Source of the DNA: a virus
Lineage: Duplodnaviria; Heunggongvirae; Uroviricota; Caudoviricetes
Length of the DNA: 37,320 nt
Virus record (IMG/VR): IMGVR_UViG_2534681604_000010
Span: 1-37,320 of that record
Reading direction: 5' to 3' (one strand)
The translations under genes were made by a program, and so were the position numbers. The notes under the pieces are model-generated. The model was not told where the DNA came from and searched no databases. It saw only the letters and a program-made list of their open reading frames with translations. Shown here one piece after another: positions 1 to 37,320 of this stretch. Each line of letters begins with the position of its first letter. Positions within the stretch are counted from its first letter, which is position 1.

Positions 1-390
1 TTAGCTATTACGTTTTCGTTCTCGTTTTTGTCGCAGATCGAATAAGCTACTGATAAACAAGAAACATAATGCGCCAAGAGCACACCAGAATACCGCACTC
101 AGCAACCACGCCAGCTCTTGCCATAAAGACCTGTGAGTGGTGAAGAAAAGCCGTAACAATAGCATGCAGCAGGGAGCTGCCATCATCGCTCCCAGCAACG
201 GGTTAATTACCGCCCGACGGTTAGAGCAAAAACTGGCAACCGCGCCCGGTAAAATGAAGAACAAAAGTCCAAGTTCAGGATGCCCGGCGGCCCGAAACGC
301 GCCTTTCATCTGCGTGGCAAGGAAAAGACACACAACGATAAACAGTACGAAACAGCAAATGGCCCCTGCCCAACTTCGTTTACGTTTCAC
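1..390 (-). CDS. ybjM: Small inner-membrane protein, YbjM-like (host gene)
   Basis: Complete 129-aa ORF, hydrophobic with several predicted TM segments; divergent from the ybjL-like gene as in enterobacterial chromosomes. Assignment from memory of synteny. Confidence 0.5.
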   Translation of the reverse strand: MKRKRSWAGAICCFVLFIVVCLFLATQMKGAFRAAGHPELGLLFFILPGAVASFCSNRRAVINPLLGAMMAAPCCMLLLRLFFTTHRSLWQELAWLLSAVFWCALGALCFLFISSLFDLRQKRERKRNS

Positions 391-658
391 TTGTTCCTCC
401 TGATACTGTCTCTATCGAACACGCTTTTCGCCTGTAGTGCTCAGTGTGATAAAGCTGTTCAGCATTCCATGCTTAAATACGTCAACACATTTCTTATAGC
501 CGTTGATACGTAATGATATTAAACTAGCTGAATATATAGCAGTGTTGCTTTTAGTGGGTGCGGTACAGGGCCGGTATCACCCTTAATTGGTACGCAAAAC
601 ATTAGCCTAAATTACCATTTCTTTCAACAGCTTACTCGTAAACAAGAAGTTAGTCTCC

Positions 659-2344
659 GTGAATATAAACGTCGCAGAATTGTTAAACGGGAATTACATC
701 CTGTTATTATTTGTGGTCCTGGCGCTCGGACTTTGCCTCGGAAAATTGCGTCTTGGTTCCATCCAACTCGGTAATTCCATTGGCGTTTTAGTCGTCTCCC
801 TGTTATTAGGGCAGCAGCATTTCAGTATTAACACTGAAGCACTTAATCTTGGCTTTATGCTGTTTATTTTTTGTGTTGGGGTGGAAGCCGGACCAAACTT
901 TTTTTCTATTTTTTTTCGCGACGGGAAAAACTACCTGATGCTGGCTCTGGTAATGGTCGGTAGCGCGCTGCTGATCGCCCTGGGCCTGGGTAAGCTGTTT
1001 GGCTGGGATATCGGCCTGACGGCAGGTATGCTGGCAGGCTCAATGACGTCAACGCCGGTGCTGGTAGGTGCCGGAGACACATTACGTCATTTCGGGATCA
1101 GTGGTACAGAACTCTCCTCCGCACTGGATAACCTAAGTCTCGGGTATGCCTTAACTTACTTAATTGGTTTGGTGAGTCTGATTGTCGGTGCGCGTTATCT
1201 GCCGAAGCTGCAACACCAGGATTTACAGACCAGCGCCCAACAAATAGCCCGTGAACGCGGCCTCGATACCGACGCCACGCGTAAAGTGTATCTACCCGTT
1301 ATTCGTGCTTACCGCGTGGGACCCGAACTGGTCGCGTGGACTGATGGTAAAAATCTTCGTGAACTGGGGATTTATCGTCAGACGGGATGCTATATCGAAC
1401 GTATTCGTCGTAACGGAATTTTAGCAAACCCGGACGGCGATGCTGTTTTACAAATGGGCGATGAGATTGCACTTGTCGGCTATCCAGATGCTCACGCCCG
1501 GCTTGATCCCAGCTTCCGAAATGGTAAAGAGGTATTCGATCGCGATCTACTCGACATGCGTATCGTTACCGAAGAAGTGGTGGTAAAAAACCACAACGCC
1601 GTTGGTAAACGCCTGGCACAACTGAAACTTACCGATCACGGCTGCTTCCTGAATCGGGTAATTCGCAGCCAGATTGAAATGCCAATCGATGACAACGTTG
1701 TACTCAACAAAGGCGATGTTTTACAGGTGAGCGGAGATGCTCGCCGTGTAAAAACCATTGCTGACCGCATCGGCTTTATCTCGATTCACAGCCAGGTCAC
1801 CGACCTTCTGGCCTTCTGCGCCTTCTTTATCATTGGTCTGATGATCGGGATGATTACCTTCCAGTTCAGTTCATTCAGTTTTGGCATGGGTAATGCCGCC
1901 GGTCTTTTATTCGCCGGGATTATGCTTGGCTTTATGCGTGCAAACCACCCTACTTTCGGCTACATACCGCAAGGTGCGTTAAGTATGGTGAAAGAGTTTG
2001 GCCTGATGGTGTTTATGGCTGGCGTCGGTTTAAGTGCGGGTAGTGGGATCAATAACGGGCTTGGAGCTATTGGCGGCCAAATGTTGGTGGCCGGGCTTAT
2101 TGTTAGTCTGGTACCTGTGGTGATCTGCTTCCTGTTTGGTGCGTATGTGTTGCGAATGAATCGCGCGTTACTGTTTGGCGCGATGATGGGCGCACGTACC
2201 TGCGCACCTGCAATGGAAATTATCAGCGATACCGCGCGTAGCAATATCCCTGCGCTGGGTTACGCAGGCACCTATGCCATCGCCAATGTTCTTTTAACGT
2301 TGGCAGGGACAATCATTGTTATGGTGTGGCCAGGACTCGGATAA
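659..2344 (+). CDS. ybjL: Putative transporter of the AspT/YidE/YbjL family (host gene)
   Basis: 561-aa ORF with GTG start; N- and C-terminal polytopic membrane domains flanking a central soluble region; sequence recalled as E. coli YbjL-like. Confidence 0.8.
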
Positions 2345-2456
2345 AACTGAAGTTGCCCTGAAAAGAAAATTTTTTGCGTAATGCGCAGAACTTTTCCTCA
2401 AGGCGTCAGTCTTAATTAGTGCCACTGCTTTTCTTTGATGTCCCCAATTTGTGGAG

Positions 2457-2499
2457 CCCATCAACCCCGCCGTTTTGGTTCAAGGTTGATGGGTTTTTT
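2457..2499 (+). terminator. Rho-independent terminator (plus-strand sense)
   Basis: Inverted repeat CCCATCAACC / GGTTGATGGG (2457..2466 and 2484..2493) followed by TTTTTT at 2494..2499. Confidence 0.5.
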
Positions 2500-2579
2500 G
2501 TTGCCTGAAATTTAAGCTGTTTAAAATCATGATGTTAGAAACACTGTTTTTTAACGATGGCGACAAAATGGCGGCAGCG

Positions 2580-2798
2580 TCAAAGAGAGAGCGCCACCTG
2601 TCCTGATTTCATTGGATGCGGCTGAACCGGATTTGACTCTTTTGGCGTTGCAATCGAACGAACAAAAGTTTCATGGGTAACAAAAGTATGGCTGCAGTTA
2701 ATGTTCTGGCACTGGTTGTAACGCTCTTTGGTCAATGAAGATACCTGAAAACTGCTGCGAGTATGGGCGGCACTTCCACACAGTGGGCAAATCATCAT
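2580..2798 (-). CDS. ogr: Ogr/Delta-family zinc-finger late transcription activator (P2 Ogr / 186 B)
   Basis: 72 aa from the internal Met: MMICPLCGSAAHTRSS...KERYNQCQNINCSHTF, carrying the CxxC...CxxxxC motif typical of Ogr; located just past gene D as in P2. Confidence 0.85.
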   Translation of the reverse strand: MMICPLCGSAAHTRSSFQVSSLTKERYNQCQNINCSHTFVTHETFVRSIATPKESNPVQPHPMKSGQVALSL

Positions 2799-2888
2799 TT
2801 TTCGAGTTCTCCCCATTTTTGCTAAATTCACAATAATGATACCGCATTATTCCATTTTGCAAACTTAAAAGTTCTCCATTGCGAAGAA

Positions 2889-3989
2889 TCATTCCATTTC
2901 GAAATCATCAATCCTCACTTCAAGCTCCAGACTGGTTGTAAAACCGTTATCGGGGCTGACGGTATGCGTCAGAGTCGTAATGGTCCATTCCGCATCATCT
3001 ATCGGCTGTTTAAAGCCACTGACTTTCACTGGCATTTCCGTGTAGAGATCTGCCCGACCTTCTGCCAGTTGTAGCGAGAATGACGCAACGCCGCGTTGCA
3101 GGCGTTCCCACTGCATTTTCGCCGCCCGTTCGGCGTTGCTCCGGTTGGCATAGGTGCGATTAAGTACCAGCACGTTTTCATCTGTACCCACCAGGTAATC
3201 GCCCTGCTTCGCTTCCGGCTCTTTCTTCTGCTTCTTAGTCCTGCGCTTACGCTTCACCGTGGTGCTTTCATTCTTCGCGGGTTCGCGGGTATGCAACCAG
3301 CTGGCAATTACGCCCGTGTAGGCTCCGCGATCTGCCAGGGTAAAGCGGTGACTGTCGCCGTCCTTACGTGTGATAGTGATAACCGGTAGTGGTTTACCGC
3401 TGGCGCTTTTACCCTGTCCCTGCCGGATGAATAACAGATTGCCATTTTTCACCGACGCAATAGCACCGTACTGGCGCGCCAGCCGCATCAGAAAACTGCC
3501 GTCACTCTCATTGGTCTGGTCTATATGTTCCACGGGTTTATCTGACAGGTCTTTACCCAATGCCATCTTCAGTTTGTGCCGCACAGCTATTTCCTTCACC
3601 ACTTCCCCGACGGTGGTCTTGTGCCACGACTTTTCACGGCGGGTATTCAGCGTTTCACGAAAATCAGCACTTCGCGCCCGGATAGTCAGGCGGTCCGGTG
3701 CGCCAGTGTGTTCAATCTCGTCCACCGTGAATGCCCCTTTCGGGAAAAGCGGCTGCCCCTTCCAGCCCAGCGCCAGCGTAATAACCGCACCACGGCGCGG
3801 CAGCACGATTTTTCCGTCGGCGTCGTCCAGCTCCAGATCAAGCTGGTCCGCTTCAAAGCCCCGATTGTCCGTCAGCGTCAAACTCATCAGGCGGTTATCC
3901 AGCACAGTGGTGATATCCCTGCCCTCAATACTGATGCTGAATGCGGGAGTTTTGTTGCCTTTGTTAAGCAGTTCAGAGCTGAAATTCAT
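2889..3989 (-). CDS. D: Tail protein gpD (late control gene D)
   Basis: 366-aa ORF; position at the end of the tail operon, overlapping the U stop; P2 gpD-like sequence. Confidence 0.85.
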   Translation of the reverse strand: MNFSSELLNKGNKTPAFSISIEGRDITTVLDNRLMSLTLTDNRGFEADQLDLELDDADGKIVLPRRGAVITLALGWKGQPLFPKGAFTVDEIEHTGAPDRLTIRARSADFRETLNTRREKSWHKTTVGEVVKEIAVRHKLKMALGKDLSDKPVEHIDQTNESDGSFLMRLARQYGAIASVKNGNLLFIRQGQGKSASGKPLPVITITRKDGDSHRFTLADRGAYTGVIASWLHTREPAKNESTTVKRKRRTKKQKKEPEAKQGDYLVGTDENVLVLNRTYANRSNAERAAKMQWERLQRGVASFSLQLAEGRADLYTEMPVKVSGFKQPIDDAEWTITTLTHTVSPDNGFTTSLELEVRIDDFEME

Positions 3990-4471
3990 GACAGCAGCCC
4001 TCCCACCGTTTTACTGATATCGCTTAAGGCAGACGTTGCTGTGTCCTGCAGATTATTCAGTTGCGCACTGAGATCACCGAATATATCGGACAGGGATTCA
4101 TCCACCCGTTTGAGCGACAGGGTGAACTCAATCCGGCGCGGCATACCGTCGCGGAAAAACTCCGTTTTAGTCTGATTCAGTCCCTCAATCACATACATGC
4201 CATAAATCGTGCCACTGCCTTCAATCAGGGGCCATGCTTTCCCCTGTTCTGCCATCTGCTCCAGTGCCAGCAACGACAGCCTGCCACCTGTTATCTCCGG
4301 CATAAGAACACCGGAAAGCGTCAGCATGTCGTTGTCCGGTCCCAGAAACTGCGTGGACGGACGTCGGTTTACCCGGCTGTTTGCCGCATGTCGCCAGCTG
4401 CGTTGATACTGCAGCTCCTGATACGGCACGGTGCGCAGCATAAACACGTACAATCCCAGCACCATCATCAT
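3986..4471 (-). CDS. U: Tail protein gpU
   Basis: 161 aa; ATGA-type 4-nt overlaps with both T and D; P2 synteny. Confidence 0.85.
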   Translation of the reverse strand: MMMVLGLYVFMLRTVPYQELQYQRSWRHAANSRVNRRPSTQFLGPDNDMLTLSGVLMPEITGGRLSLLALEQMAEQGKAWPLIEGSGTIYGMYVIEGLNQTKTEFFRDGMPRRIEFTLSLKRVDESLSDIFGDLSAQLNNLQDTATSALSDISKTVGGLLS

Positions 4472-7400
4472 GCGTCGTATCCCCCCTGATCGCTGTAGTT
4501 ACTCCTGGCTTTTGCCTTCAGCCTGCGTTCACGTTCATCAAGCTGGCGGGCCACCTCCCGCGCAATATCCTGCGCACTTTGTCCTGGCTGTGTCTGGATG
4601 ATGATCTGCGTCGGTGCTTCAATCCGGTAAATGGGCGGCACAGTAGCTGCACGACTCACCATCGCTTCACCGCCTTTTGCGGGAAGCGCCAAAGGATGCA
4701 ACGGTGGAAGCTCTGCTGGCGCGGCAGCAACACCCATCATTCCGGCGACAACGGCAGCCAGTGCAGCTGTATTTCTCCGGCTGGTCACGTTTGCCGGGCC
4801 GTTAACAATTTCCGGCCCGTTTTCACCGACGATGCCAAACTGCCCGCGCGGGATATAGCCGCCGCTGTCATACATCCCCGCAAAGCCATATCCCCATGAC
4901 GGAAAATCACCCGATGGCATCATCACTTTACCGTCTGCATTCACCGTCGCAGGTTGCTGACGCGTCACGCTTTCCGGCAGTTTCGCCTTTGCAGCCTCTT
5001 TACTGACAATGCCGAGTTTCTCCAGCAACCAGGAAACGCCGGATTTCAGGGAGTCCAGCGGATGCATGACCATATTCAGCCCTTCTGCCAGTGCCTCCCC
5101 GAATCGTCGCCCCATTGCCGCTGCGCTCTGCAGTTCGGCAGAGGTCGACTTAACGGGCGTCAGCAGATCAGTAAACCAGCCCCACAGCGCCTGCACTTTG
5201 TCGCCAATCCACTGGAACACGGGCTTAAGCGGTTCGAACGCTGCACTGATGGGACCTGCCGCCGCTTTGAATCCTTCCACCACGCCACCGAGAAATGCGG
5301 TGATGGGTTGCCAGTATTTCCAGACAACCAGCGCCACGCCCGCCAGTGCAGTAACCACAAGACCTATCGGACTGAGCAGAGCACCTAACAGACCAGATAT
5401 GGCATACAGGGCAACGCGCAGCATCGCCAGTGGACCAGATGCCAGTACTCGCAGCACCGTGCCTGCGGCGGCCAGTCCACCGCGCAGTACCGCCAGAGGA
5501 TTCATAAACATCACAGCAACAGCACATAAACCGGATAATCCAGACCGCAAAAGTGCAACCGGCGCACCTGCTACAGTTTTCAGGACATTTCCCGTCAGTG
5601 ATGCCGTGCGGCGCAAAGACGACAACGGCGCAGTAAGTAAACCTGCGGCGTTGCCCGATGAAGCAAGCCCGCGTCGCAGCAGTGCCAGTGGCGCGCCAGC
5701 CAGCCAGGACAACGCGCTGCTGGTTCGAGTTACTGCTGCCGTAACGGAAGATAACGTTTTGATACCCAACACAGAGAATCCCAGACGGATCACTGCCAGC
5801 GGCCCCAGCACTGCAGCCAGCGCCACCGCTAAGGTGCCGAGGCCGACGGTAACCGCAGCCACAACAGCCGATGCTTTCATCAGTGTGCCTGTCAGTTCCG
5901 GGTTAGCTTCCACCCAGCGACGCAACGCCCCCGTGACGCTTTTCACCGTGTACAGAATATCCATCAGCGGCTGGCGCAGCGTTTCGCCCAGGCTGCTGAA
6001 GGTGTTCTGCGCTCCGGTTTTGACCAGCAACCACTGCGCAGAAAGTGAATCCTTGTTAATGTCGGATTCTTTCTGCATGGAGCCGAGCGCATCATTGCCC
6101 GCTGTCAGTTTTAACTGACGCTGCAGTTCCGGCAGGTTGTTTGCCAGTTTCGCCGCGTCATCGCCAAACTCTTTACCAAACAACATAGTCATGGCAGACA
6201 GGCGCTTGTCCTGCGGCAGCGCGTTTACCTTCTCCAGCACGCGCTGGATGGTTCCCATCGCATCCTTCGTCATCTGCTTTTCAATCACTTCAGGATTGAG
6301 TTTCAGCAGATTCATCCCTTCAAAGAAACTCTTGCTTTGCATGGTGGCAATGGACAATTCACGCACCATCGCGTTTGCTGCACTGGCTGCAACCTCTGGT
6401 GCAGCGCCCAGTGTCAGGAAGGTGGAACCCAGCGCCGCCGCTTTACGATAATCCAGACGGTCAGCCACACCGCCCAGACGTTGCATCACATCAATGATGT
6501 CTGCCCCTTTCGACATGGCGTTATCATCCAGATAGTTCAGCGCATCACCGAGCTGTTCAATATTGCGGGTGGGGATTTTGTAGAGCTGGGCGATTTTCCC
6601 CAGACTTTCTGACAATTCATCCGCTGGCAGCTCAAAGGCTGTTGCCGCCTTTGCTGCCGTACTGGCGAAGGCCAGCAGGTCACGTTTCTGATCTTCCCAG
6701 CTGTCGTCAGGGTTTGCGACGTTCATGCGCGCACCACCTTCAACCAGTGCAGCGAAGTCCACCGCACCGTTTTCCATCGGCAACTGTTCGCTGGCAGCCT
6801 TGATGGCATCCTGCATTTCATAAAAACGTGCAGTGCGGTTGCCATTATCGTCACGCAGACCATTGACCTGCTTTGCCACACCTTTCATGGCATCTTCCAT
6901 GCTGGTATAGCTTTTTACTGCCGCCATCACTGGCGCACCCATTGCCAGCCCTGCAGCCGTGGTGGTGGCTCCGGCACCTGCAATACGATCACGCACCTCC
7001 AGCGAACGGGCATAACTGGCACGCGCTGCATTCATCCTGCGCTGAGCTTCCCCCAGTCGCTTCAGCCGCGCCTCCTGTTTCGAAAGTTCCTGGTTATAAC
7101 GTGATGTTTCACGGGCTAAACGGGCAGTTGCTCCCGCATCGTCTTTCGCAGAAATTCCCGCCCGGTACAGTTCAGCACGCACAAGCGCCGTCTGCTGCTG
7201 CAGCTTTTTCTGGCGTTCTTCCAGGCGCTGAACAGCCAGCCGTTGACGGCCCAGAGCAACAACCTGACGTTGCGAAGGCGGCCCCATCGCTCCCAGTTCC
7301 TGACTGAGCAAATTTGCACGCTGGCGGGCATAGTTCAGCCTGTCGCCTAATTTCTGATTTTCTGCCTGCAGCTTTCGGAAGCTGTCCAGACTGCTCCCGG

Positions 7401-7545
7401 CCTGATCAAGCTGCTTTATTGCATCGCGGGATTTTTTGACAGCAGCAGCCAGTTCTCTTGAACTAGCCTGCGCAGATCGAAATGGGCGGGTGAGCTTGTC
7501 AACCGCATTAAGAATGACCTGCAGACGCAGGTTGTTATCACTCAT
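4468..7545 (-). CDS. T: Tail tape measure protein gpT
   Basis: 1025-aa ORF, Ala/Leu-rich with coiled-coil N-terminus and glycine-rich C-terminal region; sits between E/E' and U. Confidence 0.9.
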   Translation of the reverse strand: MSDNNLRLQVILNAVDKLTRPFRSAQASSRELAAAVKKSRDAIKQLDQAGSSLDSFRKLQAENQKLGDRLNYARQRANLLSQELGAMGPPSQRQVVALGRQRLAVQRLEERQKKLQQQTALVRAELYRAGISAKDDAGATARLARETSRYNQELSKQEARLKRLGEAQRRMNAARASYARSLEVRDRIAGAGATTTAAGLAMGAPVMAAVKSYTSMEDAMKGVAKQVNGLRDDNGNRTARFYEMQDAIKAASEQLPMENGAVDFAALVEGGARMNVANPDDSWEDQKRDLLAFASTAAKAATAFELPADELSESLGKIAQLYKIPTRNIEQLGDALNYLDDNAMSKGADIIDVMQRLGGVADRLDYRKAAALGSTFLTLGAAPEVAASAANAMVRELSIATMQSKSFFEGMNLLKLNPEVIEKQMTKDAMGTIQRVLEKVNALPQDKRLSAMTMLFGKEFGDDAAKLANNLPELQRQLKLTAGNDALGSMQKESDINKDSLSAQWLLVKTGAQNTFSSLGETLRQPLMDILYTVKSVTGALRRWVEANPELTGTLMKASAVVAAVTVGLGTLAVALAAVLGPLAVIRLGFSVLGIKTLSSVTAAVTRTSSALSWLAGAPLALLRRGLASSGNAAGLLTAPLSSLRRTASLTGNVLKTVAGAPVALLRSGLSGLCAVAVMFMNPLAVLRGGLAAAGTVLRVLASGPLAMLRVALYAISGLLGALLSPIGLVVTALAGVALVVWKYWQPITAFLGGVVEGFKAAAGPISAAFEPLKPVFQWIGDKVQALWGWFTDLLTPVKSTSAELQSAAAMGRRFGEALAEGLNMVMHPLDSLKSGVSWLLEKLGIVSKEAAKAKLPESVTRQQPATVNADGKVMMPSGDFPSWGYGFAGMYDSGGYIPRGQFGIVGENGPEIVNGPANVTSRRNTAALAAVVAGMMGVAAAPAELPPLHPLALPAKGGEAMVSRAATVPPIYRIEAPTQIIIQTQPGQSAQDIAREVARQLDERERRLKAKARSNYSDQGGYDA

Positions 7546-7974
7546 CGTTGGCCCCGCTTCTCTGAATCGCTTTATACCGCCATTCCAGCACTTCGGTCAG
7601 CGGCATAACGTCAGTAACGGATGGCGGCCAGTGAAAAATGGTGGCGATATCTGCCACCAGATCGTCAACCGTCAGGCTGTCGGTAAACCGGCAAGCACCG
7701 ACTTCTTCAACAAAAAAGTGACAACCTCAACCGACATGGCAGTGAGATCTGCCGGGTCCATCTCTGCAATTTCCTGTGCAGTCAGTGCCGGACTGGAGAT
7801 GCGGGGGATCACGGTCATCATCGCGTTTACATCCATATCCATAATGGCCTGCAGGCGTGTACCGCGCAGCGCACCGGACTGCGGTTTACGCAGCACAATT
7901 TCGGTGATTTCTGTTTTACCGCGCTTGATGGGGGTATCCAGTTGAATGGTCTTTTCAGTCTGCTTATCGCTCAT
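7538..7974 (-). CDS. E+E': gpE+E' tail assembly chaperone made by programmed -1 frameshift at T_TTT_TTG (7711..7717)
   Basis: Hand translation of the -1 frame after the slip site stays open for 59 codons (FFVEEVGACRFTDSLTVDDLVADIATIFHWPPSVTDVMPLTEVLEWRYKAIQRSGANDE) and stops at TGA 7538..7540, overlapping the T start at 7545. The frameshift itself is established for P2 E/E'. Confidence 0.65.
7672..7974 (-). CDS. E: Tail assembly chaperone gpE (zero-frame product)
   Basis: 100-aa ORF between FII and T; contains slippery heptamer T_TTT_TTG near its 3' end. Confidence 0.8.
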   Translation of the reverse strand: MSDKQTEKTIQLDTPIKRGKTEITEIVLRKPQSGALRGTRLQAIMDMDVNAMMTVIPRISSPALTAQEIAEMDPADLTAMSVEVVTFLLKKSVLAGLPTA

Positions 7975-8028
7975 TTTGCTGTCCTGTCAATTGGGTTCTG
8001 GCGCGGTATCCCGCGCCGTTCAGATATA

Positions 8029-8544
8029 TCAGAGGCCGAGGGCGTTGCGGTGCGCTTCCATCAGGTCCACACCGTCCACAATTTCCACCATGTTGATAAG
8101 GTCCACTTCATAGAGCACCTCACCATTGATGGTCAGCTTCGCGTAGCTGTTGGTACTGGTCACTTTGGTGGTGTTGCTTTCGCCCGTCTTCCACTCGCCG
8201 GAATCCACTTCTTTGTGACGTCCACGCACGACAAGCTCCACGGCCTGCACTTCCCCGGTATCGTCACGCTGAATAGAGCCGGTAAAGCGCAGCTGGATGC
8301 CATCCACCGTGGCTTTACCCATCTGTTTAAACAGCAGCAATTCAGTACCACCAATGGAAAATTCTGTGTCCAGCGCACTGTCATCAAGCCCCAGATCCAC
8401 ATCCACCGCACCCGGCATTCCGCCGCCGCGATACTTCTCATATTTGCGGGTAAATTTCGGCAGCGTCAGCGACTCAACGATCCCCTGCCAGTTGTTCCCG
8501 TCGTTAAACAGGTTCAGGTGTTTTAATTTGCGTGGTAAAGCCAT
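8029..8544 (-). CDS. FII: Tail tube protein gpFII
   Basis: 171 aa; immediately downstream of the sheath gene; P2 FII-like. Confidence 0.9.
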   Translation of the reverse strand: MALPRKLKHLNLFNDGNNWQGIVESLTLPKFTRKYEKYRGGGMPGAVDVDLGLDDSALDTEFSIGGTELLLFKQMGKATVDGIQLRFTGSIQRDDTGEVQAVELVVRGRHKEVDSGEWKTGESNTTKVTSTNSYAKLTINGEVLYEVDLINMVEIVDGVDLMEAHRNALGL

Positions 8545-8553
8545 GTTGTCCCC

Positions 8554-9726
8554 TTACGCGCTGACCTGGCTGGCGAAATTCACCAGGTACTGATCGGTGA
8601 TGCGCTGACGCAGCATCAGGTTTTCAAGTGGCGGCACTGGCGTGTAGTCGTAGTCGATGGTGAGTTTTCCGGCTTTCAGCGTGTCTTTGTCGTTCACCAA
8701 CTCATCCAGCCAGCAATCACCACCAATGAGATAGCCCTGACTGACCAGGCTGCGCATTTTGGCGCGGATACCTTCGATAATGTCGCGGGCCAGCGACGGG
8801 TTAAGCGGTTTATCCACCGCCCACATGTGTGCTTCTGCCATCGTGTCCATCAGCACCTGCGCCGTGCGGGTGTAGTTTTCGAAGGCAAAGAGCGGGTCAT
8901 CACTCAGGCAGCGGGAACCCCAGAAGCGGAAACCGTCTTTACGCACAAGCGTGGTGACGTCGTTCTGGTTCAGCAGACCTGCATCGGTTGCCGGGTCCTG
9001 CAGATCCCAGAACACATCTGCAGAAATTCCGGTGACACCGTTCACGCCCACGTTGGACAGGCTTTTGTGCCATCCGGTCTGCTCGTCAATTTTGGCGCGC
9101 AGACCAAGCGCACGGGCGGTGGCATATGCCGTTGCTTCGGCATTCAGCACCGTGTCCCAGCCAGTAAAGTCAGGCCAGATCAGCATCCCTTCGCGCTGGC
9201 TGAAGTTTTCGCGGTAAGTGATCGCCTCCTGCACTGTCTTGCAGCCATACGCTGACAGGTAAGCAAATCCACGCAGGCTTTGCGCCACGCTCAGCAACTC
9301 AGTAGCTACCGCCTTGGTGTCGTGGCCTGGCACGCCGAGAATGCGCGGTTTAACGCCGAGCTGTGACTGGGCAGATAACAGGGCTTTCATACCTGTTTTT
9401 TTACCTTCAGCAGTCACTGCGCCGATGATATTGGTCGTGGTTTCGTCTTCCGTTTCACCCTGCGGCACACGCACAACAATGGTCACGGGTTTTGCCTGGT
9501 CAGCGATGGCATCCAGCGAACGGGCCAGAGTACCTGACTCACCCGCTTTACCGCTGGCAGTCAGCACATCAGTGATCAGCACGGGTTTATTAAGAGGAAA
9601 CATTTTTGCATCGGCATCATCGCCCGTACAGACCATACCCACGATGGCGGTGCTCACCGTGGTAATAGATCGGGTGCCTTCGTTGACTTCAACAACGCGC
9701 ACCCCGTGGTGGTAATCCTGAGCCAT
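8554..9726 (-). CDS. FI: Contractile tail sheath protein gpFI
   Basis: 390 aa; strong RBS CAGGAGG upstream; P2 FI-like. Confidence 0.9.
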
Positions 9727-9868
9727 AGTGGCGAACCTCCTGATTGGATTAGGCTTCGCCCTATGTTGAAGTGATTGTGCCTGACAAACAGCTAAGCGCA
9801 GTTGTGTCGTTATTCACACAAAATAACGGTATTTGTCTGCTTGCAGGGATAATCAACATAATGCTGAT

Positions 9869-10441
9869 TCAGGGGGATTCATTGATCTTATTTGCCGGAA
9901 ATTTTCTATAAATGGTAGAAACGCCTACATCAAAAATCAGTGCAATACGCTGTATTGATTCTCCGGCCTCGAGTAAACGCCCAATCTGTGCCCACTGTTC
10001 GGTGGTCAACTTAGGACGGCGTCCACCTACTCTGCCTTTGGCACGAGCTGCAGCCAGCCCTGCCCTGGTACGTTCAACTATCAGTTCGCGTTCCATTTCA
10101 GCCAGGGCACCCATGACATGAAAAAAGAAACGGCCCATTGGGGTACTGGTATCAATACTGTCAGTCAGGCTTCTGAAATTCACACCACGCTGGCGCAACT
10201 CTTCTATCAGCGTAACAAGATGCCGCATACTGCGCCCCAACCTGTCCAGCTTCCAGACAACCAGCGTGTCTCCTGCCGATAGTGTCCTGAGCAGTTTTTT
10301 CAACCCTAGTCTGTCGGACTTAGTGCCACTGATTTTATCCTCAAAAATCCGCTCACATCCCGCGCAGTTCAGTGCATTACGTTGCAAATCGGTGTTCTGG
10401 TCATTTGTTGACACGCGTACATAGCCAGTAAGCATGATCAT
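9869..10441 (-). CDS. Serine recombinase, DNA invertase of the Hin/Gin/Pin/Cin family
   Basis: N-terminus GYVRVSTNDQNTDLQRNAL with catalytic Ser motif, central VVWKLDRLGRS, C-terminal HTH; very close to e14 Pin / Mu Gin as recalled. The true start may be the second Met at 10435. Confidence 0.9.
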   Translation of the reverse strand: MIMLTGYVRVSTNDQNTDLQRNALNCAGCERIFEDKISGTKSDRLGLKKLLRTLSAGDTLVVWKLDRLGRSMRHLVTLIEELRQRGVNFRSLTDSIDTSTPMGRFFFHVMGALAEMERELIVERTRAGLAAARAKGRVGGRRPKLTTEQWAQIGRLLEAGESIQRIALIFDVGVSTIYRKFPANKINESP

Positions 10442-10491
10442 CTCCTAGAATAAAAATCGGGGATGATGCCAGTTAGTCGTAATCGCTGCAT

Positions 10492-10517
10492 TTTCTTAAA
10501 TGTTGTTTGGGAGAGGA
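10492..10517 (+). other. Degenerate hix-like crossover site (relic) about 50 bp upstream of the invertase gene
   Basis: TTTTCTTAAATGTTGTTTGGGAGAGG resembles the site at 12409..12434 (outer half-site, TT core, inner GGTTTGGGAGAA) but has a 1-bp deletion in the inner half-site. Confidence 0.35.
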
Positions 10518-10713
10518 GGCGAAACTCGACGCTGCACACAGTGTATTTTTTTATAGATCTTGGGCTATATTCCCATTAATAGGCTGTAATAAGTTAAGAG
10601 TGCAATGGGAGCGTTGGAAGGGAGATATAACAAGCACTACGTATAATTGTGATTTCACGTTTCCTATGTCATTTCATGAACTTGTTTCGGCGTATATTCA
10701 AGCGCAGGTGTAA
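10507..10713 (+). pseudogene. Orphan promoterless tail-fibre C-terminal cassette (probable remnant)
   Basis: ORF opens with TTG GGA GAG (L-G-E) inside the relic crossover site, in the same register as the alternative fibre tip at 12426; only 68 aa and no Tfa gene follows. Confidence 0.3.
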
Positions 10714-11016
10714 TGGCATCTAATTATGATTATGTATTATCTTATAGAATTTTAAGAAAAGCTGTTTCAATCATCTAACTAACGAAACCCGTTGTTAATG
10801 CTCAGTTTTTTCCTTGTCGATATGCTGCTTTGTAGCTGACGTATGTTTACTTGGCTTGTAATATGTTTCTAATTAAACCCTGTAGAGATCTTGATCATTA
10901 CTCAGGAAAGAATAATAAGCGGTTAGTTAAAATTCCCGCTAAGGCTGCACTTTAAAATGACAACTTTAGCGGAGGATAAATTGTACTTACATGTGTAAAT
11001 TTTAGGCATTAATTGT

Positions 11017-11439
11017 TTAAACTTTAGTCTCTGGTGAAGAGTCTTTTTTGAAGCTATCATCCTCCTTCTTCCCAAACATGTAACCTAGAGATAACGTAAT
11101 AATTGGGGTGAAAACAGCCCAAGAATCTTTAACTATATTTAAAGCTGACTGTCCCCCATTACTGAAGACATCAATCACTAATAATGCTGCAACAATACAG
11201 GAATAAATAGTCAGTGAATACGTTATTACATGCCAAACAACACTGTTTTTAGCATCATCACCTTTACCTATTTTATCGGGAATGCTTTCCTCGCTTTTAT
11301 TTCTCACTCTTACTGGAATATCACCATCCTGATAATCACCTTTGGTTGATTTTTTGCTTCTTGACGAACTACCTGAGATAGAAAAAGAGCCACCCGCCTG
11401 CTCATACTGTTCATACTGTTCATACTGTTCATCAGACAT
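11017..11439 (-). CDS. Hypothetical membrane protein: acidic EQY-repeat N-terminus, two predicted TM helices
   Basis: 140-aa ORF in AT-rich DNA; MSDEQYEQYEQYEQ then hydrophobic stretches ITYSLTIYSCIVAALLVIDVF and AVFTPIITLSLGYMFG; no similarity to P2 core genes that I recognise. Confidence 0.5.
   Translation of the reverse strand: MSDEQYEQYEQYEQAGGSFSISGSSSRSKKSTKGDYQDGDIPVRVRNKSEESIPDKIGKGDDAKNSVVWHVITYSLTIYSCIVAALLVIDVFSNGGQSALNIVKDSWAVFTPIITLSLGYMFGKKEDDSFKKDSSPETKV
11401..11431. repeat. In-frame 9-bp tandem repeat (TCATACTGT, about 3.3 copies) encoding the EQY repeats
   Basis: Read directly from the sequence; unit is a multiple of 3 so copy-number change keeps the frame. Confidence 0.8.
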
Positions 11440-11442
11440 AAG

Positions 11443-11880
11443 TCATTCCCCATCCGCATCCAGAACTTCTTCTTTTGTAGCTATATTTACCGTCAACAGA
11501 ATAGCATCATTATTTTCAGATAATGATTGGGTGGCAAAGAATAAATAATAGTTAAAAGTTTTCTTTTCACCGTTATTTGGTTCTAGGGTTTGTTTAAAAA
11601 ATCTTGTCCGAGTACCATCGTTAACACCTGCATCAACATGGAAAAAATTGATAAGATTAATATTTAACCCATCTTTAATCGTAGTTTTTACTCGAGGGAC
11701 AACCTCACCTTTTTCGTCTTCTTTTTTATCAACATCAAACTTAAGTCTTAATTTAAAATCGCCATAAAATTCAACTTCAGGGTTAGCAGCAAGAACCACC
11801 AATGTTTGAGAAAATACGACATCCATCCCCGATATTTTAGTTTTAATTTGCTTTTTCATTTGCACGCTCTTTTTTTGCAT
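11443..11880 (-). CDS. Hypothetical soluble protein (Lys/Asp/Glu-rich), middle gene of the AT-rich cassette
   Basis: 145-aa ORF ending 3 nt before the next gene; no family recognised. Start may be an internal Met. Confidence 0.5.
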   Translation of the reverse strand: MQKKSVQMKKQIKTKISGMDVVFSQTLVVLAANPEVEFYGDFKLRLKFDVDKKEDEKGEVVPRVKTTIKDGLNINLINFFHVDAGVNDGTRTRFFKQTLEPNNGEKKTFNYYLFFATQSLSENNDAILLTVNIATKEEVLDADGE

Positions 11881-12136
11881 TCAGATTACTATGATCTGGG
11901 TTATCATTTAACTTATTCAACGAAGGGCTATTCATACAGATATAATAAGTAATAAATATAATTATTATTACAATAAAGCCAGACTTACACATGATTCTAT
12001 ACATAAACTTCCCTATATCTTTAAATACTGATGTGTCGATAAGGGAAGGGACGCGCCATAGGAATCGACCAAAGGCAAAAAGGAATAATGTAACCATTAC
12101 TCCACTTGCTATATATATATAAATTTTGATATCCAT
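11843..12136 (-). CDS. Hypothetical small membrane protein (two predicted TM helices), first gene of the AT-rich cassette
   Basis: 97-aa ORF with hydrophobic segments IYIYIASGVMVTLFLFAFGRFLW and GFIVIIIIFITYYICM; overlaps the next gene by 38 nt. Confidence 0.4.
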   Translation of the reverse strand: MDIKIYIYIASGVMVTLFLFAFGRFLWRVPSLIDTSVFKDIGKFMYRIMCKSGFIVIIIIFITYYICMNSPSLNKLNDNPDHSNLNAKKERANEKAN

Positions 12137-12408
12137 AAAAACCTTAAATTAGTTTTTCTATCCATCGCTTAATAAAAAAGGTTGAAATGATAAACTCTTC
12201 ATCTATTGACGCACTATTTAATATCATATTTTATAGAATATGTCGAGTATAGTTTTAACTTGGATTCGATATAACCACAGAACCATCGCCAACACCTAAA
12301 GATGTCGTCCATCCTTTGACGACTAAAACTTAACACTCAATATGAATGGTTGTTTTATATACAGCCGCACCGTTCGTAGCGCATTGGAAACGTAAGGTAA
12401 ACGCATTA

Positions 12409-12434
12409 CTCTCTTTAAGGTTGGTTTGGGAGAA
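12409..12434. other. 26-bp hix/gix-like crossover site, invertase-proximal end of the invertible tail-fibre segment
   Basis: CTCTCTTTAAGG-TT-GGTTTGGGAGAA; the inner half-site plus core is a perfect 14-bp inverted repeat of 14295..14308. Confidence 0.6.
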
Positions 12435-12773
12435 GCGGCTAAAAGGAATGTAGGGACAGGGGCGAATCAGATACCTGATATGGGTAGCTTCACGCTTTCT
12501 GTTTCAGGTACTGGATATCAAAAATTACCATCAGGTTTTATTCTTCAGTGGGGCTCAATCGGCGCACCAGGCATTGCACAGGATGTAGTAACCCATTTCC
12601 CGATTGCATTTCCAAACAGATGTCTGCGTGTTTTGGTCTCACAAGACTACACACCAGATAGCGGGGCTGTTGGTTATATTGCCTGTGCAGGTTTTAGTCC
12701 CGACCCGGTTAAATTTATATCCAGAGCCAGTACTCCTGGCCTCGGCGCTTCATTTTTAGCGTTAGGCTGTTAA
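12426..12773 (+). CDS. Alternative tail-fibre C-terminal segment (silent in this orientation)
   Basis: The frame is open from 12396 and has no ATG of its own; it begins inside the crossover site with codons G-L-G-E, identical to the codons at the crossover site within H, so inversion would fuse it in frame to the H constant region. Confidence 0.65.
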
Positions 12774-12794
12774 TTTAGCTATATGGAGTGAAAA

Positions 12795-13235
12795 ATGAAT
12801 TACATATATTCCGCGACTACAAACTCTTTCTATCCGCTGGAGATGAAAGAGGATTACACTCAAGCTGACTCATGGCCAGATGATGCTGTTGAAGTTGATG
12901 AGCAGGTGTATATTGAGTTTTCCGGATTACCGCCGAAAGGAAAAATCCGTATCGCTGGAGAAAATGGTTTTCCTGCATGGTCTGAAATTCCACCACCAAC
13001 ACATGAGGAACAGATTGCTGCAGCCGAACTGGAAAAGCAGCAATTGATTAATCAGGCCAACGATTATATGAACAGTAAACAATGGCCTGGTAAAGCGGCT
13101 ATTGGTCGTCTGAAAGGTGACGAACTGGCGCAATATAATTTGTGGCTGGATTACCTGGACGCACTGGAACTGGTCGATACTTCCGGTGCGCCAGATATTG
13201 AATGGCCTACGCCTCCGGCAGTTCAGGCCAGATGA
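12795..13235 (+). CDS. Tail fibre assembly protein, alternative copy (Tfa', U'-like)
   Basis: 146 aa; C-terminus ...LWLDYLDALELVDTSGAPDIEWPTPP parallels the C-terminus of the active Tfa; convergent with it, 29-bp overlap. Confidence 0.8.
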   Translation: MNYIYSATTNSFYPLEMKEDYTQADSWPDDAVEVDEQVYIEFSGLPPKGKIRIAGENGFPAWSEIPPPTHEEQIAAAELEKQQLINQANDYMNSKQWPGKAAIGRLKGDELAQYNLWLDYLDALELVDTSGAPDIEWPTPPAVQAR

Positions 13236-13809
13236 CATCCGGCGCGGTGCTGGTATCTGTTGCCGTCACCGCGTCAATGTAATCCAGCACAGCGTTAAGT
13301 CGGGTTGTTTCTGCCTGCGTCAGTTTACGTCCGGCCTGCAATTTCAGTTGAATCAGACTAATGGAAGCCATTGCAGTATCAATCAGTGACTGACGCTGTG
13401 CTTCTGCCGCGCCTACTGCGGCGCTATGCTGTGCCACAGTATCTGTTACCCATTTCTCACCATCCCATTCATCGTATGGCGTTAACGGGGCGATAGTGGT
13501 TGTATTTTCAGGATAATCACCCGGAGCTGTGATTTCTTTCGATTCTCCTGTTTCGGTGCTATAGATGATTTCACCGCGATGGTCTGGCACATATTCCCAT
13601 GAGTTTAAATCTGCCGAACGGCAGATTGCATAACCAGCCTTATGTGTGCCAGGGGAATCTAAACAGGAACATGCCGGAATGCCGACACCAACGGCAAGAT
13701 ATTCATTTGAAGTGGAAATATATTCCCGTGTTTCACCATCATAGTTATAAACGGTAACATCCCCTGCCTTTGTTGCAATGAGCTCACTATTTAATATTGC
13801 TTTATGCAT
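13207..13809 (-). CDS. G: Tail fibre assembly protein (gpG-like Tfa), currently expressed orientation
   Basis: 200 aa immediately downstream of H; conserved Tfa C-terminal motif ...LDYIDAVTATDTSTAPDVIWPELPEA. Confidence 0.85.
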   Translation of the reverse strand: MHKAILNSELIATKAGDVTVYNYDGETREYISTSNEYLAVGVGIPACSCLDSPGTHKAGYAICRSADLNSWEYVPDHRGEIIYSTETGESKEITAPGDYPENTTTIAPLTPYDEWDGEKWVTDTVAQHSAAVGAAEAQRQSLIDTAMASISLIQLKLQAGRKLTQAETTRLNAVLDYIDAVTATDTSTAPDVIWPELPEA

Positions 13810-15356
13810 CAGGCTGCCCTCACGATATAGTTAAATGCAATATTACGCGGACGCGTTTCTGAGGCTGCGGCACCTAAACCAGCCACTGATTGTTTATATG
13901 TTTTAAAGGTTCCATAATCCGGTGCTGGTAATCCGGCATCGTTTGTGTTTCCTCTTTTGATAATGTCAGTGCCACTATTTACCCAGCTTTCATCAAAATA
14001 GAAATTAATCGTTGCATCAGTCACAATCGTGGATCTTGACGGTAATCCATGAGCATGATCCTCCGTTGCATACCCCTGAATACTTAAAATAGAGCGACCT
14101 GTATCAATCCCCCGCCCGTCATCCCAGCCACGAATAAACTCACCACGTAAATCAGGCAATTTATTTGTCGGGTAAACTTTTGCCAGTTCCGGGTATTCTT
14201 CAGCAGAAAAAGCTGCACCATTGCATTTCAGCCAGCCTGTTGGCGGAGTGGCTGAAGGCCACGGAACAGGGACACCAACAGGTAATGCAGAGCCTTCTCC
14301 CAAACCAAGGTATGTGAGAAGACCAGCTACATCCTTTCCACTCAAATTAGTCAGCGTATTGTCCAGCGGTTGTTTACCTGCCAGCGCATTAAGCATTGTC
14401 GTGGCAAAGTTCGGATCATTCCCCAGCGCCGCCGCCAGTTCGTTCAATGTATCCAGTGCCGCAGGTGCAGAACCCACCATTCCTGCAATCGCCGATTTCA
14501 CAAAAGCCGTAGTGGCAATCTGTGTATTGTTGACCGACTGTGCCGCAGTAGGTGCTGTTGGCGTTCCGGTAAGTGCCGGACTCGACAGCGGCGCTTTCAG
14601 TGCCAGCGCATTATTAATAGTGGTACTGAATTTCGGGTCATTGTTAATGGCTGCGGCAATTTCTTTCAGTGTGTCCAGCATGGCTGGCGCACCGTTAATC
14701 AGAGCAGTAATAGCGGCCTGAACAAACTCTGTGGTCGCAATCCGAGTGGTGTTATTTCCTGCTGCAGGCGTCGGCGCTTTTGGTTCTCCGGTAAATGTCG
14801 GATTATGTTTCTGCGCATACTGGGTATGAGGATCTTGTGCGGCAATGTGGTTTCTCATCTGGTCATCCACATACAGCTTTAATTCCAGGACTTTATCATC
14901 CACGTATTTACGGGTTGCCAGCACTACAGCAGGGTCGATTTTCAGGATGATATTGTCCGTGCTGCTGGTAATCAGCACCATGCGCACGGTCTGGGTACGC
15001 CCGCTGCCTTCAGCCAGTTGCGGCTTATAGCTTTCCGGGCAGTTTCCCACGGCAATCAATGCCCCGGACTCATCAAACAGGCCCACTTCACGTATCCACC
15101 AACCGCCCTCGTTTTCAGGGATCACCTGTTCAGCAATAATCTGGCTACTGTTCTGCGGGTCGATATAAAGCATATTCAGCGCAGCCCGGCGTTTCTCATT
15201 TACCAGTGCCGTCTGCTTTGCGTCCGGCGTTGGCAATACTCCGCCGCCATCGCCCACCGCCATATGGGTAATTTTTAGCGGCACACCGAGCGCGGCGGCG
15301 CTGGCAAGTTTCGCCGCGCCAATATCCGTCAGCAGGGTATAAAATTTTGTGCTCAT
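13809..15356 (-). CDS. H: Tail fibre protein gpH (constant N-terminal part plus variable C-terminal part in current orientation)
   Basis: 515 aa; N-terminus MSTKFYTLLTDIGAAKLA... recalled as P2 H-like; contains a crossover site at 14295..14320. Confidence 0.9.
   Translation of the reverse strand: MSTKFYTLLTDIGAAKLASAAALGVPLKITHMAVGDGGGVLPTPDAKQTALVNEKRRAALNMLYIDPQNSSQIIAEQVIPENEGGWWIREVGLFDESGALIAVGNCPESYKPQLAEGSGRTQTVRMVLITSSTDNIILKIDPAVVLATRKYVDDKVLELKLYVDDQMRNHIAAQDPHTQYAQKHNPTFTGEPKAPTPAAGNNTTRIATTEFVQAAITALINGAPAMLDTLKEIAAAINNDPKFSTTINNALALKAPLSSPALTGTPTAPTAAQSVNNTQIATTAFVKSAIAGMVGSAPAALDTLNELAAALGNDPNFATTMLNALAGKQPLDNTLTNLSGKDVAGLLTYLGLGEGSALPVGVPVPWPSATPPTGWLKCNGAAFSAEEYPELAKVYPTNKLPDLRGEFIRGWDDGRGIDTGRSILSIQGYATEDHAHGLPSRSTIVTDATINFYFDESWVNSGTDIIKRGNTNDAGLPAPDYGTFKTYKQSVAGLGAAASETRPRNIAFNYIVRAA
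14295..14320. other. 26-bp hix/gix-like crossover site inside gene H (constant/variable junction)
   Basis: TTCTCCCAAACC-AA-GGTATGTGAGAA; on the H coding strand it encodes ...LLTYL-GLGE... Confidence 0.6.
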
Positions 15357-15958
15357 GGATTCACTCTCATTGTGTCAATAACATGGACCGCCCCGCCTTC
15401 ATGCGCGGTGCCGCCAGAAATAATTGTTTCGTTGATATACGGATAGATCGTGATTTCTTCGCCAAGATAGCTGGCGGCCCCCACCCAATGCGGACCGCTG
15501 GTCTGCAGATTGATGGACATGCCGATCATGTGACGGCTACATGGTTTGGCATCGCTTATCAGCCGCTCAAGTTCCAGATAGGTATCTTCAGTGATGCCCT
15601 GGTCCTGCACGCCGATATCCAGGCGAAACGTGCCCGGTGTTTCTCCGGTCTGCCACCACTCAATAATGCGGATCAGAAAGCCGAACGGCTCCACCACCCG
15701 CCGCACGGCACTGGTGGTCCCTTTATGCTGATGAATATAAAAAGCATCCTTCACCACCTGGCGCTTGACGCTTTCTGTCCAGCCCTCGTCCCAGCGATCC
15801 ACAGAGAACGCCCAGGCGAGGTAAGGCAGGAAACTGACCGGACAGGTTGCCGGATTCCACAAGTCACGCAGCGGCACTTGCAGATCAGAAATCCCGCTGC
15901 AGGTTTGCGCCAGTCGGCGCTCCAGTGGTGTTGAACCCGGAGGCAGCAGACTATTCAT
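15353..15958 (-). CDS. I: Baseplate protein gpI
   Basis: 201 aa; P2 synteny between J and H. Confidence 0.8.
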   Translation of the reverse strand: MNSLLPPGSTPLERRLAQTCSGISDLQVPLRDLWNPATCPVSFLPYLAWAFSVDRWDEGWTESVKRQVVKDAFYIHQHKGTTSAVRRVVEPFGFLIRIIEWWQTGETPGTFRLDIGVQDQGITEDTYLELERLISDAKPCSRHMIGMSINLQTSGPHWVGAASYLGEEITIYPYINETIISGGTAHEGGAVHVIDTMRVNP

Positions 15959-16859
15959 CCGTTCCTCCGTTGGTTACGCTCCACTGCGTACATGATGCCG
16001 CCTGTGTTTTGTTCAGAACCACATCCGCCAGCGGAGAAGCCAGTTCCACACGTTGAACACCCTCAACATGCAGCGCGGCAAAAATAGCACTACGGCGAAT
16101 ATCCCGACCGAGCCGCGTCTGACTGGCGATGTACCTCTGCAGGCTGACTTTTGCCGCTGCCATTACCGGCTCTGCTTCCGGTCCCGGATAAAGAAAAATG
16201 GTGGCTTCCACACGGTACGGGATGATTTCTGCGCTGCGAACCGTAAGACGGTCAGCCACCGGGCGGACGTTCTCACTGTTCAGAGCTTTTTCCACCATGT
16301 CCAGCAGGTCTTTTTCTGCAGTTCCATCGCCTTCGCGGCTAAGGACAGTCAGCACCACCTCTGCAGGTGCCGGGCTGGTTGCACTGGCATCCGCCACCCG
16401 GCCGTCGGCGCTTCGGGCATGAAATTCATAAGCTGCAGTTGGCCCCGCAACTGAAAGCCCTTCAAAGGCTGCAGGCACACGCAGGCGTAACGCTTCATCG
16501 CTTTCCATCACAGCTGCAACGGGTGGCACAGCGTCATTATCAGCAGGCGTCACCGTCAGGCGTTTCACGTTGTAGTTGGCAGCGAGCTGGTCAAGATCGC
16601 TGCCCATCGCGTAAGCCACCATCACAGCCTGCGCGGCTTCGTTAATGCGTTGGCGCAGAAGCAACTCACGGTAAGCGTTCTCCTGCAGCAATTTGGTGAC
16701 GGGTTCAGATTCCAGTTCCAGCGTGCGGATCACTGCTTCCTGCTCATCTTTCGGATGAAGCGCCACAAATTCGGCCTTGCGTTCGGCAAGCAGCGTCTCA
16801 AAGTCCGGCACATCCACAATCTGCGGCGCAGGCAACTGCGAAAGGTCAATCACTGCCAT
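15951..16859 (-). CDS. J: Baseplate protein gpJ
   Basis: Start chosen at the internal Met (MAVIDLSQLP...) giving 302 aa and a 14-nt overlap with W; the ORF-track start at 16898 is likely an upstream extension. Confidence 0.8.
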   Translation of the reverse strand: MAVIDLSQLPAPQIVDVPDFETLLAERKAEFVALHPKDEQEAVIRTLELESEPVTKLLQENAYRELLLRQRINEAAQAVMVAYAMGSDLDQLAANYNVKRLTVTPADNDAVPPVAAVMESDEALRLRVPAAFEGLSVAGPTAAYEFHARSADGRVADASATSPAPAEVVLTVLSREGDGTAEKDLLDMVEKALNSENVRPVADRLTVRSAEIIPYRVEATIFLYPGPEAEPVMAAAKVSLQRYIASQTRLGRDIRRSAIFAALHVEGVQRVELASPLADVVLNKTQAASCTQWSVTNGGTDE

Positions 16860-17205
16860 TCTCTGCTCCTGTTGATACGGAAAGGGAAACAGGCACACCG
16901 TTATTACGCCGCCCGGTCAGCTCCACCACCATAGAACCGTCAAAGTTGCTGTTGATGGTGATGGAATCAAGCGTCAGCCGTGGCTCCCAGCGACTCAGCG
17001 CCACATACACTGCCGACATGACCTGCAGGCGTAATGCCGGATTTTGTGGCTGGTCTATCAGTGCCGACAGCAGGGAACCATATTCCCGACGGGCAATGCG
17101 GCTACCCTGTGGCGTCAGCAGAATGTCCCGCACCGACTGGCGCAGATGGTCAATATCAGTAATGACTTTGCCGCTGGTATTGTTCATCCCGCTATAAAGC
17201 GTCAT
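16846..17205 (-). CDS. W: Baseplate wedge protein gpW (GPW/gp25 family)
   Basis: 119 aa; 4-nt overlap with V; P2 synteny. Confidence 0.8.
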   Translation of the reverse strand: MTLYSGMNNTSGKVITDIDHLRQSVRDILLTPQGSRIARREYGSLLSALIDQPQNPALRLQVMSAVYVALSRWEPRLTLDSITINSNFDGSMVVELTGRRNNGVPVSLSVSTGAENGSD

Positions 17206-17780
17206 ACCGGGCCTCCGGTTGTATCGCCGCCTTTCAGGACGCCAGTATGCTGATGCGCATCAACCACGATCCCGTTAGAACTCATCGCTCCGCCGCCCTG
17301 GGTAACGCCACCATTGATCACCACTTCGCTGTTAATGCGCGTGCGGTCAGCCTCCAGTACAAACTCACTGGTTTTCATGGTGATGTTGTCAGCGGCCTCA
17401 ATGACCATTGATTTGATGCCCCTGACATACCAGCGCCCGGTGGCGGGTTCGTATTCAAACCAGCCACCGTCAGGATGTTCTGTCACGCAGGCGTCCGCCG
17501 ACGTCGACGGTGGCGCGAACTGATTCGAATAGATGGCGGGTAACGCAAAGGCGGTTTCCAGATTGCCGCCCAGACTCAGCAGCACCACCTGCTCACCTTC
17601 CGATGGTCGCCACCATGTGCGGGCATTCCCGGCACGCAGCGTCAGCCAGCTGATCCAGTTGGTTTCAAGCTCGCCCGTTTTCACCCGGCAAAGCCAGTTT
17701 TCCCTGTCCACTTCGGTGACTACCCCAGTGCGGATCAGGTTGGTGATAAGGCGCATGATTTCGGTTAATTGTGCGTTCAT
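17202..17780 (-). CDS. V: Baseplate spike / assembly protein gpV
   Basis: 192 aa; P2 synteny. Confidence 0.8.
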   Translation of the reverse strand: MNAQLTEIMRLITNLIRTGVVTEVDRENWLCRVKTGELETNWISWLTLRAGNARTWWRPSEGEQVVLLSLGGNLETAFALPAIYSNQFAPPSTSADACVTEHPDGGWFEYEPATGRWYVRGIKSMVIEAADNITMKTSEFVLEADRTRINSEVVINGGVTQGGGAMSSNGIVVDAHQHTGVLKGGDTTGGPV

Positions 17781-17848
17781 AGGGAAAGGTTGCCATCAGG
17801 GGAAGAAAGGCGGCAGTGCTGCAACTTGTATCAGTGCTGATACAAAGA

Positions 17849-18295
17849 TCACTCCGCCAGCCATTGCAGAATCATGTCGCGGGTCATTGCCTCAACATCA
17901 TCATTTACACCCAGCAGGCGGCGCTCTGCGTAACGGACCTCCGGTCCTTTGCGACTGACGCGATCACGCAGGCCGTAATGGTGAACACGGGCAATACGCT
18001 GCACCTTGCCTTCAAACTGTACGCTGGCAGAGTCGGCGCTGGCGGCAGTTTTCAGGTATTTTGTGGTGCGCAGCTTTGCAAACATCTGACGTTTGATGCG
18101 GCCTTTTTTACTGCGTGCTGTTACCCGTCGCGGTTCATAGCTGCTGCCGTCAGGGTTGCGCTGCATCCTGATGTTCTGCTGCTGTGTCCGGCGCAGTTCC
18201 TGCGCCAGCTGGCGCATCATGCGACTTCTGGCGGCTGGCTCCAGATTCGCCAGCAAGGCACTCAGCCAGTCGTCCACTTTCTGCAGTTCAGCCAC
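17849..18295 (-). CDS. S: Tail completion protein gpS
   Basis: 148 aa; overlaps the R stop; P2 synteny. Confidence 0.8.
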   Translation of the reverse strand: MAELQKVDDWLSALLANLEPAARSRMMRQLAQELRRTQQQNIRMQRNPDGSSYEPRRVTARSKKGRIKRQMFAKLRTTKYLKTAASADSASVQFEGKVQRIARVHHYGLRDRVSRKGPEVRYAERRLLGVNDDVEAMTRDMILQWLAE

Positions 18296-18740
18296 GTTTC
18301 ACCGTCCACATTTCTTCAGGTTCATCGGGTTCTGCTACAGCTTCAACGCTCGACACACTGCCGTCAGTGCTGACCAGCACACGCTCCGTCAGTTGCAGGT
18401 TAAGGCTGATATCACAGACATCGTTGCGCAGAATATCCACCTCAAAGGTGAATAGTTTTTCCCGTAACGCCGGATTATTGATGGCATCGGGCTGGTTATC
18501 CCGCAGCCACAGCAAAACCGGGGCCATCAGCAGATTCTGGTCCCCGCTGAAATCCTCAATCACCGCGTTCAGGGTGTAACGGTACTCCCATGACATGGAG
18601 CCGGCCCCCGTGGCAACCAGCGAACCGTTATCCACAAACAGATGCAGTTTGTCCGGGTTATTGCGGACATAAGGCACCGCTTTATTGAGGGCGTGGCGCA
18701 GGGATTGTGGTTTGTTCACTGTTTCGCTCCTGACACGCAA
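18288..18740 (-). CDS. R: Tail completion protein gpR
   Basis: 150 aa; P2 synteny downstream of the lysis genes. Confidence 0.8.
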   Translation of the reverse strand: MRVRSETVNKPQSLRHALNKAVPYVRNNPDKLHLFVDNGSLVATGAGSMSWEYRYTLNAVIEDFSGDQNLLMAPVLLWLRDNQPDAINNPALREKLFTFEVDILRNDVCDISLNLQLTERVLVSTDGSVSSVEAVAEPDEPEEMWTVKRG

Positions 18741-18972
18741 TAATCATGTCCACTTTGTCTGCACAGACCGCCCAGGCGGCCTCCGTTTCATCCAGCAACG
18801 CGTTCAGATCACCGTTAGTGCGCGGCGCTGCCTGATCCAGCCGACACGGCGTCACTCGCGGACAACCACTGACGGTAAGCTGCACCTCCGGTGAGCGTCG
18901 GACGTTCCCGCAGCCGGATAATGTCAGCAGGCAAAGGAGTATCAGCCCAGCGGCGTAAATCCTCGTTCTCAC
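18682..18972 (-). CDS. lysC: LysC, outer-membrane lipoprotein spanin (o-spanin, Rz1-like), starting inside lysB in another frame
   Basis: Signal peptide with lipobox LTLSG|C; Pro-rich C-terminus; begins within lysB and extends past its stop, as described for P2 lysB/lysC. Confidence 0.6.
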   Translation of the reverse strand: MRTRIYAAGLILLCLLTLSGCGNVRRSPEVQLTVSGCPRVTPCRLDQAAPRTNGDLNALLDETEAAWAVCADKVDMIIACQERNSEQTTIPAPRPQ

Positions 18973-19243
18973 GTTTCAGTTCCTCTATCCGGTGTTGTCG
19001 TTGTCTCAGCAGCGCGCTGGTCTGTTCTGCTTCGGCATAGAGCCGCGCCTGCTCCCGGTTATTGGTTTCAGTCAGAATGGACAGGCTGATAAGCTGGCTG
19101 TTGCTCTTTGCCAGTGCCTGGCTTTTGCTCTGCAGCTCGTCTGCCTGCGTGCTGATGGTCTGGCTGGCATCAGCCAGCCGCCACGTCTGCCAGCCCAGCG
19201 CCGCCAGTAATAACGCCAGCATAACCAGCAGCAACCGGTTCAT
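18815..19243 (-). CDS. lysB: LysB, inner-membrane spanin (i-spanin, Rz-like)
   Basis: N-terminal TM helix (LLLVMLALLLAALGW) followed by coiled-coil-like charged region. Confidence 0.75.
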   Translation of the reverse strand: MNRLLLVMLALLLAALGWQTWRLADASQTISTQADELQSKSQALAKSNSQLISLSILTETNNREQARLYAEAEQTSALLRQRQHRIEELKRENEDLRRWADTPLPADIIRLRERPTLTGGAAYRQWLSASDAVSAGSGSAAH

Positions 19244-19617
19244 GCTGCTACCTGTTGCGCCATCTGATTACGGGTGATCCAGAAGGCAATAACGGTCAGT
19301 AGATAAAAGACCAGGGTAATAGCCCACCCCGTCCAGGCGAGACTTACGACAATCAGCAATCGCATCACCCAGCTGATAAATACGTTTTCTTTTCGGGTAA
19401 TGGTCTTCAGCAAAGATGCCCTCAACTCCTGCCAGAGCGGGCCATTCTTAATTAACGCAGCCAGTGCTACCGGAATTACCGCCCATGTCAGTAAACAGGC
19501 TACCCAAACGCCGGACGCTGCCAGTACCGGAAAAATCCCCTGCGGATACACCATTGCGGCGATTAACAGCGCCATCCATAACATCAGAAACAGCCCGCTG
19601 ATTAATTTCTTTTTCAT
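19240..19617 (-). CDS. lysA: LysA-like membrane protein (lysis timing)
   Basis: Three to four predicted TM helices; start placed at MKKKLIS...; the ORF track extends to 19689, which would overlap K. Confidence 0.6.
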   Translation of the reverse strand: MKKKLISGLFLMLWMALLIAAMVYPQGIFPVLAASGVWVACLLTWAVIPVALAALIKNGPLWQELRASLLKTITRKENVFISWVMRLLIVVSLAWTGWAITLVFYLLTVIAFWITRNQMAQQVAA

Positions 19618-19618
19618 T

Positions 19619-20131
19619 TCAGTTTGCTCCCTGTAAACACCAGGCCATCTCCCGCGCACGGCGGTTATCCAGCCCCTGATTAAACACACCTTTCACATAA
19701 ACCCAGCGCGGCAACTGTCGGCACGCATCCGCCCAGCGCCGCTGATTGAGTAATTTCACCAGCGTGGAACTGCAGGCATTGCCCGTTCCCACGTTGAAGG
19801 CAAACGACACCGCAGCGTCATATACCTTCTGCGGCGGCTGTTGTTTCACACACCTTTCCAGCGCTCGCTCCACACGCAGCACGTTGGAAATCAGTCCTTC
19901 TGCTGCCTGTCGTTCCGTAATGGTTTTGCCGGGAATGACGCCTGACGTGTTACCAATGCCGTCGGTCCAGACGCCCGCGCTGCACTGATACGGCTGCAGA
20001 CGACAGCCTTCGTAATCGGCAATCAGTTTCAGCCCCTCCACGGAGGTGTGAAGCTGCTGAAACCCCGGCAGCGTGGCAGCAATAGCCAGCACGGCCCCGA
20101 CAAGGCAGCGTTTAACGATTGATGGATTCAT
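19619..20131 (-). CDS. K: Endolysin, lysozyme family with N-terminal signal-anchor-release (SAR) domain (gpK position)
   Basis: EGCRLQPYQCSAGVWTDGIGNT catalytic region recalled as P1 Lyz / phage 21 R-like; weakly hydrophobic Gly/Ala-rich N-terminus. Confidence 0.8.
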   Translation of the reverse strand: MNPSIVKRCLVGAVLAIAATLPGFQQLHTSVEGLKLIADYEGCRLQPYQCSAGVWTDGIGNTSGVIPGKTITERQAAEGLISNVLRVERALERCVKQQPPQKVYDAAVSFAFNVGTGNACSSTLVKLLNQRRWADACRQLPRWVYVKGVFNQGLDNRRAREMAWCLQGAN

Positions 20132-20327
20132 AGTCCTCCCGCGAGATCTGCCCGTCGCGCAGAAGCTGGTAGGCTTTGTGTTTGTAGTACCAGTTGATAG
20201 CCAGCATCAGCACACCAATCATCAGGCCGCCCAGCGTTGAGGCATCCTTGATGGACAAATCGCCCAGCCAGGCCAGCACAACGGCGATGCAGTACGTGAT
20301 AAAGGCGCTGATTCGCTCAAGCGTCAT
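20112..20327 (-). CDS. Y: Holin (gpY position), likely a pinholin given the SAR endolysin
   Basis: 71 aa, two predicted TM helices, charged C-terminus; sits between X and K. Confidence 0.7.
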   Translation of the reverse strand: MTLERISAFITYCIAVVLAWLGDLSIKDASTLGGLMIGVLMLAINWYYKHKAYQLLRDGQISREDYESINR

Positions 20328-20330
20328 AAT

Positions 20331-20534
20331 TCAGTCCCATAGCTGGACGGTCTGCACGGTGGTGGTGGTCGGAATGTCCGGCAGCTCCACCTGCAGCCCG
20401 TGAGGTAAAAAGGGGCCATATTCGGCAAGCCCCGGATTTGCCTTCAGTACCTGCTCCGTGACACCCTGCGTGCGCCCGTAATGACGCCAGCAAAGCGCGT
20501 CCACCGTGTCATACTGATGCGCACGCACTTTCAT
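20331..20534 (-). CDS. X: Tail protein gpX
   Basis: 67 aa; P2 X position between L and the holin. Confidence 0.75.
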   Translation of the reverse strand: MKVRAHQYDTVDALCWRHYGRTQGVTEQVLKANPGLAEYGPFLPHGLQVELPDIPTTTTVQTVQLWD

Positions 20535-20998
20535 CAGATAAGCTCCACTGTGCAGTGCGGCGCATCCTGCACCCGGCTGATGGCCCAGCGGGCGTCACGC
20601 CACAAATCACCGCTGGATTCCGCCAGTTCCTCGCCTCGCTTCACACCGGATGCCGTGGCGTCATAGTCCTGGTATCGTTCGTTGAGCATGGCGCGTGCCC
20701 AGCAGTAAACCGCGTTGAAATAGTGCTGAATGCGCTCACTTTTGCCGTCCAGCTGTTCCGCCGGAACCTCAGCCAGCGACACATACCCCAGCATCTGCTG
20801 ACGTCTGCGAAACTCATACAGCTCTGCGTTGACCTCCGAAATTGCCGACAGCGCAACCTGCTTTAAACGCGGCTGCGTCACCGTGCCGTCAGTGCGCATG
20901 ACACTGCGAAACTCCGACAGGTCCACATCAGGCCAGAACGGCGTATTTCTGATGATTTCCGCCTGTTCCGGTGCCTGTTCTGGCGCAACAAACTTCAT
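20534..20998 (-). CDS. L: Head completion / stabilisation protein gpL
   Basis: Start chosen at the internal Met with RBS AGGAGAAA; the ORF track extends to 21061. Confidence 0.75.
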   Translation of the reverse strand: MKFVAPEQAPEQAEIIRNTPFWPDVDLSEFRSVMRTDGTVTQPRLKQVALSAISEVNAELYEFRRRQQMLGYVSLAEVPAEQLDGKSERIQHYFNAVYCWARAMLNERYQDYDATASGVKRGEELAESSGDLWRDARWAISRVQDAPHCTVELI

Positions 20999-21093
20999 GC
21001 TGCTTTCTCCTGAAATAGAGGGCGGTGGACGGGGTTTTGATGTGGCAGTGCCTTTCGCCACCCCGTGCCGCCCGTGCGCGGGGGCACGTTCTG

Positions 21094-21744
21094 TCAGCGG
21101 CTGTCATTGCGCAGTCTGCGCTCCAGCTGCTGTTTGTCTTTTTTCACGCCACAGCGGGGATCAAGCTGTAACGCATGGTTGAGATGATTAAGGGCGGAAG
21201 CCGGATTGCTTTCACTCAGGACAGCGCCAATCGCTTTATGCAGACGCGCCCGTGACTGGTCCGGCATATCCAGACCGTCTGTCAGCTCCAGCGTCTGCAA
21301 CAACAGATCGGCATCAAAGCCGGTGGCGGCAAGCATTGCGCTCTGCGCGGCGTCTGCCATTTCCTCTGCCAGCACGGTCTGCACGTTGCGGTTACCCAGC
21401 GGCATCACCCAGCCATGACGCAGGGCATGACGCCCGATCTCCAGCGCCCCGGCATAATCTCCGGCATCAATGCGCCACAGCATCACGTACATCAGCACGT
21501 CATCCTGTTGAGCGCCTCCGGCAGCCAGGACACCCTCTGCCCAGGCGGCGTACTTCGGCAGCAGCTCCACCTTGATTTCCGCTTTTTTGACCGTGGACTG
21601 AACGCCCTTGAGACGGCGGCGGTCTTCCGCCAGTTGCAGCAGCATCAGGTCATAGCCCGATGCGTGGCGAACACTGCCGCCCTCGCGGGCGGCCTGTTCA
21701 GCCTGAACGCGCAGGCGATGCTGCCGTGCGGGACTCAGGCTCAT
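21094..21744 (-). CDS. M: Terminase small (endonuclease) subunit gpM
   Basis: 216 aa; P2 synteny downstream of N. Confidence 0.8.
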   Translation of the reverse strand: MSLSPARQHRLRVQAEQAAREGGSVRHASGYDLMLLQLAEDRRRLKGVQSTVKKAEIKVELLPKYAAWAEGVLAAGGAQQDDVLMYVMLWRIDAGDYAGALEIGRHALRHGWVMPLGNRNVQTVLAEEMADAAQSAMLAATGFDADLLLQTLELTDGLDMPDQSRARLHKAIGAVLSESNPASALNHLNHALQLDPRCGVKKDKQQLERRLRNDSR

Positions 21745-21747
21745 GGA

Positions 21748-22806
21748 TTACGCTCCGGTTTCGGCTGCGGCGGCGCTGAAATCACCAATCTGGATGTTTT
21801 CCACCAGTGCGGCGCAGCGGTAGTCCTCAACCACATAGGCTTCATTAACGGATTCAAAGTTTTCAATCCGGTCACGTTTCGGGTTGTCGATAACTGAACG
21901 GCGGCGGGTGTCTTCCTGCCAGTAGATGGACAGGTTATCCAGACGGGTGATCAGCAGCGCATTCGGCGGGAAGAACGGCGCACGCACGGCCTGCAGGCCA
22001 CCCATGCGTTTCTGGCTGATGATCATATCGGCAGCCAGTTTTTCACTGTTTTCCTGCTCTTTGTTGACCAGCGGGAAATACTTGTCAGACAACAGTTCAC
22101 GACCGCAAATCACCACCAGATCGTCATCGTCCTGGTAAACCACGTCGATAAGCTCATTGACGGCATCCATCACCACAGCGTCCAGGTTGGCATATTCGCC
22201 ACCTTTCCCGACTTTCACCGCACCCGGAGTGGTTTCACCGCCCGTGGTGGTGCTGCCCATGACGTGATCCGGTGCATCCTCACGGATTTTCTGCAGCCAG
22301 CCTTTGTTCACATCCTGCAGCAGCGGGTTTTCGCTACGGTTGGAGGTTTTCGCACGCTTCACGCCGTTAAAGCCGATCATGATGCGGTCCAGTGCCTGAC
22401 GTTTCACGATGGCGTCACGGATGCGCACCTGGAAATCCTGAAACTTCGCCCACAGATCCAGCTTCGCGTAGGTCAGCACCGTGTCAAAGTTGGTCTGCTC
22501 GCATTTATATTCCACATCGACCATCAGGGTCGGATCGACGGGTTCACGCTCTTTCGCGGTGGTGTCAGTGGTTCCGGCAATGGTGCTGCCAACACCCAGC
22601 CCCAGCAGCTGACCGGACTGCTCAGTCACTGGCGTGACGTTAATCAGCGTCAGGAAAGCGGCGGACTGCTGGATCTGGTCCTCCAGCGTCTGCTGCACAG
22701 ACGGCTCCACAGTGAATTTGCTGGACAGTTCTTCAACTGCCACACCGTTCAGACGCGCCAGCTGCTGCAGGTAAGCGTTAAAAGCAAAGCGGGTATTCTT
22801 CTTCAT
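21748..22806 (-). CDS. N: Major capsid protein gpN
   Basis: 352 aa; P2 synteny; N-like sequence. Confidence 0.9.
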   Translation of the reverse strand: MKKNTRFAFNAYLQQLARLNGVAVEELSSKFTVEPSVQQTLEDQIQQSAAFLTLINVTPVTEQSGQLLGLGVGSTIAGTTDTTAKEREPVDPTLMVDVEYKCEQTNFDTVLTYAKLDLWAKFQDFQVRIRDAIVKRQALDRIMIGFNGVKRAKTSNRSENPLLQDVNKGWLQKIREDAPDHVMGSTTTGGETTPGAVKVGKGGEYANLDAVVMDAVNELIDVVYQDDDDLVVICGRELLSDKYFPLVNKEQENSEKLAADMIISQKRMGGLQAVRAPFFPPNALLITRLDNLSIYWQEDTRRRSVIDNPKRDRIENFESVNEAYVVEDYRCAALVENIQIGDFSAAAAETGA

Positions 22807-22822
22807 CGGGTTTTGTGCTCCA

Positions 22823-23656
22823 TCAGCAATTGGTCAGAGTGTCAGCGGGGGCGTTACCGCCTGTTGCACGCTGGCGGTAGTCCTGGCGGCTGTCTTCTTG
22901 ACTCAGCTTGTCCACCAGTTCGTTAAAGGCGGTCTGCTGTGCCTGCAGGGCAGTCTCCAGCTCAGACAGGCGTTCTTCCTGCTCAGACAGGGATTTTTCG
23001 GTGCGTGCGCTCAGGTTTTGCTGCTCAGTGGCGACCAGCTCCACGGCCTTATGCACATCAGAGAACCGGGCGTCATCGGACTGATCTTTTTTGGTAAACA
23101 GCGCCGTGACACGGGCAAACAGGGACGGTTTGTCATCCTGGATTTCTTCCAGTTCGATCACCGTTTCCTCTGCAGCGGTAAAGAGATTGGCAGGATTCTG
23201 CTTGCGGTTTGCCAGTGGGTTATGGGCTGCACTGGCGCTGAATGTCAGCATTTCAGTGCCCAGACTGGCAGGGTCATCAGTGGCAGCCAGGCCGACCAGG
23301 TAGGCTTTGCCCGTATCAGCGAACTTCGGGCTGACTTCCATAGAGGTGAATAATTTCTGGCCTTTTTTCACCAGCTCCACCAGGGACTCCGTTGGCTCAA
23401 CGTCGGCATACAGCGCCATCTTGCCTGCCAGCGGACCTTCCGTGATTTCTTCAGCAAACAGCGCCGTCACCTTGCCGTAGCGGTTAAAGGTGCTGTCCGG
23501 CAGATAAGACTTGATGTGCTCAAGGTTAATCAGCGCGGTATACACCGCCGGGTTATAGCTGGCTGCCATCTGTTCCAGCCATTCACGCTGGATTTCGCGT
23601 CCGTCGGTGGTGGCACCTTCCACCCCGATGCGAAAACGCTTTGCTTTCACTGTCAT
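22823..23656 (-). CDS. O: Capsid scaffolding protein gpO
   Basis: 277 aa; acidic coiled-coil C-terminal half; divergent from P. Confidence 0.85.
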   Translation of the reverse strand: MTVKAKRFRIGVEGATTDGREIQREWLEQMAASYNPAVYTALINLEHIKSYLPDSTFNRYGKVTALFAEEITEGPLAGKMALYADVEPTESLVELVKKGQKLFTSMEVSPKFADTGKAYLVGLAATDDPASLGTEMLTFSASAAHNPLANRKQNPANLFTAAEETVIELEEIQDDKPSLFARVTALFTKKDQSDDARFSDVHKAVELVATEQQNLSARTEKSLSEQEERLSELETALQAQQTAFNELVDKLSQEDSRQDYRQRATGGNAPADTLTNC

Positions 23657-23734
23657 GAGCCGTGCTCCGTTAGAAAAAACTTACTGGAGCCTTATGGTTG
23701 CGGTGATAGGGGCAGTGAAACAATGCGCGGTATT

Positions 23735-23752
23735 TGTACCGACAACCACACA
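23735..23752. promoter_or_regulatory. TGT-N12-ACA dyad, candidate Ogr-dependent late promoter element in the O/P divergent intergenic region
   Basis: TGTACCGACAACCACACA read from the sequence; the motif type is established for P2 late promoters, but it is short and would occur by chance elsewhere. Confidence 0.35.
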
Positions 23753-23798
23753 AACCGCAGGCGGGGAAAGCCTTCATTCAAGGTTGTAGGTTTGTGCC

Positions 23799-25565
23799 AT
23801 GAACACCACACTGACACCCGCAGATCTCGATCCCCGTCGGCAGGCCATGCTGCTGTACTTTCAGGGATACCGCGTAGCCCGCATTGCTGAAATGCTGGGC
23901 GAGAAAGTTGCAACCGTTCACAGCTGGAAAAAACGCGACAAGTGGAGTGACTATGGGCCGCTGGATCAGATGCAGCTCACCACCGCCGCACGCTACTGCC
24001 AGCTCATCATGAAGGAGCACAAAGAAGGGAAAGATTTCAAAGAGATTGACCTGCTGGCGCGCCAGTCGGAGCGCCACGCGCGGATCGGCAAGTTTAACAA
24101 TGGCGGCAACGAAGCCGACTTAAACCCTAACGTCGCCAACCGCAATAAAGGCCCACGCCGTCAGCCGGAAAAGAATGTTTTCACCGATGAGCAGATTGAG
24201 AAGCTGGAAGAAATCTTCCATTCCTCCATGTTCAACTACCAGCGCCACTGGTGGGAAGCCGGAAAAACCAACCGCATCCGCAACCTGCTGAAGTCTCGCC
24301 AGATCGGCGCGACCTTCTATTTTGCCCGTGAAGCCCTGATTGACGCCCTGCTTACCGGACGTAACCAGATTTTCCTTTCTGCCAGTAAGGCTCAGGCCCA
24401 CGTCTTTAAACAATACATCATCGACTTCGCCAAAGAAGTCGAGGTGGAGCTAAAAGGCGATCCGATGGTGCTTCCTAACGGAGCCACGCTTTACTTCCTC
24501 GGCACCAATGCCCGCACGGCCCAGAGTTATCACGGCAACCTGTATCTGGATGAATATTTCTGGATACCGAAATTCCAGGAGCTGCGCAAAGTGGCTTCCG
24601 GGATGGCTATTCACAAGAAATGGCGACAAACCTATTTTTCCACGCCATCCAGCCTGACCCACAGTGCTTATCCGTTCTGGTCCGGTGCGCTGTTCAACCG
24701 TGGACGCAACAAAGCTGACAAGGTGGACATCGACCTGTCCCACAGCAATCTGGCCCCCGGCCTACTGTGCGCAGACGGGCAATACCGCCAGATAGTCACC
24801 GTGGAAGATGCGGTGCGCGGCGGCTGTAACCTGTTCGACCTCGACCAGCTGCGCATGGAGTACAGCCCGGACGAATACCAGAACCTGCTGATGTGCGAGT
24901 TCGTGGACGATCTCGCGTCCGTGTTCCCGCTCAGCGAACTGCAGGCGTGCATGGTGGACAGCTGGGAAGTCTGGACCGACTTTCATGCACTGGCCCTGCG
25001 CCCGTTTGGCTGGCGCGAAGTGTGGATCGGTTATGACCCGGCAAAAGGTACGCAGAACGGCGACAGTGCCGGATGCGTGGTGGTGGCTCCGCCAGCCGTG
25101 CCGGGTGGTAAGTTCCGCATTCTTGAGCGTCACCAGTGGCGCGGGATGGACTTCCGCGCCCAGGCTGACGCCATCAAAAAACTGACCGAACAGTATAACG
25201 TGACCTATATCGGTATCGACTCGACCGGCGTCGGTCACGGGGTTTACGAGAACGTGAAAGCGTTCTTTCCTGCCGTCCGAGAGTTTGTCTACAACCCCAA
25301 CGTTAAAAATGCCCTGGTACTCAAGGCCTACGACATTATCAGTCACCGCCGTCTGGAGTTTGACGCCGGACACACCGACATAGCGCAGTCCTTTATGGCA
25401 ATCCGTCGCGCCACCACCGCCAGTGGCAACCGCCCGACCTATGAAGCCAGCCGCAGCGAAGAAGCCAGCCACGCCGATCTGGCCTGGGCAACGATGCACG
25501 CACTGTTTAACGAACCGCTGCAGGGCGAATCCGCCAATACCAGCAATATTGTGGAGATTTTTTGA
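23799..25565 (+). CDS. P: Terminase large (ATPase) subunit gpP
   Basis: 588 aa; P2 P-like; divergent from O. Confidence 0.9.
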   Translation: MNTTLTPADLDPRRQAMLLYFQGYRVARIAEMLGEKVATVHSWKKRDKWSDYGPLDQMQLTTAARYCQLIMKEHKEGKDFKEIDLLARQSERHARIGKFNNGGNEADLNPNVANRNKGPRRQPEKNVFTDEQIEKLEEIFHSSMFNYQRHWWEAGKTNRIRNLLKSRQIGATFYFAREALIDALLTGRNQIFLSASKAQAHVFKQYIIDFAKEVEVELKGDPMVLPNGATLYFLGTNARTAQSYHGNLYLDEYFWIPKFQELRKVASGMAIHKKWRQTYFSTPSSLTHSAYPFWSGALFNRGRNKADKVDIDLSHSNLAPGLLCADGQYRQIVTVEDAVRGGCNLFDLDQLRMEYSPDEYQNLLMCEFVDDLASVFPLSELQACMVDSWEVWTDFHALALRPFGWREVWIGYDPAKGTQNGDSAGCVVVAPPAVPGGKFRILERHQWRGMDFRAQADAIKKLTEQYNVTYIGIDSTGVGHGVYENVKAFFPAVREFVYNPNVKNALVLKAYDIISHRRLEFDAGHTDIAQSFMAIRRATTASGNRPTYEASRSEEASHADLAWATMHALFNEPLQGESANTSNIVEIF

Positions 25566-26593
25566 TGGGAAAGAGTAAGAAAAACCGCGCTGTGTCGACG
25601 AACCAGATTCAGCATAAAAGCCAGACTTCAGCCGAAGCATTCAGCTTTGGCGATCCCGTTCCTGTTCTGGACCGCCGCGAACTGCTGGACTATGTGGAAT
25701 GCGTACAGACAGATCGCTGGTATGAGCCGCCAGTGAGTTTTGACGGACTGGCGCGAACCTTCCGCGCTGCCGTGCATCACAGTTCACCAATTGCGGTGAA
25801 ATGCAACATTCTGACCAGTACCTACATCCCTCACCCGCTTCTCAGCCAGCAGGCTTTTTCACGTTTTGTGCAGGACTATCTGGTATTTGGTAACGCTTAC
25901 CTGGAGAAACGCACGAACCGGTTCGGTGAAGTTATCGCCCTTGAGCCTGCTCTGGCAAAATACACCCGACGTGGGTTAGACCTGGATACCTACTGGTTTG
26001 TGCAATACGGTATGACAACCCAGCCGTATCAGTTCACGAAAGGCAGCATTTTTCATCTGATGGAACCAGATATCAACCAGGAGATCTACGGCCTGCCCGG
26101 TTATCTTTCTGCCATTCCGTCAGCCCTGCTCAACGAGTCCGCCACGCTGTTCCGCCGTAAGTATTACATCAACGGCAGCCATGCAGGCTTCATCATGTAC
26201 ATGACCGACGCCGCGCAGAACCAGGAAGATGTAAACAATCTCCGTAACGCGATGAAAAGCGCCAAAGGTCCAGGCAACTTCCGCAACCTGTTTATGTACT
26301 CGCCTAACGGCAAAAAAGACGGGCTTCAGATTATTCCTCTGTCAGAAGTCGCGGCAAAGGATGAATTTTTGAATATCAAGAACGTGAGCCGGGATGACAT
26401 GATGGCTGCGCACCGCGTGCCGCCGCAAATGATGGGGATTATGCCTAATAATGTTGGAGGGTTTGGGGATGTGGAGAAGGCGAGTAATGTTTTTGTAAGA
26501 AATGAACTAACATCATTGCAAAAAAGATTTGAAGAATTGAATATATGGTTAGGTAAAACTGTTATCAGTTTTGACGCCTACAAACTTGAATAA
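25562..26593 (+). CDS. Q: Portal protein gpQ
   Basis: 343 aa; ATGA overlap with P; P2 Q-like. Confidence 0.9.
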   Translation: MMGKSKKNRAVSTNQIQHKSQTSAEAFSFGDPVPVLDRRELLDYVECVQTDRWYEPPVSFDGLARTFRAAVHHSSPIAVKCNILTSTYIPHPLLSQQAFSRFVQDYLVFGNAYLEKRTNRFGEVIALEPALAKYTRRGLDLDTYWFVQYGMTTQPYQFTKGSIFHLMEPDINQEIYGLPGYLSAIPSALLNESATLFRRKYYINGSHAGFIMYMTDAAQNQEDVNNLRNAMKSAKGPGNFRNLFMYSPNGKKDGLQIIPLSEVAAKDEFLNIKNVSRDDMMAAHRVPPQMMGIMPNNVGGFGDVEKASNVFVRNELTSLQKRFEELNIWLGKTVISFDAYKLE

Positions 26594-26600
26594 TTATTTG

Positions 26601-26620
26601 AAAGGTGCCCTGGCACCTTT
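26601..26620. terminator. Hairpin between convergent Q and the accessory membrane-protein gene (likely bidirectional terminator)
   Basis: AAAGGTGC-CCTG-GCACCTTT perfect 8-bp stem, flanked by T-rich sequence. Confidence 0.45.
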
Positions 26621-27305
26621 ATCTATTGCACCTTGGATTAAACTTCCCTTCCACATAATTTACAACCTCAACAAATTCGCTACCATTTACCTCTCTAAAG
26701 CTAAAAACCCCTTTGCCATCTACGCATTTCTTTAAAACAAAATTTCCGTTATATTCTCCAACTACTATTTTTCCATCCAAGGTTTTCCATAGAACAGATG
26801 CAAACTGATTATGATAATTAATCCCTCCAAGAAAACTAGTAACTGACATAAAGAAAACCGTTAATATGGCATATACGAAATCTATATTAATCAAATCACC
26901 ACTTCGTTCAAATGTTTTGCACAACGACATTACCACCAACCATGAACAAATACCAAAAAGACCACCATTAAGATAGTTAACTAAGTCTTTTTCCCCCCTC
27001 TTAAAACTTAAAAAAACTGAAAATATTGTTATGGCAATAAAAATCCAAAGAACATACTTAATTTTATTAAGTTTAATCGCACCATCATTCAAAATAAAAT
27101 TAAAAACACCTATAATAATACTACCAAAATAGAAAAAAAGCTTTAAAGAAATATTCGCAACACTCGTTAAATCTAATGATATAAGTATTGCTGGATAACC
27201 AAAATAAACGGCCTCACCAAGTTTAAAAAAATATGCCAATATAAATAGCAACACCGTCAGTATTGTTACCAATGGAAAATCAAAGTTATTATTAAATTTA
27301 ACCAT
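26619..27305 (-). CDS. Hypothetical polytopic membrane protein (four to five predicted TM helices plus about 70-aa C-terminal soluble domain)
   Basis: 228-aa ORF in strongly AT-rich DNA between Q and cos; no family recognised. Confidence 0.55.
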   Translation of the reverse strand: MVKFNNNFDFPLVTILTVLLFILAYFFKLGEAVYFGYPAILISLDLTSVANISLKLFFYFGSIIIGVFNFILNDGAIKLNKIKYVLWIFIAITIFSVFLSFKRGEKDLVNYLNGGLFGICSWLVVMSLCKTFERSGDLINIDFVYAILTVFFMSVTSFLGGINYHNQFASVLWKTLDGKIVVGEYNGNFVLKKCVDGKGVFSFREVNGSEFVEVVNYVEGKFNPRCNR

Positions 27306-27360
27306 ACATTACAAGATTCCATTTTATTTTAATAGCGCCCACTTACGCAGACGCCCCATA

Positions 27361-27651
27361 TTATTCTTTAATAAGAGTACCCCAATCTACATCAGATTCT
27401 GCAACTACAATATTAATTGAACATTGTATGCACTCCTCACTTATTCTCGTATAAGTGAAATATCTAGTTTTAACAATACCACTAAACGAAGACCGACTAT
27501 TGTCATTACATATAGAGACAAAATCACCTACATTGGGAAGTAGAAGAAAAGGATTTTCTTCTGACGAACAGCCTACTATATCTCCGTCATCAATTGGTCT
27601 TGTGGACCCTTTAGGCAAGTATTGGTAATCATAGCTATATATCGTCTTCAT
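27361..27651 (-). CDS. Hypothetical small protein, upstream partner of the membrane protein
   Basis: 96-aa ORF, same strand, 55 bp upstream of 26619..27305; AT-rich. Confidence 0.45.
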   Translation of the reverse strand: MKTIYSYDYQYLPKGSTRPIDDGDIVGCSSEENPFLLLPNVGDFVSICNDNSRSSFSGIVKTRYFTYTRISEECIQCSINIVVAESDVDWGTLIKE

Positions 27652-27737
27652 AACCTATCATTTTCCATATCTAAAACTTCATAGAGGGACTAAATATCCT
27701 TCGCATTTTACATTTAGTCAATATTTTTCAATTCAAT

Positions 27738-27756
27738 CTGTTATGTCATCCCGCGC
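27738..27756. other. Candidate cos cohesive-end site
   Basis: Minus-strand GGCGTGGCGGGGATACGAG; the first 13 nt match the P2/186 cos end as I recall it (GGCG[A/T]GGCGGGGA); surrounded by GC-rich short repeats. Confidence 0.45.
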
Positions 27757-27936
27757 GCTCGTATCCCCGCCACGCCTGCCCGCTTTATGTAGCGGTTTTC
27801 ATGCGCCTGCATGACATAAGCAAAATCCCGCCACTCCTGGCGGGCCTCAGCTAAAACGATCCTCAAACGATCATGCGGATTCATGCGGCATAGACATGCA
27901 CAATCTCCAAAGCGGGCATCGAGACTTTTTGGAAAC

Positions 27937-28548
27937 CTACGTAACCACAGTTAATGTGTGCATCCTGTCTCGAATTGCATCACACGTCTCATCAAAAAGC
28001 TTGGTGATGGTTGTATGGTTCAACTCCGCCTCTTTCCAATAATTTTGCCCGTCAAATTCTGGATCGCTATGCTTAAACGATATTGACTCTGAAAGGCATT
28101 CCTTCCGGAAACGGTCCAAGATTATATAAACCTCTGGTGAGATGAACGGTTTGTTAGATTCAACACTTGTAACAAAAGTGTTAAATGCATCAGAAAAAAC
28201 TTTCAACCTTCTAAATTTTCTCTCTTCAAATGGTTCGTTGGGGTCAACATGATCCAGCGCAGGCCTCAGCTTAAGCACGCTTTCTCTGGTTTCAAACATC
28301 GAATTCCAAATGAGACTATATGCTGATAACTCCTTATCAAAATACGCTTTCGTTACATAAACAGAATTGTCTAACTTAGCCTTTATTCTTTCATTAGTTG
28401 CACTCAGTTGTGATTGAAATTCAGCAATATCTTTGTTTAGCCGCGACTTATATCTTTCTAAATAAACTTTCCCGATCCAAACAAATATGCCAGATGCAAC
28501 AAAAGACACCCCACCCAACGAAGCCAGAACTTTAAAGACTAAATCCAT
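27937..28548 (-). CDS. Hypothetical membrane-anchored protein (N-terminal TM helix, soluble C-terminal domain)
   Basis: 203-aa ORF; AT-rich; located between gene A and cos, the tin/old accessory position of P2. Confidence 0.55.
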   Translation of the reverse strand: MDLVFKVLASLGGVSFVASGIFVWIGKVYLERYKSRLNKDIAEFQSQLSATNERIKAKLDNSVYVTKAYFDKELSAYSLIWNSMFETRESVLKLRPALDHVDPNEPFEERKFRRLKVFSDAFNTFVTSVESNKPFISPEVYIILDRFRKECLSESISFKHSDPEFDGQNYWKEAELNHTTITKLFDETCDAIRDRMHTLTVVT

Positions 28549-28596
28549 TGCGCCCCCACCTGCAAAAATAGTATTCCATTATAAGCTAATACATTT

Positions 28597-28857
28597 TTAA
28601 TCAAACAGGGGATAATTCGCGTCAACCTCATCACTTCTCTGCTCTACCCTAGTGACTTCCATCAAAAACCCCAGGCCGTCATATAGCGAAACGGGGAATT
28701 CCAGCTCAAGCCAGAAGCAGTCTTCATAGATGCGGCCCAACCAAAAACCTCCGCCACACTCCTTTGGGCGTTGAAAGAAGACCCAGTCGCCAAGGGTTAA
28801 ACGTTCCAGCACCTAGCCCCGATAAATAATCTGGTGATTACTGTCTTTTTTACCCAT
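28597..28857 (-). pseudogene. Small ORF interrupted by an in-frame TAG (ATG 28857 ... TAG 28813..28815 ... resumes 28812)
   Basis: RBS GAGG upstream of ATG 28857; 14 codons, amber stop, then 71 further codons in the same frame. Confidence 0.35.
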
Positions 28858-28930
28858 GGCTAACGCCTCGCTACTCTCGTTGTTCAACCTTGCTGACGTC
28901 AGATTCAAGTTCTTACATCAGGAACGTTCC

Positions 28931-29164
28931 TTAGTGCAGCCAGCTGTCGTCTTCCCAAACCTGTTGCATAATTTCCATCACCCGCTTTTTGTCTTCATCA
29001 AGCTTTAAGCCACTCAGCTCAACGCCGTTTGCCGACCCTTTACGGATGCGGATAGCGGTCTTGGGATAGATGGGTTGCAGGTTGCGGTAAAGCTCGGACT
29101 CCAGAGCGTCCAGGGTAGACTGGCTAATCTTCTGCTCTTTATCGATCATTATTTCAATGCGCAT
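28931..29164 (-). CDS. DinI-family protein
   Basis: MRIEIMIDKEQKISQSTLDALESELYRNLQ...KKRVMEIMQQVWEDDSWLH resembles E. coli DinI (about 80 aa) as recalled; internal Met chosen as the start. Confidence 0.75.
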   Translation of the reverse strand: MRIEIMIDKEQKISQSTLDALESELYRNLQPIYPKTAIRIRKGSANGVELSGLKLDEDKKRVMEIMQQVWEDDSWLH

Positions 29165-29174
29165 AAAAGTCACC

Positions 29175-29363
29175 TCAGCTGATGACATCCATTGAGCGGT
29201 TGTATTCGTGGCTTCTGATTTTTGCCATGAGTTCATCAGTCAATTCAGAAACCCACTGCAGGGCCAGCCCCTTCTCTTCATCACTACACTCACTAGCCGC
29301 TACAAGCTTAAGAAAAAAATCAATGCGCTGGAGCTTCAAAGACTCCAAAAAATAGTCCTGCAT
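29175..29363 (-). CDS. Small acidic protein, first gene of the LexA-box operon
   Basis: 62 aa from the internal Met with strong RBS AGGAGG; sits between the LexA box and the DinI-like gene. Confidence 0.45.
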   Translation of the reverse strand: MQDYFLESLKLQRIDFFLKLVAASECSDEEKGLALQWVSELTDELMAKIRSHEYNRSMDVIS

Positions 29364-29404
29364 CTTTCCTCCTATGACACCGCAAACAATACTGTATAGA
29401 TAAC

Positions 29405-29424
29405 CACTGTTTATATTTACAGTA
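29405..29424. promoter_or_regulatory. LexA operator (SOS box) CACTGTTTATATTTACAGTA with adjacent half-site-like TACTGTATAG
   Basis: Canonical CTGT-N8-ACAG palindrome read from the sequence, upstream of the small-ORF/DinI-like gene pair. Confidence 0.65.
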
Positions 29425-29516
29425 TATGATAATCTTACTGATGTAAAACGTTTTTTTACGTTCATCAGCCTGATATGCCTGGTATTATTAAGAGCACGAA
29501 TTGTTAACCCGCGTAA

Positions 29517-31931
29517 TTAATACAGGTTCCGCCACTTATCATCTTCCTGCAAACGCTGGTTCCGATAGAAGACACGCAGGCCTGCTCCTGACGGAATACT
29601 GCCGCCGCGAAGGAGTAAATCGACCTCTTTCTCGCTGCCATCAAATCCTCTGGACTTCAGTTCATAGACGAGCTGCTGTCGTTGATGGTCTGTAATTCGC
29701 TGTTTGTAGTCTCTACGCCGTTTCGGTTTCACCAGGCGTAACCTTGCAGCCAGTTCCCGGCGCTCTTTTTTGTTCATACTGTGCAGGTAATCGTGCAACT
29801 CCTTGTCATCCATGTGGGTAATGTCCGTTCTGGTATCCCCATCAGCTGATTTGTCTTTCCCTTGTTGGTTCAAATTTTCAGCAAGGGGACAGTTATTGCC
29901 ACGAGTCCAAGGGGCGCAAGCGCCCTGGTCGGCTGCCGCCTCCTGAACGTCAACGGCCTTACGAACCATTTTCCACTTCACTGCATGAGTGCAGATCTTG
30001 CCCTCTGCAATGGGTGACCAGATGCCATAAATACGAATACCGTGATCACCATAGGCGGTCGGCTCTTCGTTGATTTCATAAGCGGTTCTGATCAAGTGAT
30101 ATTTGCGGGGAACCAACACGCCGCCCTGCTTCATAATGTAGGTGGCAAAACAGCCAGCATCAGCAGCAGCCAGAATGGCATCAAGACGCGGATCATCCAG
30201 TACCGGCGCACCTGCTTTTTTGTCACCCTGCTGCCTTGCCGCCTGACCAGCCAGCAATCGCAGTTCACGGTAAGCCTGACGCCCCGGAATGCCAAAGAAG
30301 CGGAATTGCTGAACACGATGCAGAGACGCCCAGGCATTAACGTATTCAGCGTTATCACGCAGGGATTTACCCGTTTCCTTGCTGATCTCGCCAGCCAGAC
30401 CACGCCCGTCAATGTTCTTACTGATGTATTTCGCGATGTAGCTTGTCGGCGTTCCTTTGCGCGGGTTAATCAGCTCAGACTTAAAGCGTGGCCCCGTGTT
30501 ATTGCCCAGTTCCTCGCGGTCTTCACGGATGGCAAACTTACGCAGTAATGCAGTGATGGCGCGGCGGTCTTTTTTACGCATGAAGCACATGAGATGCCAG
30601 TGCACAGTACCGTCATGATGCGGCTCAGCCACCCGCACGCCATACCACCGCAATCCGGCTTTGTGCATCGCCTTACGAAATGCAGCAAACATGCCGACCA
30701 GATAATCACTGCTTTGTCTTACCGTCGCATTTGTCCAGGTCGGGTTTGGTCTGCCGTTATTGAGCGTGGAATGGAAACGTGACGGACAGGTGATGGTGTA
30801 GAAAACGGCGCAGTCACCGCGCATTTCCGCGATAAGCTCCAGACCTTTAACGCAGGCCATCATCTCATTGCGGCGATGTGCCGGGTTGCTGCTGCTGGCG
30901 TTTACCACATCTTCCATATCCAGCGTGTCTCCGTCTTCGTTCACCAGTTCATGAGAACGGAAAAACTCCAGCGACTTGCGGCGCTGCTCACGTTTATGCG
31001 TCACTGCTTCATAGCTGACATAGGGAGATGCTTTTTTGCTGACCAGACAGACAGCACGCAACTGCTCTTCCCGCCATTCGCAACGCATCTTCCACAATTT
31101 TCGATACCACCAGTCGGCGCAAAGCATACGTGCCAGCGAACCCGGTATGAGTTCATAGGGCACAGGTTTGCGGCGGTTTCTTTTCCGACGAAGTTTCTCA
31201 AACGCAGGCGGGATAACATCCAGACGCAGGGTTTCCGCAGCCACCTTTTCCCATGTCTTGCGGATTTCTTCTGGCTTAACGTCATCGGTGGCGTACAAAT
31301 CACCACAAGCGGCCTCAAGACACATGCTCATATGCGCTGCTACCAGGGTGGACAGGCGTTTCACCTGATCCTGGCTCATTTCAGGCAGGATCAGCAGCCC
31401 CTCCAGCCCTTGATGGCTTGCCATAAAACGGAAAGAAACAGATAGCTGACTGTCACGTACACAATCCAGTCGCTCCAGACATGGCTTAATCGTCTCACGC
31501 AAATAGCGGGAATAAGCCTTTGGCCTGCCCAGGCTGCTGAAGTATTCGATACGTTGCATCAGCGGCTTGCTGATATGAGAAGGCTGGGCGCTGACATCTG
31601 CCAGAATGACCATGTCCGGGTTAAAACGCTGCTGCTCATGCGCCAGCTTTGCCCGGCTAATGAGCTTATCCTGCTCCATTTCGCGCTGGACAGGATCACG
31701 GGATTCATTAAAGAAATAACGCTCCCAGACCTGCTCACTCAGTGCCTCGCGGCGCAGTTGTTCCTGCTCGTTATCGGCAGCGTACAGAGTGATCAGGTTT
31801 GAAAGTGCAGACTCCGGCGCAACTTCCGCCGGATCCAGATAAGGGTTAATGGCCTTTTTCGGGCCGTTCCATGAAAATGCTGCGGCAGCCTCGTTAAAGC
31901 CGCTAGAGTTGCTCATATCGTCATGACTCAT
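29517..31931 (-). CDS. A: Replication initiation protein gpA (rolling-circle HUH endonuclease family)
   Basis: 804 aa; contains a GTVHWH motif; P2/186 A position. Confidence 0.85.
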
Positions 31932-32785
31932 ACACGCACCTCGTACACAGCAGAACTATCCACGCCACGCGAAGGATCAAATCCCATCCAGCAGCGCGAC
32001 CCGGAAACAGCAATGATTTCTGTTGCAGATTTACTCTCGCCAGCTGACACGCCGATGCTGCGTTTTGCCTTGATGTAGTGGTGAGTGAAATTGCGATACA
32101 GCGAACGGATCAGGGATGTGTCACTGTTAGAAACAATGACCGGATGACCTTCTGATGATCGATATTCAAGAACGGATGCCAGGTGATACTGGTCATCTTC
32201 AGTGAAGCCGTCAGTGTGATAACCGGAAAACGTGCCGTCATACGGCGGATCGCAATACACCACATCCCCCGCCTTCAACATCGCCAGCGTTTCATCAAAG
32301 CTGGCGCAGATAAACGTTGCCCGCTGGGCTTTTTCTGCAAATGCGCGAATTTCTTTTTCAGGGAAATACGGATTTTTATAATTACCGTAGGGAATGTTGA
32401 AATGCCCGCTCTTGTTATAGCGACATAACCCACGGTAACCATGACGATTGAGATACAGGAAATATATCGCTTTCATGAAATCAGTAATTTCAGTTGAGTA
32501 ATTAAACTCCTGCCTTATGTTGTAATAAGCTAGGTCACTGTTTGCTTCCTCAAACAAAGTTCTGGTCCGCGATATAAACGCCTCGCAATCAGCGGCAATC
32601 TTTTTATAGAGGTTGATTAAATCAGGATTAATATCCGCAACCAGATAGCTGGGGTAATCCGTCTCCATCATCACAGCACAGGAACCCGCGAAAGGTTCAA
32701 CCAGTCGCGGGCCAGCAGGTAGGTATTTTTTCAGTTCGGACATAATTGCGGTTTTATTTCCCGCCCATTTCAGGATGGTGCTCAT
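31928..32785 (-). CDS. DNA adenine methyltransferase (Dam-like, N6-adenine)
   Basis: FAGSCAV (AdoMet-binding FxGxG) and DPPY catalytic motif; start at [11 protein letters not shown] with RBS GGAGGTG and ATGA overlap with the upstream gene. Confidence 0.8.
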
Positions 32786-33009
32786 ACAGCACCTCCGTTG
32801 TAATGTTTGCCTTTCAGCTCTGCGATTTCCTGACAGGTAATGCAAAGCTGCACTCCAGGAATGGCACGGCGGCGTGCTGGCGGAATTGGTGCTTCACATT
32901 CAATGCAAAGCACGCGAGACACGCCCGGTGTTTTGGCACGGGCAGCACGGATATGGCGCTGGCGTTCTTCTTCAACGCGCTGCTGTACGAGATCCATTGC
33001 ATCAGCCAT
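32782..33009 (-). CDS. TraR/DksA-family C4 zinc-finger protein
   Basis: 75 aa; CIECEAPIP...CITCQ four-cysteine motif. Confidence 0.65.
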   Translation of the reverse strand: MADAMDLVQQRVEEERQRHIRAARAKTPGVSRVLCIECEAPIPPARRRAIPGVQLCITCQEIAELKGKHYNGGAV

Positions 33010-33248
33010 TAGTGGATCTCCTGCGCTTCGTTCTGGATTGCTTCAGCGGTCACACGCAGCAGTTCTGCTGCTTCGACGTGGTTTAGCTGGCGGGATGTGA
33101 TATGACACGCCAGGCTATCAAGGCGGGCAGCCATTGCCTCAGCCCTTGCCCGACGTTCTTCAAGTCGGGCCTCTGTCAGTAAAAGATTAAGACCTGCATC
33201 ATCCGGTCCGGTTTTAGTCGTGAGGGTTTCAATATTACGCATAATCAA
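33009..33248 (-). CDS. Hypothetical early-region protein
   Basis: 79-aa ORF co-oriented with the early operon. Confidence 0.45.
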   Translation of the reverse strand: MIMRNIETLTTKTGPDDAGLNLLLTEARLEERRARAEAMAARLDSLACHITSRQLNHVEAAELLRVTAEAIQNEAQEIH

Positions 33249-33309
33249 TTCTCCTGAATTTAGATAAAGGGATGCCCGGCGGGTTTACGCCATGAATTTT
33301 ATTTATTGG

Positions 33310-33651
33310 TTAATTCGGCATGGTTAGCCGTCTGGGAAATAAGCTCACCACTGCACGAAAATGATTCATTGCTTTAATCAACTCCCGCTTTTCGTCAGTG
33401 GTCAGCTCATTAATGCTGATGCTATGACGTTCAGCTGGAATTTTTGCCATAAAGAATATGGCAGCCAGTGCTCGTTTATTTTGTTCGTTATTGATATCCC
33501 GTGGATCACGCATATCTTTAATAAACCGCTCAAGCTCTGACTCAATATTCAGGCCAAATACTTTCGCCCTTAACTCCGCAATGTGATTAAGTCCATTCAG
33601 GCGTTCACCGGGGCTTAATGGAACAGTCGCCGCAGCGCCATTAATTGCCAT
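33310..33651 (-). CDS. Hypothetical early-region protein
   Basis: 113-aa ORF with RBS GGGGA upstream. Confidence 0.5.
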   Translation of the reverse strand: MAINGAAATVPLSPGERLNGLNHIAELRAKVFGLNIESELERFIKDMRDPRDINNEQNKRALAAIFFMAKIPAERHSISINELTTDEKRELIKAMNHFRAVVSLFPRRLTMPN

Positions 33652-33673
33652 AATTCATATCCCCAAAACGCAA

Positions 33674-33898
33674 CTATCGTTCTTTGTTCTTACGGTAACG
33701 TTCAAGAGGAGATACATTTTTTCGTATCGTTTCTTTAACCTGCTCTCCCCGTAAAAACGTCCCATCCCTTAGCGTGAAAAAGTAACTGCCATCGCCCGAC
33801 AACGACGGATAACAACAGAGCAAATCATCTTCAGGTACTGAATAACTTTCCCCTCTGTAACGAAACTGATAAACCACTTCACTTTCCGCTGCATACAT
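33674..33898 (-). CDS. Hypothetical small protein
   Basis: 74-aa ORF with protein-like composition; partly overlapped in another frame by ORF 33769..34065. Confidence 0.4.
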   Translation of the reverse strand: MYAAESEVVYQFRYRGESYSVPEDDLLCCYPSLSGDGSYFFTLRDGTFLRGEQVKETIRKNVSPLERYRKNKER

Positions 33899-34065
33899 TT
33901 TGACTTTCTCGGTTTCCTCGTGGTCAATTCAGACAGCAATTCATCTTGTGAATGACATGGATGCCAGCGTTTACCATCCTCACCCATGATCCAGCCGTGA
34001 CCGTAGTGCATTGCCGGGCTTTGTTTTACCAGCAGCGATGCAAATGATGGTTCTTTCGTCAGCAT
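33769..34065 (-). CDS. Hypothetical small protein immediately downstream of cII
   Basis: Start at ATG 34065 with RBS GAGGTG; the C-terminal third is in a frame overlapping the next ORF and looks non-protein-like. Confidence 0.3.
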   Translation of the reverse strand: MLTKEPSFASLLVKQSPAMHYGHGWIMGEDGKRWHPCHSQDELLSELTTRKPRKSKCMQRKVKWFISFVTEGKVIQYLKMICSVVIRRCRAMAVTFSR

Positions 34066-34072
34066 AAGCACC

Positions 34073-34591
34073 TCACAGCAAACCGAATGAAGCACCGAGG
34101 CCAGTTACGGTATCAACTGCACTCGCCATCGCAGGGTTAGCCTGTAAACGGGCCTGCAATGAAACAGCAGCCAGTGCCATCAGTCGTGTTACAGAGTTAA
34201 TGCTGCTGATGGCATCACGACGACCTGCACTGGTTTTTACATCGCCAGATACCGCACCTGCAGCAACACGCCCGATCTCTGCGGTTGCACTCATGACGTA
34301 ATGTGGCAGTTTCTCTTTTGCCACCTCATTAATCGGTACACATGGCAGACAATGAATCTGTGCCAGAAAACCGTCTACCAGCGTTGAATCTTCAGTCAGA
34401 TCGGTAAGCAGCCAGATTTCTGGTGCGGTTAATAAATGAGGTTGAGCTGGGTTCAGCTTGTTCCGCAGAATCTGCACATTCATGCCTGCACGTTCTGCCA
34501 GTTGCACCAGGTTGTGGCGCAGTGCGAATGCACGACAGGCTTCATCAAAATGTGGATGTTTGGAAACTTGGTAATCAAACATGGTTTTCAA
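34073..34591 (-). CDS. cII: CII-like lysogeny establishment activator (phage 186 type)
   Basis: [20 protein letters not shown]...[24 protein letters not shown]... resembles 186 CII as recalled. Confidence 0.8.
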
Positions 34592-34646
34592 CTCCGAACT
34601 TATCGCAAAATCGAACTCAGCGTCTTATTGTGAAAATAGACGTCTA

Positions 34647-34850
34647 TTAAGCAGACAAAGCATCAACAGTCAGAGCAGCCAGGTTAATCATTACCTTTTC
34701 ACGTTTTTTGTCTTTACGAAGACGATGACGAGGTAGTCGGCCATCAGCCAACATGTCGTTAATCGTATCAATAGAAAGGCCAGTCAGTTCGCTATAACGT
34801 TCGATTGTGACATGTGGTGTATTCAGAGTAATTGAAATGTTAGGTGTCAT
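34647..34850 (-). CDS. apl: Apl/Cox-like small DNA-binding protein (excisionase / lytic-promoter regulator)
   Basis: 67 aa; first gene of the lytic operon, divergent from cI, as in 186. Confidence 0.6.
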
Positions 34851-34995
34851 AAGGCAACATTCCTTCTAGATATGGCTTGTGGCGAGCCGTTGTTTGTCGT
34901 GATTAGTAGTGAAGGCTCCAAAAGAACACTTCTGGTTCAACTTTAAGATCGCTTTTGGAATCTGTCAACGAATTTTGGATTTCTTTGGAGGACTT

Positions 34996-35565
34996 GTGGA
35001 TTTCAATAGCGGCGGTAAGAAAGCCATAGAACGTTTAGTTGAAGCATATGGGTTCGGTACCCGTCAGGCTCTCTGTGATCATTTAGGTGTTTCTAAGAGC
35101 ACCATGGCAACGCGCTATATGCGTGATATTTTTCCAGCAGATTGGGTAATCCAGTGCGCCCTTGAAACGGGCACCTCGCTTAATTGGCTAACAACAGGGC
35201 ATGGTTCAAAGCAAGCATCAGCAAATACAAATACTATAGAAGTAGAAAAATATTTATTGTCTGATGGAGCATTGCAGAAAGACGGTTTTTATATTTTTGA
35301 TAAGGGATTTCTACCCTCTACGTTTAAAAAACCTTTTGTCATCACAGATAACAATTCTGAATTTATTTGTGATAAAGAATTTGATGATATACGTGATGGT
35401 AAATGGGTAATAAGTATTGATGGCGAAATAACGATCCGTGACATTACTCGTTTACCCGGTGGAAGAATCTTCGTCGAGGGTGGAAACAGAGCCTTCGAAT
35501 GCAAGATAGAAGACATTGAAATAATTGGTAAAATTATAAGTTTAACAGTCAAGTATGTTAAATAG
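34996..35565 (+). CDS. cI: CI-like immunity repressor (phage 186 type)
   Basis: ...ERLVEAYGFGTRQALCDHLGVSKSTMATRY...CALETGTSLNWLTTGHG... resembles 186 CI as recalled; GTG start at 34996 after GGAGG gives about 190 aa; the ORF track starts at 34909. Confidence 0.75.
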   Translation: MDFNSGGKKAIERLVEAYGFGTRQALCDHLGVSKSTMATRYMRDIFPADWVIQCALETGTSLNWLTTGHGSKQASANTNTIEVEKYLLSDGALQKDGFYIFDKGFLPSTFKKPFVITDNNSEFICDKEFDDIRDGKWVISIDGEITIRDITRLPGGRIFVEGGNRAFECKIEDIEIIGKIISLTVKYVK

Positions 35566-35580
35566 TACCGGGAGGAAACT

Positions 35581-35772
35581 ATGCTTGGTAAGGTATTTTT
35601 TGTGGTTTTGTCATGTTCTTTGTTATTAAACCCACTAACTACCTATGCTAGAAATTATCCCTGCTCAGGGAAAAAGGGAGGTGTTTCTCACTGTACCTCA
35701 GATGGCAAATTCGTTTGCAATGATGGAACTATTAGTAAATCCAAAAAAATCTGTACTAAAAACTCACGATAA
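35581..35772 (+). CDS. Small secreted cysteine-rich protein (signal peptide plus about 40-aa mature part with 4 Cys)
   Basis: RBS GGGAGGA before the ATG; hydrophobic N-terminus [23 protein letters not shown]; sits between cI and int. Confidence 0.5.
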
Positions 35773-35960
35773 CTTTTGCTTTTATATCTGCGTCTAAAAT
35801 AAAAATGAGCCGCATGTTAACCGCAAAAGTTACATGCTCACATAGCAAAAAGAATAGCCAACTTCATTATGGCTTCAGTGAGATGTATGGTCGTAGGATT
35901 TCATACATTGACACTGGTTATACATACAGTAAAAATGCTCTCTACTGGAGGGCATTTTTT

Positions 35961-36992
35961 ATGGCAGTACGAAAACTCACCACAGGGAAATGGCTTTGCG
36001 AATGTTACCCCGCCGGAAGAAGTGGGCGTCGTGTGCGTAAACAATTCGCCACCAAAGGCGAAGCTCTGGCTTTTGAGCGTCACACGATGGAAGAAACCGA
36101 ATCAAAGCCCTGGCTGGGCGAATCAGTGGATCGTCGAACCCTGAAAGACGTGGTTGAGCTATGGTTCAAATTACATGGTAAATCTCTGACTGCTGGGCAG
36201 CATGTCTATGACAAATTGCTGCTGATGGTTGACGCTCTAGGCAATCCTCTTGCAACCAATCTCACCTCTAAAATGTTTGCCCACTATCGAGATAAACGCC
36301 TGACAGGTGAGATCTACTTCAGCGAGAAATGGAAGAAAGGAGCCAGCCCGGTCACCATTAACCTGGAGCAAAGCTATCTAAGTAGTGTTTTTAGCGAACT
36401 ATCCCGCCTGGGCGAATGGTCGTATCCAAACCCACTGGAGAACATGCGAAAATTCACCATCGCAGAAAAAGAGATGGCATGGCTTACCCATGAGCAGATT
36501 GTTGAATTGCTGGCTGATTGCAAACGTCAGGACCCAATTCTGGCACTGGTAGTTAAGATATGCTTAAGCACAGGCGCACGTTGGCGTGAAGCCGTAAATC
36601 TTACCCGCTCACAGGTGACCAAATACCGAATTACCTTTGTAAGAACGAAGGGGAAGAAAAACAGAAGCATCCCTATCAGTAAAGAGCTTTACGAAGAGAT
36701 CATGGCGCTTGATGGGTTCAATTTCTTTACAGACTGCTATTTTCAATTTTTATCCGTGATGGAAAAAACGTCTATCGTGCTCCCTCGCGGTCAACTGACA
36801 CACGTTCTGCGCCATACGTTTGCGGCGCACTTCATGATGTCGGGTGGAAATATCCTGGCCTTACAAAAAATTCTCGGGCATCACGATATAAAAATGACTA
36901 TGCGTTACGCACATCTGGCACCGGATCACCTGGAAACTGCATTACGGTTTAATCCGCTGGCAACACTACCAACATCAATAGCAAGTTTTTGA
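35961..36992 (+). CDS. int: Tyrosine integrase (phage integrase family)
   Basis: C-terminal catalytic region ...HVLRHTFAAHFMMSGGNILALQKILGHHDIKMTMRYAHL (R...HxxR...Y); internal Met used as the start (343 aa). Confidence 0.9.
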   Translation: MAVRKLTTGKWLCECYPAGRSGRRVRKQFATKGEALAFERHTMEETESKPWLGESVDRRTLKDVVELWFKLHGKSLTAGQHVYDKLLLMVDALGNPLATNLTSKMFAHYRDKRLTGEIYFSEKWKKGASPVTINLEQSYLSSVFSELSRLGEWSYPNPLENMRKFTIAEKEMAWLTHEQIVELLADCKRQDPILALVVKICLSTGARWREAVNLTRSQVTKYRITFVRTKGKKNRSIPISKELYEEIMALDGFNFFTDCYFQFLSVMEKTSIVLPRGQLTHVLRHTFAAHFMMSGGNILALQKILGHHDIKMTMRYAHLAPDHLETALRFNPLATLPTSIASF

Positions 36993-37050
36993 AAATGCGT
37001 ATTTTGCCCTGTTGAGCTAATATTCTTTTTTTTCACATGGAGCACTATCA

Positions 37051-37320
37051 ATGAATAAGTTTCAGCATCAGGGAGCGGAATTGCGCAACAGAGCCAAAGA
37101 ATTGGCTTTATCCGTACTTAAAACTCACCCAGATGCCCAAAAAAACGGCAACGGCGTTAAGCAAGCTGAGGTATTTCGTCTAAGCGGCCTCGATTGGGGA
37201 GAAAAACGGAAAGCAACAAGTTCGAACCAACAATATTGGGTTGTTGCACTATTGCGTGAACTAGAAGAGGAGGGGTTAGTCGAACAGATTGAAGATAGAG
37301 GCCCCTGGCGTTTAAGGTAA
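37051..37320 (+). CDS. Hypothetical 89-aa protein just outside the integrase-side junction
   Basis: Complete ORF with RBS GGAG; charged, possibly a small helix-turn-helix protein; not recognised. Confidence 0.35.
   Translation: MNKFQHQGAELRNRAKELALSVLKTHPDAQKNGNGVKQAEVFRLSGLDWGEKRKATSSNQQYWVVALLRELEEEGLVEQIEDRGPWRLR

Follow-up and report, generated by a model that had tools for sequence, protein, structure and literature searches.

The analysed stretch of DNA (37,320 nt; hereafter the window) is a complete P2-like prophage. The gene order on the minus strand is V, W, J, I, H, the invertible fibre segment, the invertase, sheath, tube, E and the tape-measure protein; the features considered here are collected in Table 1. 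Residues 3-186 of the serine DNA invertase match the Mu Gin structure 3UJ3 (E = 1.9e-89), a similarity that marks the protein as a close Gin homologue.

Table 1. Coordinates of the features between the invertase gene and the fibre gene H.
Feature	Position	Strand	Description
Gin-family serine DNA invertase	9869..10441	-	190 aa; Pfam Resolvase and HTH_7
Relic crossover site	10491..10515	+	25 bp; TTTTCTTAAATG-TT-GTTTGGGAGAG
Relic, outer half	10491-10502		TTTTCTTAAATG
Relic, core	10503-10504		TT
Relic, shortened inner half	10505-10515		GTTTGGGAGAG
Site-bounded block	10505..12422		1.9 kb; relic inner half, tipC, cassette, leader, L outer half and core
Fibre-tip pseudogene 'tipC'	10507..10872	+	Gp53-like; natural stop 10870-10872
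68-aa ORF	10507-10713		First part of tipC; in frame from L-G-E to ...FPMSFHE
tipC lesion 1	between 10678 and 10679		-1 frameshift
tipC lesion 2	10776-10778		Premature TAA
tipC lesion 3	10806-10811		Extra T in run
tipC lesion 4	10837-10839		Premature TGA
Core AT-rich cassette	10924..12143	-	Three genes; homology to Klebsiella/Serratia copies
140-aa protein	11017-11439	-	Disordered repeat-bearing N-terminus, two C-terminal transmembrane segments
138/145-aa protein	11443-11880	-	Predicted all-beta
97-aa protein	11843-12136	-	Two transmembrane segments
AT-rich putative leader	12144..12408		33.6% GC; upstream of cassette
Site L (working, invertase-side)	12409..12434	+	26 bp; CTCTCTTTAAGG-TT-GGTTTGGGAGAA
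Silent alternative tip, Gp53-like	12426-12773	+	Pfam Gp53-like_C
Assembly protein of silent tip	12795-13235	+	Pfam Caudo_TAP
Assembly protein of H	13207-13809	-	Pfam Caudo_TAP
Expressed fibre gene H, Collar-domain tip	13809-15356	-	Pfam Phage_tail_fib, Collar
Site R (inside gene H)	14295..14320	+	26 bp; TTCTCCCAAACC-AA-GGTATGTGAGAA

The working crossover sites L and R share a perfect 15-nt inverted repeat (the partner copy at R is 14294-14308). Invertases of E. coli prophages act at 26-bp sites with a staggered cut at the central dinucleotide, for which a consensus has been published (PMC4134206), and the form of L and R agrees with both. The Hin/Gin family needs two 26-bp sites and an enhancer within the invertase gene (PMC3798978). 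Site L lies 1.9 kb from the invertase gene, the location of the enhancer in this family, and L/R inversion evidently persists. The L/R recombinant configuration was found in L009 and other loci, and both orientations of the 12.4/14.3-kb segment were present within matched pairs (L003 vs. L009 and L050; L012, L016 and L045 vs. L043, L060 and L061; L015 and L051 vs. L048; L017 vs. L011 and L063). The inner-half polymorphism (GGTTTAGG vs. GGTTTGGG) travels with its own tip, as exchange at the core predicts.

The original prediction placed a degenerate third site about 50 bp upstream of the invertase start, and the relic indeed begins 50 bp from the invertase ATG (10441). The sequence at 10492..10517 was said to resemble that at 12409..12434. 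Pairwise local alignment (10494-10524 vs. 12412-12443) bore this out with a score of 32, compared to 14.6 ± 2.2 and a maximum of 26 in 2000 shuffles, the highest of any tile of the whole window. The alignment has one 1-bp gap, at 12423, and the relic is 25 bp long, in agreement with the 1-bp deletion proposed for its inner half-site; a full site comprises two 12-bp imperfect inverted half-sites and a 2-bp core, 26 bp in all. The base absent from the relic falls at the boundary between core and inner half. Moreover, the 10-mer GTTTGGGAGA has three exact copies in 37 kb (at 10505, 12424 and, on the reverse strand, 14296; chance expectation 0.07), and these coincide with the three sites. The half-sites of the relic match the family consensus (TTxTCxxAAACC-type). 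Its outer half equals the site of cassette-less relatives except for one base, and its inner half matches GGTTTGGGAGAA save for the missing base and one substitution. The likeness was also thought to include the outer flank; it is clear for the core site but weaker for the flank, where approximately 18 of 27 bases agree between the relic and L and which stringent local alignment missed. In the diverged relative L036 the site has its full 26-bp form (TTTTCTTAAACG-TT-TGTTTGGGAGAG), and this comparison indicates that the window lineage lost one T and had the C at 10501 replaced by T.

The TTG at 10507 is a Leu codon in the L-G-E register, equivalent to the TTG at 12426, as had been noticed for the start of the 68-aa ORF. 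This ORF had no match in Pfam, PHROG or PADLOC, and BLASTP gave no alignment with the neighbouring 115-aa tip. The homology of tipC surfaced only via a DNA match to an Enterobacter phage: positions 10522-10885 are 76% identical to tip 3 of Enterobacter hormaechei NZ_CP066556, which is labelled 'plasmid' and is actually a circular P2-like phage genome. Beside its invertase, this phage has three tandem direct units, each consisting of a crossover-like site and a short Gp53-like tip, followed downstream by an assembly gene, an inverted tip and the fibre constant region. The repaired tipC translation is 64% identical to the Enterobacter tip over 121 aa, gapless and collinear, and substitutions between the two are skewed (59 GC-to-AT vs. 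16 AT-to-GC). With Pfam Gp53-like_C (PF21882, cut-off 24.9 bits), the repaired 121-aa tipC scored 19.4 bits and the Enterobacter homologue 42.9 bits; the database relatives of tipC carry PF21882. Two frameshifts and two premature stops interrupt the frame of tipC between L-G-E and the C-terminus. The orphan fibre tip recognised beside the invertase is therefore the N-terminal part of a decayed Gp53-like tip.

Intact relatives of tipC exist (P0035, 122 aa, starting RLGEAAK...; P0036, 98 aa), and in P0040 a tipC-type tip is fused to the constant region of H; together they indicate that the tipC family is functional elsewhere. P0036 sits in arrays: in L034, crossover sites and Gp53-like tips number at least six each, and the related L033 is differently arranged. 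By their layout, the L033/L034 arrays have a Min-like multiple-inversion architecture. For annotation, this means that short gp53-like ORFs beside invertases can be dead remnants of multi-tip arrays. We are confident that the relic, with its tip pseudogene, is a genuine but dead copy of a 26-bp Gin-type site. A chance resemblance in an intergenic region has only the shortness of the motif in its favour and can be dismissed, as it is contradicted by the alignment statistics and the three-copy motif, by the homology of the neighbouring 370 bp to a real fibre tip, and by a relic position equivalent to that of the relatives' single site.

A larger inversion that flips the cassette had been regarded as conceivable. 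Such a 3.8-kb inversion (10.5/14.3 kb) would create the junctions CGCCTCCTCTCCCAAAC(A)AAGGTATGTGAGAA and TTCTTAAA(T/C)GTTGGTTTGGGAGAAGGCTCT, and recombination between the relic and R is expected to leave CTCTCCCAAAC-AA-GGTATGTGAGAA. No recombinant junction between the relic and an inverted partner was present in approximately 30 independent assemblies, although both L/R states are common. In all of these assemblies the tip start follows the outer half on the invertase side, and in none is it fused to the constant region of the fibre; scans for the tip-start motif returned parental configurations only (one IMG/VR contig, one metagenome contig). The relic and all of the tip lesions were identical in every window-type cassette-bearing locus examined. 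Alternative arrangements were seen for L/R alone, and not the more than two arrangements from at least three active sites that characterise multiple inversion. The 3.8-kb inversion is thus unsupported, and its predicted product would be a truncated fibre.

We also considered that the relic is live, as part of a working three-tip system in which the 3.8-kb inversion turns the cassette around and joins the fibre gene to the 10507 tip. The relic is inverted relative to R, its outer half fits the consensus better than the outer half of L does, and working multi-tip arrays of this type exist. However, the site has 25 bp instead of 26 bp (the loss of one T shortens the half-site spacing), the lesions of the tip would truncate the fusion product, and the assemblies contain parental junctions only. 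A live relic is consequently very improbable, and from the assemblies the site is very probably inactive now.

The relic and the functional site do enclose the AT-rich cassette, as had been noted. The cassette was not, as had also been proposed, inserted into a fibre-tip module that it split: the repaired tip is full length (121 codons) and the cassette begins downstream of the natural stop of tipC. The three cassette proteins had no significant match in Pfam, PADLOC, PHROG or NCBIfam. The only PADLOC hit was to a 2TM effector model (E = 0.04), which does not place the cassette among known anti-phage defence systems. The AlphaFold model of the 138-aa protein is of low confidence (pLDDT 51). 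A relation of the same protein to DUF6864 was considered because of synteny: in small Col-type plasmids, a DUF6864 protein is followed by one that shares 63% identity with the C-terminal part of the 140-aa protein. This is a lead only, with a weak BLASTP match (E = 0.006) and an unsupportive hhalign comparison (E = 0.15).

Hundreds of contigs labelled Escherichia encode the 138-aa protein, and in every case its gene lies in a P2-like prophage, with the invertible segment on one side and the invertase on the other. Searches of 5,426 complete E. coli genomes (megablast, blastn), the phage collection (blastn) and the one-genome-per-species contigs did not find the cassette. Copies with approximately 80% protein identity were found in an unrelated Klebsiella prophage, beside its integrase, and in a Serratia chromosome; in the latter, the neighbours are an ArsP-family permease gene on one side and, on the other, a radical-SAM activase gene adjoining an NrdD-family reductase gene. 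DNA homology to these copies (approximately 78% nucleotide identity) is limited to 10924-12143, and crossover-like sites were not found at their flanks, indicating that the cassette is a mobile moron in its own right. It was also retained in two heavily deleted prophage remnants (L055 and L062). This retention and the spread across genera suggest, at low confidence, a host-beneficial, membrane-acting function in lysogenic conversion or exclusion.

The region 12144-12408 is probably the leader and promoter region of the cassette. No homologue of it was found. In a promoter scan, matches were no more numerous than in shuffled sequence. The local invertase, tips and assembly proteins gave nothing significant against 10441-10930 and 12137-12425 in tblastn. 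A minus-strand peptide reading out of site L was examined as a mini-tip and rejected; its core dinucleotide is wrongly oriented and a homologue is absent.

Next, we compared the locus with relatives that carry or lack the cassette. GC content is uniform from the relic to L (34-37%; 36.6% in the tip, 33.9% in the cassette, 33.6% in the leader), compared to 47% in the neighbouring tip and 50% in the invertase. L036, a Logan contig (SRR32337735), has the gene order of the window (invertase, relic, dead tip, cassette, site L, tips). The two are 96-100% identical from about 10500 to about 12420, against 46-82% in the flanks, with 62-82% across the invertase and the upstream region and 33-67% beyond the block; the L036 background is approximately 70% identical to the window in the invertase and less in the tips. 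At base resolution, they differ left of GCATTTTCTTAAA and right of CTCTCTTTAAGG-TT. Within the block, identity is 96-98% in the dead tip and 99-100% in the cassette. The higher divergence of the dead tip could hint at a second, separate exchange of the cassette.

The cassette-less relatives L001 and L002 have one native site. The window aligns with them over 9800-10524 and again over 12412-12799, and a single 32-bp stretch of L001 (2295-2326) aligns to both site copies of the window. L053 (NZ_LR882997, a complete E. coli genome) is the cassette-less counterpart of L036: L036 positions 1-739 are 99.05% and positions 2625-3392 are 97.5% identical to L053, and 33 bp of L053 match both L036 ends. 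L001/L002 and L053 all lack the block, by a clean indel. The single L053 site is TTTTCTTAAACG-TT-CAATTGGGAGAA. The left site of L036 reads native outer half, TT, then TGTTTGGGAGAG from the block; its right site reads CTCTCTTTAAGG from the block, TT, then native CAATTGGGAGAA. Neither junction can lie outside G-TT, three bases that contain the 2-bp cleavage core. The left and right sites of the window show the same hybrid relation to L001/L002. Boundaries at the core, as expected of a site-specifically mobilised cassette, were thus found in both of the backgrounds examined (window vs. L001/L002 and L036 vs. L053).

A block approximately 99% identical cannot be ancestral to backgrounds that are approximately 70% identical, so at least one recent transfer ended at the crossover sites. 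We consider it highly probable that the 1.9-kb block is bounded by sites and was transferred between phages. The original prediction had instead read the invertase-proximal site as duplicated. According to this alternative, the site was duplicated in situ and the cassette then entered, or took the place of, a resident tip module. The relic and L are direct repeats around the insert, and 32 bp of the relatives' single site match both copies. However, two half-sites, the inner one of the relic and the outer one of L, are unlike the native site and are part of the AT-rich block; the identical block is present in the second, diverged background, and the tip is full length and unsplit. The comparisons with L036 and L053 therefore argue against a local duplication and for a foreign block ending at the cores, and we regard the duplication as very improbable.

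The explanation that we consider likely is that a dead array unit forms the left end of a transferred, site-bounded block of cargo. The relic appears to descend from a multi-tip array, where the intact relatives of tipC live. The tip and its site would derive from an inversion array with multiple tips and sites in tandem, of the type kept in Enterobacter and E. coli phages, and the moron would have landed downstream of tipC in a donor of lower GC content. The whole site-to-site block then most likely moved between phages by recombination at crossover sites. If the invertase was the mover, it could have acted by integration of an excised circle, by intermolecular exchange, or by two successive inversions between oppositely oriented co-resident prophages. 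The left site would subsequently have decayed in the window lineage (C-to-T at 10501 and loss of one T), inactivating it and locking the cassette in place, with the 12.4/14.3-kb inversion as the remaining tip switch.

We lean towards catalysis of the block transfer by the invertase, because the junction is exact to the core and the enzyme is encoded 50 bp away, and because two canonical inversions would suffice for this product, with no need for a non-canonical reaction. The invertase genes have diverged too far to undergo homologous recombination, and the left junction must therefore be either site-specific at the core or a product of short homology. Several points weigh against the enzyme. 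The outer half GCATTTTCTTAAA(C/T)GTT is common to both backgrounds, and a short homology of 13-17 bp could make the left junction. The sharp right junction can arise trivially, if ordinary L/R inversion is combined with an exchanged invertible segment. Deletion and fusion are reactions that Gin-family invertases strongly disfavour. A search of IMG/VR revealed neither a circular or excised form nor the predicted circle junction CTCTCTTTAAGGTT(T)GTTTGGGAGAGGAGG.

The block could instead be a multi-tip array remnant spread by ordinary or short-homology recombination, with the crossover sites as mere islands of homology. Besides the 13-17 bp of outer half-site identical in both backgrounds, this is favoured by the mosaic junctions at crossover sites that are common among cassette-bearing loci, and by the unequal divergence of tip and cassette between the window and L036, which hints at more than one exchange. 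On the other hand, the available homology is under the usual RecA minimum, and an enzyme that cuts exactly at the core is encoded 50 bp away. Moreover, L036 keeps the background-specific C (equivalent to window position 10501) two bases before the core and beside the first base of the block, which confines the junction to within 3 bp including the cleavage core. Spread through homology islands is therefore unlikely, and we retain transfer by the invertase as the working explanation.

More generally, and tentatively, Gin-family crossover sites beside phage invertase genes may act as site-specific docks for cargo. If so, a block with one such site, here the dead tip and the three-gene moron, could be cut out and joined in at the cleavage core of the invertase itself, or be carried there by paired inversions between co-resident prophages. 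Accessory genes would then move between P2-like phages too diverged for homologous recombination, and the later decay of one junction would fix the cargo.

The G, C and P segments of Mu, P1 and e14 (Gin, Cin and Pin) and the 2-3-kb segments of E. coli P2-like prophages likewise have 26-bp sites around a central dinucleotide (PMC4134206). As in these systems, the constant 5' part of the fibre gene is fused here to alternative 3' tips with assembly proteins, and the 12.4/14.3-kb segment behaves exactly alike. Their invertase-side site lies approximately 50 bp from the gene, whereas the working site here is 1.9 kb away. At the ancestral position there are now a decayed extra site and a dead tip, and foreign cargo separates them from the working site.

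Multiple-inversion systems reportedly include Min of plasmid p15B, with six crossover sites, and the shufflons. They share with this locus the presence of more than two crossover sites and of promoterless tips that are each preceded by a site, and Min-like arrays (L030, L033 and L034) house the intact relatives of the dead tip. By contrast, the third unit is vestigial here and multi-site shuffling was not seen. Shufflons use a tyrosine recombinase.

The Z/fun hotspot, moron position 2 of P2, separates fibre gene G from sheath gene FI (PMC3573123), and has been described as mixing fibre swaps, defence-like cargo and DNA invertases (bioRxiv 10.1101/2024.10.15.618418). The cassette (34% GC vs. 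50.5% in the window) belongs to the same hotspot by its position between the fibre segment and the invertase/sheath genes, and is likewise AT-rich, autonomously oriented cargo. Here, however, a crossover site stands on either side of the cargo, and the boundaries of the cargo coincide with the site cores, an arrangement not described in PMC3573123 or bioRxiv 10.1101/2024.10.15.618418. According to a 2026 preprint on P2/P4 hotspots, the recombination processes are still to be elucidated.

There is also a likeness to integron cassettes. The block is promoter-independent, would carry one site if circularised (outer half, TT, inner half) and sits, in different hosts, at the crossover point of the recombinase itself; this is an analogy only. 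The recombinase here is a serine invertase normally restricted to inversion. Invertible tail-fibre regions, the P2 G-FI moron hotspot and, as a kind, the vestigial unit of a multi-tip array were already known. The new element is a cargo block bounded by the 2-bp cleavage core of an invertase site in two phage backgrounds. The crossover sites probably served as entry points for cargo, because the 1.9-kb module sits exactly at the crossover point in two unrelated phages. Such a core-bounded block offers a concrete and testable route for cargo, invertase-site-mediated transfer, the result of which one lost base can freeze.

The core of the cassette, the three AT-rich genes lying between the relic crossover site and the working invertase-side site L, was also found outside P2-like phages, at approximately 78% nucleotide identity (loci L018-L029; coordinates of all features are given in the table). 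In Klebsiella, it adjoins the integrase of an unrelated prophage. In the Serratia marcescens chromosome, it is flanked by an ArsP-family permease gene on one side and on the other by a radical-SAM activase gene, which in turn adjoins an NrdD-family reductase gene. Crossover sites were absent at the cassette in both the Klebsiella prophage and the S. marcescens contexts. Small Col-type plasmids harbour a two-gene module whose membrane protein shares 63% identity with the C-terminal 80 residues of the 140-aa cassette protein; this module is possibly a related, shorter form of the cassette.

The relic, the dead tip (the Gp53-like fibre-tip pseudogene that follows it) and the three-gene cassette have stayed intact in L055 and L062, two P2-like prophage remnants with extensive deletions. 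In one of them there is a resolvase-GpU fusion; the other lost its invertase, and its tape-measure gene is truncated. These remnants suggest that the cargo is kept while the phage decays.

The distance from the relic to site L was 1895, 1904 or 1913 bp among the relatives, that is, it changed in 9-bp steps. This spacing is consistent with variation in the copy number of the 9-bp repeat that encodes the EQY repeats at the N-terminus of the 140-aa protein. In many genomes, the annotation of the gene covers no more than a C-terminal fragment of 63 aa. Two draft contigs (L004 and L005) break off within the cassette, at approximately 11908-11917 of the window, and this end point is not a crossover site.

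Decayed tips and sites were also present in other loci. In L037, a frameshifted relative of the dead tip lies immediately past the end of an unannotated ORF upstream of it, and an Abi_2-family gene comes after it. Of the three sites arranged in tandem in the Enterobacter P2-like phage L030, the second and third have each lost 1 bp (CGTT-GGGGAAG and CGTTTGG-AGAAG), and tip 3, the homologue of the dead tip, is out of frame with its own site; therefore, decay of the invertase-proximal units of multi-tip arrays may be common. The same homologue has a GC-rich hairpin followed by TTTTGT at the place equivalent to the hairpin of the dead tip.

Coordinates of the cassette, decayed tips and accompanying features
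Feature	Record	Position	Strand	Details
Core cassette	window	10924-12143		
Terminator-like hairpin	window	10529-10554	plus	ACGCTGCACACAGTGT, then T-run ATTTTTTTAT; just within dead tip
9-bp tandem repeat	window	11398-11432		CTGTTCATA, 3.9 copies; encodes EQY repeats
Two ORFs (228 and 203 aa)	window	26619-28548	minus	between capsid/portal genes and replication gene A
Chromosomal flank	window	1-2400		ybjL-ybjM region
Three tandem sites and tips	L030	5300-6350		
Frameshifted relative of dead tip	L037	150-530		crossover-like site AATAAGG-TT-CGTTTGGGAGAG in front
DUF6864 protein and membrane protein genes	L041	669-1408		small Col-type plasmid
DUF6864 protein and membrane protein genes	L042	1887-2626		small Col-type plasmid

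The chromosomal flank showed only 82% identity to all 5,419 matching complete E. coli genomes, so that the host is not E. coli in the strict sense, despite the proteins of the source assembly being labelled Escherichia. Elsewhere in the window, the 228-aa and 203-aa ORFs, neither of which had a Pfam match, may represent further cargo; their location corresponds to the position of the P2 old/tin hotspot.

What the first reader, a model, noticed from the sequence alone, without database searches (positions are those of the whole stretch)
10714..12408. AT-rich three-gene small-protein cassette (two membrane proteins plus a soluble protein) between the tail-fibre invertase and its invertible segment
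Three co-oriented, tightly packed genes (11843..12136, 97 aa, two TM helices; 11443..11880, 145 aa, soluble; 11017..11439, 140 aa, EQY-repeat N-terminus plus two TM helices) lie in DNA far more AT-rich than the flanking structural genes, and none resembles a P2/186 core gene that I know. The position between sheath gene FI and the tail-fibre genes is where P2 carries Z/fun, a known variable accessory and defence hotspot of P2-like prophages. Small membrane-protein modules at such hotspots are often superinfection-exclusion or abortive-infection systems, so this is my best candidate for an undescribed system.
Basis: partly seen in the sequence, partly recalled or inferred. Interest (0 to 1): 0.85.

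Follow-up and report, generated by a model that had tools for sequence, protein, structure and literature searches.

The report
Mobile three-gene membrane cassette in prophage
A P2-like prophage carries, next to its tail-fibre invertase, a rare and highly mobile operon of two small membrane proteins and one soluble protein of unknown fold. It also travels on tiny plasmids and unrelated phages, which makes it a good but untested candidate for a new phage-exclusion system.

Summary
Three co-oriented, translationally coupled genes on the minus strand lie in about 33% GC DNA between the invertase (9869-10441) and the invertible tail-fibre segment (12409-14320). A is 12136-11843, B is 11859-11443 (138 aa, not 145), and C is 11439-11017.

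All three genes are under purifying selection (dN/dS 0.07-0.22). Close relatives of the prophage lack the 1.9 kb island.

The operon is a self-contained mobile unit. About 80% identical copies sit next to an integrase in Klebsiella and in a Serratia chromosomal islet. Distant copies sit at the same tail-fibre/sheath junction of other P2-like phages, next to integrases, in an inovirus and in an Acinetobacter phage. A distant copy is also the only cargo I could identify on 2.5-2.9 kb plasmids.

The universal core is B plus C. B is a divergent DUF6864 protein whose confident all-beta model has no fold relative. C has a disordered variable tail and a nearly invariant two-helix hairpin. A is an enterobacterial add-on.

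No protein matches PADLOC, Pfam, PHROGs-with-function, PDB, P2 Fun(Z) or the Rousset systems. Structural, chaperone and essential-lysis roles are excluded.

My best guess is a membrane-acting phage-exclusion or abortive-infection module (about 0.4). A plasmid or prophage addiction module is the main rival. Function is untested.

The parts
11843..12136 (-). Gene A: a 97-aa protein with two predicted membrane helices (window centres at residues 10-20 and 51-64) and a conserved YRxxCKSGFIV motif before helix 2.
   Evidence: The ORF is and the hydropathy profile. Orthologues occur in Klebsiella (98 aa) and Providencia (100 aa). Shorter 62-77 aa versions lie upstream of B in L027-L029 and L037-L039. 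dN/dS is 0.22. A is frameshifted in Serratia and absent from the most distant modules.
11443..11859 (-). Gene B: a 138-aa soluble, acidic, all-beta protein and a divergent member of Pfam DUF6864. The alternative upstream ATG at 11880 would give 145 aa.
11017..11439 (-). Gene C: a 140-aa protein with a disordered, hypervariable N-terminal tail (residues 1 to about 52) and a nearly invariant two-helix membrane hairpin (about residues 61-122).
   Evidence: The ORF is. A 27-sequence alignment has invariant columns across KIGxGDDAKxSVVW...KDSWAVFTPIITLSLGYMFGK. The AF2 model has helices at 61-94 and 99-122. dN/dS of the membrane part is 0.017-0.054.
11398..11432 (-). A 9-bp tandem repeat encoding (EQY)n at the N-terminus of C. 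Copy number varies in frame from 2 to 4 between otherwise near-identical prophages.
   Evidence: the repeat finder family D2 and the alignment of 8 prophage copies.
10936..10973 (-). A terminator-like hairpin followed by a U-rich stretch, just downstream of C. It is the only non-coding piece shared with the Serratia copy.
   Evidence: BLAST gives 85% identity over 40 nt. The RNA fold has a free energy of -20.5 kcal/mol and a z-score of -2.86.
12218..12246 (-). A candidate own promoter: TCGACA, 17 nt, then TATTAA preceded by TG (extended -10), about 80 nt upstream of A.
   Evidence: I read this from the sequence by eye. The consensus scan did not list it, so it is inference only.
12409..12434 (+). 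The active invertase crossover site (CTCTCTTTAAGG TT GGTTTGGGAGAA) at the cassette-proximal end of the invertible segment. It marks the right border of the island.
   Evidence: It forms an inverted repeat with 14294-14308. Both orientations of the segment are seen in relatives.
14295..14320 (-). The partner crossover site, inside tail-fibre gene H at the GLGE motif.
10490..10515 (+). A third crossover-like site next to the invertase, in direct orientation to 12409-12434. It carries a 1-nt deletion in the conserved half-site and marks the left border of the island.
   Evidence: the repeat finder family D6. The site is identical in 8 cassette-bearing prophages.
10507..10885 (+). A remnant (pseudogene) of an alternative tail-fibre tip gene of the gp53-like C-terminal type. 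The 68-aa ORF at 10507-10713 is followed by decayed homology.
   Evidence: The stretch 10499-10885 is 75.5% identical to Enterobacter plasmid NZ_CP066556. That plasmid holds an intact 91-aa ORF with the same QW...FP...FP motif.
9869..10441 (-). Context: a serine DNA invertase (Resolvase and HTH_7 domains).
   Evidence: Pfam E-value 3.3e-51.

Best explanation
The 1.1 kb operon A-B-C is an autonomous accessory cassette (a moron, or lysogenic-conversion cassette) parked in the P2 Z/fun accessory hotspot.

**Core and add-on.** The functional core is the pair B plus C. B is a cytoplasmic all-beta protein of the DUF6864 family. C is an inner-membrane protein with an almost invariant two-helix hairpin and a disordered, fast-evolving cytoplasmic tail. 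A is a second small two-helix membrane protein added in Enterobacterales.

**Most likely function.** The module most likely protects the carrier cell, and with it the element, against other phages by acting at the inner membrane. It would do this either by blocking genome entry (superinfection exclusion) or by abortive infection.

**Proposed mechanism.** C oligomerises into a membrane lesion or channel. B holds C in check, or senses a phage cue and releases it. A modulates C within the membrane.

**Shown here.** The genes are real and under selection. The module is mobile as a unit. B and C are always paired. The module sits in accessory hotspots of many unrelated elements. It is dispensable for the phage.

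**Inferred only.** Expression in the lysogen from its own promoter, the roles assigned to A, B and C, and any anti-phage phenotype.
For: **Absent from close relatives, so non-essential.** The island is missing from the closest relatives, which include deposited phage genome records.

**Mobile as a unit.**
- Copies about 80% identical, with homology limited to the three genes and the hairpin, lie beside a prophage integrase in Klebsiella and in a Serratia islet.
- Distant triplets or pairs occur in two other P2-like phages at the tail-fibre/sheath junction, directly after integrases, in an inovirus after the Zot and secretin genes, in Acinetobacter phage Ab105-2phi, and in Providencia and Cedecea chromosomes.
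- I found no other accessory gene on ColE1-type plasmid pVCSW8 (2.9 kb). A 2.55 kb Pantoea plasmid also carries the pair.

**Obligate pairing.** A DUF6864-like ORF lies immediately upstream of C in 11 of 11 IMG/VR loci.

**Association with defence.**
- One 5.3 kb plasmid-like contig carries the cassette together with a type V retron reverse transcriptase.
- The P2 interval is a documented hotspot. Its cargo includes fun(Z), which blocks T5, and defence-like genes.

**Operon features.**
- Codon overlap of A and B and close spacing of B and C suggest translational coupling.
- The module has a conserved terminator-like hairpin.
- The DNA is AT-rich.
- Purifying selection is strong, and extreme on the hairpin of C.

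**Architecture.** A soluble partner plus a small membrane effector parallels known prophage exclusion and abortive-infection systems such as lambda RexAB. That comparison rests on established knowledge, not on homology.
Against: - No protein matches any of 5027 PADLOC models at a meaningful score. The best is a '2TM effector' model at E 0.04 for A.
- There is no link to any characterised family by sequence or fold.
- There is no experimental evidence, and no paper mentions the family.
- Being the only identifiable cargo of a 2.9 kb plasmid fits an addiction module at least as well.
- Chromosomal neighbours in Providencia and Cedecea are not known defence genes.
- The promoter is only an eyeball match that the scan did not report.
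- A is frameshifted in Serratia and absent in distant modules, so the three-part mechanism cannot be general.
Confidence: 0.4

Rival explanations
1. An addiction or toxin-antitoxin-like stabilisation module. C is a membrane toxin, and the upstream, faster-evolving B is its neutralising partner. The pair would maintain small plasmids, prophages and islets by post-segregational killing, with no dedicated anti-phage role.
For: - I found no other accessory gene on the 2.9 kb plasmid, and a 2.55 kb Pantoea plasmid also carries the pair.
- The two-gene core is obligate, with the putative neutraliser upstream and tightly coupled to C.
- C is far more conserved than B.
- The module persists in a Serratia chromosomal islet without phage genes.
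Against: - B has no recognisable DNA-binding or antitoxin domain, and none of the three hits TA families in Pfam or NCBIfam.
- One plasmid that carries the cassette already has CcdAB.
- Many toxin-antitoxin systems double as abortive-infection systems, so this rival overlaps with the best explanation rather than excluding it.
Confidence: 0.22
2. A host-fitness membrane module unrelated to phages. Possibilities include immunity to a bacteriocin or tailocin, envelope-stress tolerance, and a small transporter or channel. It would be carried as lysogenic-conversion cargo.
For: - The mixed-purpose nature of the Z/fun hotspot is documented.
- The module occurs in chromosomal islets and plasmids.
- The strongly conserved polar residues within the hairpin of C are compatible with a channel or a specific membrane-protein partner.
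Against: - There is no similarity to colicin or microcin immunity or lysis proteins, or to any transporter family.
- No toxin gene accompanies it on the 2.9 kb plasmid.
- The family is extremely rare for a general fitness factor: 12 representatives among 1.84 billion clusters, and 5 of 72,556 plasmids.
Confidence: 0.2
3. A lysis-timing module of the holin/antiholin type, used by the phage itself.
For: - A and C are small two-helix membrane proteins.
- One UniRef cluster of C carries the automatic name 'Holin'.
- In the Acinetobacter phage the pair lies between the early genes and the terminase.
Against: - Neither protein hits a holin family in Pfam or PHROGs.
- Close relatives lack the cassette.
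- It occurs on non-lytic elements: an inovirus, tiny plasmids and chromosomal islets.
- It sits outside the P2 lysis cluster.
Confidence: 0.05
4. Decaying junk left over from tail-fibre segment shuffling, with ORFs that are not functional genes.
For: The island does contain a decayed tail-fibre tip gene and a damaged crossover site.
Against: - All three genes have low dN/dS at dS of about 0.7-1.5.
- They are intact in hundreds of contigs.
- Gene order is conserved across very different elements.
Confidence: 0.02

Closest known systems
Pfam DUF6864 (PF21732), with its unannotated 2TM neighbour
   Same: B is a remote homologue: hhalign gives 96.4% probability and E 1.3e-9 over the N-terminal 76 columns. 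The B-type partners of C in plasmids, the Acinetobacter phage, Pantoea and Cedecea pass the Pfam gathering score. NCBI names the plasmid copy 'DUF6864 domain-containing function'.
   Different: The window's own B gives no Pfam hit at E up to 1, and the closest intermediates score just under the cutoff (26.6 against 27 bits). The family has no known function or literature.
P2 Fun(Z), the lysogenic-conversion gene that blocks T5
   Same: It occupies the same genomic interval, between the tail-fibre genes and the pF/FI sheath operon. It is non-essential accessory cargo.
   Different: It is a single 528-aa protein, and tblastn finds no similarity.
Lambda RexA/RexB, and the RexAB-like pair tested by Rousset 2022
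   Same: It works like this in outline. A prophage-encoded soluble protein is paired with a small polytopic membrane protein that collapses membrane potential on infection. That mechanism is established knowledge.
   Different: There is no sequence similarity (best E 1.0) and no PADLOC hit. RexB has 4 TM helices and RexA is about 280 aa. Membership is not supported.
Small membrane superinfection-exclusion proteins (T4 Imm and Sp, P22 SieA, P1 Sim)
   Same: These are small inner-membrane proteins, encoded by phages, that block incoming DNA. A (97 aa, 2 TM) is of similar size and topology to T4 Imm. That comparison is from memory and is only a lead.
   Different: There are no Pfam or PHROG hits to those families. 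Those systems are single proteins, whereas this one has an obligate soluble partner.
CBASS/Pycsar 2TM effectors such as Cap15 (2TM plus beta-barrel)
   Same: They combine a beta-rich soluble module with a two-helix membrane hairpin. A hits a PADLOC '2TM effector' model only weakly (E 0.04).
Rst_3HP ('hp+hp+hp') and '2TM+1TM+TIR' of P2-like phages (Rousset et al. 2022, PMC9122126)
   Same: These are three-gene cassettes of unannotated or membrane proteins carried by P2-like prophages and validated as anti-phage systems.
   Different: They differ in locus (gpA-portal) and in protein sizes (about 340, 350 and 230 aa, or with a TIR domain). blastp finds no similarity.

Membership tests
Pfam DUF6864 (PF21732) | The protein scores above the family's gathering threshold (27 bits) with the Pfam HMM. 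| tested here: not met
   The window's B has no Pfam family at E up to 1. The Providencia and plasmid-concatemer intermediates score 26.6 and 24.1 bits.
Pfam DUF6864 (PF21732) | Remote homology to bona fide members, tested by profile-profile comparison. | tested here: met
   hhalign of A3 (the window-B clade) against A5 gives 96.4% probability and E 1.3e-9 over 76 columns. All members of A5 pass the gathering threshold, at 30.9-87.7 bits.
DUF6864 plus 2TM gene pair (the module defined here) | A DUF6864-type gene lies immediately upstream of, and is coupled to, a gene encoding the conserved KIGxGDDAKxSVVW...FTPIITLxLGY hairpin. | tested here: met
   The window has a 3-nt spacer between B and C. 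The arrangement holds in 11 of 11 IMG/VR loci and in the plasmid, phage and chromosomal copies.
Known anti-phage defence systems (PADLOC-DB v2.0.0) | A significant HMM match of at least one component to a system model. | tested here: not met
   The only match is A against '2TM effector' PDLC00671 at E 0.04 and 11.7 bits. B and C have no match. The plasmid copy of B also has no match.
Anti-phage defence system (functional class) | Expression reduces plaquing or the infective centres of at least one phage. | not testable with these tools
   This requires cloning and phage challenge. Only contextual evidence is available.
Rst_3HP / 2TM+1TM+TIR (Rousset 2022) | Sequence similarity to the validated proteins. 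| tested here: not met
   blastp gives a best E-value of 2.0 or worse against the sequences from Table S2A.
P2 Fun(Z) | Sequence similarity to NP_046777. | tested here: not met
   tblastn of A, B and C against P2 16000-24000 finds nothing better than E 0.37 over 12 residues. That stretch holds about 420 of the 528 Fun(Z) codons. Only the genomic position is shared.
Holins / antiholins | A match to a holin family, and a location in the lysis cluster that is required for lysis. | tested here: not met
   There is no holin hit in Pfam or PHROGs. Close relatives lack the cassette. TCDB holin families were not searched.
   A, B and C have no such hits, while the neighbouring ORFs do: Gp53-like_C at 3.6e-15, and Caudo_TAP at 1.5e-37 and 1.3e-31.
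Type II toxin-antitoxin modules | A recognisable toxin or antitoxin domain, with toxicity neutralised by the partner. | tested here: inconclusive
   There are no TA-family hits in Pfam or NCBIfam. Toxicity and neutralisation cannot be tested here. The gene order, coupling and plasmid contexts are compatible with this family.

The most novel reading that the evidence does not exclude
B (DUF6864) plus C is a previously unrecognised two-component membrane-acting immunity or exclusion system with an orphan-fold cytoplasmic sensor and an ultra-conserved two-helix pore. Enterobacterial versions have an added membrane modulator, A. The system is exchanged among myo-, sipho- and inoviruses, small plasmids and chromosomal islets, and it has repeatedly been captured at the P2 tail-fibre/invertase hotspot. 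That capture may have happened by recombination at the invertase crossover sites themselves.
Probability: 0.35. Interest if true: 0.7.

Novelty: new variant of a known kind. Interest (0 to 1): 0.6.

Why it matters
**A defined, testable unit.** If the cassette is a defence or exclusion system, it would add a new and very compact system (about 1.1 kb). Its components have no relative among characterised proteins, and one of them has an apparently new fold. The minimal unit for experiments is 10.9-12.4 kb here, or the B-C pair.

**It gives a context to an unannotated family.** The analysis gives Pfam DUF6864 its first functional context. It has an obligate partnership with a conserved two-helix membrane protein, and it occurs almost entirely on mobile elements.

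**It informs how the hotspot works.** The P2 Z/fun hotspot recruits the same kind of cargo repeatedly. Here the cargo island is bracketed by invertase crossover sites, which bears on how such hotspots acquire genes.

**If it is an addiction module instead.** It would still be a new membrane-toxin family that stabilises the smallest ColE1-type plasmids.

Tried and rejected
**Family libraries**
- Pfam, NCBIfam, PHROGs and PADLOC scans of A, B and C gave nothing significant.
- PHROGs places the distant B copies only in an 'unknown function' family.

**Structure**
- Foldseek against PDB gave a best E-value of 0.1.
- BFVD gave one uncharacterised Siphoviridae protein.
- The afdb50 library was unavailable.
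- The AF2 model of C shows only a helical hairpin and disorder, which is not informative for fold search.
- PDB sequence-profile searches with B and C found nothing.

**RNA.** An Rfam scan of 9700-13300 found nothing.

**Literature.** Searches for DUF6864, PF21732 and four RefSeq accessions found nothing.

**Known systems considered and rejected**
- Rst_3HP, AC1 2TM/1TM, gop, a RexB-like protein and P2 Fun(Z) were tested by BLAST and rejected.
- The UniRef labels 'DUF2326 domain-containing protein' for a B cluster and 'Holin' for a C cluster are not backed by any HMM hit here, so I treat them as annotation noise.

**Position relative to the invertible segment.** I considered that the cassette lies inside the invertible segment and is switched by inversion. 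I rejected this for the window, because its orientation is fixed in 8 prophages while the segment flips. It does appear true for the distant copy in L039.

**Gene calls for C.** I first suspected that the 63-aa gene calls for C in many genomes meant disruption. The alignment shows intact ORFs with only an in-frame repeat-number change, so this is a gene-calling difference.

**Promoter scan.** The consensus scan gave fewer hits than shuffled sequence, and none upstream of A.
Full report
**1. What is in the sequence**

The window is a P2-like (Peduoviridae, Wadgaonvirus-like) prophage. Its closest deposited relatives are Escherichia phage 500465-1 and Klebsiella phages KP12 and Kp48xx.

The genes around the finding are, in order:
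- the sheath gene (8554-9726, minus strand);
- a serine DNA invertase (9869-10441, minus strand; Resolvase and HTH_7, E 3.3e-51);
- the AT-rich island;
- a silent tail-fibre tip of the gp53-like C-terminal type (12426-12773, plus strand);
- two convergent tail-fibre assembly genes (12795-13235, plus strand; 13207-13809, minus strand);
- tail-fibre gene H (13809-15356, minus strand).

GC falls to 0.31-0.375 between 10401 and 12400, against about 0.55 on either side.

The coordinates of B need one correction. The ATG at 11859 gives 138 aa. It has an AAGAG ribosome-binding sequence 7 nt upstream, and it is the start conserved in the orthologues and database clusters. A and B therefore overlap by 17 nt. 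B and C are 3 nt apart, which suggests translational coupling.

**2. The genes are real**

I compared the window with the Klebsiella and Serratia copies. These are about 80% identical in DNA, with dS of about 0.7-1.5.

| Gene | dN/dS |
|---|---|
| A | 0.22 |
| B | 0.07-0.12 |
| C (whole) | 0.08-0.10 |
| C (membrane part) | 0.017-0.054 |

Nucleotide homology between these copies begins and ends with the three genes (window 12143 to 11025). It also covers a roughly 40-nt stretch downstream (10973-10936). That stretch folds into a stable hairpin followed by U residues (z-score -2.86). The conserved unit is therefore the operon plus a terminator-like element.

A plausible extended -10 promoter (TCGACA, 17 nt, TG-n-TATTAA; 12246-12218, minus strand) lies upstream of A. 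This is my reading of the sequence, and the consensus scan did not report it.

**3. Anatomy of the island and its relation to the invertase system**

The close relatives lack the island. Their homology to the window stops at 10524 and resumes at 12412 (KP12) or further right.

Both borders coincide with invertase crossover sites:
- The active site is at 12409-12434 (CTCTCTTTAAGG TT GGTTTGGGAGAA).
- Its inverted partner lies inside H at 14295-14320.
- A third, directly oriented copy lies next to the invertase at 10490-10515. It carries a single-base deletion in the conserved half-site relative to every other copy.

In eight near-identical prophages from public assemblies, the H-to-12409 segment is found in both orientations. 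The cassette never changes orientation relative to the invertase. The cassette is therefore outside the active invertible segment.

The left part of the island (10507 to about 10885) is a decayed alternative tail-fibre tip gene. It is 75.5% identical to DNA of an Enterobacter P2-like element, which holds an intact 91-aa gp53-like ORF. That same element carries a DNA methyltransferase between the sheath gene and the invertase, which is another example of variable cargo at this locus.

Within C, a 9-bp repeat encoding EQY varies in frame from 2 to 4 copies among otherwise identical prophages.

**4. The proteins**

*Protein A (97 aa).* It has two strongly hydrophobic segments and a basic connecting loop.

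*Protein B (138 aa).* It is acidic and has no signal peptide or membrane segment.
- With a 13-sequence alignment, AF2 gives a confident nine-stranded all-beta model (pLDDT 85.9, pTM 0.77).
- Among predicted viral structures it matches one uncharacterised protein only.
- By sequence, B itself hits no Pfam family.
- The B-type proteins paired with C in other elements pass the gathering score of DUF6864 (PF21732).
- A profile-profile comparison links the window's clade to those proteins (96.4% probability, E 1.3e-9).

*Protein C (140 aa).* It has a disordered N-terminal tail that varies freely between homologues. The two-helix hairpin is almost invariant across 27 clusters, in the pattern KIGxGDDAKxSVVWHVITYSLTIYSC...KDSWAVFTPIITLSLGYMFGK.

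*Rarity.*
- B-type proteins form 15 clusters at 90% identity among 5.8 billion clusters.
- B-type proteins have 12 representatives among 1.84 billion clusters at 50% identity.
- C-type proteins form 33 clusters.
- C occurs in 5 of 72,556 plasmids and 2 of 50,697 phage records.
- None of 5,426 complete E. coli genomes carries the window's version, and three carry the plasmid version.
- The exact proteins nevertheless occur on hundreds of draft contigs of E. coli, Enterobacter, Cronobacter, Salmonella and Klebsiella. They are always annotated as hypothetical.

**5. Where else the module lives**

| Element | Position of the module |
|---|---|
| Klebsiella | beside the integrase at one end of a different prophage |
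| Serratia marcescens | chromosomal islet between a permease gene and nrdG; A is frameshifted |
| Providencia and Cedecea | chromosome |
| 5 kb mobilisable plasmid (MobC, relaxase, CcdAB, Rep) | only other genes present |
| E. coli ColE1-type plasmid pVCSW8 (2.9 kb) | only cargo I could identify |
| Pantoea plasmid (2.55 kb) | carries the B-C pair; a VbhA-family antitoxin gene is also annotated |
| 5.3 kb plasmid-like contig | together with a type V retron reverse transcriptase (PADLOC RT_V, E 2.9e-127) |
| Two other P2-like phages | in the tail-fibre/sheath interval: one between the two tail-fibre assembly genes next to an invertase, one between sheath and assembly gene on the opposite strand |
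| Two elements | directly after the integrase |
| Inovirus | after the Zot and secretin genes |
| Acinetobacter phage Ab105-2phi | B-C only |

In 11 of 11 IMG/VR loci a DUF6864-type ORF lies immediately upstream of C. The A-type ORF is present only in the enterobacterial branch. The core is therefore B-C, and A is an add-on.

**6. What it is not**

- It is not a tail-fibre, chaperone or other structural gene set. A, B and C have no such hits, although the neighbouring genes hit those families strongly.
- It is not essential, because close relatives lack it.
- It is not a known defence system in PADLOC v2.0.0.
- It is not related to the three-hypothetical-protein or 2TM+1TM+TIR systems of Rousset et al. 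2022, nor to gop, a RexB-like protein or P2 Fun(Z).
- It is unlikely to be a holin/antiholin pair. It has no holin family hit, it occurs on plasmids, islets and an inovirus, and it lies outside the lysis cluster.

**7. Most likely function**

In P2, the interval between the tail-fibre genes and the sheath operon holds fun(Z). That gene is a non-essential conversion gene that blocks T5. A 2024 survey of more than 1000 P2-like genomes calls this a mixed-purpose hotspot, with invertases, receptor-binding-protein swaps and defence-like cargo. A 2026 study reports defence systems within the P2 late genes as well.

Several features point to an accessory membrane-acting module that benefits mobile elements in general:
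- its autonomy and repeated arrival at this hotspot;
- its positions beside integrases;
- its presence on minimal plasmids;
- its co-carriage with a retron;
- its architecture of a soluble partner plus a small, ultra-conserved membrane hairpin.

I rank the possibilities as follows:

| Reading | Confidence |
|---|---|
| Phage exclusion or abortive infection, with C as effector, B as sensor or inhibitor, and A as modulator | about 0.4 |
| Addiction or toxin-antitoxin-like stabiliser | about 0.22 |
| Other host-fitness membrane function | about 0.2 |
| Lysis control | about 0.05 |
| Junk | about 0.02 |

The first two overlap mechanistically, since both have a membrane toxin restrained by B.

None of these roles is demonstrated. 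The steps shown here are gene reality, the pairing of B and C, mobility, dispensability and hotspot residence. The assignment of roles is inference.

**8. Novelty and verdict**

The cassette is real, conserved, rare and uncharacterised. Its only database footprint is the DUF6864 label on distant homologues of B.

In kind, it resembles other compact prophage accessory or immunity modules with membrane effectors. In components, it has no relative among characterised systems, and B appears to have a new fold.

I rate it a new variant of a known kind, with a substantial chance of being a new system. I score interest at 0.6. It is a well-delimited and cheap-to-test candidate, but unannotated cargo in P2 hotspots is common. 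Nothing here yet shows a phenotype or an unusual mechanism.

Noticed in passing
window 10490-10515 and 12409-12434: The 1.9 kb island is bracketed by two directly oriented invertase crossover sites. The invertase-proximal site has a 1-nt deletion in its conserved half-site, and all 8 cassette-bearing prophages examined share it. This suggests the island was acquired or rearranged by recombination at the sites and then locked.
   Followed up: partly
window 26619-28548: A second AT-rich island (GC 0.28-0.44) lies between the portal gene and the gpA-like replication gene, in the classical old/tin defence hotspot. It holds three minus-strand ORFs (228, 96 and 203 aa) with no Pfam or PADLOC hit. 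A DinI-like gene follows at 28931-29236.
   Followed up: partly
window 11398-11432: A 9-bp tandem repeat encodes (EQY)n at the start of C. It varies in frame between 2, 3 and 4 copies among otherwise near-identical prophages.
   Followed up: yes
L003 7696-8017 (also L004-L006, Serratia marcescens): Gene A is split by a frameshift in the Serratia islet, at a position that falls in a T-run as judged from the ORF translations only. B and C are intact there. A is therefore dispensable where C is kept.
   Followed up: partly
L039 5348-6276: In another P2-like phage, a distant A'-B'-C' cassette lies between the two convergent tail-fibre assembly genes, apparently inside the invertible segment. Inversion would then flip the cassette.
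   Followed up: partly
L031 2816-3568 (Enterobacter hormaechei plasmid NZ_CP066556): A circular P2-like element carries a DNA methyltransferase between the sheath gene and the invertase. This is different cargo at the same hotspot.
   Followed up: no
L027 858-2205 and 4152-5087: A 5.3 kb ColE1-like contig, binned into an Oscillospiraceae MAG and probably an enterobacterial plasmid, carries a type V retron reverse transcriptase plus a cold-shock-domain gene alongside the A'-B'-C' cassette. Three short Streptococcus contigs with the same C gene (L024-L026) also look like contamination by such plasmids.
   Followed up: partly
L043 2683-6309: An inovirus-like contig (Zot, secretin) carries the B-C pair directly after the secretin gene. 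Here B is N-terminally extended (178 aa).
   Followed up: partly
window 10442-12425 against the E. coli collections: The exact cassette proteins are named as E. coli proteins on hundreds of draft contigs, yet none of 5,426 complete RefSeq E. coli genomes contains the cassette. The complete-genome records that do carry it (for example CP057615.1 and CP057031.1) could not be assigned to a species here.
   Followed up: partly

What the first reader, a model, noticed from the sequence alone, without database searches (positions are those of the whole stretch)
11401..11431. In-frame 9-bp tandem repeat in the EQY-repeat membrane protein gene
TCATACTGT is repeated about 3.3 times at the 5' end of gene 11017..11439, encoding the (EQY)n tract. 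Copy-number slippage would change the acidic N-terminal length without disrupting the frame, a possible variable region of a candidate defence or exclusion protein.
Basis: seen in the sequence. Interest (0 to 1): 0.4.

Follow-up and report, generated by a model that had tools for sequence, protein, structure and literature searches.

The report
Variable in-frame repeat in prophage membrane-protein gene
A real 9-base repeat at the start of a small prophage membrane-protein gene gains and loses whole copies between bacterial isolates, lengthening a floppy protein tail without breaking the gene; this is an ordinary kind of variation, in a gene cassette whose function is unknown.

Summary
Window 11398-11432 is a 9-bp tandem array (3.9 copies; perfect core 11402-11432). 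On the minus strand it reads ATG TCT GAT (GAACAGTAT)x3 GAGCAG, giving M-S-D-(EQY)3-EQ at codons 4-14 of the 140-aa ORF 11017-11439. No Markov-simulated window produced a comparable run (0 of 300).

Copy number varies among isolates. The E. coli/Cronobacter/Enterobacter alleles have 2 or 3 units and the Klebsiella alleles 1 or 2. The difference is an exact 9-nt indel with identical flanks. In near-identical E. coli prophages the 2/3 state conflicts with three mutually compatible SNPs, which implies at least 3 independent changes. The range is narrow: 0-, 1-, 4-, 5- and 6-unit versions are absent from about 15 billion proteins. Because the array stays in frame, it cannot act as an ON/OFF switch.

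The repeat lies in a predicted disordered N-tail that is hypervariable across the family, ahead of a conserved two-helix membrane hairpin. The gene is the last of three in a 1.9-kb low-GC cassette inserted between the invertible tail-fibre segment and the invertase of a P2-like prophage (the Z/fun hotspot). Related modules occur beside a Klebsiella prophage integrase, on 2.9-kb ColE1-type plasmids and in an Acinetobacter phage. A defence or exclusion role is plausible but untested.

The parts
11398..11432 (-). 9-bp tandem array. On the coding strand it is GAACAGTAT x3 plus the partial unit GAGCAG, encoding (EQY)3-EQ at codons 4-14. The perfect core is 11402-11432.
   Evidence: TRF, the repeat finder D1, sequence, simulation 0/300. 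Alleles with 2 units in otherwise identical DNA.
11017..11439 (-). 140-aa ORF encoding a small membrane protein: a disordered polar/acidic N-tail (about residues 1-60) followed by a conserved two-helix hydrophobic hairpin and a short Lys/Asp-rich C-tail. The ATG lies 3 nt after the TGA stop of the upstream gene, with GGGGA 7 nt upstream.
   Evidence: the ORF listing; 33 homologues with an invariant core G58..K124; 169 clusters at 50% identity; AF2 gives pLDDT<50 for 1-52 and 54-56 and helices at 62-94 and 99-122; hydropathy.
11074..11256 (-). Region encoding the conserved helical hairpin (residues 62-122: KNSVVWHVITYSLTIYSCIVAALLVIDV ... SWAVFTPIITLSLGYMFGK).
   Evidence: Invariant columns in alignment A1; AF2 pLDDT 72-88.
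11443..11880 (-). Upstream partner gene, 145 aa from the first ATG (gene callers use the 138-aa start at 11859). It is a soluble all-beta protein and a divergent relative of the DUF6864 (PF21732) proteins that precede the 2TM gene in plasmids and other phages.
11843..12136 (-). First gene of the cassette, 97 aa, with two hydrophobic segments. It is positionally and architecturally equivalent to the 62-77-aa 2TM ORFs that head the module elsewhere. Sequence homology to those ORFs was not shown.
   Evidence: the ORF listing, hydropathy, ORF maps of related loci, alignment A6 and BLASTP with no hit.
10525..12411 (.). Low-GC (29-40%) inserted cassette. It is absent from the closest sequenced phage, where the invertase directly follows the invertible fibre segment.
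   Evidence: Composition. Homology to Escherichia phage 500465-1 stops at window 10524 and resumes only at cix2. Annotation of the empty site.
10493..10524 (+). cix3: the crossover-site copy next to the invertase, 97% identical to the site in phage 500465-1. It is followed by a 68-aa vestigial ORF (10507-10713) that runs into the cassette.
   Evidence: the repeat finder D2, sequences and translations, blastn, match to starts of gp53-like genes in E. coli genomes.
12412..12444 (+). cix2: the crossover site at the start of the alternative fibre C-terminal module (gp53-like C, 12426-12773 +).
   Evidence: the repeat finder I2 and D2, Pfam PF21882.
14290..14310 (-). cix1: the crossover site inside tail-fibre gene H (13809-15356 -), inverted relative to cix2 and cix3.
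   Evidence: the repeat finder I2 gives 15/15 complementary. The segment between cix1 and cix2 is found in both orientations among isolates.
9869..10441 (-). Serine DNA invertase (Resolvase + HTH_7) flanking the cassette.
   Evidence: Pfam 3e-51 and 6e-16.

Best explanation
The array is a genuine short coding tandem repeat (a 9-bp unit, in frame) at codons 4-14 of a small inner-membrane protein gene. It changes copy number by slipped-strand mispairing during replication.

Shown:
- Alleles differing only by one exact 9-nt unit coexist in near-identical prophages.
- The change has happened at least three times in the E. coli lineage, and at least once more in the Klebsiella lineage.
- The observed range is 1-3 units, and the window carries the maximum.

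Inferred:
- The array lies in an intrinsically disordered, cytoplasm-facing, mildly acidic N-terminal tail. This tail is the fastest-evolving part of the family, so adding or removing E-Q-Y is tolerated and probably close to neutral.
- The array cannot switch the gene on or off.

The gene is the last of a translationally coupled three-gene cargo cassette: a small 2TM protein, a DUF6864-like beta protein, and this 2TM protein. The cassette is inserted at the Z/fun hotspot of a P2-like prophage. My best guess for the cassette (inference, about 45%) is a lysogen-expressed, membrane-acting anti-phage module (abortive infection or superinfection exclusion) in which the conserved hairpin is the membrane effector and the tail is a regulatory or interaction segment.
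For: Repeat reality.

Polymorphism:
- Protein variants of 140, 137 and 134 aa differ only in EQY number.
- Contig counts in the E. coli-type backbone: 2 units in 346+16+12+2 contigs, 3 units in 68+5+3.
- Contig counts in the Klebsiella backbone: 1 unit in 27+13, 2 units in 12+10.
- At the DNA level the flanks are identical and the difference is an exact 9-nt indel.
- Two further collections each yielded one copy of the array, both the 2-unit allele; the IMG/VR copy lies on a contig already seen.

Recurrence:
- In the 2-kb cassette alignment of 15 loci, the SNPs at window 12123, 10853 and 10831 are compatible with each other, but each shows all four combinations with repeat number.
- The 6 kb of downstream prophage DNA splits the loci into two clades about 37 SNPs apart. 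Each clade contains both alleles at 3-9 SNPs distance.
- A degraded prophage remnant occurs with 3 units (L002) and 2 units (L018) at 0 SNPs.

Narrow range: hypothetical 0-, 1-, 4-, 5- and 6-unit (E. coli backbone) and 0-, 3- and 4-unit (Klebsiella backbone) proteins are absent from the collection, and no copy of the array with 4 to 7 units was found in IMG/VR.

Disordered, unconstrained tail:
- AF2 gives pLDDT<50 and no secondary structure for residues 1-56.
- Alignment A1 has no conserved column before residue 56 apart from M1.
- Other members carry unrelated N-terminal repeats: P0088 has SSLNQEA about 4 times and P0022 has TEGTEG.

Cargo context:
- Low GC and an empty site in phage 500465-1.
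- The same cassette sits beside a prophage integrase in Klebsiella.
- A DUF6864+2TM pair is the only accessory cargo of a 2.9-kb ColE1-type plasmid and also occurs in Acinetobacter phage Ab105-2phi.
- The Z/fun locus is a recognised P2 hotspot mixing fibre swaps, invertases and defence-like cargo (bioRxiv 10.1101/2024.10.15.618418).
Against: No read data were available, so within-culture heterogeneity is untested.

The loci were retrieved by exact protein variant rather than sampled at random, so allele frequencies and the event count are rough. Recombination between P2-like prophages could mimic some of the homoplasy.

Neutrality is inferred and not shown. The closest subfamily keeps one or two acidic-Tyr motifs near the N-terminus, so the duplicated unit may be a functional short motif.

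For the cassette function there is no homology to any known defence, exclusion, toxin or lysis family, no informative fold match and no literature. One database names a Serratia orthologue 'Holin'.
Confidence: 0.8

Rival explanations
1. The repeat number is functionally tuned. The E-Q-Y unit is a short linear motif (acidic-Tyr) whose valency sets how strongly the tail binds a partner (the DUF6864-like protein, the other 2TM protein or a phage product), and copy-number variants are kept by diversifying selection.
For: Nearly all close relatives start MSD/MSN and carry 1-2 Tyr preceded by acidic or polar residues within the first ~12 residues. The N-tail is hypervariable across the family, as expected for an interaction or specificity segment. 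Independent repeat expansions occur in other members. Both alleles are common, at roughly 83% and 17% of contigs.
Against: Across the whole family Tyr is not enriched in the first 20 residues (0.029 against 0.033). The range is only 1-3 units, with nothing longer in 15 billion proteins. There is no functional assay.
Confidence: 0.15
2. The 2- and 3-unit alleles arose once each and were spread onto different prophage backgrounds by homologous recombination, so the locus is not hypermutable.
For: P2-like prophages recombine frequently. The SNP counts are small, with 3 informative sites in the cassette. The Klebsiella 2-unit alleles do form one clade.
Against: The three informative SNPs are mutually compatible and show no sign of recombination among themselves, yet all three conflict with repeat number. 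Both alleles occur within each of two flanking-sequence clades at 3-9 SNPs per 6 kb, and in the same deletion remnant at 0 SNPs. Each case would need a conversion tract of a few hundred bases or less.
Confidence: 0.12
3. The array is a phase-variation (contingency) switch that turns the gene on and off.
For: It is a tandem repeat at the 5' end of a gene in a mobile-element cargo cassette.
Against: The unit is 9 bp, so every gain or loss keeps the frame. All 1-, 2- and 3-unit alleles encode full-length proteins. The tract is short, it lies inside the ORF after the start codon, and it does not overlap the ribosome-binding site.
Confidence: 0.02
4. The repeat is not translated. The real gene is the 63-aa C-terminal ORF that some NCBI annotations call, and the array lies in a leader or intergenic region.
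For: Many NCBI records annotate only a 63-aa product beginning MYSCIVAALL (P0036 and others).
Against: That start corresponds to an ATT codon in the middle of the first conserved helix. Of the homologues inspected, 94 of 181 could be anchored on a core motif, and in those an open N-terminal extension of 13-70 codons precedes the core. Among the closest alleles the length differences are multiples of three. The residues just upstream of that start (IPDKIGKGDDAKNSVVWHVITYSLT) are among the best conserved. The ATG at 11439 is coupled to the upstream stop codon and has a GGGGA Shine-Dalgarno sequence.
Confidence: 0.03
5. The cassette is not anti-phage. It is instead an addiction (toxin-antitoxin-like) module that stabilises its carrier, or a holin-like auxiliary lysis or release function.
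For: It is the sole accessory cargo of 2.9-kb ColE1-type plasmids, which suits a stabilising element. Small two-helix membrane proteins are typical toxins and holins. UniRef labels a Serratia orthologue 'Holin'.
Against: The prophage has its own holin (20112-20327, PF16080) and lysozyme (19619-20131, PF00959) 8.7 kb away. The cassette sits at classic moron or defence positions: the Z/fun hotspot and next to an integrase. No homology to known toxins or holins was found.
Confidence: 0.3

Closest known systems
In-frame coding tandem repeats (VNTR-type length polymorphisms) in bacterial and phage surface or membrane proteins, generated by slipped-strand mispairing
   Same: Head-to-tail perfect units, unit length a multiple of three, exact-unit indels between otherwise identical alleles, homoplasious changes, and location in a low-complexity disordered segment.
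   Different: The array is very short (at most 3.9 units) and has a narrow range (1-3). The protein is cytoplasm-facing and membrane-anchored rather than an exposed antigen. No phenotype is known.
P2 Z/fun hotspot cargo (non-essential low-GC genes between the tail-fibre genes and the sheath gene FI of P2-like phages)
   Same: Same position relative to the fibre/assembly genes and the sheath gene, low GC, absent from the closest relative, and accompanied by an invertase and fibre-module swapping as described for this hotspot.
   Different: No sequence relationship to any described defence system was detected, and anti-phage activity has not been tested. The P2 Z/fun protein itself was not compared. 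The insertion lies exactly at a cix crossover site.
DUF6864 (PF21732) + small 2TM protein gene pairs of phages and small plasmids
   Same: The 140-aa protein is clearly homologous (E 1e-26 to 1e-9) to the 2TM proteins that directly follow bona fide DUF6864 genes. Gene order, size and overlap or coupling are the same.
   Different: The window's partner protein falls below Pfam detection and is linked to DUF6864 only by profile-profile comparison (86.7%). The family itself has no known function and no literature.
Membrane-acting prophage exclusion or abortive-infection systems with a cytosolic partner and small membrane proteins (for example lambda RexA/RexB, T4 Imm, P22 SieA)
   Same: Carried by a prophage and, by position, presumably expressed in the lysogen. 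The architecture is small multi-helix inner-membrane proteins plus a soluble partner, carried as a moron.
   Different: There is no sequence or fold similarity, and no evidence of phage sensing, depolarisation or an injection block. The resemblance rests on architecture and context only (my own knowledge, not tested here).

Membership tests
Coding tandem-repeat length polymorphism (slipped-strand VNTR) | At least 3 head-to-tail copies of high identity, beyond chance | tested here: met
   3.9 copies at 96%; 0 of 300 simulations reach the run length.
Coding tandem-repeat length polymorphism (slipped-strand VNTR) | Unit length a multiple of 3 and array inside an ORF, so the frame is kept | tested here: met
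   The 9-bp unit lies at codons 4-14 of ORF 11017-11439.
Coding tandem-repeat length polymorphism (slipped-strand VNTR) | Alleles differ by whole units with identical flanks | tested here: met
   2 versus 3 units in E. coli-type loci and 1 versus 2 in Klebsiella loci, as exact 9-nt indels.
Coding tandem-repeat length polymorphism (slipped-strand VNTR) | Recurrent (homoplasious) changes on a clonal background | tested here: met
   Four-gamete conflicts with three mutually compatible SNPs. Both alleles occur in each flanking clade. Recombination is not formally excluded.
Coding tandem-repeat length polymorphism (slipped-strand VNTR) | Length heterogeneity within a population (reads) | not testable with these tools
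   No read-level data were accessible.
Phase-variable contingency locus | Repeat changes shift the reading frame or alter promoter spacing, giving ON/OFF expression | tested here: not met
   The unit is 9 bp, all alleles are full length, and the array lies downstream of the start codon.
DUF6864-associated 2TM module | 2TM protein homologous to those encoded directly downstream of PF21732 genes | tested here: met
   tblastn 2e-26 to plasmid pVCSW8 and 7e-9 to phage Ab105-2phi. Their upstream genes hit PF21732. Conserved synteny in 12 further loci.
DUF6864-associated 2TM module | Upstream partner is itself a PF21732 member | tested here: inconclusive
   No Pfam hit at E<=0.1. BLASTP to the plasmid partner gives E 0.006. 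hhalign gives 86.7%, E 4.4e-6 over 104 columns. A profile search with the combined alignment A2, which already contained PF21732 members, retrieved further PF21732 proteins, so this is not independent support.
P2 Z/fun-hotspot cargo | Located between tail-fibre/assembly genes and the sheath gene of a P2-like phage | tested here: met
   Fibre gene H at 13809-15356, assembly genes, cassette, invertase, then sheath at 8554-9726. P2-family markers GpU, GPD and Ogr_Delta are present in the homologous loci that carry the same cassette; those window ORFs were not themselves scanned.
P2 Z/fun-hotspot cargo | Accessory: compositionally foreign and absent from close relatives | tested here: met
   GC of 29-40% against 50-59% in the flanks. 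Empty site in phage 500465-1. No copy in 5,426 complete E. coli genomes.
Anti-phage defence or exclusion system | Homology to a described defence protein | tested here: not met
   PADLOC gives no hits for any of the three proteins or for their plasmid and phage counterparts, apart from noise.
Anti-phage defence or exclusion system | Confers resistance to phage infection | not testable with these tools
   Requires cloning and plaque assays.
Holin | Encoded in the lysis cassette next to an endolysin, with membership of a holin family | tested here: not met
   No holin Pfam or NCBIfam hit. The prophage's own holin and lysozyme are at 19619-20327.

The most novel reading that the evidence does not exclude
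The three-gene module (small 2TM protein, DUF6864-like beta protein, and 2TM protein with a hypervariable tail) is a previously undescribed membrane-acting anti-phage or exclusion system that travels between P2-like and other prophages, tiny ColE1-type plasmids and Acinetobacter phages. Under this reading the disordered N-tail is its specificity or regulatory element, so slippage of the EQY unit, and the analogous repeats in other members, is a cheap way of retuning it.
Probability: 0.12. Interest if true: 0.6.

Novelty: new member of a known kind. Interest (0 to 1): 0.3.

Why it matters
On its own the repeat is a routine coding length polymorphism. It could serve as a fine-scale typing marker for this prophage cassette, and it warns that protein-length differences of 3 aa here are not annotation errors.

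The larger value lies in what surrounds it. This is an uncharacterised, compositionally foreign three-gene membrane module sitting precisely at a crossover site of the P2 Z/fun hotspot. It recurs in unrelated mobile elements, including plasmids for which it is the only accessory cargo. That distribution makes it a reasonable candidate for experimental defence or exclusion screens. The natural 1-, 2- and 3-unit alleles provide a ready-made series for testing whether the tail matters.

Tried and rejected
- Family searches. Pfam, NCBIfam, PADLOC and PHROGs scans of all three cassette proteins and of their plasmid, phage and viral-contig counterparts gave nothing informative apart from PF21732 on the partners.
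- PDB sequence search with both family profiles gave nothing.
- Rfam on 10300-12600 gave no hit.
- The promoter and terminator scan of the cassette found no more sites than shuffled sequence, and no clear promoter upstream of the 97-aa gene.
- Literature searches for DUF6864 and for six RefSeq accessions of family members found no papers. The P2 hotspot papers I read discuss mainly the old/tin locus and do not mention this module.
- Megablast of the cassette against 5,426 complete E. coli genomes matched only the 76-bp cix region, so that collection could not be used for counting repeats.
- Sequence homology between the 97-aa first gene and the short first ORFs of the plasmid-type modules could not be shown.
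- Rejected readings: phase variation, an untranslated-repeat (63-aa ORF) model, and the holin label. The reasons are given under rivals and membership tests.
Full report
**1. The observation**

The window around the finding reads, on the plus strand...gcctgCTCATACTGT TCATACTGT TCATACTGT TCATcagacat.... Tandem Repeats Finder reports 11398-11432, period 9, 3.9 copies, 96% matches, score 63. This is the strongest array in the 37-kb window. The repeat finder shows three 17-nt copies at 9-nt spacing.

The perfect TCATACTGT periodicity runs from 11402 to 11432.

The minus-strand ORF 11017-11439 (140 aa) is real. On the coding strand the array reads ATG TCT GAT GAACAGTAT GAACAGTAT GAACAGTAT GAGCAG, giving M-S-D-(E-Q-Y)3-E-Q.

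A period-9 run of 26 self-matching positions with at most 1 mismatch was never reached in 300 first-order Markov simulations of the window at any period from 4 to 12 (maximum 18).

**2. Does the copy number vary?**

It does. A search of 5.8 billion clustered proteins found 33 homologues. The closest differ from the window protein essentially by the number of EQY units (alignment A1).

Cluster membership and sequences give the following.

| Backbone | Units | Length | Contigs |
|---|---|---|---|
| 'AGGSF' (Escherichia, Cronobacter, Enterobacter) | 2 | 137 aa | P0035 346, P0037 16, P0039 12, P0001 2 |
| 'AGGSF' | 3 | 140 aa | window protein P0034 68, P0043 5, P0045 3 |
| 'SDYLF' (Klebsiella) | 1 | 134 aa | P0002 27, P0038 13 |
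| 'SDYLF' | 2 | 137 aa | P0048 12, P0042 10 (second Tyr changed to Phe) |

At the DNA level the flanks are identical and the alleles differ by exactly one 9-nt unit.

Two further collections each yielded one copy of the array, and both are the 2-unit allele. The IMG/VR copy lies on a contig that had already turned up, so only the metagenome copy is new.

Hypothetical proteins with 0, 1, 4, 5 or 6 units on the E. coli backbone, or 0, 3 or 4 units on the Klebsiella backbones, are not present among about 15 billion sequences. No copy of the array with 4 to 7 units is present in IMG/VR. The range is therefore 1-3 units, and the window carries the longest known allele.

**3. One event or many?**

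I aligned about 2 kb of cassette from the window and 14 E. coli-type loci. Three informative SNPs, at window positions 12123, 10853 and 10831, are compatible with one another. Each of them occurs in all four combinations with the 2-unit/3-unit state. On the SNP tree this needs at least three copy-number changes.

Six kilobases of downstream prophage DNA (invertase to tape-measure gene) split the loci into two clades about 37 SNPs apart. Each clade contains both alleles, separated by only 3-9 SNPs.

A distinctive degraded prophage remnant, in which the invertase is fused to gpU, occurs with 3 units (L002) and with 2 units (L018) at zero SNPs across the cassette.

In Klebsiella the 2-unit alleles form one clade, so a single event suffices there.

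Recurrent slippage is the most economical reading. Short-tract recombination cannot be formally excluded, and the loci were retrieved by allele rather than sampled at random.

**4. What the repeat sits in**

Across the family, alignment A1 has no conserved column before residue 56 apart from the initiator Met. From G58 to K124 there are 29 invariant columns.

An exhaustive profile search finds only 169 clusters at 50% identity among 1.84 billion representatives. Nearly all are 100-148 aa long, and in many the match ends within a few residues of the C-terminus.

AlphaFold2, run with the 34-sequence alignment, gives the following:
- pLDDT below 50 and no secondary structure for residues 1-52 and 54-56;
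- two helices, 62-94 and 99-122, at pLDDT 72-88;
- a short third helix.

Hydropathy gives one strong hydrophobic segment (71-89). The second conserved segment (WAVFTPIITLSLGYMFG) is less hydrophobic. Lys residues cluster before helix 1 and after helix 2, while the 15-residue connecting loop has a single Lys. By the positive-inside rule I infer an N-in/C-in hairpin. This topology is inference only.

The tail is polar (41% S/T/G/N/Q) and mildly acidic (13 D+E against 10 K+R). Each EQY unit adds one negative charge.

Other family members carry unrelated N-terminal repeats: P0088 has SSLNQEA about four times and P0022 has TEGTEG. The tail is therefore a general hotspot for low-complexity expansion.

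The closest subfamily does keep one or two acidic-Tyr motifs in the first dozen residues (MSDEEYGLDGY, MSDANYSPSDY, MSNDDYSYE and similar). The duplicated unit may therefore be a short functional motif. Family-wide, Tyr is not enriched there.

**5. Is the tract translated?**

Some NCBI records annotate only a 63-aa product. That start is an ATT codon in the middle of the first conserved helix.

The evidence favours the long ORF:
- The residues immediately upstream of that start are among the best conserved.
- Of the 181 family proteins inspected, 94 could be anchored on a core motif, and in those an open N-terminal extension of 13-70 codons precedes the core. The other 87 did not match the anchor pattern and were not examined this way.
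- Among the closest alleles the length differences are multiples of three.
- The ATG at 11439 lies 3 nt after the TGA of the upstream gene and has a GGGGA 7 nt upstream.

**6. Genomic context**

The window is a P2-like (Peduoviridae) prophage. Pfam identifies a P2-type tail fibre (PF12571), two tail-fibre assembly genes in opposite orientation, a gp53-like C-terminal fibre module and a serine invertase. The sheath, tube, tape-measure, gpU, gpD and Ogr annotations come from the homologous loci that carry the same cassette. The closest sequenced phage is Escherichia phage 500465-1 (Wadgaonvirus), at 96% identity over the fibre and baseplate genes.

There are three crossover (cix-like) sites, each encoding ...GLGE...:
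- one inside fibre gene H (about 14300);
- an inverted copy at 12412-12444;
- a third at 10493-10524, in direct orientation to the second.

The segment between the first two sites is found in both orientations among isolates, while the cassette keeps its orientation.

In phage 500465-1 the invertase gene starts 28 bp after the invertible segment. Homology to the window runs from the invertase side through cix3 and stops at 10524. It resumes only as a 33-bp match at cix2.

The 1.9 kb from 10525 to 12411 is thus an insertion lying exactly at a crossover site. Its GC content is 29-40% against 50-59% in the flanks. A 68-aa vestigial open frame reads from cix3 into it.

This position, between the fibre/assembly genes and the sheath, is the Z/fun hotspot of P2-like phages. 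That hotspot is known to mix fibre swaps, invertases and defence-like cargo (bioRxiv 10.1101/2024.10.15.618418).

None of 5,426 complete E. coli genomes carries the cassette, although hundreds of draft contigs do.

**7. The cassette as a module**

The three minus-strand genes overlap or abut:
- 97 aa (two hydrophobic segments), 11843-12136;
- 145 aa (138 aa by gene callers), soluble, 11443-11880;
- the 140-aa protein.

In Klebsiella a cassette with the same two downstream genes, about 67% identical in DNA, lies next to the integrase at the end of a different prophage. The 98-aa first gene was called or found in two of those loci (L028; L039).

More distant homologues of the 140-aa protein occur in several other elements:
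- 2.9-kb ColE1-type mobilisable plasmids of E. coli, where the module is the only accessory cargo;
- a Cedecea chromosome;
- Acinetobacter phage Ab105-2phi;
- several IMG/VR contigs, including other P2-like tails and integrase-proximal sites.

In each of the 17 loci mapped the gene is directly preceded by a 115-145-aa protein (178 aa in L047). In the plasmid-type loci a 62-77-aa 2TM ORF comes before that.

The partners in the plasmid and in the Acinetobacter phage are Pfam DUF6864 (PF21732). The window's partner is not detected by Pfam. Its subfamily aligns to the DUF6864-type partners with hhalign probability 86.7%, E 4.4e-6.

No paper in the library mentions DUF6864 or six RefSeq accessions of the family. 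PADLOC has no model for any component.

**8. Mechanism**

Shown: an in-frame 9-bp array whose unit number changes recurrently among near-identical prophages.

Inferred: the changes arise by slipped-strand mispairing. They are tolerated because they fall in a disordered, weakly constrained cytoplasmic tail. Because the unit is 9 bp, the array cannot toggle expression, so it is not a contingency switch.

For the cassette I commit, at about 45%, to a lysogen-expressed, membrane-acting anti-phage module (abortive infection or superinfection exclusion). In this reading the conserved hairpin is the effector in the inner membrane and the beta protein is a cytosolic partner. The argument is contextual:
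- a foreign cassette at a recognised defence/moron hotspot;
- relocation to an integrase-proximal moron site in another prophage;
- carriage as sole cargo by tiny plasmids;
- an architecture reminiscent of systems such as RexAB (my own knowledge, not tested).

The main functional rival, at about 30%, is an addiction-type or lysis-related membrane toxin module. The 'Holin' label that one database gives an orthologue is not supported: the prophage has its own holin and lysozyme at 19619-20327, and the protein hits no holin family.

**9. Verdict**

Its central prediction, copy-number variation that preserves the frame, is borne out. The 'defence or exclusion' label remains a reasonable but untested guess.

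As a phenomenon, the repeat is an ordinary coding VNTR of small range. The surrounding uncharacterised three-gene module is the more interesting object.

Noticed in passing
window 10493-10524, 12412-12444, 14290-14310: Three cix-like crossover sites, all encoding GLGE. The low-GC cassette lies between the two sites in direct orientation. The site next to the invertase (cix3) is 97% identical to the functional site of phage 500465-1. Inversion between cix1 and cix3 would therefore flip the whole cassette and fuse fibre gene H to a 68-aa vestigial frame (10507-10713). No isolate examined shows that arrangement.
   Followed up: partly
window 12421-14308; loci L017, L019, L021 versus L001, L003, L022: The tail-fibre invertible segment (two alternative C-terminal fibre modules, each with its own assembly gene) is captured in both orientations in different assemblies, so the invertase is active in nature.
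   Followed up: partly
L002 7005-8879 and L018 (degraded prophage remnant): A deletion derivative of the prophage joins the invertase gene to gpU (a 624-aa fused ORF in L002), removing the sheath, tube and tape-measure genes while retaining the cassette. The cargo outlives the phage.
   Followed up: no
P0088 (family member from the representative search): An unrelated member of the same 2TM family carries its own N-terminal tandem repeat (SSLNQEA about 4 times), and P0022 has TEGTEG. Repeat expansion in the tail has arisen independently.
   Followed up: partly
L031-L034 (Streptococcus infantis, australis, sanguinis and oralis draft assemblies, contigs of 0.6-3 kb): These Gram-positive assemblies contain the enterobacterial ColE1-type plasmid module: a 2,954-nt contig whose predicted module proteins are nearly identical to those of the 2,941-bp E. 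coli plasmid pVCSW8. This is most likely laboratory or sequencing contamination.
   Followed up: no
window 11017-11208 (the 63-aa annotation P0036 and relatives): Many NCBI genomes annotate only the C-terminal 63 aa of this gene, starting at an ATT codon inside the first conserved helix. This is probably a systematic start-site mis-call.
   Followed up: partly
window 11843-11880: From its first ATG, the 145-aa ORF overlaps the end of the 97-aa ORF by 38 nt. Gene callers use the start at 11859 (138 aa, 17-nt overlap). The true start is unresolved.
   Followed up: no
window 10450-12420 versus 'E. coli genomes': The cassette is absent from all 5,426 complete RefSeq E. coli genomes, even though its proteins are recorded on more than 400 Escherichia draft or metagenome contigs. 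Only the 76-bp cix region matches, and it lies under the starts of gp53-like fibre genes.
   Followed up: no
window 22946-22992: The second-strongest tandem array in the window has a 21-bp period, 2.2 copies, 77% matches and a score of 59, and lies in the head-gene region. It was not examined.
   Followed up: no

Follow-up and report, generated by a model that had tools for sequence, protein, structure and literature searches.

The tail-fibre locus analysed here raises the question of whether a single prophage can present two alternative receptor-binding tips by turning a piece of its own DNA, and of whether such a switch is still in working order. The window (that is, the whole stretch of DNA analysed, 37,320 nt) had been taken in a preliminary description to be a P2-like prophage, and this is borne out by a gene order of the P2 type (ogr, D, tape measure, E, tube, sheath, the fibre locus, I, J, W, V and, further on, capsid, terminase, portal, A, CI, and integrase) and by colinearity with the annotated Escherichia coli HH194M prophage over nearly the full length, the neighboring Pfam families in sister loci being in agreement. 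The locus is in all probability a working invertible tail-fibre segment of the Din family (Pin/Gin/Cin/Hin type) in a complete P2/186-like prophage. Its anatomy, its reading frame, the homology of its sites and enzyme to those of e14, P1, and Mu, and the two natural orientations of the element carry this reading (Table 1).

Table 1. Coordinates of the features of the invertible tail-fibre locus within the window.
Feature	Position	Strand	Details
DNA invertase gene	9869..10435	-	188 aa from MLTGY; an in-frame ATG upstream at 10441 would give 190 aa
Predicted recombinational (Fis) enhancer in the 5' end of the invertase gene	10346..10417		G-N13-C 15-mers at 10351-10365 and 10400-10414
Relic third crossover site A	10491..10516	+	TTTTCTTAAATG TT G-TTTGGGAGAG; core 10503-10504; direct repeat of L
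Remnant of a third tail-fibre tip cassette, truncated	10507..10713	+	68-aa ORF, LGEEAKLDAA...
Three-gene AT-rich accessory module	11017..12136	-	ORFs 11843-12136, 11443-11880, 11017-11439; GC 29-38%
Left crossover site L	12409..12434	+	CTCTCTTTAAGG TT GGTTTGGGAGAA; core 12421-12422
Silent variable tip, gp53-like C-terminal domain	12423..12773	+	Pfam Gp53-like_C 3.6e-15
Silent tail-fibre assembly chaperone Tfa'	12795..13235	+	Pfam Caudo_TAP 1.5e-37; PHROG 188
Tail-fibre assembly chaperone Tfa, expressed, TfaE-like	13207..13809	-	Pfam Caudo_TAP 1.3e-31
Variable C-terminal part of H now expressed, Collar tip	13809..14306	-	Pfam Collar, H residues 361-408
Right crossover site R, within H	14295..14320	+	TTCTCCCAAACC AA GGTATGTGAGAA; core 14307-14308
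Constant N-terminal part of tail fibre H	14309..15356	-	Pfam Phage_tail_fib 1.4e-63

Crossover Sites and Alternative Tips

The starting point was a perfect inverted repeat, which is real and, at 15 bp, slightly longer than the 14 bp first reported (TTGGTTTGGGAGAAG at 12421–12435, with its complement at 14294–14308). The 14-mer common to L and R has exactly two copies in the 37-kb window, one per strand, even with two mismatches allowed, against a mean of 0.28 matches in shuffled sequence. By itself a 15-bp inverted repeat is little more than chance could give in 37 kb, where about 0.65 would be expected by our own arithmetic. Chance is excluded because the repeat sits at the boundary between the constant and variable parts of H, because the frame is kept, and because L and R have the same 14-bp half-site-plus-core as the e14 pix sites. 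The two 26-bp sites had been assigned to the Hin/Gin/Cin/Pin type, and they do align with the pix, cix, and gix sites as found in the records of e14, P1, and Mu, with a 12+2+12 layout of two 12-bp half-sites in inverted orientation around a common core TT/AA. The inner half-site and core are close to cixL and cixR of P1, and R and P1 cixR agree in 21 of their 26 positions. In its outer half (CTCTCTTTAAGG), L is a weak match to the consensus, with GG, not CC, beside the core, which counts against a working switch. A scan of the window for the inner half-site with at most two mismatches returned L, R (both halves), the relic site A, and three unrelated single half-sites elsewhere, and thus no further crossover site within the invertible segment. 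An exact search of species-representative genomes with the 26-bp L site gave no match.

The segment bounded by these sites has the organization of a tail-fibre cassette switch. The constant 5' part of H lies outside it, and inside it are two convergent pairs of in-frame tip and chaperone genes. The positions first given for Tfa, Tfa', and the silent-tip ORF are correct, and the families found are those expected (Caudo_TAP for both chaperones, Gp53-like_C for the silent tip, Phage_tail_fib plus Collar for H, and Resolvase plus HTH_7 for the invertase); the short ORF leading out of site L is without a Pfam match. As had been noticed, the inner half-site encodes G-L-G-E on both coding strands (GGT TTG GGA GAA), in H (...TYLGLGEGSALP...) as well as in the silent-tip reading frame (...GLGEAAKRN...). 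When 12423–14306 was flipped in silico, the reading frame ran on without interruption from the H constant part into the silent gp53-like tip and encoded a 466-aa H', so that the earlier claim that inversion preserves the frame also holds. Over 13058–14320, identity to the e14 P segment (its tfaE/stfE half) is 94.5%. The two tips belong to different domain families (Collar vs. Gp53-like_C); they probably recognize different receptors, and the orientation of the segment would be expected to change host range.

Invertase, Putative Enhancer, and Proposed Mechanism

The invertase has the architecture of a small serine recombinase, namely an N-terminal catalytic domain with the active-site serine and a C-terminal helix-turn-helix (Pfam Resolvase 3.3e-51 and HTH_7 6.4e-16; PHROG 125, DNA invertase, 4e-99). 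It can be aligned over its whole length with the crystal structure of Gin (3uj3, E 1.9e-89) and keeps the GYVRVSTNDQ serine motif. Its proposed closeness to e14 Pin was confirmed, PinE being the nearest relative (85.1% identity) ahead of Cin (77.5%) and Gin (73.8%). In the DRPGL stretch, which is conserved elsewhere, the invertase of this lineage has L in place of P (DRLGL). This substitution counts against an active enzyme, although it is common to the whole island-bearing lineage described below, which still has both orientations and several cassette sets.

Within the 5' end of the invertase gene there is a putative recombinational enhancer, which the preliminary description missed. It is predicted from a gapless alignment to the annotated P1 cin enhancer (gene nt 19–90), and this stretch is 72–88% identical to gin, cin, and pinE, as compared with 65–74% elsewhere in the gene. 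Of the two G..C 15-mers, that at nt 71–85 is found in all five genes compared and that at nt 22–36 in four of the five; only the former fits a strict Fis regular expression, the latter fitting only the looser G-N13-C rule. The centers of the two 15-mers are 49 nt apart in the register used, and the corresponding spacing of the Fis sites in hin is 48 nt. A scan of 9700–12500 for promoters and terminators returned no more sites than in shuffles and is for this reason uninformative on the invertase promoter.

By homology with Hin and Gin, dimers of the invertase would bind the 26-bp sites L and R, and, with Fis on the intragenic enhancer, would form an invertasome. Cleavage at the TT/AA core dinucleotides and a 180-degree rotation of one half would then turn round the 1884 bp that separate the cores. 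With the segment oriented as in the window, the H constant part is read with the Collar-type, StfE-like tip, followed by Tfa; in the flipped orientation, it would be read in frame with the gp53-like tip, followed by Tfa'. Since the H constant part is fused to one tip or the other depending on orientation, a population of lysogens would release virions with either of the two receptor-binding tips. The need for Fis and the enhancer is likely by analogy with the known systems. The flipping is probably done by the prophage's own copy of the invertase; the enzyme of another prophage could also do it, since Din invertases complement one another.

Both Orientations among Isolates

The two orientations expected of a Din-family system were found in nature, with breakpoints at the crossover sites, in comparisons between isolates and not within one culture. 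A near-identical prophage that also has the island described below (assembly L006) has flanks that are 99.78 and 99.97% identical to the window and a segment that is inverted, the 1888-bp overlap being 100.000% identical. The alignments overlap exactly across the 15-bp repeat, and the breakpoints fall inside 12421–12435 and 14294–14308. In L006 the gp53-like tip is the C-terminus of a 466-aa H' that equals the predicted protein with 0 mismatches, and the Collar tip, identical in sequence, is silent and inverted. A second pair comes from E. coli QML220614 and HH194M, whose island-less sister prophages (L001 and L004) are 99.95–100% identical apart from the inversion and have protein accessions in common. 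The search for both orientations that had been proposed thus succeeded in two pairs, window and L006, L001 and L004. Among complete E. coli genomes, the native junction is present in 375 and the flipped junction in 24. In relatives with other tips, similarity is lost exactly at 12434/12435 and returns at 14293–14296. That the segment also flips in the strain of the window is suggested by this comparison of isolates.

It could be argued that the architecture is inherited and that this prophage no longer flips by its own means, the difference from L006 being old or produced in trans. The geometry of the locus indeed departs from that of 51 of 53 relatives, the outer half-site of L is weak, the invertase has the DRLGL substitution, and L is displaced by 2 kb from the predicted enhancer, where about 100 bp is usual. 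Long distances between site and enhancer have been shown to alter reaction control in Hin; on the other hand, the same work shows that enhancers act at a distance (PMC3798978). What decides against a lost switch is that L006 and the window are in opposite orientations despite only 3–4 substitutions in more than 9 kb of flank, and therefore the flip must be recent and must have taken place within the island-bearing lineage, which in addition has several cassette sets in both orientations. We consider the loss of autonomous flipping improbable, and the working switch remains the preferred reading.

The AT-Rich Island and Relic Site A

The invertase is not adjacent to the segment, a point missed in the preliminary description: it is about 2 kb away, with an AT-rich island and a decayed third crossover site in between. 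As a result of this 1.9-kb island, which separates the invertase from the active left site, the distance of L from the invertase start is 1985 nt, where 67 nt would be canonical. This canonical distance, found in 51 of 53 related viral contigs, is occupied by the core of the relic site A. The inner half-site of A has a 1-bp deletion, and by our own count A scores about 10 of 20 on the consensus used, where working sites score at least 16. The single left site of island-less relatives (L001 2195–2226) aligns to both 10493–10524 and 12412–12443 of the window. The tip remnant that follows A is without a Pfam match; in tblastn it matches a silent tip of the P1-like Cronobacter phage JK004 over the N-terminal half of the latter (46% identity, E 1e-9), and that tip itself comes after a cix-like site adjoining the invertase of the phage.

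These features have to be weighed against the possibility that A is active and that the locus is a three-site shufflon with four states, comparable to the EPEC prophage of the P2 type with its three repeats; recombination between A and R would then also flip the island. The copies are arranged as in the EPEC shufflon (two direct and one inverted), the tip remnant follows A, and two related contigs (L087 and L101) have three good sites. However, A has the 1-bp deletion between core and recognition sequence together with a poor match to the consensus, a joint between A and R would be out of frame, the tip is truncated at 68 aa, and the orientation of the island relative to the invertase is the same in 8 of 8 island-bearing loci examined. 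Site A was accordingly rejected as a working third state on account of the deletion, the frame shift, and the truncated tip, and an active shufflon is judged very improbable; its A–R product would show the junction …CATACC TT GTTTGGGAGAGGAGG… (H-constant part …CATACC TT GTTTGGGAGAGGAGGCG). Hardly credible is the proposal that the orientation differences come from RecA-mediated recombination between inverted repeats or from assembly error, even though the convergent Tfa genes have an 18-nt imperfect inverted repeat (I4) in common, since the breakpoints lie in the 15-bp repeat with invertase-site structure and not in the Tfa repeat, RecA needs homology longer than 15 bp, the same two states occur in independent assemblies, and a 15-bp repeat cannot mislead an assembler.

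The rest of the island is occupied by a three-gene module, which is not part of the switch proper. None of its three proteins belongs to a Pfam, PHROG, PADLOC, or NCBIfam family; the sole match, to a 2TM effector model (E 0.04), was disregarded. This mobile module recurs, at about 78% identity over 10924–12143, in Serratia, where it lies between arsP and nrdG, and in Klebsiella, where its neighbor is an integrase; its middle protein occurs in 429 contigs. Searched by megablast and blastn, 5,426 complete E. coli genomes gave no match to the island DNA or to any of its flanks outside the module. As a separate observation, identity to E. coli is only 82.6% in the ybjL flank, and YbjL and H have exact protein matches under the name E. 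fergusonii, which points to a host chromosome of the Escherichia fergusonii type.

When island-bearing loci are compared with their island-less sisters, the island runs from core to core, the switch points being resolved to about 2 nt, and the sequence to the left of the A core and to the right of the L core matches the single site of the relatives. This pattern fits an invertase-catalyzed deletion between direct-repeat sites, giving the island-less form, and alternatively the integration of an excised circle, giving the island-bearing form; such a circle, if excised between A and L, would have the junction CTCTCTTTAAGG TT GTTTGGGAGAG. That invertase crossover sites might double as entry and exit points for accessory DNA is a tentative and rather unlikely suggestion. 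If true, the crossover sites of Din systems would serve much as attachment sites do, with the three-gene module as one example of their cargo, in the Z/fun hotspot of P2, and the displaced site L would be a natural test of an invertasome with a loop of 2 kb and not of 100 bp.

Significance and Comparison with Known Systems

Nothing in this locus is new in principle, as e14 Pin has the same mechanism, the same type of site, and one of the two cassettes, and as flipping has already been demonstrated by experiment in P2-like prophages. Its practical interest is that a prophage able to present two alternative receptor-binding tips matters for host-range prediction and for prophage typing, the latter because assemblies freeze one of the two states and annotators label the silent tip a fragment or a pseudogene. 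The presence of both orientations in the lineage, despite an active site 2 kb from the enhancer, is of modest value, and the core-bounded island hints at a route by which cargo may enter the tail-fibre hotspot of P2.

The closest known system is the P segment of e14, with its invertase Pin, in E. coli K-12. Apart from the 85% identical invertase, the two systems have the same 14–16 bp of core and inner half-site (TTGGTTTGGGAGAA[GG]), the expressed tip and Tfa correspond to the stfE/tfaE half at 94.5% identity, and the Tfa genes are likewise convergent and overlapping. The distance from core to ATG in e14 is 67 nt (own count from coordinates), a distance kept here by relic site A. In contrast, e14 is a defective lambdoid element and not a complete P2/186-like prophage, and in the present locus the other cassette has a gp53-like tip and the active site proximal to the invertase has been displaced by the 1.9-kb island. 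By phage family and by its place in the genome, with G/tail-fibre assembly on one side and the sheath gene on the other, the locus resembles, as far as their descriptions go, two other cases. In P2-like prophages of EPEC E2348/69, tail-fibre inversion has been shown by sequencing and PCR (Goldberg et al., 2014; PMC4272514), one of the loci having three repeats and three alternative C-termini; and in the Z/fun hotspot of P2, invertases with adjacent inversions have been reported (iLund4u preprint, bioRxiv 10.1101/2024.10.15.618418). Unlike the EPEC loci as described, the third cassette has here degenerated, and an unrelated three-gene module has taken the place of part of it. With P1 Cin and Mu Gin the locus has in common an invertase at 74–78% identity, an enhancer stretch (here predicted) in the 5' end of the invertase gene, and the logic of Sc-Sv/U and Sv'/U', whereas virion type and tips differ. 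The core is TT/AA as in the cix sites of P1, to which R is so close, whereas the gix core of Mu is TC/GA; on the other hand, the invertase gene reads away from the segment, as in Mu and e14, and in P1 it reads toward it. The P2-like prophage Fels-2 has an invertase of the same subfamily, Fin, also with 26-bp sites and a Fis enhancer. Finally, Hin and the hix sites of Salmonella correspond in enzyme subfamily, in the 26-bp sites, and, by prediction for the present locus, in the Fis enhancer (PMC3798978), although Hin flips a promoter and not coding cassettes.

Inversion of the tail-fibre segment among related prophages

The observation is confirmed, and its interpretation as an invertible tail-fibre segment is supported. 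Occurrence of both orientations had been set in advance as a test, and both were found between assemblies of different isolates, in two pairs of prophages. For the first pair, the middle protein of the AT-rich island that lies between the invertase gene and the left crossover site (L) was used as a lead and gave eight sister loci, among them L006, an island-bearing prophage of another isolate. The flanks of L006 share 99.78% (7000-12435) and 99.97% (14294-17859) identity with the window, and 12421-14308 is present there in inverted orientation at 100.000% identity. The fibre gene product of L006 is, with zero mismatches, the 466-aa H' predicted for the tail fibre H after a flip, and the tip expressed in the window is the silent cassette of L006. 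The second pair is an island-less sister prophage carried by E. coli QML220614 and HH194M (with protein accessions common to both), whose copies are 99.95-100% identical except for an inverted 1885-bp segment. Full-length matches to the native H-tip junction were found in 375 complete E. coli genomes, and to the in-silico flipped junction in 24. In sister loci with other tips, similarity ends at 12434/12435 and resumes at 14293-14296, and therefore the crossover sites also bound cassette exchange. In P2-like prophages of EPEC, flipping of tail-fibre segments has been shown experimentally, including a three-repeat shufflon (PMC4272514), and a recent survey has noted invertases and inversions at the Z/fun hotspot of P2-like phages (bioRxiv 10.1101/2024.10.15.618418).

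Crossover sites and reading frame

Features of the switch region in the window
Feature	Position	Strand	Sequence, domains or remark
Serine invertase	9869-10441	minus	Resolvase + HTH_7
Relic site A	10491-10516		TTTTCTTAAATG TT G-TTTGGGAGAG; canonical 67 nt from invertase ATG
Three-gene module	11017-12136	minus	remainder of the island besides A and the tip remnant
Site L	12409-12434		CTCTCTTTAAGG TT GGTTTGGGAGAA
Silent tip	12426-12773	plus	Gp53-like_C
Tfa' (assembly chaperone)	12795-13235	plus	Caudo_TAP
Tfa (assembly chaperone)	13207-13809	minus	Caudo_TAP
Tail fibre H	13809-15356	minus	Phage_tail_fib + Collar
Site R (inside H)	14295-14320		TTCTCCCAAACC AA GGTATGTGAGAA

Half-sites of the window aligned with those of e14 (pix) and P1 (cix)
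Site	Outer half	Core	Inner half
Window R (rc)	TTCTCACATACC	TT	GGTTTGGGAGAA
Window L	CTCTCTTTAAGG	TT	GGTTTGGGAGAA
pixL	CTCTCGAAAACC	TT	GGTTTGGGAGAA
pixR (rc)	TTTTCATAAACG	TT	GGTTTGGGAGAA
cixL	CAATCCTAAACC	TT	GGTTTAAGAGAA
cixR (rc)	TTATCCAATACC	TT	GGTTTAAGAGAA

The 26-bp sites L and R had been described as sharing a perfect 14-bp inverted repeat, which in fact extends to 15 bp (12421-12435 / 14294-14308). Copies of the 14-mer in the window number exactly two, one on each strand, with up to 2 mismatches tolerated (mean in shuffled sequences, 0.28). Comparison sites were taken from annotated records (P1 cixL, cixR and enhancer, the boundaries of the Mu G segment and the K-12 e14 region), and the expected alignment with known invertase sites was obtained, L and R being in register with both pix and cix. 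Around the e14 P segment, the longest inverted repeat is TTGGTTTGGGAGAAGG, identical in sequence to that of the window. The inner half-site GGTTTGGGAGAA encodes G-L-G-E, as proposed, in H as well as in the silent tip; the positions first given for Tfa, Tfa' and the silent tip match ORFs found in the window; and in-silico reverse complementation of 12423-14306 yields an H' of 466 aa open throughout, in agreement with the claim that inversion leaves the frame unbroken. The differing domain families of the two tips (Collar-type and gp53-like) suggest that a flip may alter host range. Tfa and Tfa' are convergent with a 29-nt overlap, an arrangement also seen in e14 tfaP/tfaE, and their conserved C-terminal ends produce an 18-nt, 89% inverted repeat (13145-13162 / 13271-13288). 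This repeat was rejected as the inversion breakpoint, because the window and L006 alignments overlap precisely over the 15-bp repeat.

Invertase, candidate enhancer and mechanism

The preliminary description placed the invertase close to e14 Pin, and its identity to PinE (85.1%) is indeed above that to Cin (77.5%) and Gin (73.8%). The protein can be aligned with the Gin crystal structure over its full length, and the catalytic-serine motif is conserved. Within the gene, a 72-nt stretch (10346-10417) aligns with the annotated P1 cin enhancer and includes two G-N13-C 15-mers (gene nt 22-36 and 71-85). Its identity to gin, cin and pinE is 72-88%, against 65-74% for the remainder of the gene; this conservation supports, without proving, a putative enhancer in the 5' part of the gene. 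By homology, invertase dimers on L and R and Fis on the enhancer would form an invertasome, in which cleavage at the 2-bp core would be followed by a 180-degree rotation to give inversion (PMC3798978). In Hin, multiple rotations are normally restrained by the short loop (PMC3798978). Three features call for caution about flipping, namely the weak outer half of L, the distance of ~2 kb between L and the candidate enhancer, and the replacement of P by L in the DRPGL stretch of this lineage's invertase. The latter change is common to the whole island lineage, in which both orientations still occur. The Din invertase of another prophage could also act on the segment in trans.

The displaced left site and the island

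In E. coli relatives the core of the left site lies 68 nt upstream of the invertase start (own count). Of 53 related viral contigs, 51 have 65-67 nt between core and ATG, and e14 and Mu have ~67 nt, counted from coordinates. Active L in the window is 1985 nt from the invertase start. The single left site of the relatives aligns twice in the window, its outer half with A and its inner half with L, and therefore the island (10505-12420; 1.9 kb, 29-38% GC) spans core to core (~2 nt); compared with island-less sister prophages, its ends fall within ~2 nt of the cores of A and L. Site A has a 1-bp deletion adjoining the core, an A x R joint would break the frame, and the orientation of the island is constant in all eight island-bearing loci. 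After A, within 10491-10713, a 68-aa ORF is homologous to the N-terminal half of a silent tip of the P1-like Cronobacter phage JK004, where that tip lies behind a cix-like site. From these sequence features, we read A as the probable dead remnant of a third cassette, in what would be a decayed EPEC-like three-site architecture. Among other related contigs, L087 and L101 have three good crossover sites each and are possible shufflons, and a different AT-rich insertion (~590 bp, ~5216-5884) separates the invertase from the proximal site in the IMG/VR contig L092.

The island was not found in 5,426 complete E. coli genomes, but 429 contigs, draft or other, carry its middle protein. The module encodes proteins of 97 aa (2 TM), 138/145 aa and 137/140 aa (EQY repeat, 2 TM), with no family match in Pfam, PHROGs, PADLOC or NCBIfam. 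Copies with ~78% identity were found in Klebsiella pneumoniae, next to an integrase, and in Serratia marcescens, where arsP and nrdG flank the module. The module is a mobile accessory unit unrelated to the switch, and a candidate exclusion or defence moron at the P2 Z/fun-position hotspot.

Prophage context and comparison with known switches

The P2-like assignment holds: the window spans a complete P2/186-like prophage, which is colinear with the one annotated in HH194M. Its flanks (1-2600, ybjM-ybjL, on the left; 36900-37320, the integrase end, on the right) indicate the ybjL-rcdA position, as in HH194M. The exact YbjL and H proteins bear the name Escherichia fergusonii and the ybjL flank has only 82.6% identity to E. 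coli; judging from these matches, the chromosome is E. fergusonii-like. Another variable spot is 17788-17897, without the 762-bp ORF that the HH194M sister prophage (L026 18177-18938) has between the baseplate V gene and a virion morphogenesis (S-like) gene. The old/tin-position hotspot (26524-29173, portal to replication gene) holds cargo unlike that of the sister prophage, comprising four ORFs without a family (228, 96, 203 and 71 aa) and a DinI-like protein of 101 aa (28931-29236).

The switch belongs to a well-known kind, and its principle was already known; only two aspects are mildly unusual, the displacement of the active site and an island that has crossover cores as its limits. The sites and one of the two cassettes are essentially those of e14 Pin.

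What the first reader, a model, noticed from the sequence alone, without database searches (positions are those of the whole stretch)
26594..27737. Accessory two-gene module (small protein plus polytopic membrane protein) between portal gene Q and cos
In P2 the interval between cos and Q is short and, as far as I recall, holds no genes. Here about 1.1 kb of very AT-rich DNA carries a 96-aa ORF (27361..27651) followed by a 228-aa protein with four to five TM helices (26619..27305), co-oriented and convergent with Q, separated from it by a hairpin terminator. This looks like an insertion at an unusual position and is a second candidate for an uncharacterised membrane-acting system.
Basis: partly seen in the sequence, partly recalled or inferred. 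Interest (0 to 1): 0.75.

Follow-up and report, generated by a model that had tools for sequence, protein, structure and literature searches.

The report
Cargo genes between prophage cos and portal
A P2/186-like prophage carries two uncharacterised accessory genes, for a small acidic protein and a five-helix membrane protein, in a cargo slot next to its DNA-packaging site; the slot is part of a published anti-phage hotspot, and the small gene also occurs alone, so this is a reasonable but unproven candidate for a phage-exclusion function.

Summary
Two real genes under purifying selection lie in about 1.16 kb of 28-34% GC DNA between the portal gene Q and a correctly placed cos site. They encode a 96-aa protein (27361-27651, -) and a 228-aa membrane protein (26619-27305, -). 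P2 and 186 have only about 170-190 geneless bases there.

The position is not unusual. It lies inside the published gpA-gpQ defence hotspot. In E. coli relatives the same cos-Q slot holds SieB, DUF4145, PIN, Hypoth_Ymh genes, or nothing.

The "two-gene module" is separable. The small gene has its own conserved promoter and terminator hairpin. It stands alone in the slot in sister phages whose portal is 95% identical. It belongs to a widespread family on mobile elements (184 clusters at 50% identity). It also pairs with an unrelated 298-aa protein.

The membrane protein is rare and was only ever found downstream of the small gene. Its conserved face is predicted to be periplasmic.

Neither protein matches Pfam, PADLOC, NCBIfam or solved structures.

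Best reading (0.4): nested moron-type cargo, with the membrane protein acting as an envelope-level exclusion factor expressed by read-through.

Main rival (0.3): an obligate sensor/antitoxin-plus-effector system.

Function is untested.

The parts
25562..26593 (+). Portal gene Q (context; left boundary of the cargo slot)
   Evidence: 343-aa ORF. The equivalent gene in homologous loci carries Pfam Phage_portal. It is 82-99% identical to the portals of related IMG/VR loci.
26601..26620 (.). Hairpin between the Q stop and the membrane-gene stop; terminator-like in both directions and overlapping the membrane-gene stop codon
   Evidence: RNA fold gives an 8-bp stem at -10.9 and -10.7 kcal/mol on the two strands. 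A similar hairpin is present in L005 and L015. The strict terminator scan did not call it.
26619..27305 (-). 228-aa polytopic inner-membrane protein: five TM helices plus a roughly 60-aa C-terminal beta domain with two invariant cysteines
27334..27355 (-). Conserved GC-rich 9-bp hairpin between the small and membrane genes. It corresponds to the hairpin that lies between the small-gene stop and the Q stop in phages that have the small gene alone.
   Evidence: Fold at -13.5 kcal/mol. Consensus structure over 6 loci, with 3 of 9 pairs showing compensatory changes. The same GCGCCTGC..GCAGGCGC hairpin is seen in solo loci L048-L053.
27361..27651 (-). 96-aa acidic (pI 4.4, net charge -6) all-beta cytosolic protein with an invariant C-terminal WGxLIKE tail
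27693..27721 (-). Sigma-70-like promoter, TTGACT-17 nt-GATATT, upstream of the small gene
   Evidence: Promoter scan, 9 of 12 matches. TTGACT/ATATT is conserved in most of the aligned cassettes (window, L005, L002, L008, L017; a variant in L016), including those on the other side of cos. The number of promoter-like sites in the region is no higher than in shuffled sequence, so the support comes from conservation, not from the scan.
27755..27776 (-). cos core (GGCGTGGCGGGGATACGAGCGC); right boundary of the slot
   Evidence: Single motif match in the window, identical to that in Cartapus, whose record annotates a putative cos there. It is embedded in the conserved 27752-27903 island.

Best explanation
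The interval is accessory cargo in the cos-Q part of the known P2 gpA-gpQ hotspot. It is built from two nested units rather than one indivisible system.

Unit 1 is a self-contained moron-like gene: a conserved sigma-70-type promoter, the 96-aa acidic beta-protein gene, and a GC hairpin. It is a member of a widespread family on mobile elements and can function alone.

Unit 2 is the 228-aa membrane-protein gene with its own downstream hairpin. It is inserted between unit 1's terminator and the Q terminator position. No promoter of its own was recognised, so it is probably transcribed at a low level by read-through from unit 1 in the lysogen.

The membrane protein is inferred to sit in the inner membrane with its N-terminus in and C-terminus out. 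Its conserved loops and a disulfide-capable beta domain would then face the periplasm. It most likely acts at the envelope as a superinfection-exclusion-type factor, interfering with genome entry of incoming phages or with another envelope-targeted attack, rather than as a cytosol-triggered suicide pore.

The small protein probably binds a conserved host or phage target through its invariant, disordered C-terminal WGxLIKE tail.

Shown: gene reality, anatomy, cassette mobility, separability of the small gene, and hotspot context. Inferred: expression pattern, topology, and any exclusion activity.
For: Hotspot context: the gpA-gpQ interval is a published defence hotspot. The same slot in E. coli relatives holds SieB, DUF4145, PIN, TIGR02391 or nothing. 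PD-T4-10 sits on the other side of cos in L005.

Separability: the small gene is alone between cos and portal in L048-L053, whose portals are 82-95% identical to the window's Q. It is followed there by the same hairpin, which then lies between its stop and the Q stop. It pairs with an unrelated 298-aa protein in Klebsiella and Nissabacter. It is found on conjugative plasmids, between terL and portal of another phage, next to DUF4238 in a Zot-encoding element, and near FRG/PDC-S15 and Mu-like head genes.

Promoter and hairpin conservation.

No promoter-like site was called upstream of the membrane gene.

Topology: K+R counts are 6-9 on the N-terminus, loop 2 and loop 4 side, against 1-3 on the loop 1 and loop 3 side. 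C194 and C226 are invariant. The predicted periplasmic side is more conserved (0.59 vs 0.41, Mann-Whitney p=1.7e-5). Loop 4 and the cytosolic half of TM4 are the least conserved segments, leaving no conserved cytosolic surface for the highly conserved small protein.

Both genes are under purifying selection.
Against: No functional data exist, and neither protein has detectable homology to any known exclusion or defence protein.

The membrane protein and the 298-aa protein were found only downstream of a small gene. In the small-protein tree, all paired copies fall outside the clade of solo copies. Both facts fit functional dependence as well as linkage.

The topology rests on a hand-applied positive-inside count and on an AF2 model from a 6-sequence alignment, in which only one of five models was confident. 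If the topology is inverted, the conserved face and the C-terminal domain become cytosolic and could bind the small protein.

The inter-gene hairpin in the window lacks a good U tract, so the two genes may simply be co-expressed.
Confidence: 0.4

Rival explanations
1. It is an obligate two-component abortive-infection or toxin-antitoxin-like system. The small cytosolic protein is the conserved sensor, regulator or antitoxin, made in excess because of the attenuating hairpin. The downstream gene is an interchangeable toxic effector: the 5-TM protein here, and a Zn-finger/His-rich 298-aa protein in Klebsiella. On infection the effector is released and depolarises or permeabilises the membrane, in the manner of lambda RexAB.
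For: The pair is conserved as neighbours, with a 41-55 bp gap, while the membrane protein diverges to 39% identity. The membrane and 298-aa proteins were never seen without the small gene upstream. The small gene can occur without them, which is the asymmetry expected of an antitoxin or regulator.

Partners are swapped repeatedly within one small-protein clade without ever leaving it partnerless (9 paired loci). One shared promoter and no separate one for the effector was recognised. Invariant charged residues K28, E31, D45 and K55 lie in TM1 and TM2. Downstream neighbours elsewhere are effector-like: FRG/PDC-S15, EEP nuclease, GNAT and TM proteins.
Against: The small gene stands alone in the same slot in phages with a 95%-identical portal and in many unrelated mobile-element contexts with no consistent partner. 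A conserved terminator hairpin separates the two genes. The predicted cytosolic loops of the membrane protein are poorly conserved. There is no homology to RexA/RexB, to any PADLOC model, or to known toxin or antitoxin domains. All partner occurrences lie in one phage lineage, where linkage alone explains co-occurrence.
Confidence: 0.3
2. The membrane protein is a lysogenic-conversion factor not aimed at phages. For example, it could be an envelope-modifying enzyme acting at the periplasmic face, or an immunity protein against a bacteriocin or contact-dependent toxin. The small gene would be an unrelated neighbour.
For: Conserved polar residues cluster on the predicted periplasmic side: loop 1 GYP..SLDLT, loop 3 DxVxYL, NYHNQ at the end of TM5, and the Cys-containing domain. 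Non-defence cargo such as Acyl_transf_3, partition systems and toxins is also recorded in the P2 hotspot.
Against: There is no similarity to any enzyme, transporter or immunity family by sequence or fold. The family is extremely rare and confined to P2-like prophages. Identified cargo in the same slot of relatives is mostly exclusion- or defence-flavoured.
Confidence: 0.12
3. The small protein is a counter-defence (anti-defence) factor of mobile elements. It would be an acidic small protein that binds a conserved host defence or housekeeping protein through its C-terminal tail. The interval would then serve the phage's own establishment rather than host protection.
For: The family is acidic (median pI 4.8 over 72 members). 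It is about 95 aa and stand-alone, and is spread over phages of several types and conjugative plasmids. It has its own promoter and terminator. Its disordered C-terminal tail is invariant or nearly so.
Against: The charge (-4 to -8) is far from that of DNA mimics. No similarity to known anti-defence proteins appeared in the BFVD or PDB fold searches. It does not explain the membrane protein.
Confidence: 0.1
4. The ORFs are non-functional remnants, or chance ORFs in AT-rich junk DNA.
For: Very low GC, weak Shine-Dalgarno sequences, and no family annotation.
Against: dN/dS is 0.09 and 0.13. Full-length homologues occur across Enterobacterales and beyond. AF2 models are confident to moderately confident.
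Confidence: 0.02

Closest known systems
Cargo of the P2 gpA-gpQ (cos-proximal) defence hotspot (Rousset et al. 2022, PMC9122126)
   Same: It lies between gpA and gpQ next to cos, has low GC, and is swapped among phages with near-identical backbones. The neighbouring slot contents are defence systems or defence-like genes: PD-T4-10, SieB, PIN, DUF4145, Hypoth_Ymh.
   Different: This gene pair was not found in the part of that paper's Table S5 that is held, and the accession searched was for the small protein only (the file is truncated). It is absent from 5,426 complete E. coli genomes. No anti-phage activity has been tested. It usually sits on the Q side of cos, whereas old and tin of P2 are on the A side.
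Phage morons: promoter-gene-terminator units inserted between core genes (concept from HK97/HK022 comparative genomics; from my own knowledge)
   Same: AT-rich, with its own sigma-70-like promoter and a terminator hairpin. It is inserted between core elements and is present or absent among close relatives.
   Different: Here two units are nested, and the second appears to lack its own promoter.
Lambda RexA/RexB and mycobacteriophage Sbash gp30/31- or Butters gp30/31-type prophage exclusion pairs (from my own knowledge)
   Same: Prophage-borne and lysogen-expressed, pairing a soluble cytosolic protein with a polytopic inner-membrane protein.
   Different: There is no sequence or profile similarity. 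The soluble partner here is much smaller (96 aa) and occurs alone. The conserved face of the membrane protein is predicted to be periplasmic.
Inner-membrane superinfection-exclusion proteins: SieB in the same slot of E. coli relatives; T4 Imm and HK97 gp15 (the last two from my own knowledge)
   Same: A single prophage membrane protein placed in an accessory slot. SieB occupies the identical cos-Q slot in the same orientation.
   Different: No homology was found. The Pfam scan, whose library I believe includes a SieB family, gave no hit. No injection-blocking activity has been shown.
Promiscuous antitoxin domains such as PanA/DUF4065 that pair with many unrelated toxins, including small TM toxins (from my own knowledge)
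   Same: One conserved small protein lies upstream of unrelated, effector-like downstream genes.
   Different: There is no homology. A terminator hairpin separates the genes. Many solo occurrences exist. Neither toxicity nor neutralisation has been tested.

Membership tests
P2 gpA-gpQ hotspot cargo | Located between replication gene A and portal gene Q, adjacent to cos | tested here: met
   A at 29517-31931 (-), cos at 27755-27776, Q at 25562-26593; definition taken.
P2 gpA-gpQ hotspot cargo | Content varies among otherwise closely related phages | tested here: met
   Flanks match in 1281 of 5426 E. coli genomes, and none carries this cargo. Alternative cargos are listed. Sister phages with a 95%-identical portal carry the small gene only.
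P2 gpA-gpQ hotspot cargo | Confers resistance to other phages | not testable with these tools
   Needs cloning and a phage challenge.
RexAB-like two-component abortive infection | Homology to RexA/RexB or to any catalogued defence protein | tested here: not met
   No PADLOC, Pfam or NCBIfam hit for either protein.
RexAB-like two-component abortive infection | The two genes always occur together | tested here: not met
   The small gene is solo in L048-L053 and L040 and on plasmids. The membrane gene, however, always follows a small gene.
RexAB-like two-component abortive infection | Polytopic inner-membrane effector | tested here: met
   Five predicted TM helices.
Type II toxin-antitoxin | Tight bicistronic operon with a recognisable toxin or antitoxin fold, and toxicity neutralised by the partner | tested here: inconclusive
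   A shared promoter is likely, but a conserved hairpin separates the genes. No toxin or antitoxin domain was found. A weak GD-box/cradle-loop-like match is seen for residues 14-49 only (E 0.007). Toxicity is not testable here.
Superinfection exclusion membrane proteins (SieB and others) | Sequence membership of a known Sie family | tested here: not met
   No Pfam or PHROG functional hit.
Holins | Match to a holin family above its cut-off | tested here: not met
   Only TIGR01606 BlyA at E 0.044 and 13.8 bits, against a cut-off of 52.85.
Double-psi / cradle-loop beta-barrels (small protein) | Fold-level similarity over the whole domain | tested here: inconclusive

The most novel reading that the evidence does not exclude
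The 96-aa protein defines a widespread, undescribed family of mobile-element proteins. It would act as a universal sensor or adaptor, or as a promiscuous neutraliser, that arms interchangeable effectors: the 5-TM protein here, a Zn-finger/His-rich 298-aa protein in Klebsiella, and possibly FRG, EEP, GNAT and TM proteins elsewhere. That would be a new modular anti-phage system family whose membrane effector has no known relatives.
Probability: 0.2. Interest if true: 0.75.

Novelty: new variant of a known kind. Interest (0 to 1): 0.45.

Why it matters
P2-like prophages are a major reservoir of E. coli and Enterobacterales immune genes. This analysis separates out a distinct sub-slot (cos to Q) of the published hotspot and shows how cassettes are nested and swapped there.

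It also surfaces two protein families with no annotation. One is a very rare 5-TM protein whose conserved face is predicted to be periplasmic. The other is a widespread ~95-aa acidic protein with an invariant C-terminal tail, found on phages of several types and on conjugative plasmids.

If either has exclusion or counter-defence activity, it would add a new component class and a simple cloneable test case of 1.1 kb with its native promoter. If not, the interval is ordinary hotspot cargo.

Tried and rejected
- Exact P2 cos (GGCGAGGCGGGGAAAGCAC, up to 3 mismatches): no match. A relaxed motif found the Cartapus-type cos.
- Pfam, PADLOC, NCBIfam: nothing for either protein. PHROGs gave unknown-function families only.
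- tblastn of both proteins, and of the 298-aa partner, against 50,697 phage records: no match.
- Megablast and blastn of the module against complete E. coli genomes: no match. The exact proteins do exist in other (non-RefSeq-complete) E. coli assemblies.
- PDB sequence and profile searches: only a marginal GD-box match to designed DPBB proteins.
- A precomputed 'faint' Pfam TfpB tag on the Enterobacter homologue could not be reproduced. The only TfpB found in the literature search is a cytosolic pilus motor, so it was rejected as noise.
- Weak hit of a Photobacterium downstream TM protein to Csx27 (E 1e-4): not pursued, and that protein is not homologous to the window protein.
- A broad 72-sequence alignment was too divergent for the search for related loci.
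- Literature search for PHROG ids and accessions: nothing.
Full report
**1. What is in the sequence**

The window is a P2/186-like prophage, read in reverse relative to the P2 map.
- The large terminase gene is at 23799-25565 (+) and portal gene Q at 25562-26593 (+).
- Replication gene A is at 29517-31931 (-).
- The CI/CII-type regulators and the integrase lie towards the right end.

They sit in DNA of 28-34% GC, against about 55% in the structural genes.

The exact P2 cos is absent. A relaxed motif finds one site, GGCGTGGCGGGGATACGAGCGC, on the - strand from 27776. It is identical to the sequence inside the annotated putative cos of phage Cartapus. It lies in a 150-bp island (27752-27903) that is conserved in many P2-like phages while the DNA on both sides is not.

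In P2, cos is at 1-19, terminator tQ at 160-181 and the Q stop at 187. In 186 the equivalents are 1-19, 164-187 and 196. Both reference phages therefore have a geneless interval of about 170-190 bp where this prophage has about 1,160 bp.

**2. The genes are real**

Both proteins have full-length homologues. Against the Enterobacter hormaechei copy, where synonymous sites are not yet saturated, dN/dS is 0.09 for the small gene and 0.13 for the membrane gene.

**3. Fine anatomy, read along the - strand from cos**

- A sigma-70-like promoter, TTGACT-17-GATATT (27721-27693), is conserved upstream of the small gene in most of the aligned cassettes.
- The small gene follows.
- Next is a 9-bp GC-rich hairpin (27355-27334; -13.5 kcal/mol). 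It is conserved in six diverged loci, with compensatory changes at three pairs.
- About 30 nt further on is the membrane gene, which has a weak Shine-Dalgarno sequence. No promoter-like site was called upstream of it.
- A second hairpin (26620-26601) overlaps the membrane-gene stop codon and lies 8 nt from the Q stop.

**4. The two proteins**

The small protein:
- It is acidic (pI 4.4, net charge -6; family median pI 4.8) and has no signal peptide.
- It is predicted to be all-beta (AF2 pLDDT 77).
- Its C-terminal tail is disordered but invariant or nearly so: G91, L93, K95 and E96 are invariant among 15 close homologues.
- It has no Pfam, PADLOC or NCBIfam match.
- A profile of 72 family members gives a marginal match (E 0.007) to designed double-psi beta-barrel proteins, over residues 14-49 only (RPxD..G....LPNVGDxVxI, a GD-box-like element). 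I treat this as a lead, not an assignment.

The membrane protein:
- It has five long helices and a beta domain of about 60 aa at the C-terminus. Only the best of five models was confident, and the alignment had six sequences.
- Lys+Arg counts are 6-9 on the N-terminus, loop 2 and loop 4 side, against 1-3 on the loop 1 and loop 3 side, across six homologues. This favours an N-in/C-out topology.
- The C-terminal domain has two invariant cysteines, C194 and C226. This is compatible with a periplasmic disulfide.
- Under that topology the periplasmic half is significantly better conserved than the cytosolic half (mean pairwise identity 0.59 vs 0.41, p=1.7e-5). Loop 4 and the cytosolic half of TM4 are the least conserved segments.
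- No family or fold match was found.

**5. Distribution and context**

The membrane protein is very rare. Only six clusters exist among 5.8 billion proteins, even with a profile search, and only three IMG/VR loci were found. Every copy with usable context lies in a P2-like prophage directly downstream of a small-protein gene. The hosts include Enterobacter, Kosakonia, Pantoea and metagenomic contigs.

The exact window proteins are present in Escherichia assemblies. They are in none of the 5,426 complete RefSeq E. coli genomes.

The small protein is far more widespread.
- There are 15 close clusters and 184 clusters at 50% identity with E<=1e-3. Nearly all are stand-alone proteins of 90-100 aa.
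- They come from Halomonas, Pseudomonas, Vibrio, Photobacterium, Brevundimonas, Rhodoferax (a tandem pair) and a Synechococcus.
- They also occur on conjugative Pseudomonas plasmids and a Pantoea plasmid.

Three facts show that the small gene is separable from the membrane gene.

(i) Alternative partner. In Klebsiella, Raoultella and Nissabacter P2-like prophages it is followed in the same slot by an unrelated, soluble 298-aa protein. That protein has CxxC...Cx8C and His-rich motifs and no family match.

(ii) Solo occurrence. In six IMG/VR P2-like contigs (L048-L053), whose portal proteins are 82-95% identical to the window's Q, the small gene stands alone between cos and Q. The same GCGCCTGC..GCAGGCGC hairpin then lies between its stop and the Q stop, in the position of tQ. 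The membrane gene and the second hairpin therefore look like an insertion between the small gene's terminator and Q.

(iii) Varied neighbours elsewhere. These include:
- an FRG/PDC-S15 protein, an EEP nuclease further downstream, one- to four-TM proteins, and a Mu-like head gene;
- a GNAT protein;
- DUF262+HEPN genes and IS elements;
- DUF4238 in a Zot-encoding element, and a position between terL and portal in another phage.

Most copies are followed by their own hairpin.

**6. Points in favour of a functional pair**

- The membrane and 298-aa proteins were never seen without the small gene.
- The pair keeps a 41-55 bp spacing while the membrane protein diverges to 39% identity.
- In a neighbour-joining tree, all solo small proteins form one clade. 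All nine paired copies fall outside that clade, with TM- and 298-type partners intermixed. Partners have therefore been swapped repeatedly, but the slot behind this small-protein type was never found empty.

All of this comes from one phage lineage, so linkage alone could produce it.

**7. The position is not unusual**

Rousset et al. (PMC9122126) defined the P2 defence hotspot as the cos-proximal region between gpA and gpQ. They catalogued 1,650 gene arrangements there.

Using the window's flanks, 1,281 of 5,426 complete E. coli genomes have a related portal end and/or cos island. Where both flanks are joined, the cos-Q slot holds, in the same orientation as here:
- a DUF4145 protein (also seen in phage Cartapus);
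- SieB;
- a PIN protein;
- a TIGR02391/Hypoth_Ymh protein;
- a 416-aa hypothetical;
- or nothing.

Those cargos appear in the paper's Table S5A.

The pair is also not tied to the Q side of cos. In Kosakonia (L008/L009) and in L017/L018 it lies on the A side of a functional P2- or 186-type cos, which keeps the usual ~170-bp geneless gap to Q. In those loci a degenerate copy of the Cartapus-type cos sits just upstream of the small gene. The cassette therefore seems to have arrived with its old cos, which has since decayed.

In Enterobacter L005, the other side of cos carries the known PD-T4-10 system.

**8. Interpretation**

The most economical reading is nested moron-type cargo in a known hotspot. 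An autonomous small gene has its own promoter and terminator. A rarer membrane-protein gene is inserted behind it and is expressed by read-through.

I favour an envelope-level exclusion role for the membrane protein (confidence 0.4) for three reasons:
- its conserved surfaces are predicted to face the periplasm;
- its cytosolic loops are poorly conserved;
- the identical slot in relatives holds single exclusion-type genes such as SieB.

The main rival (0.3) is an obligate sensor/antitoxin-plus-effector system of the RexAB or toxin-antitoxin type. It is supported by the asymmetric co-occurrence and the partner swapping. It would gain decisively if the topology is inverted or if the proteins interact.

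Lesser rivals are a non-defence lysogenic-conversion role for the membrane protein (0.12) and a counter-defence role for the small protein (0.1). Chance ORFs are excluded by the selection signal.

**9. Novelty and score**

The two protein families are undescribed, and the small one is widespread on mobile elements. I rate it a new variant of a known kind, with interest 0.45.

The most novel reading not excluded is that the small protein is a universal adaptor or neutraliser for interchangeable effectors. I give this probability 0.2, with interest 0.75 if true.

Noticed in passing
L008:4870-4910 and L017:4870-4905 (upstream of the small gene); functional cos at L008:6352 and L017:6353: In Kosakonia and one metagenomic P2-like prophage, the small+membrane pair is preceded by a degenerate Cartapus-type cos (..GGTGTAGCGGGGATACGAGCGCGC). 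An intact P2- or 186-type cos follows it. The cassette seems to have been imported together with its old cos, which then decayed.
   Followed up: partly
window 27937-28548 (-): A 203-aa protein with an N-terminal TM segment and coiled-coil-like region (phrog_26391) on the A side of cos. Its E. coli homologue is annotated 'valyl-tRNA synthetase' in RefSeq. That annotation probably stems from a sub-threshold match to the Val_tRNA-synt_C coiled-coil arm (16.7 bits against a cut-off of 25.9), so it is likely a misannotation of another hotspot cargo gene.
   Followed up: partly
window 27741-27884 (-): A 47-aa ORF (phrog_28685) overlaps the cos core. The equivalent ORF is annotated as a 64-aa hypothetical protein in E. 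coli genomes. Its conservation may reflect the cos site rather than coding.
   Followed up: no
window 9869-13235: A Hin-like serine invertase (9869-10441) lies next to a 30-37% GC stretch. The stretch holds two ORFs with no family match (11017-11439 and 11443-11880), a tail-fibre C-terminal fragment (12426-12773) and a tail-fibre assembly gene (12795-13235).
   Followed up: partly
L021:5995-6291 and 6456-6755: A Rhodoferax MAG carries two tandem copies of the small-protein gene.
   Followed up: no
L058:2981-4294; L056:2564-5687: In a Zot-encoding (inovirus-like) element, the small gene follows a DUF4238 gene by 10 bp; DUF4238 is a family shown to protect against T7 in PMC9122126. In another phage, the small gene sits between the large terminase and portal genes.
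   Followed up: partly
L005:4147-5750: The Enterobacter hormaechei sister prophage carries the known PD-T4-10 system (A and B proteins) on the A side of cos. That prophage therefore has cargo on both sides of cos.
   Followed up: yes
L044/L045 (IMGVR_UViG_2541047905_000004, 48,006 bp): One IMG/VR contig holds two inverted copies of the region (99% identical to the window). This may be an assembly artefact or a duplicated prophage.
   Followed up: no
L002:6398-7294 (Klebsiella) and L010:5413-6309 (Nissabacter): The alternative 298-aa partner has a CxxC...Cx8C motif and a DFPHYHF...N.N..H stretch, which is reminiscent of a zinc-ribbon plus His-Me-finger nuclease. It has no family or PDB match and was seen only downstream of the small gene.
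   Followed up: partly

What the first reader, a model, noticed from the sequence alone, without database searches (positions are those of the whole stretch)
27937..28548. Unassigned membrane-anchored 203-aa protein at the tin/old position
This gene lies between replication gene A and cos, on the A strand, where P2 carries the exclusion genes tin and old (a recognised defence hotspot). The protein has one N-terminal TM helix and a soluble domain with no family I can recognise, in AT-rich DNA.
Basis: partly seen in the sequence, partly recalled or inferred. Interest (0 to 1): 0.65.

Follow-up and report, generated by a model that had tools for sequence, protein, structure and literature searches.

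The report
Lysogen-expressed membrane protein beside P2 cos
A P2-like prophage carries, where phage P2 keeps its exclusion genes, a real stand-alone gene for a membrane-anchored protein of unknown function; it belongs to a large unnamed family found on mobile elements in many phyla and is a good, still untested, candidate anti-phage gene.

Summary
Window 27937-28548 (-) is a 203-aa ORF with 38.7% GC in a ~55% GC P2-like prophage. It lies between gpA and cos (27758-27776), the slot where P2 carries tin and old.

It is a real gene: dN/dS is 0.11-0.15. Published RNA-seq shows its 96.6%-identical LF82 homologue is expressed in the lysogen.

It matches no Pfam, NCBIfam, PADLOC or PDB entry and is not related to Tin. 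It was already catalogued without a function: Rousset 2022 "system 39, 1 TM", PHROG 26391, and the LF82 "moron" LF82_789.

New here:
- It belongs to a large family (916 clusters at 50% identity) that is stand-alone and found in many phyla, on prophages, satellite-like elements and islands, often next to RM, OLD, Septu, TIR or toxin-antitoxin genes.
- The AlphaFold2 model is confident (pLDDT 94.8): one N-terminal TM helix, a coiled-coil stalk and a four-helix bundle. The bundle is predicted to be cytoplasmic.
- The TM/juxtamembrane motif is the most conserved part and also occurs fused to other C-terminal domains.

Best reading: a single-gene, membrane-tethered anti-phage determinant. The defence role (about 0.5) and the mechanism are inferred, not shown. 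Interest is moderate.

The parts
27937..28548 (-). CDS of the 203-aa protein (stop codon 27937-27939)
   Evidence: ORF list. phrog_26391 matched over 203/203 positions, E 2.6e-141. dN/dS 0.11-0.15. 100% identical gene in E. coli H1, WP_000366631.1.
28471..28530 (-). Residues ~7-26: the single transmembrane helix, with a face of small residues (G12, G13, S19/G20, G26) and the conserved W24-x-G26-K27 end
   Evidence: Hydropathy scan: 160 of 175 family members have exactly one N-terminal hydrophobic segment. The 21-30 block is the most conserved of the protein, 2.83 bits per column. Helix 14-61 in the model.
28366..28470 (-). Residues 27-61: positively charged juxtamembrane stretch and heptad-like coiled-coil stalk
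   Evidence: AF2 model: continuous helix 14-61, pLDDT 94-98. K+R in the C-terminal flank exceed the N-terminal flank in 161 of 164 members. Stalk length varies between homologues.
27940..28365 (-). Residues 62-203: four-helix bundle (H67-92, H107-131, H138-160, H168-198) closed by a two-strand sheet (63-65 / 199-201). Invariant E73, P134, E154, R195; near-invariant W81, R95, P96, F135, R193.
28578..28604 (-). Possible own promoter: TTGATT (28604-28599), 15-nt spacer, perfect TATAAT (28583-28578), about 30 nt upstream of the ATG, in the 48-nt gap after the 71-aa ORF
   Evidence: Read from the sequence. The consensus scan did not list it because the spacer is 15 nt. Independent expression of the LF82 homologue in lysogens supports a promoter here.
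27817..27844 (-). Terminator-like hairpin CCCGCCAGGAGTGGCGGG followed by ATTTTGCTTA, 93 nt after the stop codon and before cos
   Evidence: Terminator scan.
27758..27776 (-). cos cohesive-end sequence (GGCGTGGCGGGGATACGAG on the minus strand). It separates this gene (right arm) from the cos-Q cargo.
   Evidence: 14 of 19 identical to P2 cosR and in the same hairpin context. Conservation with E. coli P2-like prophages starts at 27752.

Best explanation
The gene is a stand-alone prophage 'moron': horizontally acquired, low in GC, apparently with its own promoter and terminator, and expressed in the lysogen.

It encodes a bitopic inner-membrane protein. The short N-terminus faces the periplasm. 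A single TM helix continues into a coiled-coil stalk, and the C-terminal four-helix bundle is in the cytoplasm.

I consider it most likely a single-gene anti-phage determinant that works at the cytoplasmic face of the membrane. In this reading the four-helix bundle, with its buried E73/E154/R195 polar cluster, binds or senses a phage product. The highly conserved TM/juxtamembrane/coiled-coil module oligomerises and acts as the effector, compromising the membrane and aborting the infection.

Shown:
- It is a real gene under purifying selection.
- Its near-identical homologue is expressed in the lysogen.
- The architecture, and the family-wide evidence for the predicted topology.
- Family size, stand-alone status and association with mobile elements and defence islands.
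- The domains are modular.

Inferred: that it acts against phages; that the bundle is the sensor and the TM module the effector; that the outcome is abortive infection.

The confidence of 0.45 is for the anti-phage reading as a whole. The specific sensor/effector/abortive mechanism alone I put at about 0.25.
For: **Position.** The gene sits in the gpA-gpQ hotspot, in the same A-to-cos slot as P2 tin/old (hotspot defined in PMC9122126).

**Expression.** LF82_789 = CARTA_47 is the 96.6%-identical homologue.
- Its FPKM is ~46, against 9 for the upstream gene and 7.7 for the portal gene.

**Selection and retention.**
- dN/dS is 0.11-0.15.
- In 23 P2-like elements the gene keeps the same place while the cargo on the other side of cos takes at least 11 different forms, including retron St85 and DUF4145.

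**Family.** The profile search found 916 clusters at E<=1e-3 and 386 at E<=1e-10, mostly full-length proteins of 190-225 aa.

**Context of relatives.**
- Sequences carrying the family's N-terminal motif come from many phyla.
- No recurrent neighbour was found in 67 loci.
- Full-length members sit next to RM + Abi_alpha, an OLD-family nuclease + TIR, Mrr, HNH-WYL, HigBA, and integrases or resolvases.
- Other members lie beside the CI region of Pseudomonas phage Riah and beside the integrase of a satellite-like element.
- Neighbours of motif-bearing loci include Septu PtuA, PD-Lambda-1, dGTPase, several PDC candidates and AbiJ.

**Structure.**
- AF2 pLDDT is 94.8.
- The fold resembles sensor-type four-helix bundles.
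- The positive-inside rule holds in 161 of 164 members.
- The TM end is the most conserved block.
- The same TM module is fused to at least 4 other C-terminal domains, and the bundle also occurs on other anchors.
Against: - No phage-challenge data exist for any member, and the gene is not among the systems tested by Rousset et al..
- Only about 21% of cargo protein groups in this hotspot hit DefenseFinder, and non-defence cargo such as CDT toxin occurs there.
- The four-helix bundle is a generic fold with no catalytic signature, so sensor and effector roles are assigned by analogy only.
- The neighbourhood census had no matched control, used crude gene calls and was seeded on the N-terminal motif. 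Only 11 of its 67 loci carry the full-length type.
- Within its own P2 lineage the gene is stably linked to the replication arm rather than swapped. That could also fit a phage-own function.
- Topology is predicted, not measured.
Confidence: 0.45

Rival explanations
1. Non-lethal superinfection exclusion. The membrane-tethered protein blocks genome entry, or sequesters an incoming phage protein at the inner membrane, without killing the cell. This would work like P22 SieA, T4 Imm or HK97 gp15.
For: Membrane anchoring, expression in the lysogen, a position next to the immunity region in phage Riah, and a binding-type helical domain with no enzymatic motif.
Against: The bulk of the protein is predicted to be cytoplasmic, whereas proteins that block entry usually need periplasmic or membrane-embedded contact. 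No Pfam or PHROG link to Imm or Sie families was found. The family's breadth across phyla argues against dependence on one phage's entry route.
Confidence: 0.2
2. A lysogenic-conversion factor that benefits the host in ways unrelated to phages, for example tolerance of envelope or membrane stress or intracellular survival.
For: In LF82 the homologue's transcript value (supplement column suffix 'log2p5fpkm') rises from ~5.5 in LB to ~10.5 after 6 h in macrophages. The hotspot also carries non-defence cargo.
Against: The upstream early-operon genes rise in parallel (CARTA_46 from 3.2 to 7.6), so the increase may be read-through during prophage derepression. The family occurs in soil, marine and anaerobic taxa and next to defence genes. 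It has no similarity to known stress proteins.
Confidence: 0.15
3. A phage-own accessory function, such as tethering replication or packaging to the membrane, tuning lysis timing, or acting as an addiction toxin.
For: The gene is co-directional with and directly downstream of the early replication operon, 160 bp from cos. It is stably retained in its lineage while the neighbouring cargo is swapped.
Against: It is present in only 52 of 5426 complete E. coli genomes, while 1265 carry the flanking P2-like sequence. P2 and Klebsiella relatives lack it. Homologues occur outside phages, in islands and in what looks like a Vibrio integron cassette array. No partner or antitoxin is conserved.
Confidence: 0.1
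4. A spurious or decaying ORF with no function.
For: Eleven E. coli genomes carry ~90%-identical copies. The one examined is a pseudogene with frameshifts, a 17-nt deletion and a stop codon, inside a degraded P2 remnant.
Against: Purifying selection, 41 copies at 95% identity or more in E. coli, transcription, a confident fold and hundreds of full-length homologues.
Confidence: 0.01

Closest known systems
P2 Tin and Old (exclusion genes of phage P2)
   Same: Same slot between gpA and the right cos end. They are non-essential, expressed in the lysogen and AT-rich relative to the phage.
   Different: No homology: hhalign against Tin gives probability 0.3%, and there is no ATPase or TOPRIM domain. 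Tin and Old are soluble proteins (my own knowledge). They are transcribed from near cos towards A on the opposite strand, whereas this gene is co-directional with A.
Rousset et al. 2022 P2-hotspot 'system 39' (1 TM, no Pfam; 103 occurrences) / PHROG 26391 / LF82_789 (CARTA_47)
   Same: It is the same protein, near-identical in sequence.
   Different: Those entries carry no function, family analysis or structure. The gene was not among the systems cloned and tested.
Transmembrane effectors of abortive-infection systems (e.g. CBASS and retron TM effectors, RexB, and the TM partners in Rousset's Hydrolase-TM and RT-TM systems)
   Same: A membrane-embedded element encoded in a defence hotspot. The proposed outcome, membrane damage on infection, is the same (concept quoted in PMC9122126).
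   Different: Here a single gene would have to provide both sensing and effect. It has one TM helix rather than two to four, and no sequence match to any PADLOC model.
Four-helix-bundle sensor domains of chemoreceptors and histidine kinases (Tar/Tsr, NarQ, TorS, 4k0d)
   Different: Identity is 3-9% and there is no Pfam 4HB_MCP hit. Talin, catenin and de novo bundles score about as well, so the similarity is generic. This protein has one TM rather than two, and the domain is predicted cytoplasmic rather than periplasmic. It has no output domain.

Membership tests
P2 Tin | Sequence homology to P2 Tin (NP_046797) | tested here: not met
   hhalign of the family profile A2 against Tin: probability 0.3%, 17 aligned columns.
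OLD family (P2 Old) | ABC-type ATPase plus TOPRIM nuclease domains | tested here: not met
   No AAA_15, AAA_21 or TOPRIM hit in Pfam or PADLOC. The protein is 203 aa and all-helical.
Any defence family in PADLOC-DB v2.0.0 | Profile match to a component model | tested here: not met
   No hit at E<=1 for the window protein. Among 59 family members there were only scattered single hits from coiled-coil noise.
Prophage moron (autonomous lysogen-expressed accessory gene) | Absent from close relatives, and composition unlike the phage | tested here: met
   Present in 52 of 5426 E. coli genomes, against 1265 with the flanking P2-like sequence. 38.7% GC against 55.5%.
Prophage moron (autonomous lysogen-expressed accessory gene) | Own promoter and terminator | tested here: inconclusive
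   A perfect TATAAT with a weak -35 and a 15-nt spacer, seen by eye but not reported by the scan. A terminator-like hairpin was found.
Prophage moron (autonomous lysogen-expressed accessory gene) | Transcribed in the lysogen while neighbouring phage genes are silent | tested here: met
   Published RNA-seq of the 96.6%-identical LF82 homologue: FPKM ~46 against 9 (upstream gene) and 7.7 (portal), listed as a moron. Not measured for this window's own host.
P2 gpA-gpQ hotspot cargo (Rousset 2022) | Lies between gpA and gpQ next to cos, and is listed in their catalogue | tested here: met
   Coordinates. Table S5B 'system 39', 103 occurrences, '1 TM'. WP_000366631 appears in Table S5A.
4HB_MCP / sensor four-helix-bundle domains | Sequence-profile match | tested here: not met
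   No Pfam 4HB family hit for the protein or for 59 relatives.
4HB_MCP / sensor four-helix-bundle domains | Periplasmic domain flanked by two TM helices | tested here: not met
   One hydrophobic segment only. The positive-inside rule places the domain in the cytoplasm in 161 of 164 members. This is a prediction, not an experiment.
HEPN RNases | Conserved Rx4-6H motif in a helical bundle | tested here: not met
   The conserved C-terminal motif is I-R-x-R. H197 is not conserved in the family.
Known superinfection-exclusion proteins (T4 Imm, SieB and others with Pfam or PHROG models) | Profile match | tested here: not met
   No such family among the Pfam or PHROG hits. Families that lack a model could not be tested.

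The most novel reading that the evidence does not exclude
The protein would be the founding example of a widespread, unrecognised class of single-gene, membrane-tethered immune sensors. In this class a conserved N-terminal TM/'WLGKVWAxRILE'/coiled-coil module acts as a universal membrane effector. Interchangeable cytoplasmic helical domains, of which this four-helix bundle is the commonest, supply the phage-sensing specificity. Such proteins would be present in many bacterial phyla and in phages of both Gram-negative and Gram-positive hosts.
Probability: 0.25. Interest if true: 0.75.

Novelty: new variant of a known kind. Interest (0 to 1): 0.5.

Why it matters
The gene occupies the classic tin/old slot of a P2-like phage and is demonstrably switched on in lysogens, yet it has no assigned family. 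If it defends against phages, it would add a very compact (203 aa, one gene) and phylogenetically broad family to the defence catalogue.

It would also give a simple model for how a membrane-tethered cytoplasmic sensor can act alone. The swappable C-terminal domains on a conserved membrane module would then be a ready-made system for studying how sensing specificity evolves.

It also corrects a recurring RefSeq misannotation ('valyl-tRNA synthetase'). The experiment is cheap: one ~0.9-kb clone and a phage panel.

Tried and rejected
**Homology and motif checks that failed**
- P2 Tin: rejected.
- Haemophilus phage HP1 orf1 was suggested by a weak BFVD hit. It is not related: hhalign probability 0.2%, and by eye it has two hydrophobic stretches.
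- HEPN-type Rx4-6H motif: absent.
- Weak hits to the valyl-tRNA-synthetase arm, apolipoprotein, F-ATPase subunit b' and a G1-ATPase subunit are all below threshold. I read them as coiled-coil or stalk noise.

**Structure and sequence database searches with no useful result**
- PDB sequence search with both profiles: nothing.
- BFVD fold search: nothing at E<=0.001.
- The afdb50 fold library was unavailable.

**Locus searches**
- The search for related loci failed with alignments A2 and A3 because no stretch was conserved enough.
- With A1 on species-representative genomes it found nothing.
- It succeeded only when seeded on the WLGKVWA motif. That biases the sample towards the N-terminal module.

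**Partner gene.** No conserved partner or antitoxin was found.

**Literature**
- No paper mentions WP_000366631.
- The held supplements of the DefensePredictor paper contain neither the accession numbers nor the invariant peptide.
- No supplements are held for the 2026 NAR P2/P4 paper.

Full report
**1. The observation**

The window is a P2-like prophage read in the reverse of the standard P2 map.
- Terminase gpP is at 23799-25565 (+) and portal gpQ at 25562-26593 (+).
- Replication gene A is at 29517-31931 (-).
- CI and integrase are at 34909-36992.
- The closest deposited phage is Escherichia phage Cartapus, at 97.6% identity over window 27809-29600.

The reported ORF is exactly as described: 27937-28548 (-), ATG start, 203 aa. 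A purine-rich Shine-Dalgarno-like run lies 4-11 nt upstream.

Its GC content is 38.7%, against 55.5% for the structural genes (profile).

The cohesive-end sequence is at 27758-27776. It matches P2 cosR at 14 of 19 bases and follows the same type of hairpin. The gene therefore lies between A and the right cos end, the slot that holds tin and old in P2. Unlike tin and old, which are antiparallel to A, this gene is co-directional with A.

**2. It is a real, expressed gene**

Ten distinct alleles from 23 P2-like elements give dN/dS of 0.11-0.15 at dS ~0.8.

Upstream, in the 48-nt gap after a 71-aa ORF, there is a perfect TATAAT with a weak -35 (TTGATT) and a 15-nt spacer. The automated scan does not report it because of the spacer. 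A GC-rich hairpin with a T-tract follows the stop codon and precedes cos.

Independent evidence comes from E. coli LF82. Its prophage Cartapus carries a 96.6%-identical copy at 2759532-2760143, called LF82_789 or CARTA_47.
- Misson et al. [quoted passage not shown]
- Their S1 table gives FPKM ~46. The gene immediately upstream gives 9 and the portal gene 7.7.
- The transcript value (supplement column suffix 'log2p5fpkm') rises from ~5.5 in LB to ~10.5 after 6 h in macrophages. The upstream early genes rise in parallel.

**3. What it is not**

- Pfam gives only sub-threshold coiled-coil hits. One of these, PF10458 at 16.7 bits against a cutoff of 25.9, probably explains the RefSeq label 'valyl-tRNA synthetase' on some E. 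coli copies.
- NCBIfam and PADLOC give nothing, for this protein or for 59 relatives.
- No PDB sequence matches.
- It is unrelated to Tin.
- The only match is phrog_26391, of unknown function.

**4. What was already known**

Rousset et al. 2022 (PMC9122126) defined the gpA-gpQ hotspot. Their Table S5B lists a near-identical sequence as system 39 with 103 occurrences, no Pfam domain and '1 TM'. WP_000366631 appears in their Table S5A. The sequence is absent from their table of tested systems.

I found no paper naming the accession. It is also absent from the held supplements of the DefensePredictor paper.

**5. Distribution and context in P2-like phages**

The gene occurs in 52 of 5426 complete E. 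coli genomes: 41 at 95% identity or more and 11 at ~90%. The one ~90% copy I examined is a frameshifted pseudogene in a degraded P2 remnant. By contrast, 1265 genomes match the flanking P2-like sequence. The gene is therefore accessory.

In 23 elements that carry it, the order is always A, DinI, small ORF, this gene, cos, variable cargo, Q. The cargo between cos and Q takes at least 11 forms:
- retron St85 in E. coli H1;
- a DUF4145 protein in LF82;
- DUF4325 plus a hypothetical protein in Rousset's table;
- here, a 228-aa multi-TM protein plus a 96-aa protein.

The gene is thus an independent unit. In this lineage it is more stably linked to the replication arm than the neighbouring cargo is. 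Other P2-like phages fill the same A-to-cos slot differently: tin and old in P2, and hypothetical proteins of about 280 and 72 aa in a Klebsiella phage.

**6. The wider family**

A word-indexed search found only enterobacterial relatives at 66-99% identity. An exhaustive profile search found far more: 916 clusters (50% identity) at E<=1e-3, 386 at E<=1e-10 and 23 at E<=1e-30. Nearly all are 190-225 aa and align end to end.

In a 59-sequence alignment at 24-47% identity to the query:
- invariant residues are E73, P134, E154 and R195;
- near-invariant residues are G26, F70, W81, L94, R95, P96, F135, I192 and R193.

Sequences carrying the family's N-terminal motif come from many phyla. These include Acidobacteriota, Nitrospirota, Bacillota, Planctomycetota, Bacteroidota, Desulfobacterota, Lentisphaerota, a CPR lineage and several classes of Pseudomonadota. 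Distant homologues also occur in Pseudomonas phage Riah, Clostridium phage Maintenon and a Lactiplantibacillus plasmid.

**7. Genomic neighbourhoods**

Ten full-length distant members were looked up with precomputed Pfam annotation. Their neighbours were:
- a methylase-nuclease fusion protein (N6_N4_Mtase + Mrr_cat/NA-iREase1) plus Abi_alpha;
- an integrase/Prim-Pol element;
- an integrase/resolvase element;
- HigBA plus a resolvase;
- HigBA, HNH-WYL and an integrase;
- a prophage-like element;
- unannotated genes next to smpB in Enterobacter;
- a run of small same-strand genes in Vibrio that looks like an integron cassette array;
- a position immediately upstream of an OLD-family ATPase-TOPRIM gene, with an integrase and a TIR gene nearby;
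- an Mrr-type nuclease.

In phage Riah the homologue lies between the early-left genes and the CI repressor. In the Lactiplantibacillus element it lies just after the integrase.

Among 67 loci from species-representative genomes, no neighbouring gene recurs; the largest neighbour cluster has 3 members. Their 150 nearest neighbours include Septu PtuA, PD-Lambda-1, a dGTPase, PDC-S11/S31/S32/S51, AbiJ, DUF4041, HicB, HNH nucleases and recombinases.

This census has three limits. It has no control set. It used crude ORF calling. It was seeded on the N-terminal motif, so only 11 of the 67 loci carry the full-length type.

**8. Structure and topology**

With the 59-sequence alignment, AlphaFold2 gives pLDDT 94.8 and pTM 0.75. 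The model has these elements:
- helix 2-10;
- a long helix 14-61, comprising the TM segment and a stalk;
- a four-helix bundle of H67-92, H107-131, H138-160 and H168-198;
- two short strands (63-65 and 199-201) that tie the start and end of the domain together.

Across the family, 160 of 175 proteins have exactly one hydrophobic segment, at the N-terminus. The 15 residues after it hold more K+R than the residues before it in 161 of 164 cases, with means of 3.2 and 0.4. By the positive-inside rule the bundle is cytoplasmic.

From helical periodicity, E73, R114, E154, N177 and R195 fall on the core-facing stripes of their helices. I infer a buried polar cluster from this; I had no coordinates to confirm it.

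**9. Modularity**

The 10-residue block at the end of the TM helix (residues 21-30; 'SSWLGKVWAxRILExDR' in the main clade) is the most conserved part of the protein. Small residues recur at heptad spacing along the TM helix (G12/G13, S19/G20, G26). The hydrophobic pattern of the stalk continues this spacing, which suggests a continuous parallel coiled coil.

The same N-terminal module is fused to at least four other C-terminal helical domains, in proteins of 273, 276, 331 and 444 aa. None of those domains has a Pfam match.

Conversely, the four-helix bundle also occurs on TM anchors that lack the motif, and with stalks of different lengths.

**10. Interpretation**

These results establish a lysogen-expressed, stand-alone, horizontally mobile gene for a bitopic membrane protein. 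It sits in a recognised defence hotspot and has relatives in defence islands and mobile elements.

They do not establish what it does. I put about 0.5 on an anti-phage role in total. My preferred mechanism has the cytoplasmic bundle as sensor and the conserved TM/coiled-coil module as an oligomerising membrane effector, giving abortive infection. I give that specific mechanism about 0.25.

The other readings are non-lethal exclusion, a host-fitness conversion function and a phage-own accessory role. Position alone is weak evidence: only about 21% of cargo groups at this hotspot match known defence models, and toxins such as CDT also occur there.

**11. Verdict**

The finding is correct as stated. 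The gene was already catalogued as an unknown. The family-level, structural and modular picture appears to be new. Interest is moderate, and a single cloning experiment would settle the main question.

Noticed in passing
window 26619-27651 (-): This is the hypervariable cos-to-portal slot. It holds a 228-aa multi-TM protein (26619-27305, phrog_35408) and a 96-aa protein (27361-27651, phrog_12676), at 31.7% GC. Neither has a Pfam, NCBIfam or PADLOC hit. Relatives carry retron St85, DUF4145 and other cargo at the same place. None of the best E. coli matches covers this segment. It looks like an uncharacterised two-gene candidate system.
   Followed up: partly
window 9869-13809: A resolvase-type DNA invertase (9869-10441) lies next to tail-fibre C-terminal and tail-fibre-assembly genes on opposite strands (12426-13809). 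This looks like an invertible host-range switch. Three low-GC ORFs with no family (11017-12136, minus strand) lie between them.
   Followed up: partly
E. coli RefSeq genomes, e.g. NZ_AP022215.1 3118858-3119469: In many complete E. coli genomes the 203-aa gene is annotated 'valyl-tRNA synthetase'. This is most likely an artefact of a sub-threshold coiled-coil match to PF10458.
   Followed up: yes
L091, L096, L100/L101, L109, L071/L074/L086, L085/L090/L093/L103 (family gene near position 6001 in most): The N-terminal TM + 'SSWLGKVWANRILE' + coiled-coil module is fused to several unrelated C-terminal helical domains (proteins of 273-444 aa). None has a Pfam match.
   Followed up: partly
L019 5001-5592 (E. 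coli 2015C-3121; similar copies in STEC1589 and STEC1590): A ~90%-identical copy of the gene is a pseudogene with two 1-nt deletions, a 17-nt deletion and a premature stop. It lies in a degraded P2 remnant flanked by IS3, an integrase fragment and a DprA gene.
   Followed up: yes
window 1-2800: The chromosomal flank (ybjL, ybjM) is only ~84% identical to every E. coli genome, while parts of the prophage are 100% identical to E. coli prophages. The host is probably another enterobacterial species, and the phage or its arms moved between species recently.
   Followed up: partly
window 27741-27884 (-): A 47-aa ORF (phrog_28685) runs across the cos site and the terminator-like hairpin. It is annotated as a gene in some records but is probably not a real gene.
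   Followed up: no
window 28931-29465 (-): The DinI-like ORF (101 aa) matches the DinI domain only from residue 38, so its start is probably over-extended. It overlaps a 96-aa ORF whose conserved part (phrog_698) starts at residue 35.
   Followed up: no
L118 2005-4612: A 40%-identical family member lies directly upstream of, and co-directional with, an OLD-family ATPase-TOPRIM gene, with an integrase and a TIR-domain gene nearby. This pairing echoes the tin/old slot of P2.
   Followed up: no

Follow-up and report, generated by a model that had tools for sequence, protein, structure and literature searches.

A small phage accessory gene associated with LexA boxes carries a recent amber mutation in a P2-like Escherichia coli prophage

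To our knowledge, the SOS-controlled phage genes characterised so far (Tum, GfoA/GftA, AntC and DinI) control either induction or the activity of RecA. In phage 186 the SOS operon (p95-LexA box-tum-t95a-orf97) lies directly after the replication gene A, and the annotated p95/LexA site, in which the box overlaps the -10, drives tum and orf97. Gifsy-1, -2 and -3 carry a LexA-regulated operon, dinI-gftA/gfoA/gfhA-irsA (Lemire et al. 2011, PMC3121763), whose small middle gene (~73 aa) encodes a stand-alone, SOS-timed antirepressor and is followed by a gene for a ~200-aa protein (PMC3121763). The interval between gpA and gpQ, in turn, is the P2 defence hotspot described by Rousset et al. (PMC9122126).

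The window analysed here (the whole stretch of DNA, 37,320 nucleotides) is a complete P2-like (Peduoviridae, Cartapus/Elveevirus-like) prophage of E. coli that adjoins the host rybB gene (Table 1). Its putative SOS operon occupies the same place as that of 186, directly after the replication gene A, and has the same promoter layout. A LexA box, TACTGTAAATATAAACAGTG, lies on the minus strand at 29405..29424, between gpA and orf63, with a perfect CTGT-N8-ACAG core at 29407..29422; it differs from the 20-mer LexA consensus at three positions, none of them in the CTGT/ACAG cores. The sequence signature of the LexA regulon, a CTGT-N8-ACAG box overlapping a sigma-70 promoter ahead of an operon, is therefore present in the window. 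This promoter would be followed by orf63 (the N-terminal half of Tum, a candidate antirepressor), dinI, the 86-codon gene studied here (p86) and probably p203, in a layout like that of the 186 SOS operon. The dinI-p86 and p86-p203 junctions contain no terminator-like or promoter-like site, and we infer that dinI and p86 are co-transcribed; p203 probably belongs to the same LexA-controlled operon, after p86.

The DinI-family protein of the window is 43% identical to the C-terminal half of 186 Tum, and orf63 aligns with the N-terminal half with a Smith-Waterman score of 57, versus 21.4 +/- 4.0 for shuffled sequences (0 of 2000 shuffles scored as high). Since one gene corresponds to each half, the window has a split tum, an arrangement previously reported for PSP3 and Fels-2 (PMC3121763). 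The two phages therefore differ in that tum is divided into two genes in the window and in that p86 and p203 take the place of orf97, but in both of them accessory gene(s) precede cos/gpQ (PMC3121763). Phage 186 was not among the tblastn matches of p86, and BLASTP found no p86 homologue in it. Likewise, p86 was rejected as a homologue of 186 Tum or Orf97, neither of which it matched, the two halves of Tum being accounted for by orf63 and dinI. Taken together with the results below, the explanation that we hold to be very probable is that this P2-like prophage carries, in a LexA-controlled operon, a conserved accessory gene, p86, which a C>T change at the codon for Gln15 has turned into a null or hypomorphic allele.

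The original prediction described the locus as a small ORF with a plausible RBS, its ATG at 28857 being followed by 14 codons, an in-frame TAG and 71 more codons, and all these coordinates agree with the sequence. On the minus strand, the frame runs from the ATG at 28857..28855 through 14 sense codons to the TAG at 28815..28813, and then through 71 codons to a TAA at 28599..28597, with GAGG at 28869..28866 (minus strand), 8 nt upstream of the ATG, as a plausible RBS. The text reads GAGG-N8-ATG(28857) GGT AAA AAA GAC AGT AAT CAC CAG ATT ATT TAT CGG GGC TAG GTG CTG. The frame is thus broken at codon 15 rather than open from start to stop, an ORF table splits it in two (28813..28908 and 28597..28812), and from its native start the amber allele can translate only MGKKDSNHQIIYRG, 14 residues. 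Note that the frame upstream of the ATG (…ARLNNESSEALA) is open in the window back to a TTG at 28908; in Enterobacter bugandensis (L006) a stop interrupts it. In E. coli TW10598 and tcmA_3 (L043 and L044; protein P0003) the p86 start codon is AAG, not ATG, and the CDS is annotated from an in-frame start further upstream, as 103-105 aa.

Table 1. Coordinates of p86, its neighbours and its regulatory site in the window.
Feature	Position	Strand	Evidence or remark
RybB sRNA	2424..2502	+	Rfam RF00110, 103.5 bits; marks host chromosome at prophage end
Portal protein gpQ	25562..26593	+	one boundary of the hotspot
p47	27741..27884	-	phrog_28685; backbone gene
p203 (203 aa)	27937..28548	-	phrog_26391
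p86, 86-codon gene with amber at codon 15	28597..28857	-	family phrog_2100; sequence, intact orthologues, phrog_2100 profile
47-codon ORF, TTG start 28740	28597..28740	-	PGAP call in some amber-allele genomes, WP_001726291
Residual 71-codon ORF, GTG start 28812..28810 abutting the TAG	28597..28812	-	ORF, SD energy
TAG (amber) for CAG, Gln15; single C>T transition	28813..28815	-	alignment to intact alleles
N-terminal 14 codons, with Q9, Y12, R13 and predicted strand beta-1	28816..28857	-	conservation, AF2 model
dinI-family gene (77 aa), directly upstream of p86	28931..29164	-	PF06183, E 2e-24
orf63 (62 aa), annotated hypothetical	29175..29363	-	similarity to N-terminal half of 186 Tum
Putative SOS promoter: -35 TTTACA (29447..29442), 17 nt spacer, -10 TACTGT overlapping LexA box	29405..29447	-
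gpA replication endonuclease	29517..31931	-	other boundary of the hotspot

Two readings had been offered for this arrangement, a recently inactivated gene or two tiny genes, with alignment to intact homologues as the way to see whether the TAG replaces a sense codon. It does. In Escherichia phage Cartapus (Peduoviridae) the same 261 nt, 97.6% identical in DNA, form an annotated, unbroken CDS of 86 aa. At alignment position 43 the window and two near-identical prophages (L001 and L002) have T, while Cartapus and six intact E. coli alleles have C and hence the sense codon CAG; position 15 of the family alignment is Q, E, K or D. Of 5,426 complete E. coli genomes, 41 carry the p86 locus. In 21 of these 41 carriers the 69 nt of a probe with the TAG at its centre are 100% identical to the window, and the remaining 20 differ by at least one base and have a CDS annotated across the site. 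The six of those 20 whose sequenced loci were inspected (N96, 28A18CPO003A, WEC, CEA212U, TW10598 and tcmA_3) all have CAG and an intact frame. Apart from Gln15, the coding sequence of N96 differs from that of the window only by S57L, and that of 28A18CPO003A only by L20F; with each of them a single other codon away, the immediate ancestor lies one C>T transition from the amber allele, in line with recent inactivation of an intact 86-aa gene. No second lesion follows the TAG.

That only one base separates the window from the intact alleles would also suit a single-base sequencing or assembly error, but the identical base recurs in 21 complete genomes whose projects, hosts and countries of origin are unrelated. 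Because 21 of the 41 carriers share the identical TAG allele we consider a base-calling error excluded, and give this explanation practically no weight. The sources of the amber carriers are as varied as humans, pigs, chickens, dogs and water, and the carriers represent some 15 independent strains (seven of the 21 genomes look like one dog-clinic clone). In addition, the allele occurs with at least three downstream cargos: the 96-aa and 228-aa genes of the window, a DUF4145 gene (L001) and retron St85 (L002). With carriers and cargos so varied, the amber allele has evidently circulated and recombined. The p86 of the window is a real, recent loss-of-function allele, that is, an ordinary nonsense pseudogene or polymorphism.

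The protein that was lost belongs to a conserved family. With the Cartapus orthologue as the query, which is 93% identical to the conceptual translation of the window p86, the intact protein matched phrog_2100 (E 4.8e-40), residues 1-84 aligning with positions 1-84 of the 85 in the profile; the window p86 is a member of this family by its full-length match, and its copy differs by the amber at codon 15. PHROGs v4 lists phrog_2100 as of unknown function and records no LexA association for it. Among 5.8 billion proteins we found 64 relatives, most of 84-86 aa, from Citrobacter, Enterobacter, Raoultella, Salmonella, Pantoea, Serratia, Cronobacter and other hosts, and when 1.84 billion cluster representatives were searched exhaustively with an HMM, only 107 matched, many of them fragments. 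Judged by these searches, the family has few members, nearly all of them in Enterobacterales and the phages of that order. In the 43 full-length members M1, Y12, R13, F28, G36, G37, G41 and F48 are invariant, with Q9, G14, W25 and the block FFQRPKECGGG(Y/F)WLG almost invariant. The conservation of M1, Q9, Y12, R13 and G14 indicates that the 14 residues before the amber are a conserved part of the protein. The family is also under constraint, with a dN/dS of 0.03-0.21 wherever dS could be measured.

An AlphaFold2 model of p86 (mean pLDDT 83) has predicted strands at residues 8-11, 25-29, 38-44 and 47-50 and a helix at 58-75, followed by a low-confidence C-terminal tail that is predicted to be flexible and is acidic/aromatic. 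The extreme C-terminus (28597..28630 region) is conserved as F-D-x-[N/D]-[F/Y]-x-L-[F/T], a motif that we take to resemble acidic/aromatic docking peptides such as the C-terminus of SSB and clamp-binding motifs. Scans with Pfam, NCBIfam and PADLOC gave nothing for p86 or its 43 relatives, a sequence-profile search of the PDB with p86 gave no match, and the remote members of ~103 aa from the HMM search had no Pfam domains. One homologue (P0057) carries a UniRef name referring to DUF2829/Tad2, an assignment that we rejected, as none of the 43 members matched Pfam DUF2829 at E <= 1. A literature search with the p86 peptide and accession numbers found nothing, and of the two records of the intact 86-aa protein, WP_000516592 and WP_000516593, the first is given only as 'hypothetical' in the table of Rousset et al. 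(PMC9122126). On the evidence of its sequence, p86 is a small conserved phage accessory protein with no detectable relative of known function.

What can still be made from the amber allele? Ribosomes starting at ATG 28857 would release a 14-residue peptide at the TAG, and we expect the allele to be a null or a strong hypomorph. Several observations would suit a functional hypomorph or neomorph, a 71-aa product arising by reinitiation at GTG 28812 or a 47-aa product from TTG 28740: the TAG and the GTG are directly adjacent, the TTG has a strong SD (GGAGG, -10.2 kcal/mol) and PGAP annotates its ORF, the allele is common (21/41) with no further lesion after the TAG, and a 71-aa Citrobacter amalonaticus protein entry (P0024) starts at the residue equivalent to the GTG. 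The SD of GTG 28812, however, is weak (-5.0 kcal/mol), and the GGAGG before the TTG is best seen as incidental, since it encodes the conserved Gly-Gly-Gly motif. A restart product from either codon would lack Q9, Y12, R13 and beta-1, which is residues 8-11 in the AF2 model, and is probably inactive; that from the TTG would also lose beta-2 and most of the GGG loop. The lack of further lesions, moreover, would be explained equally well by a young allele. Homologues that start at the downstream GTG and lack the upstream 14 codons, on which the original prediction would have fallen, were not found: all 43 full-length homologues carry the N-terminus, and two tiny genes find no support as the native state of the locus. 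We therefore regard a functional restart product as improbable.

Programmed or suppressor-dependent read-through, in which the UAG would be read as Gln to give a low, regulated level of the wild-type protein, seems less probable still, and indeed very unlikely. CAG>TAG is the exact change that a glnV(supE) suppressor or near-cognate tRNA-Gln decoding reverses, and the base 3' of the stop is a purine. Nevertheless, the TAG occurs only in a single shallow lineage whose flanks are identical, and a search of the window for a suppressor found no tRNA. Diverged homologues all have a sense codon at this site, so that the stop is not conserved, and on this ground we rejected programmed read-through. 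In other broken alleles of the gene the lesion is a TGA, a TAA or a frameshift at a different codon, which speaks for plain loss of function.

The neighbouring gene had been suggested as the other half of a pair, p86 being perhaps the toxic partner of the 203-aa protein. Read as a two-gene module (toxin/antitoxin or defence pair) with one partner disabled by the amber, p86 and p203 would be suitably placed: they are neighbours on the minus strand, 48 nt apart, within the gpA-gpQ defence hotspot (PMC9122126), and their sizes resemble those in the Gifsy dinI-gftA-irsA operon. The comparison of loci argues in the other direction. p203 is limited to the E. coli/Cartapus group, where it lies between p86 and p47, and is absent beside p86 in all 35 other-species loci (35/35), which have p47 or unrelated genes there; in P2-like prophages without p203, p86 directly precedes p47. 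Intact and amber alleles of p86 both occur with near-identical p203, PADLOC has no match for either protein, and in BLASTP searches p86 is unrelated to GftA and p203 to IrsA or 186 Orf97. The partnership is in our view highly improbable; p203 is cargo inserted between p86 and p47, not a conserved partner.

In p203 itself a hydrophobic segment at the N-terminus precedes a probable coiled-coil segment. Its place is that of 186 orf97, whose product likewise starts with a hydrophobic segment; when expressed, orf97 blocks 186 infection. In several RefSeq genomes p203 is named 'valyl-tRNA synthetase', a mis-naming whose sole apparent basis is a sub-threshold match to Val_tRNA-synt_C (E 0.009, 16.7 bits versus a cut-off of 25.9). 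Val_tRNA-synt_C is a coiled-coil tRNA-binding arm.

The comparison of 35 loci from GTDB species representatives gave the backbone order of the P2-like hotspot as gpA, orf63, dinI, p86, [slot], p47, [slot], gpQ. There are thus two cargo slots, one between p86 and p47, occupied by p203 in the window, and one between p47 and gpQ. The latter holds in the window (26619..27651) a 96-aa gene and a multi-TM 228-aa gene (phrog_12676 and phrog_35408; PADLOC gave no match), and in near-identical prophages DUF4145 (L001) or a retron St85 system (L002). E. coli AHB30 (L051) and about ten further genomes (hits H102-H112) have decayed remnants by an integrase fragment, which keep only the final ~50 nt of p86 together with a truncated p203 and with p47; L051 is a decayed P2 remnant. 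About two thirds of the p86 loci are not P2-like. A tblastn search added P22-like Salmonella phages, in which the gene closes the ea region beside xis/int, as well as SSU5-like phage-plasmids and Serratia phage BZS1. All-against-all clustering of the neighbouring ORFs identified no gene that accompanies p86 across these contexts, and this lack of a conserved neighbour suggests that p86 acts alone.

What does accompany p86 is a LexA box, and this tight association, read from the sequences of the loci, is the main new result of our analysis. Predicted boxes lie upstream of the p86 homologues in ~35 of 40 loci. In 21 non-P2 loci, P22-like SE1, SSU5 and Serratia BZS1 among them, and in one P2-like locus (L008), a TACTGT-N8-ACAGTA box precedes the p86 start by 26-44 nt and overlaps a TTGAC-type promoter. 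Two more loci have a box with one mismatch, and another has its box at -74. Every P2-like locus with the orf63/dinI layout has the box 544-585 nt upstream of p86, at the head of the operon. Across the loci the cores of the boxes are kept and the N8 spacer and flanks vary; the chance expectation for a box is ~1e-3 per 60-nt interval (per locus). The presence of boxes ahead of p86 in ~35 of 40 loci suggests that p86 is an SOS-induced gene, and probably so in all its contexts.

The gene has also been lost repeatedly. Independent disruptions were found in 9 of the 34 informative GTDB species-representative loci (L004, L012, L023, L029, L032, L034, L036, L037 and L038): a TGA at W49 in Citrobacter pasteurii, a TAA at codon 49 in Kluyvera sichuanensis, frameshifts in Raoultella, Pantoea, Citrobacter sp. 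OP27 and Serratia sp. L9, a 3' truncation in Erwinia amylovora, and two 5' truncations. A second, independent amber, W39 (TGG>TAG), is carried by a Cartapus-type allele on a metagenome contig (L050 1384..1647), and several p86 frameshift products are present in the protein database. In the P2-like loci with a disrupted p86, gpA, orf63, dinI and gpQ are still full-length. Among the E. coli alleles pN/pS is 0.64 for p86, versus 0 for dinI and 0.12 for orf63. Phase variation through homopolymers was considered and set aside, as runs of G9-G10 occur only in two already-broken alleles and those of intact alleles are of five or fewer.

These results fit a gene that the lysogen can do without or that is a burden to it, and its repeated breakage would then be understandable. 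The repeated loss is accounted for just as well by neutral decay of an accessory gene. A bolder proposal, which we regard as possible but rather doubtful, is that p86 represents a structurally novel, undescribed family of LexA-controlled single-gene effectors, mobile with its own SOS promoter among P2-like, P22-like, SSU5-like and other temperate phages, whose SOS expression is costly to the lysogen or triggers host immunity; the amber of the window, present in ~50% of the E. coli carriers, would then be one of many independent knock-outs that were selected and did not arise by neutral decay.

The amber itself is routine pseudogenisation, of consequence chiefly for annotation: in RefSeq the locus is either blank or annotated as a 47-aa fragment, and the correct label is nonsense pseudogene of an 86-aa gene. 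Beyond this correction, the analysis adds a fold-orphan phage family that appears consistently wired to LexA and is repeatedly lost. p86 travels between unrelated temperate phages with a LexA box, and in P2-like phages it is placed in the tum/dinI SOS operon. As a stand-alone SOS member with a conserved, probably host-directed surface, it would make a cheap and well-defined experimental target, the more so as naturally isogenic intact and amber alleles exist in sequenced strains (N96 versus H1 or UMNF18).

Two described systems help to place these observations. In the classical lacI amber 'restart' proteins, early nonsense alleles are accompanied by translational restarts. The window resembles them in having an early amber followed by nearby GTG and TTG codons as conceivable restart sites, but a product restarted there would probably be inactive. 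The second is the Gifsy operon, which like that of the window consists of a LexA box, dinI, a small gene and a ~200-aa gene. A role of p86 as an antirepressor of the Gifsy type (GftA/GfoA/GfhA) was nevertheless rejected, since BLASTP gave nothing and the hhalign probability was 0.35%. In contrast to the Gifsy case, the phage in the window already has a candidate for a Tum-type antirepressor, orf63, and unlike the Gifsy antirepressors p86 is found in phages with repressors of unrelated types. Because such a candidate is present, and because the most conserved surface of p86 is invariant across phages with these unrelated repressors, we consider a conserved host target more likely than a phage repressor. 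Where the Gifsy proteins act as SOS-timed antirepressors, p86 may thus act alone on a conserved host factor as the SOS response or prophage induction begins.
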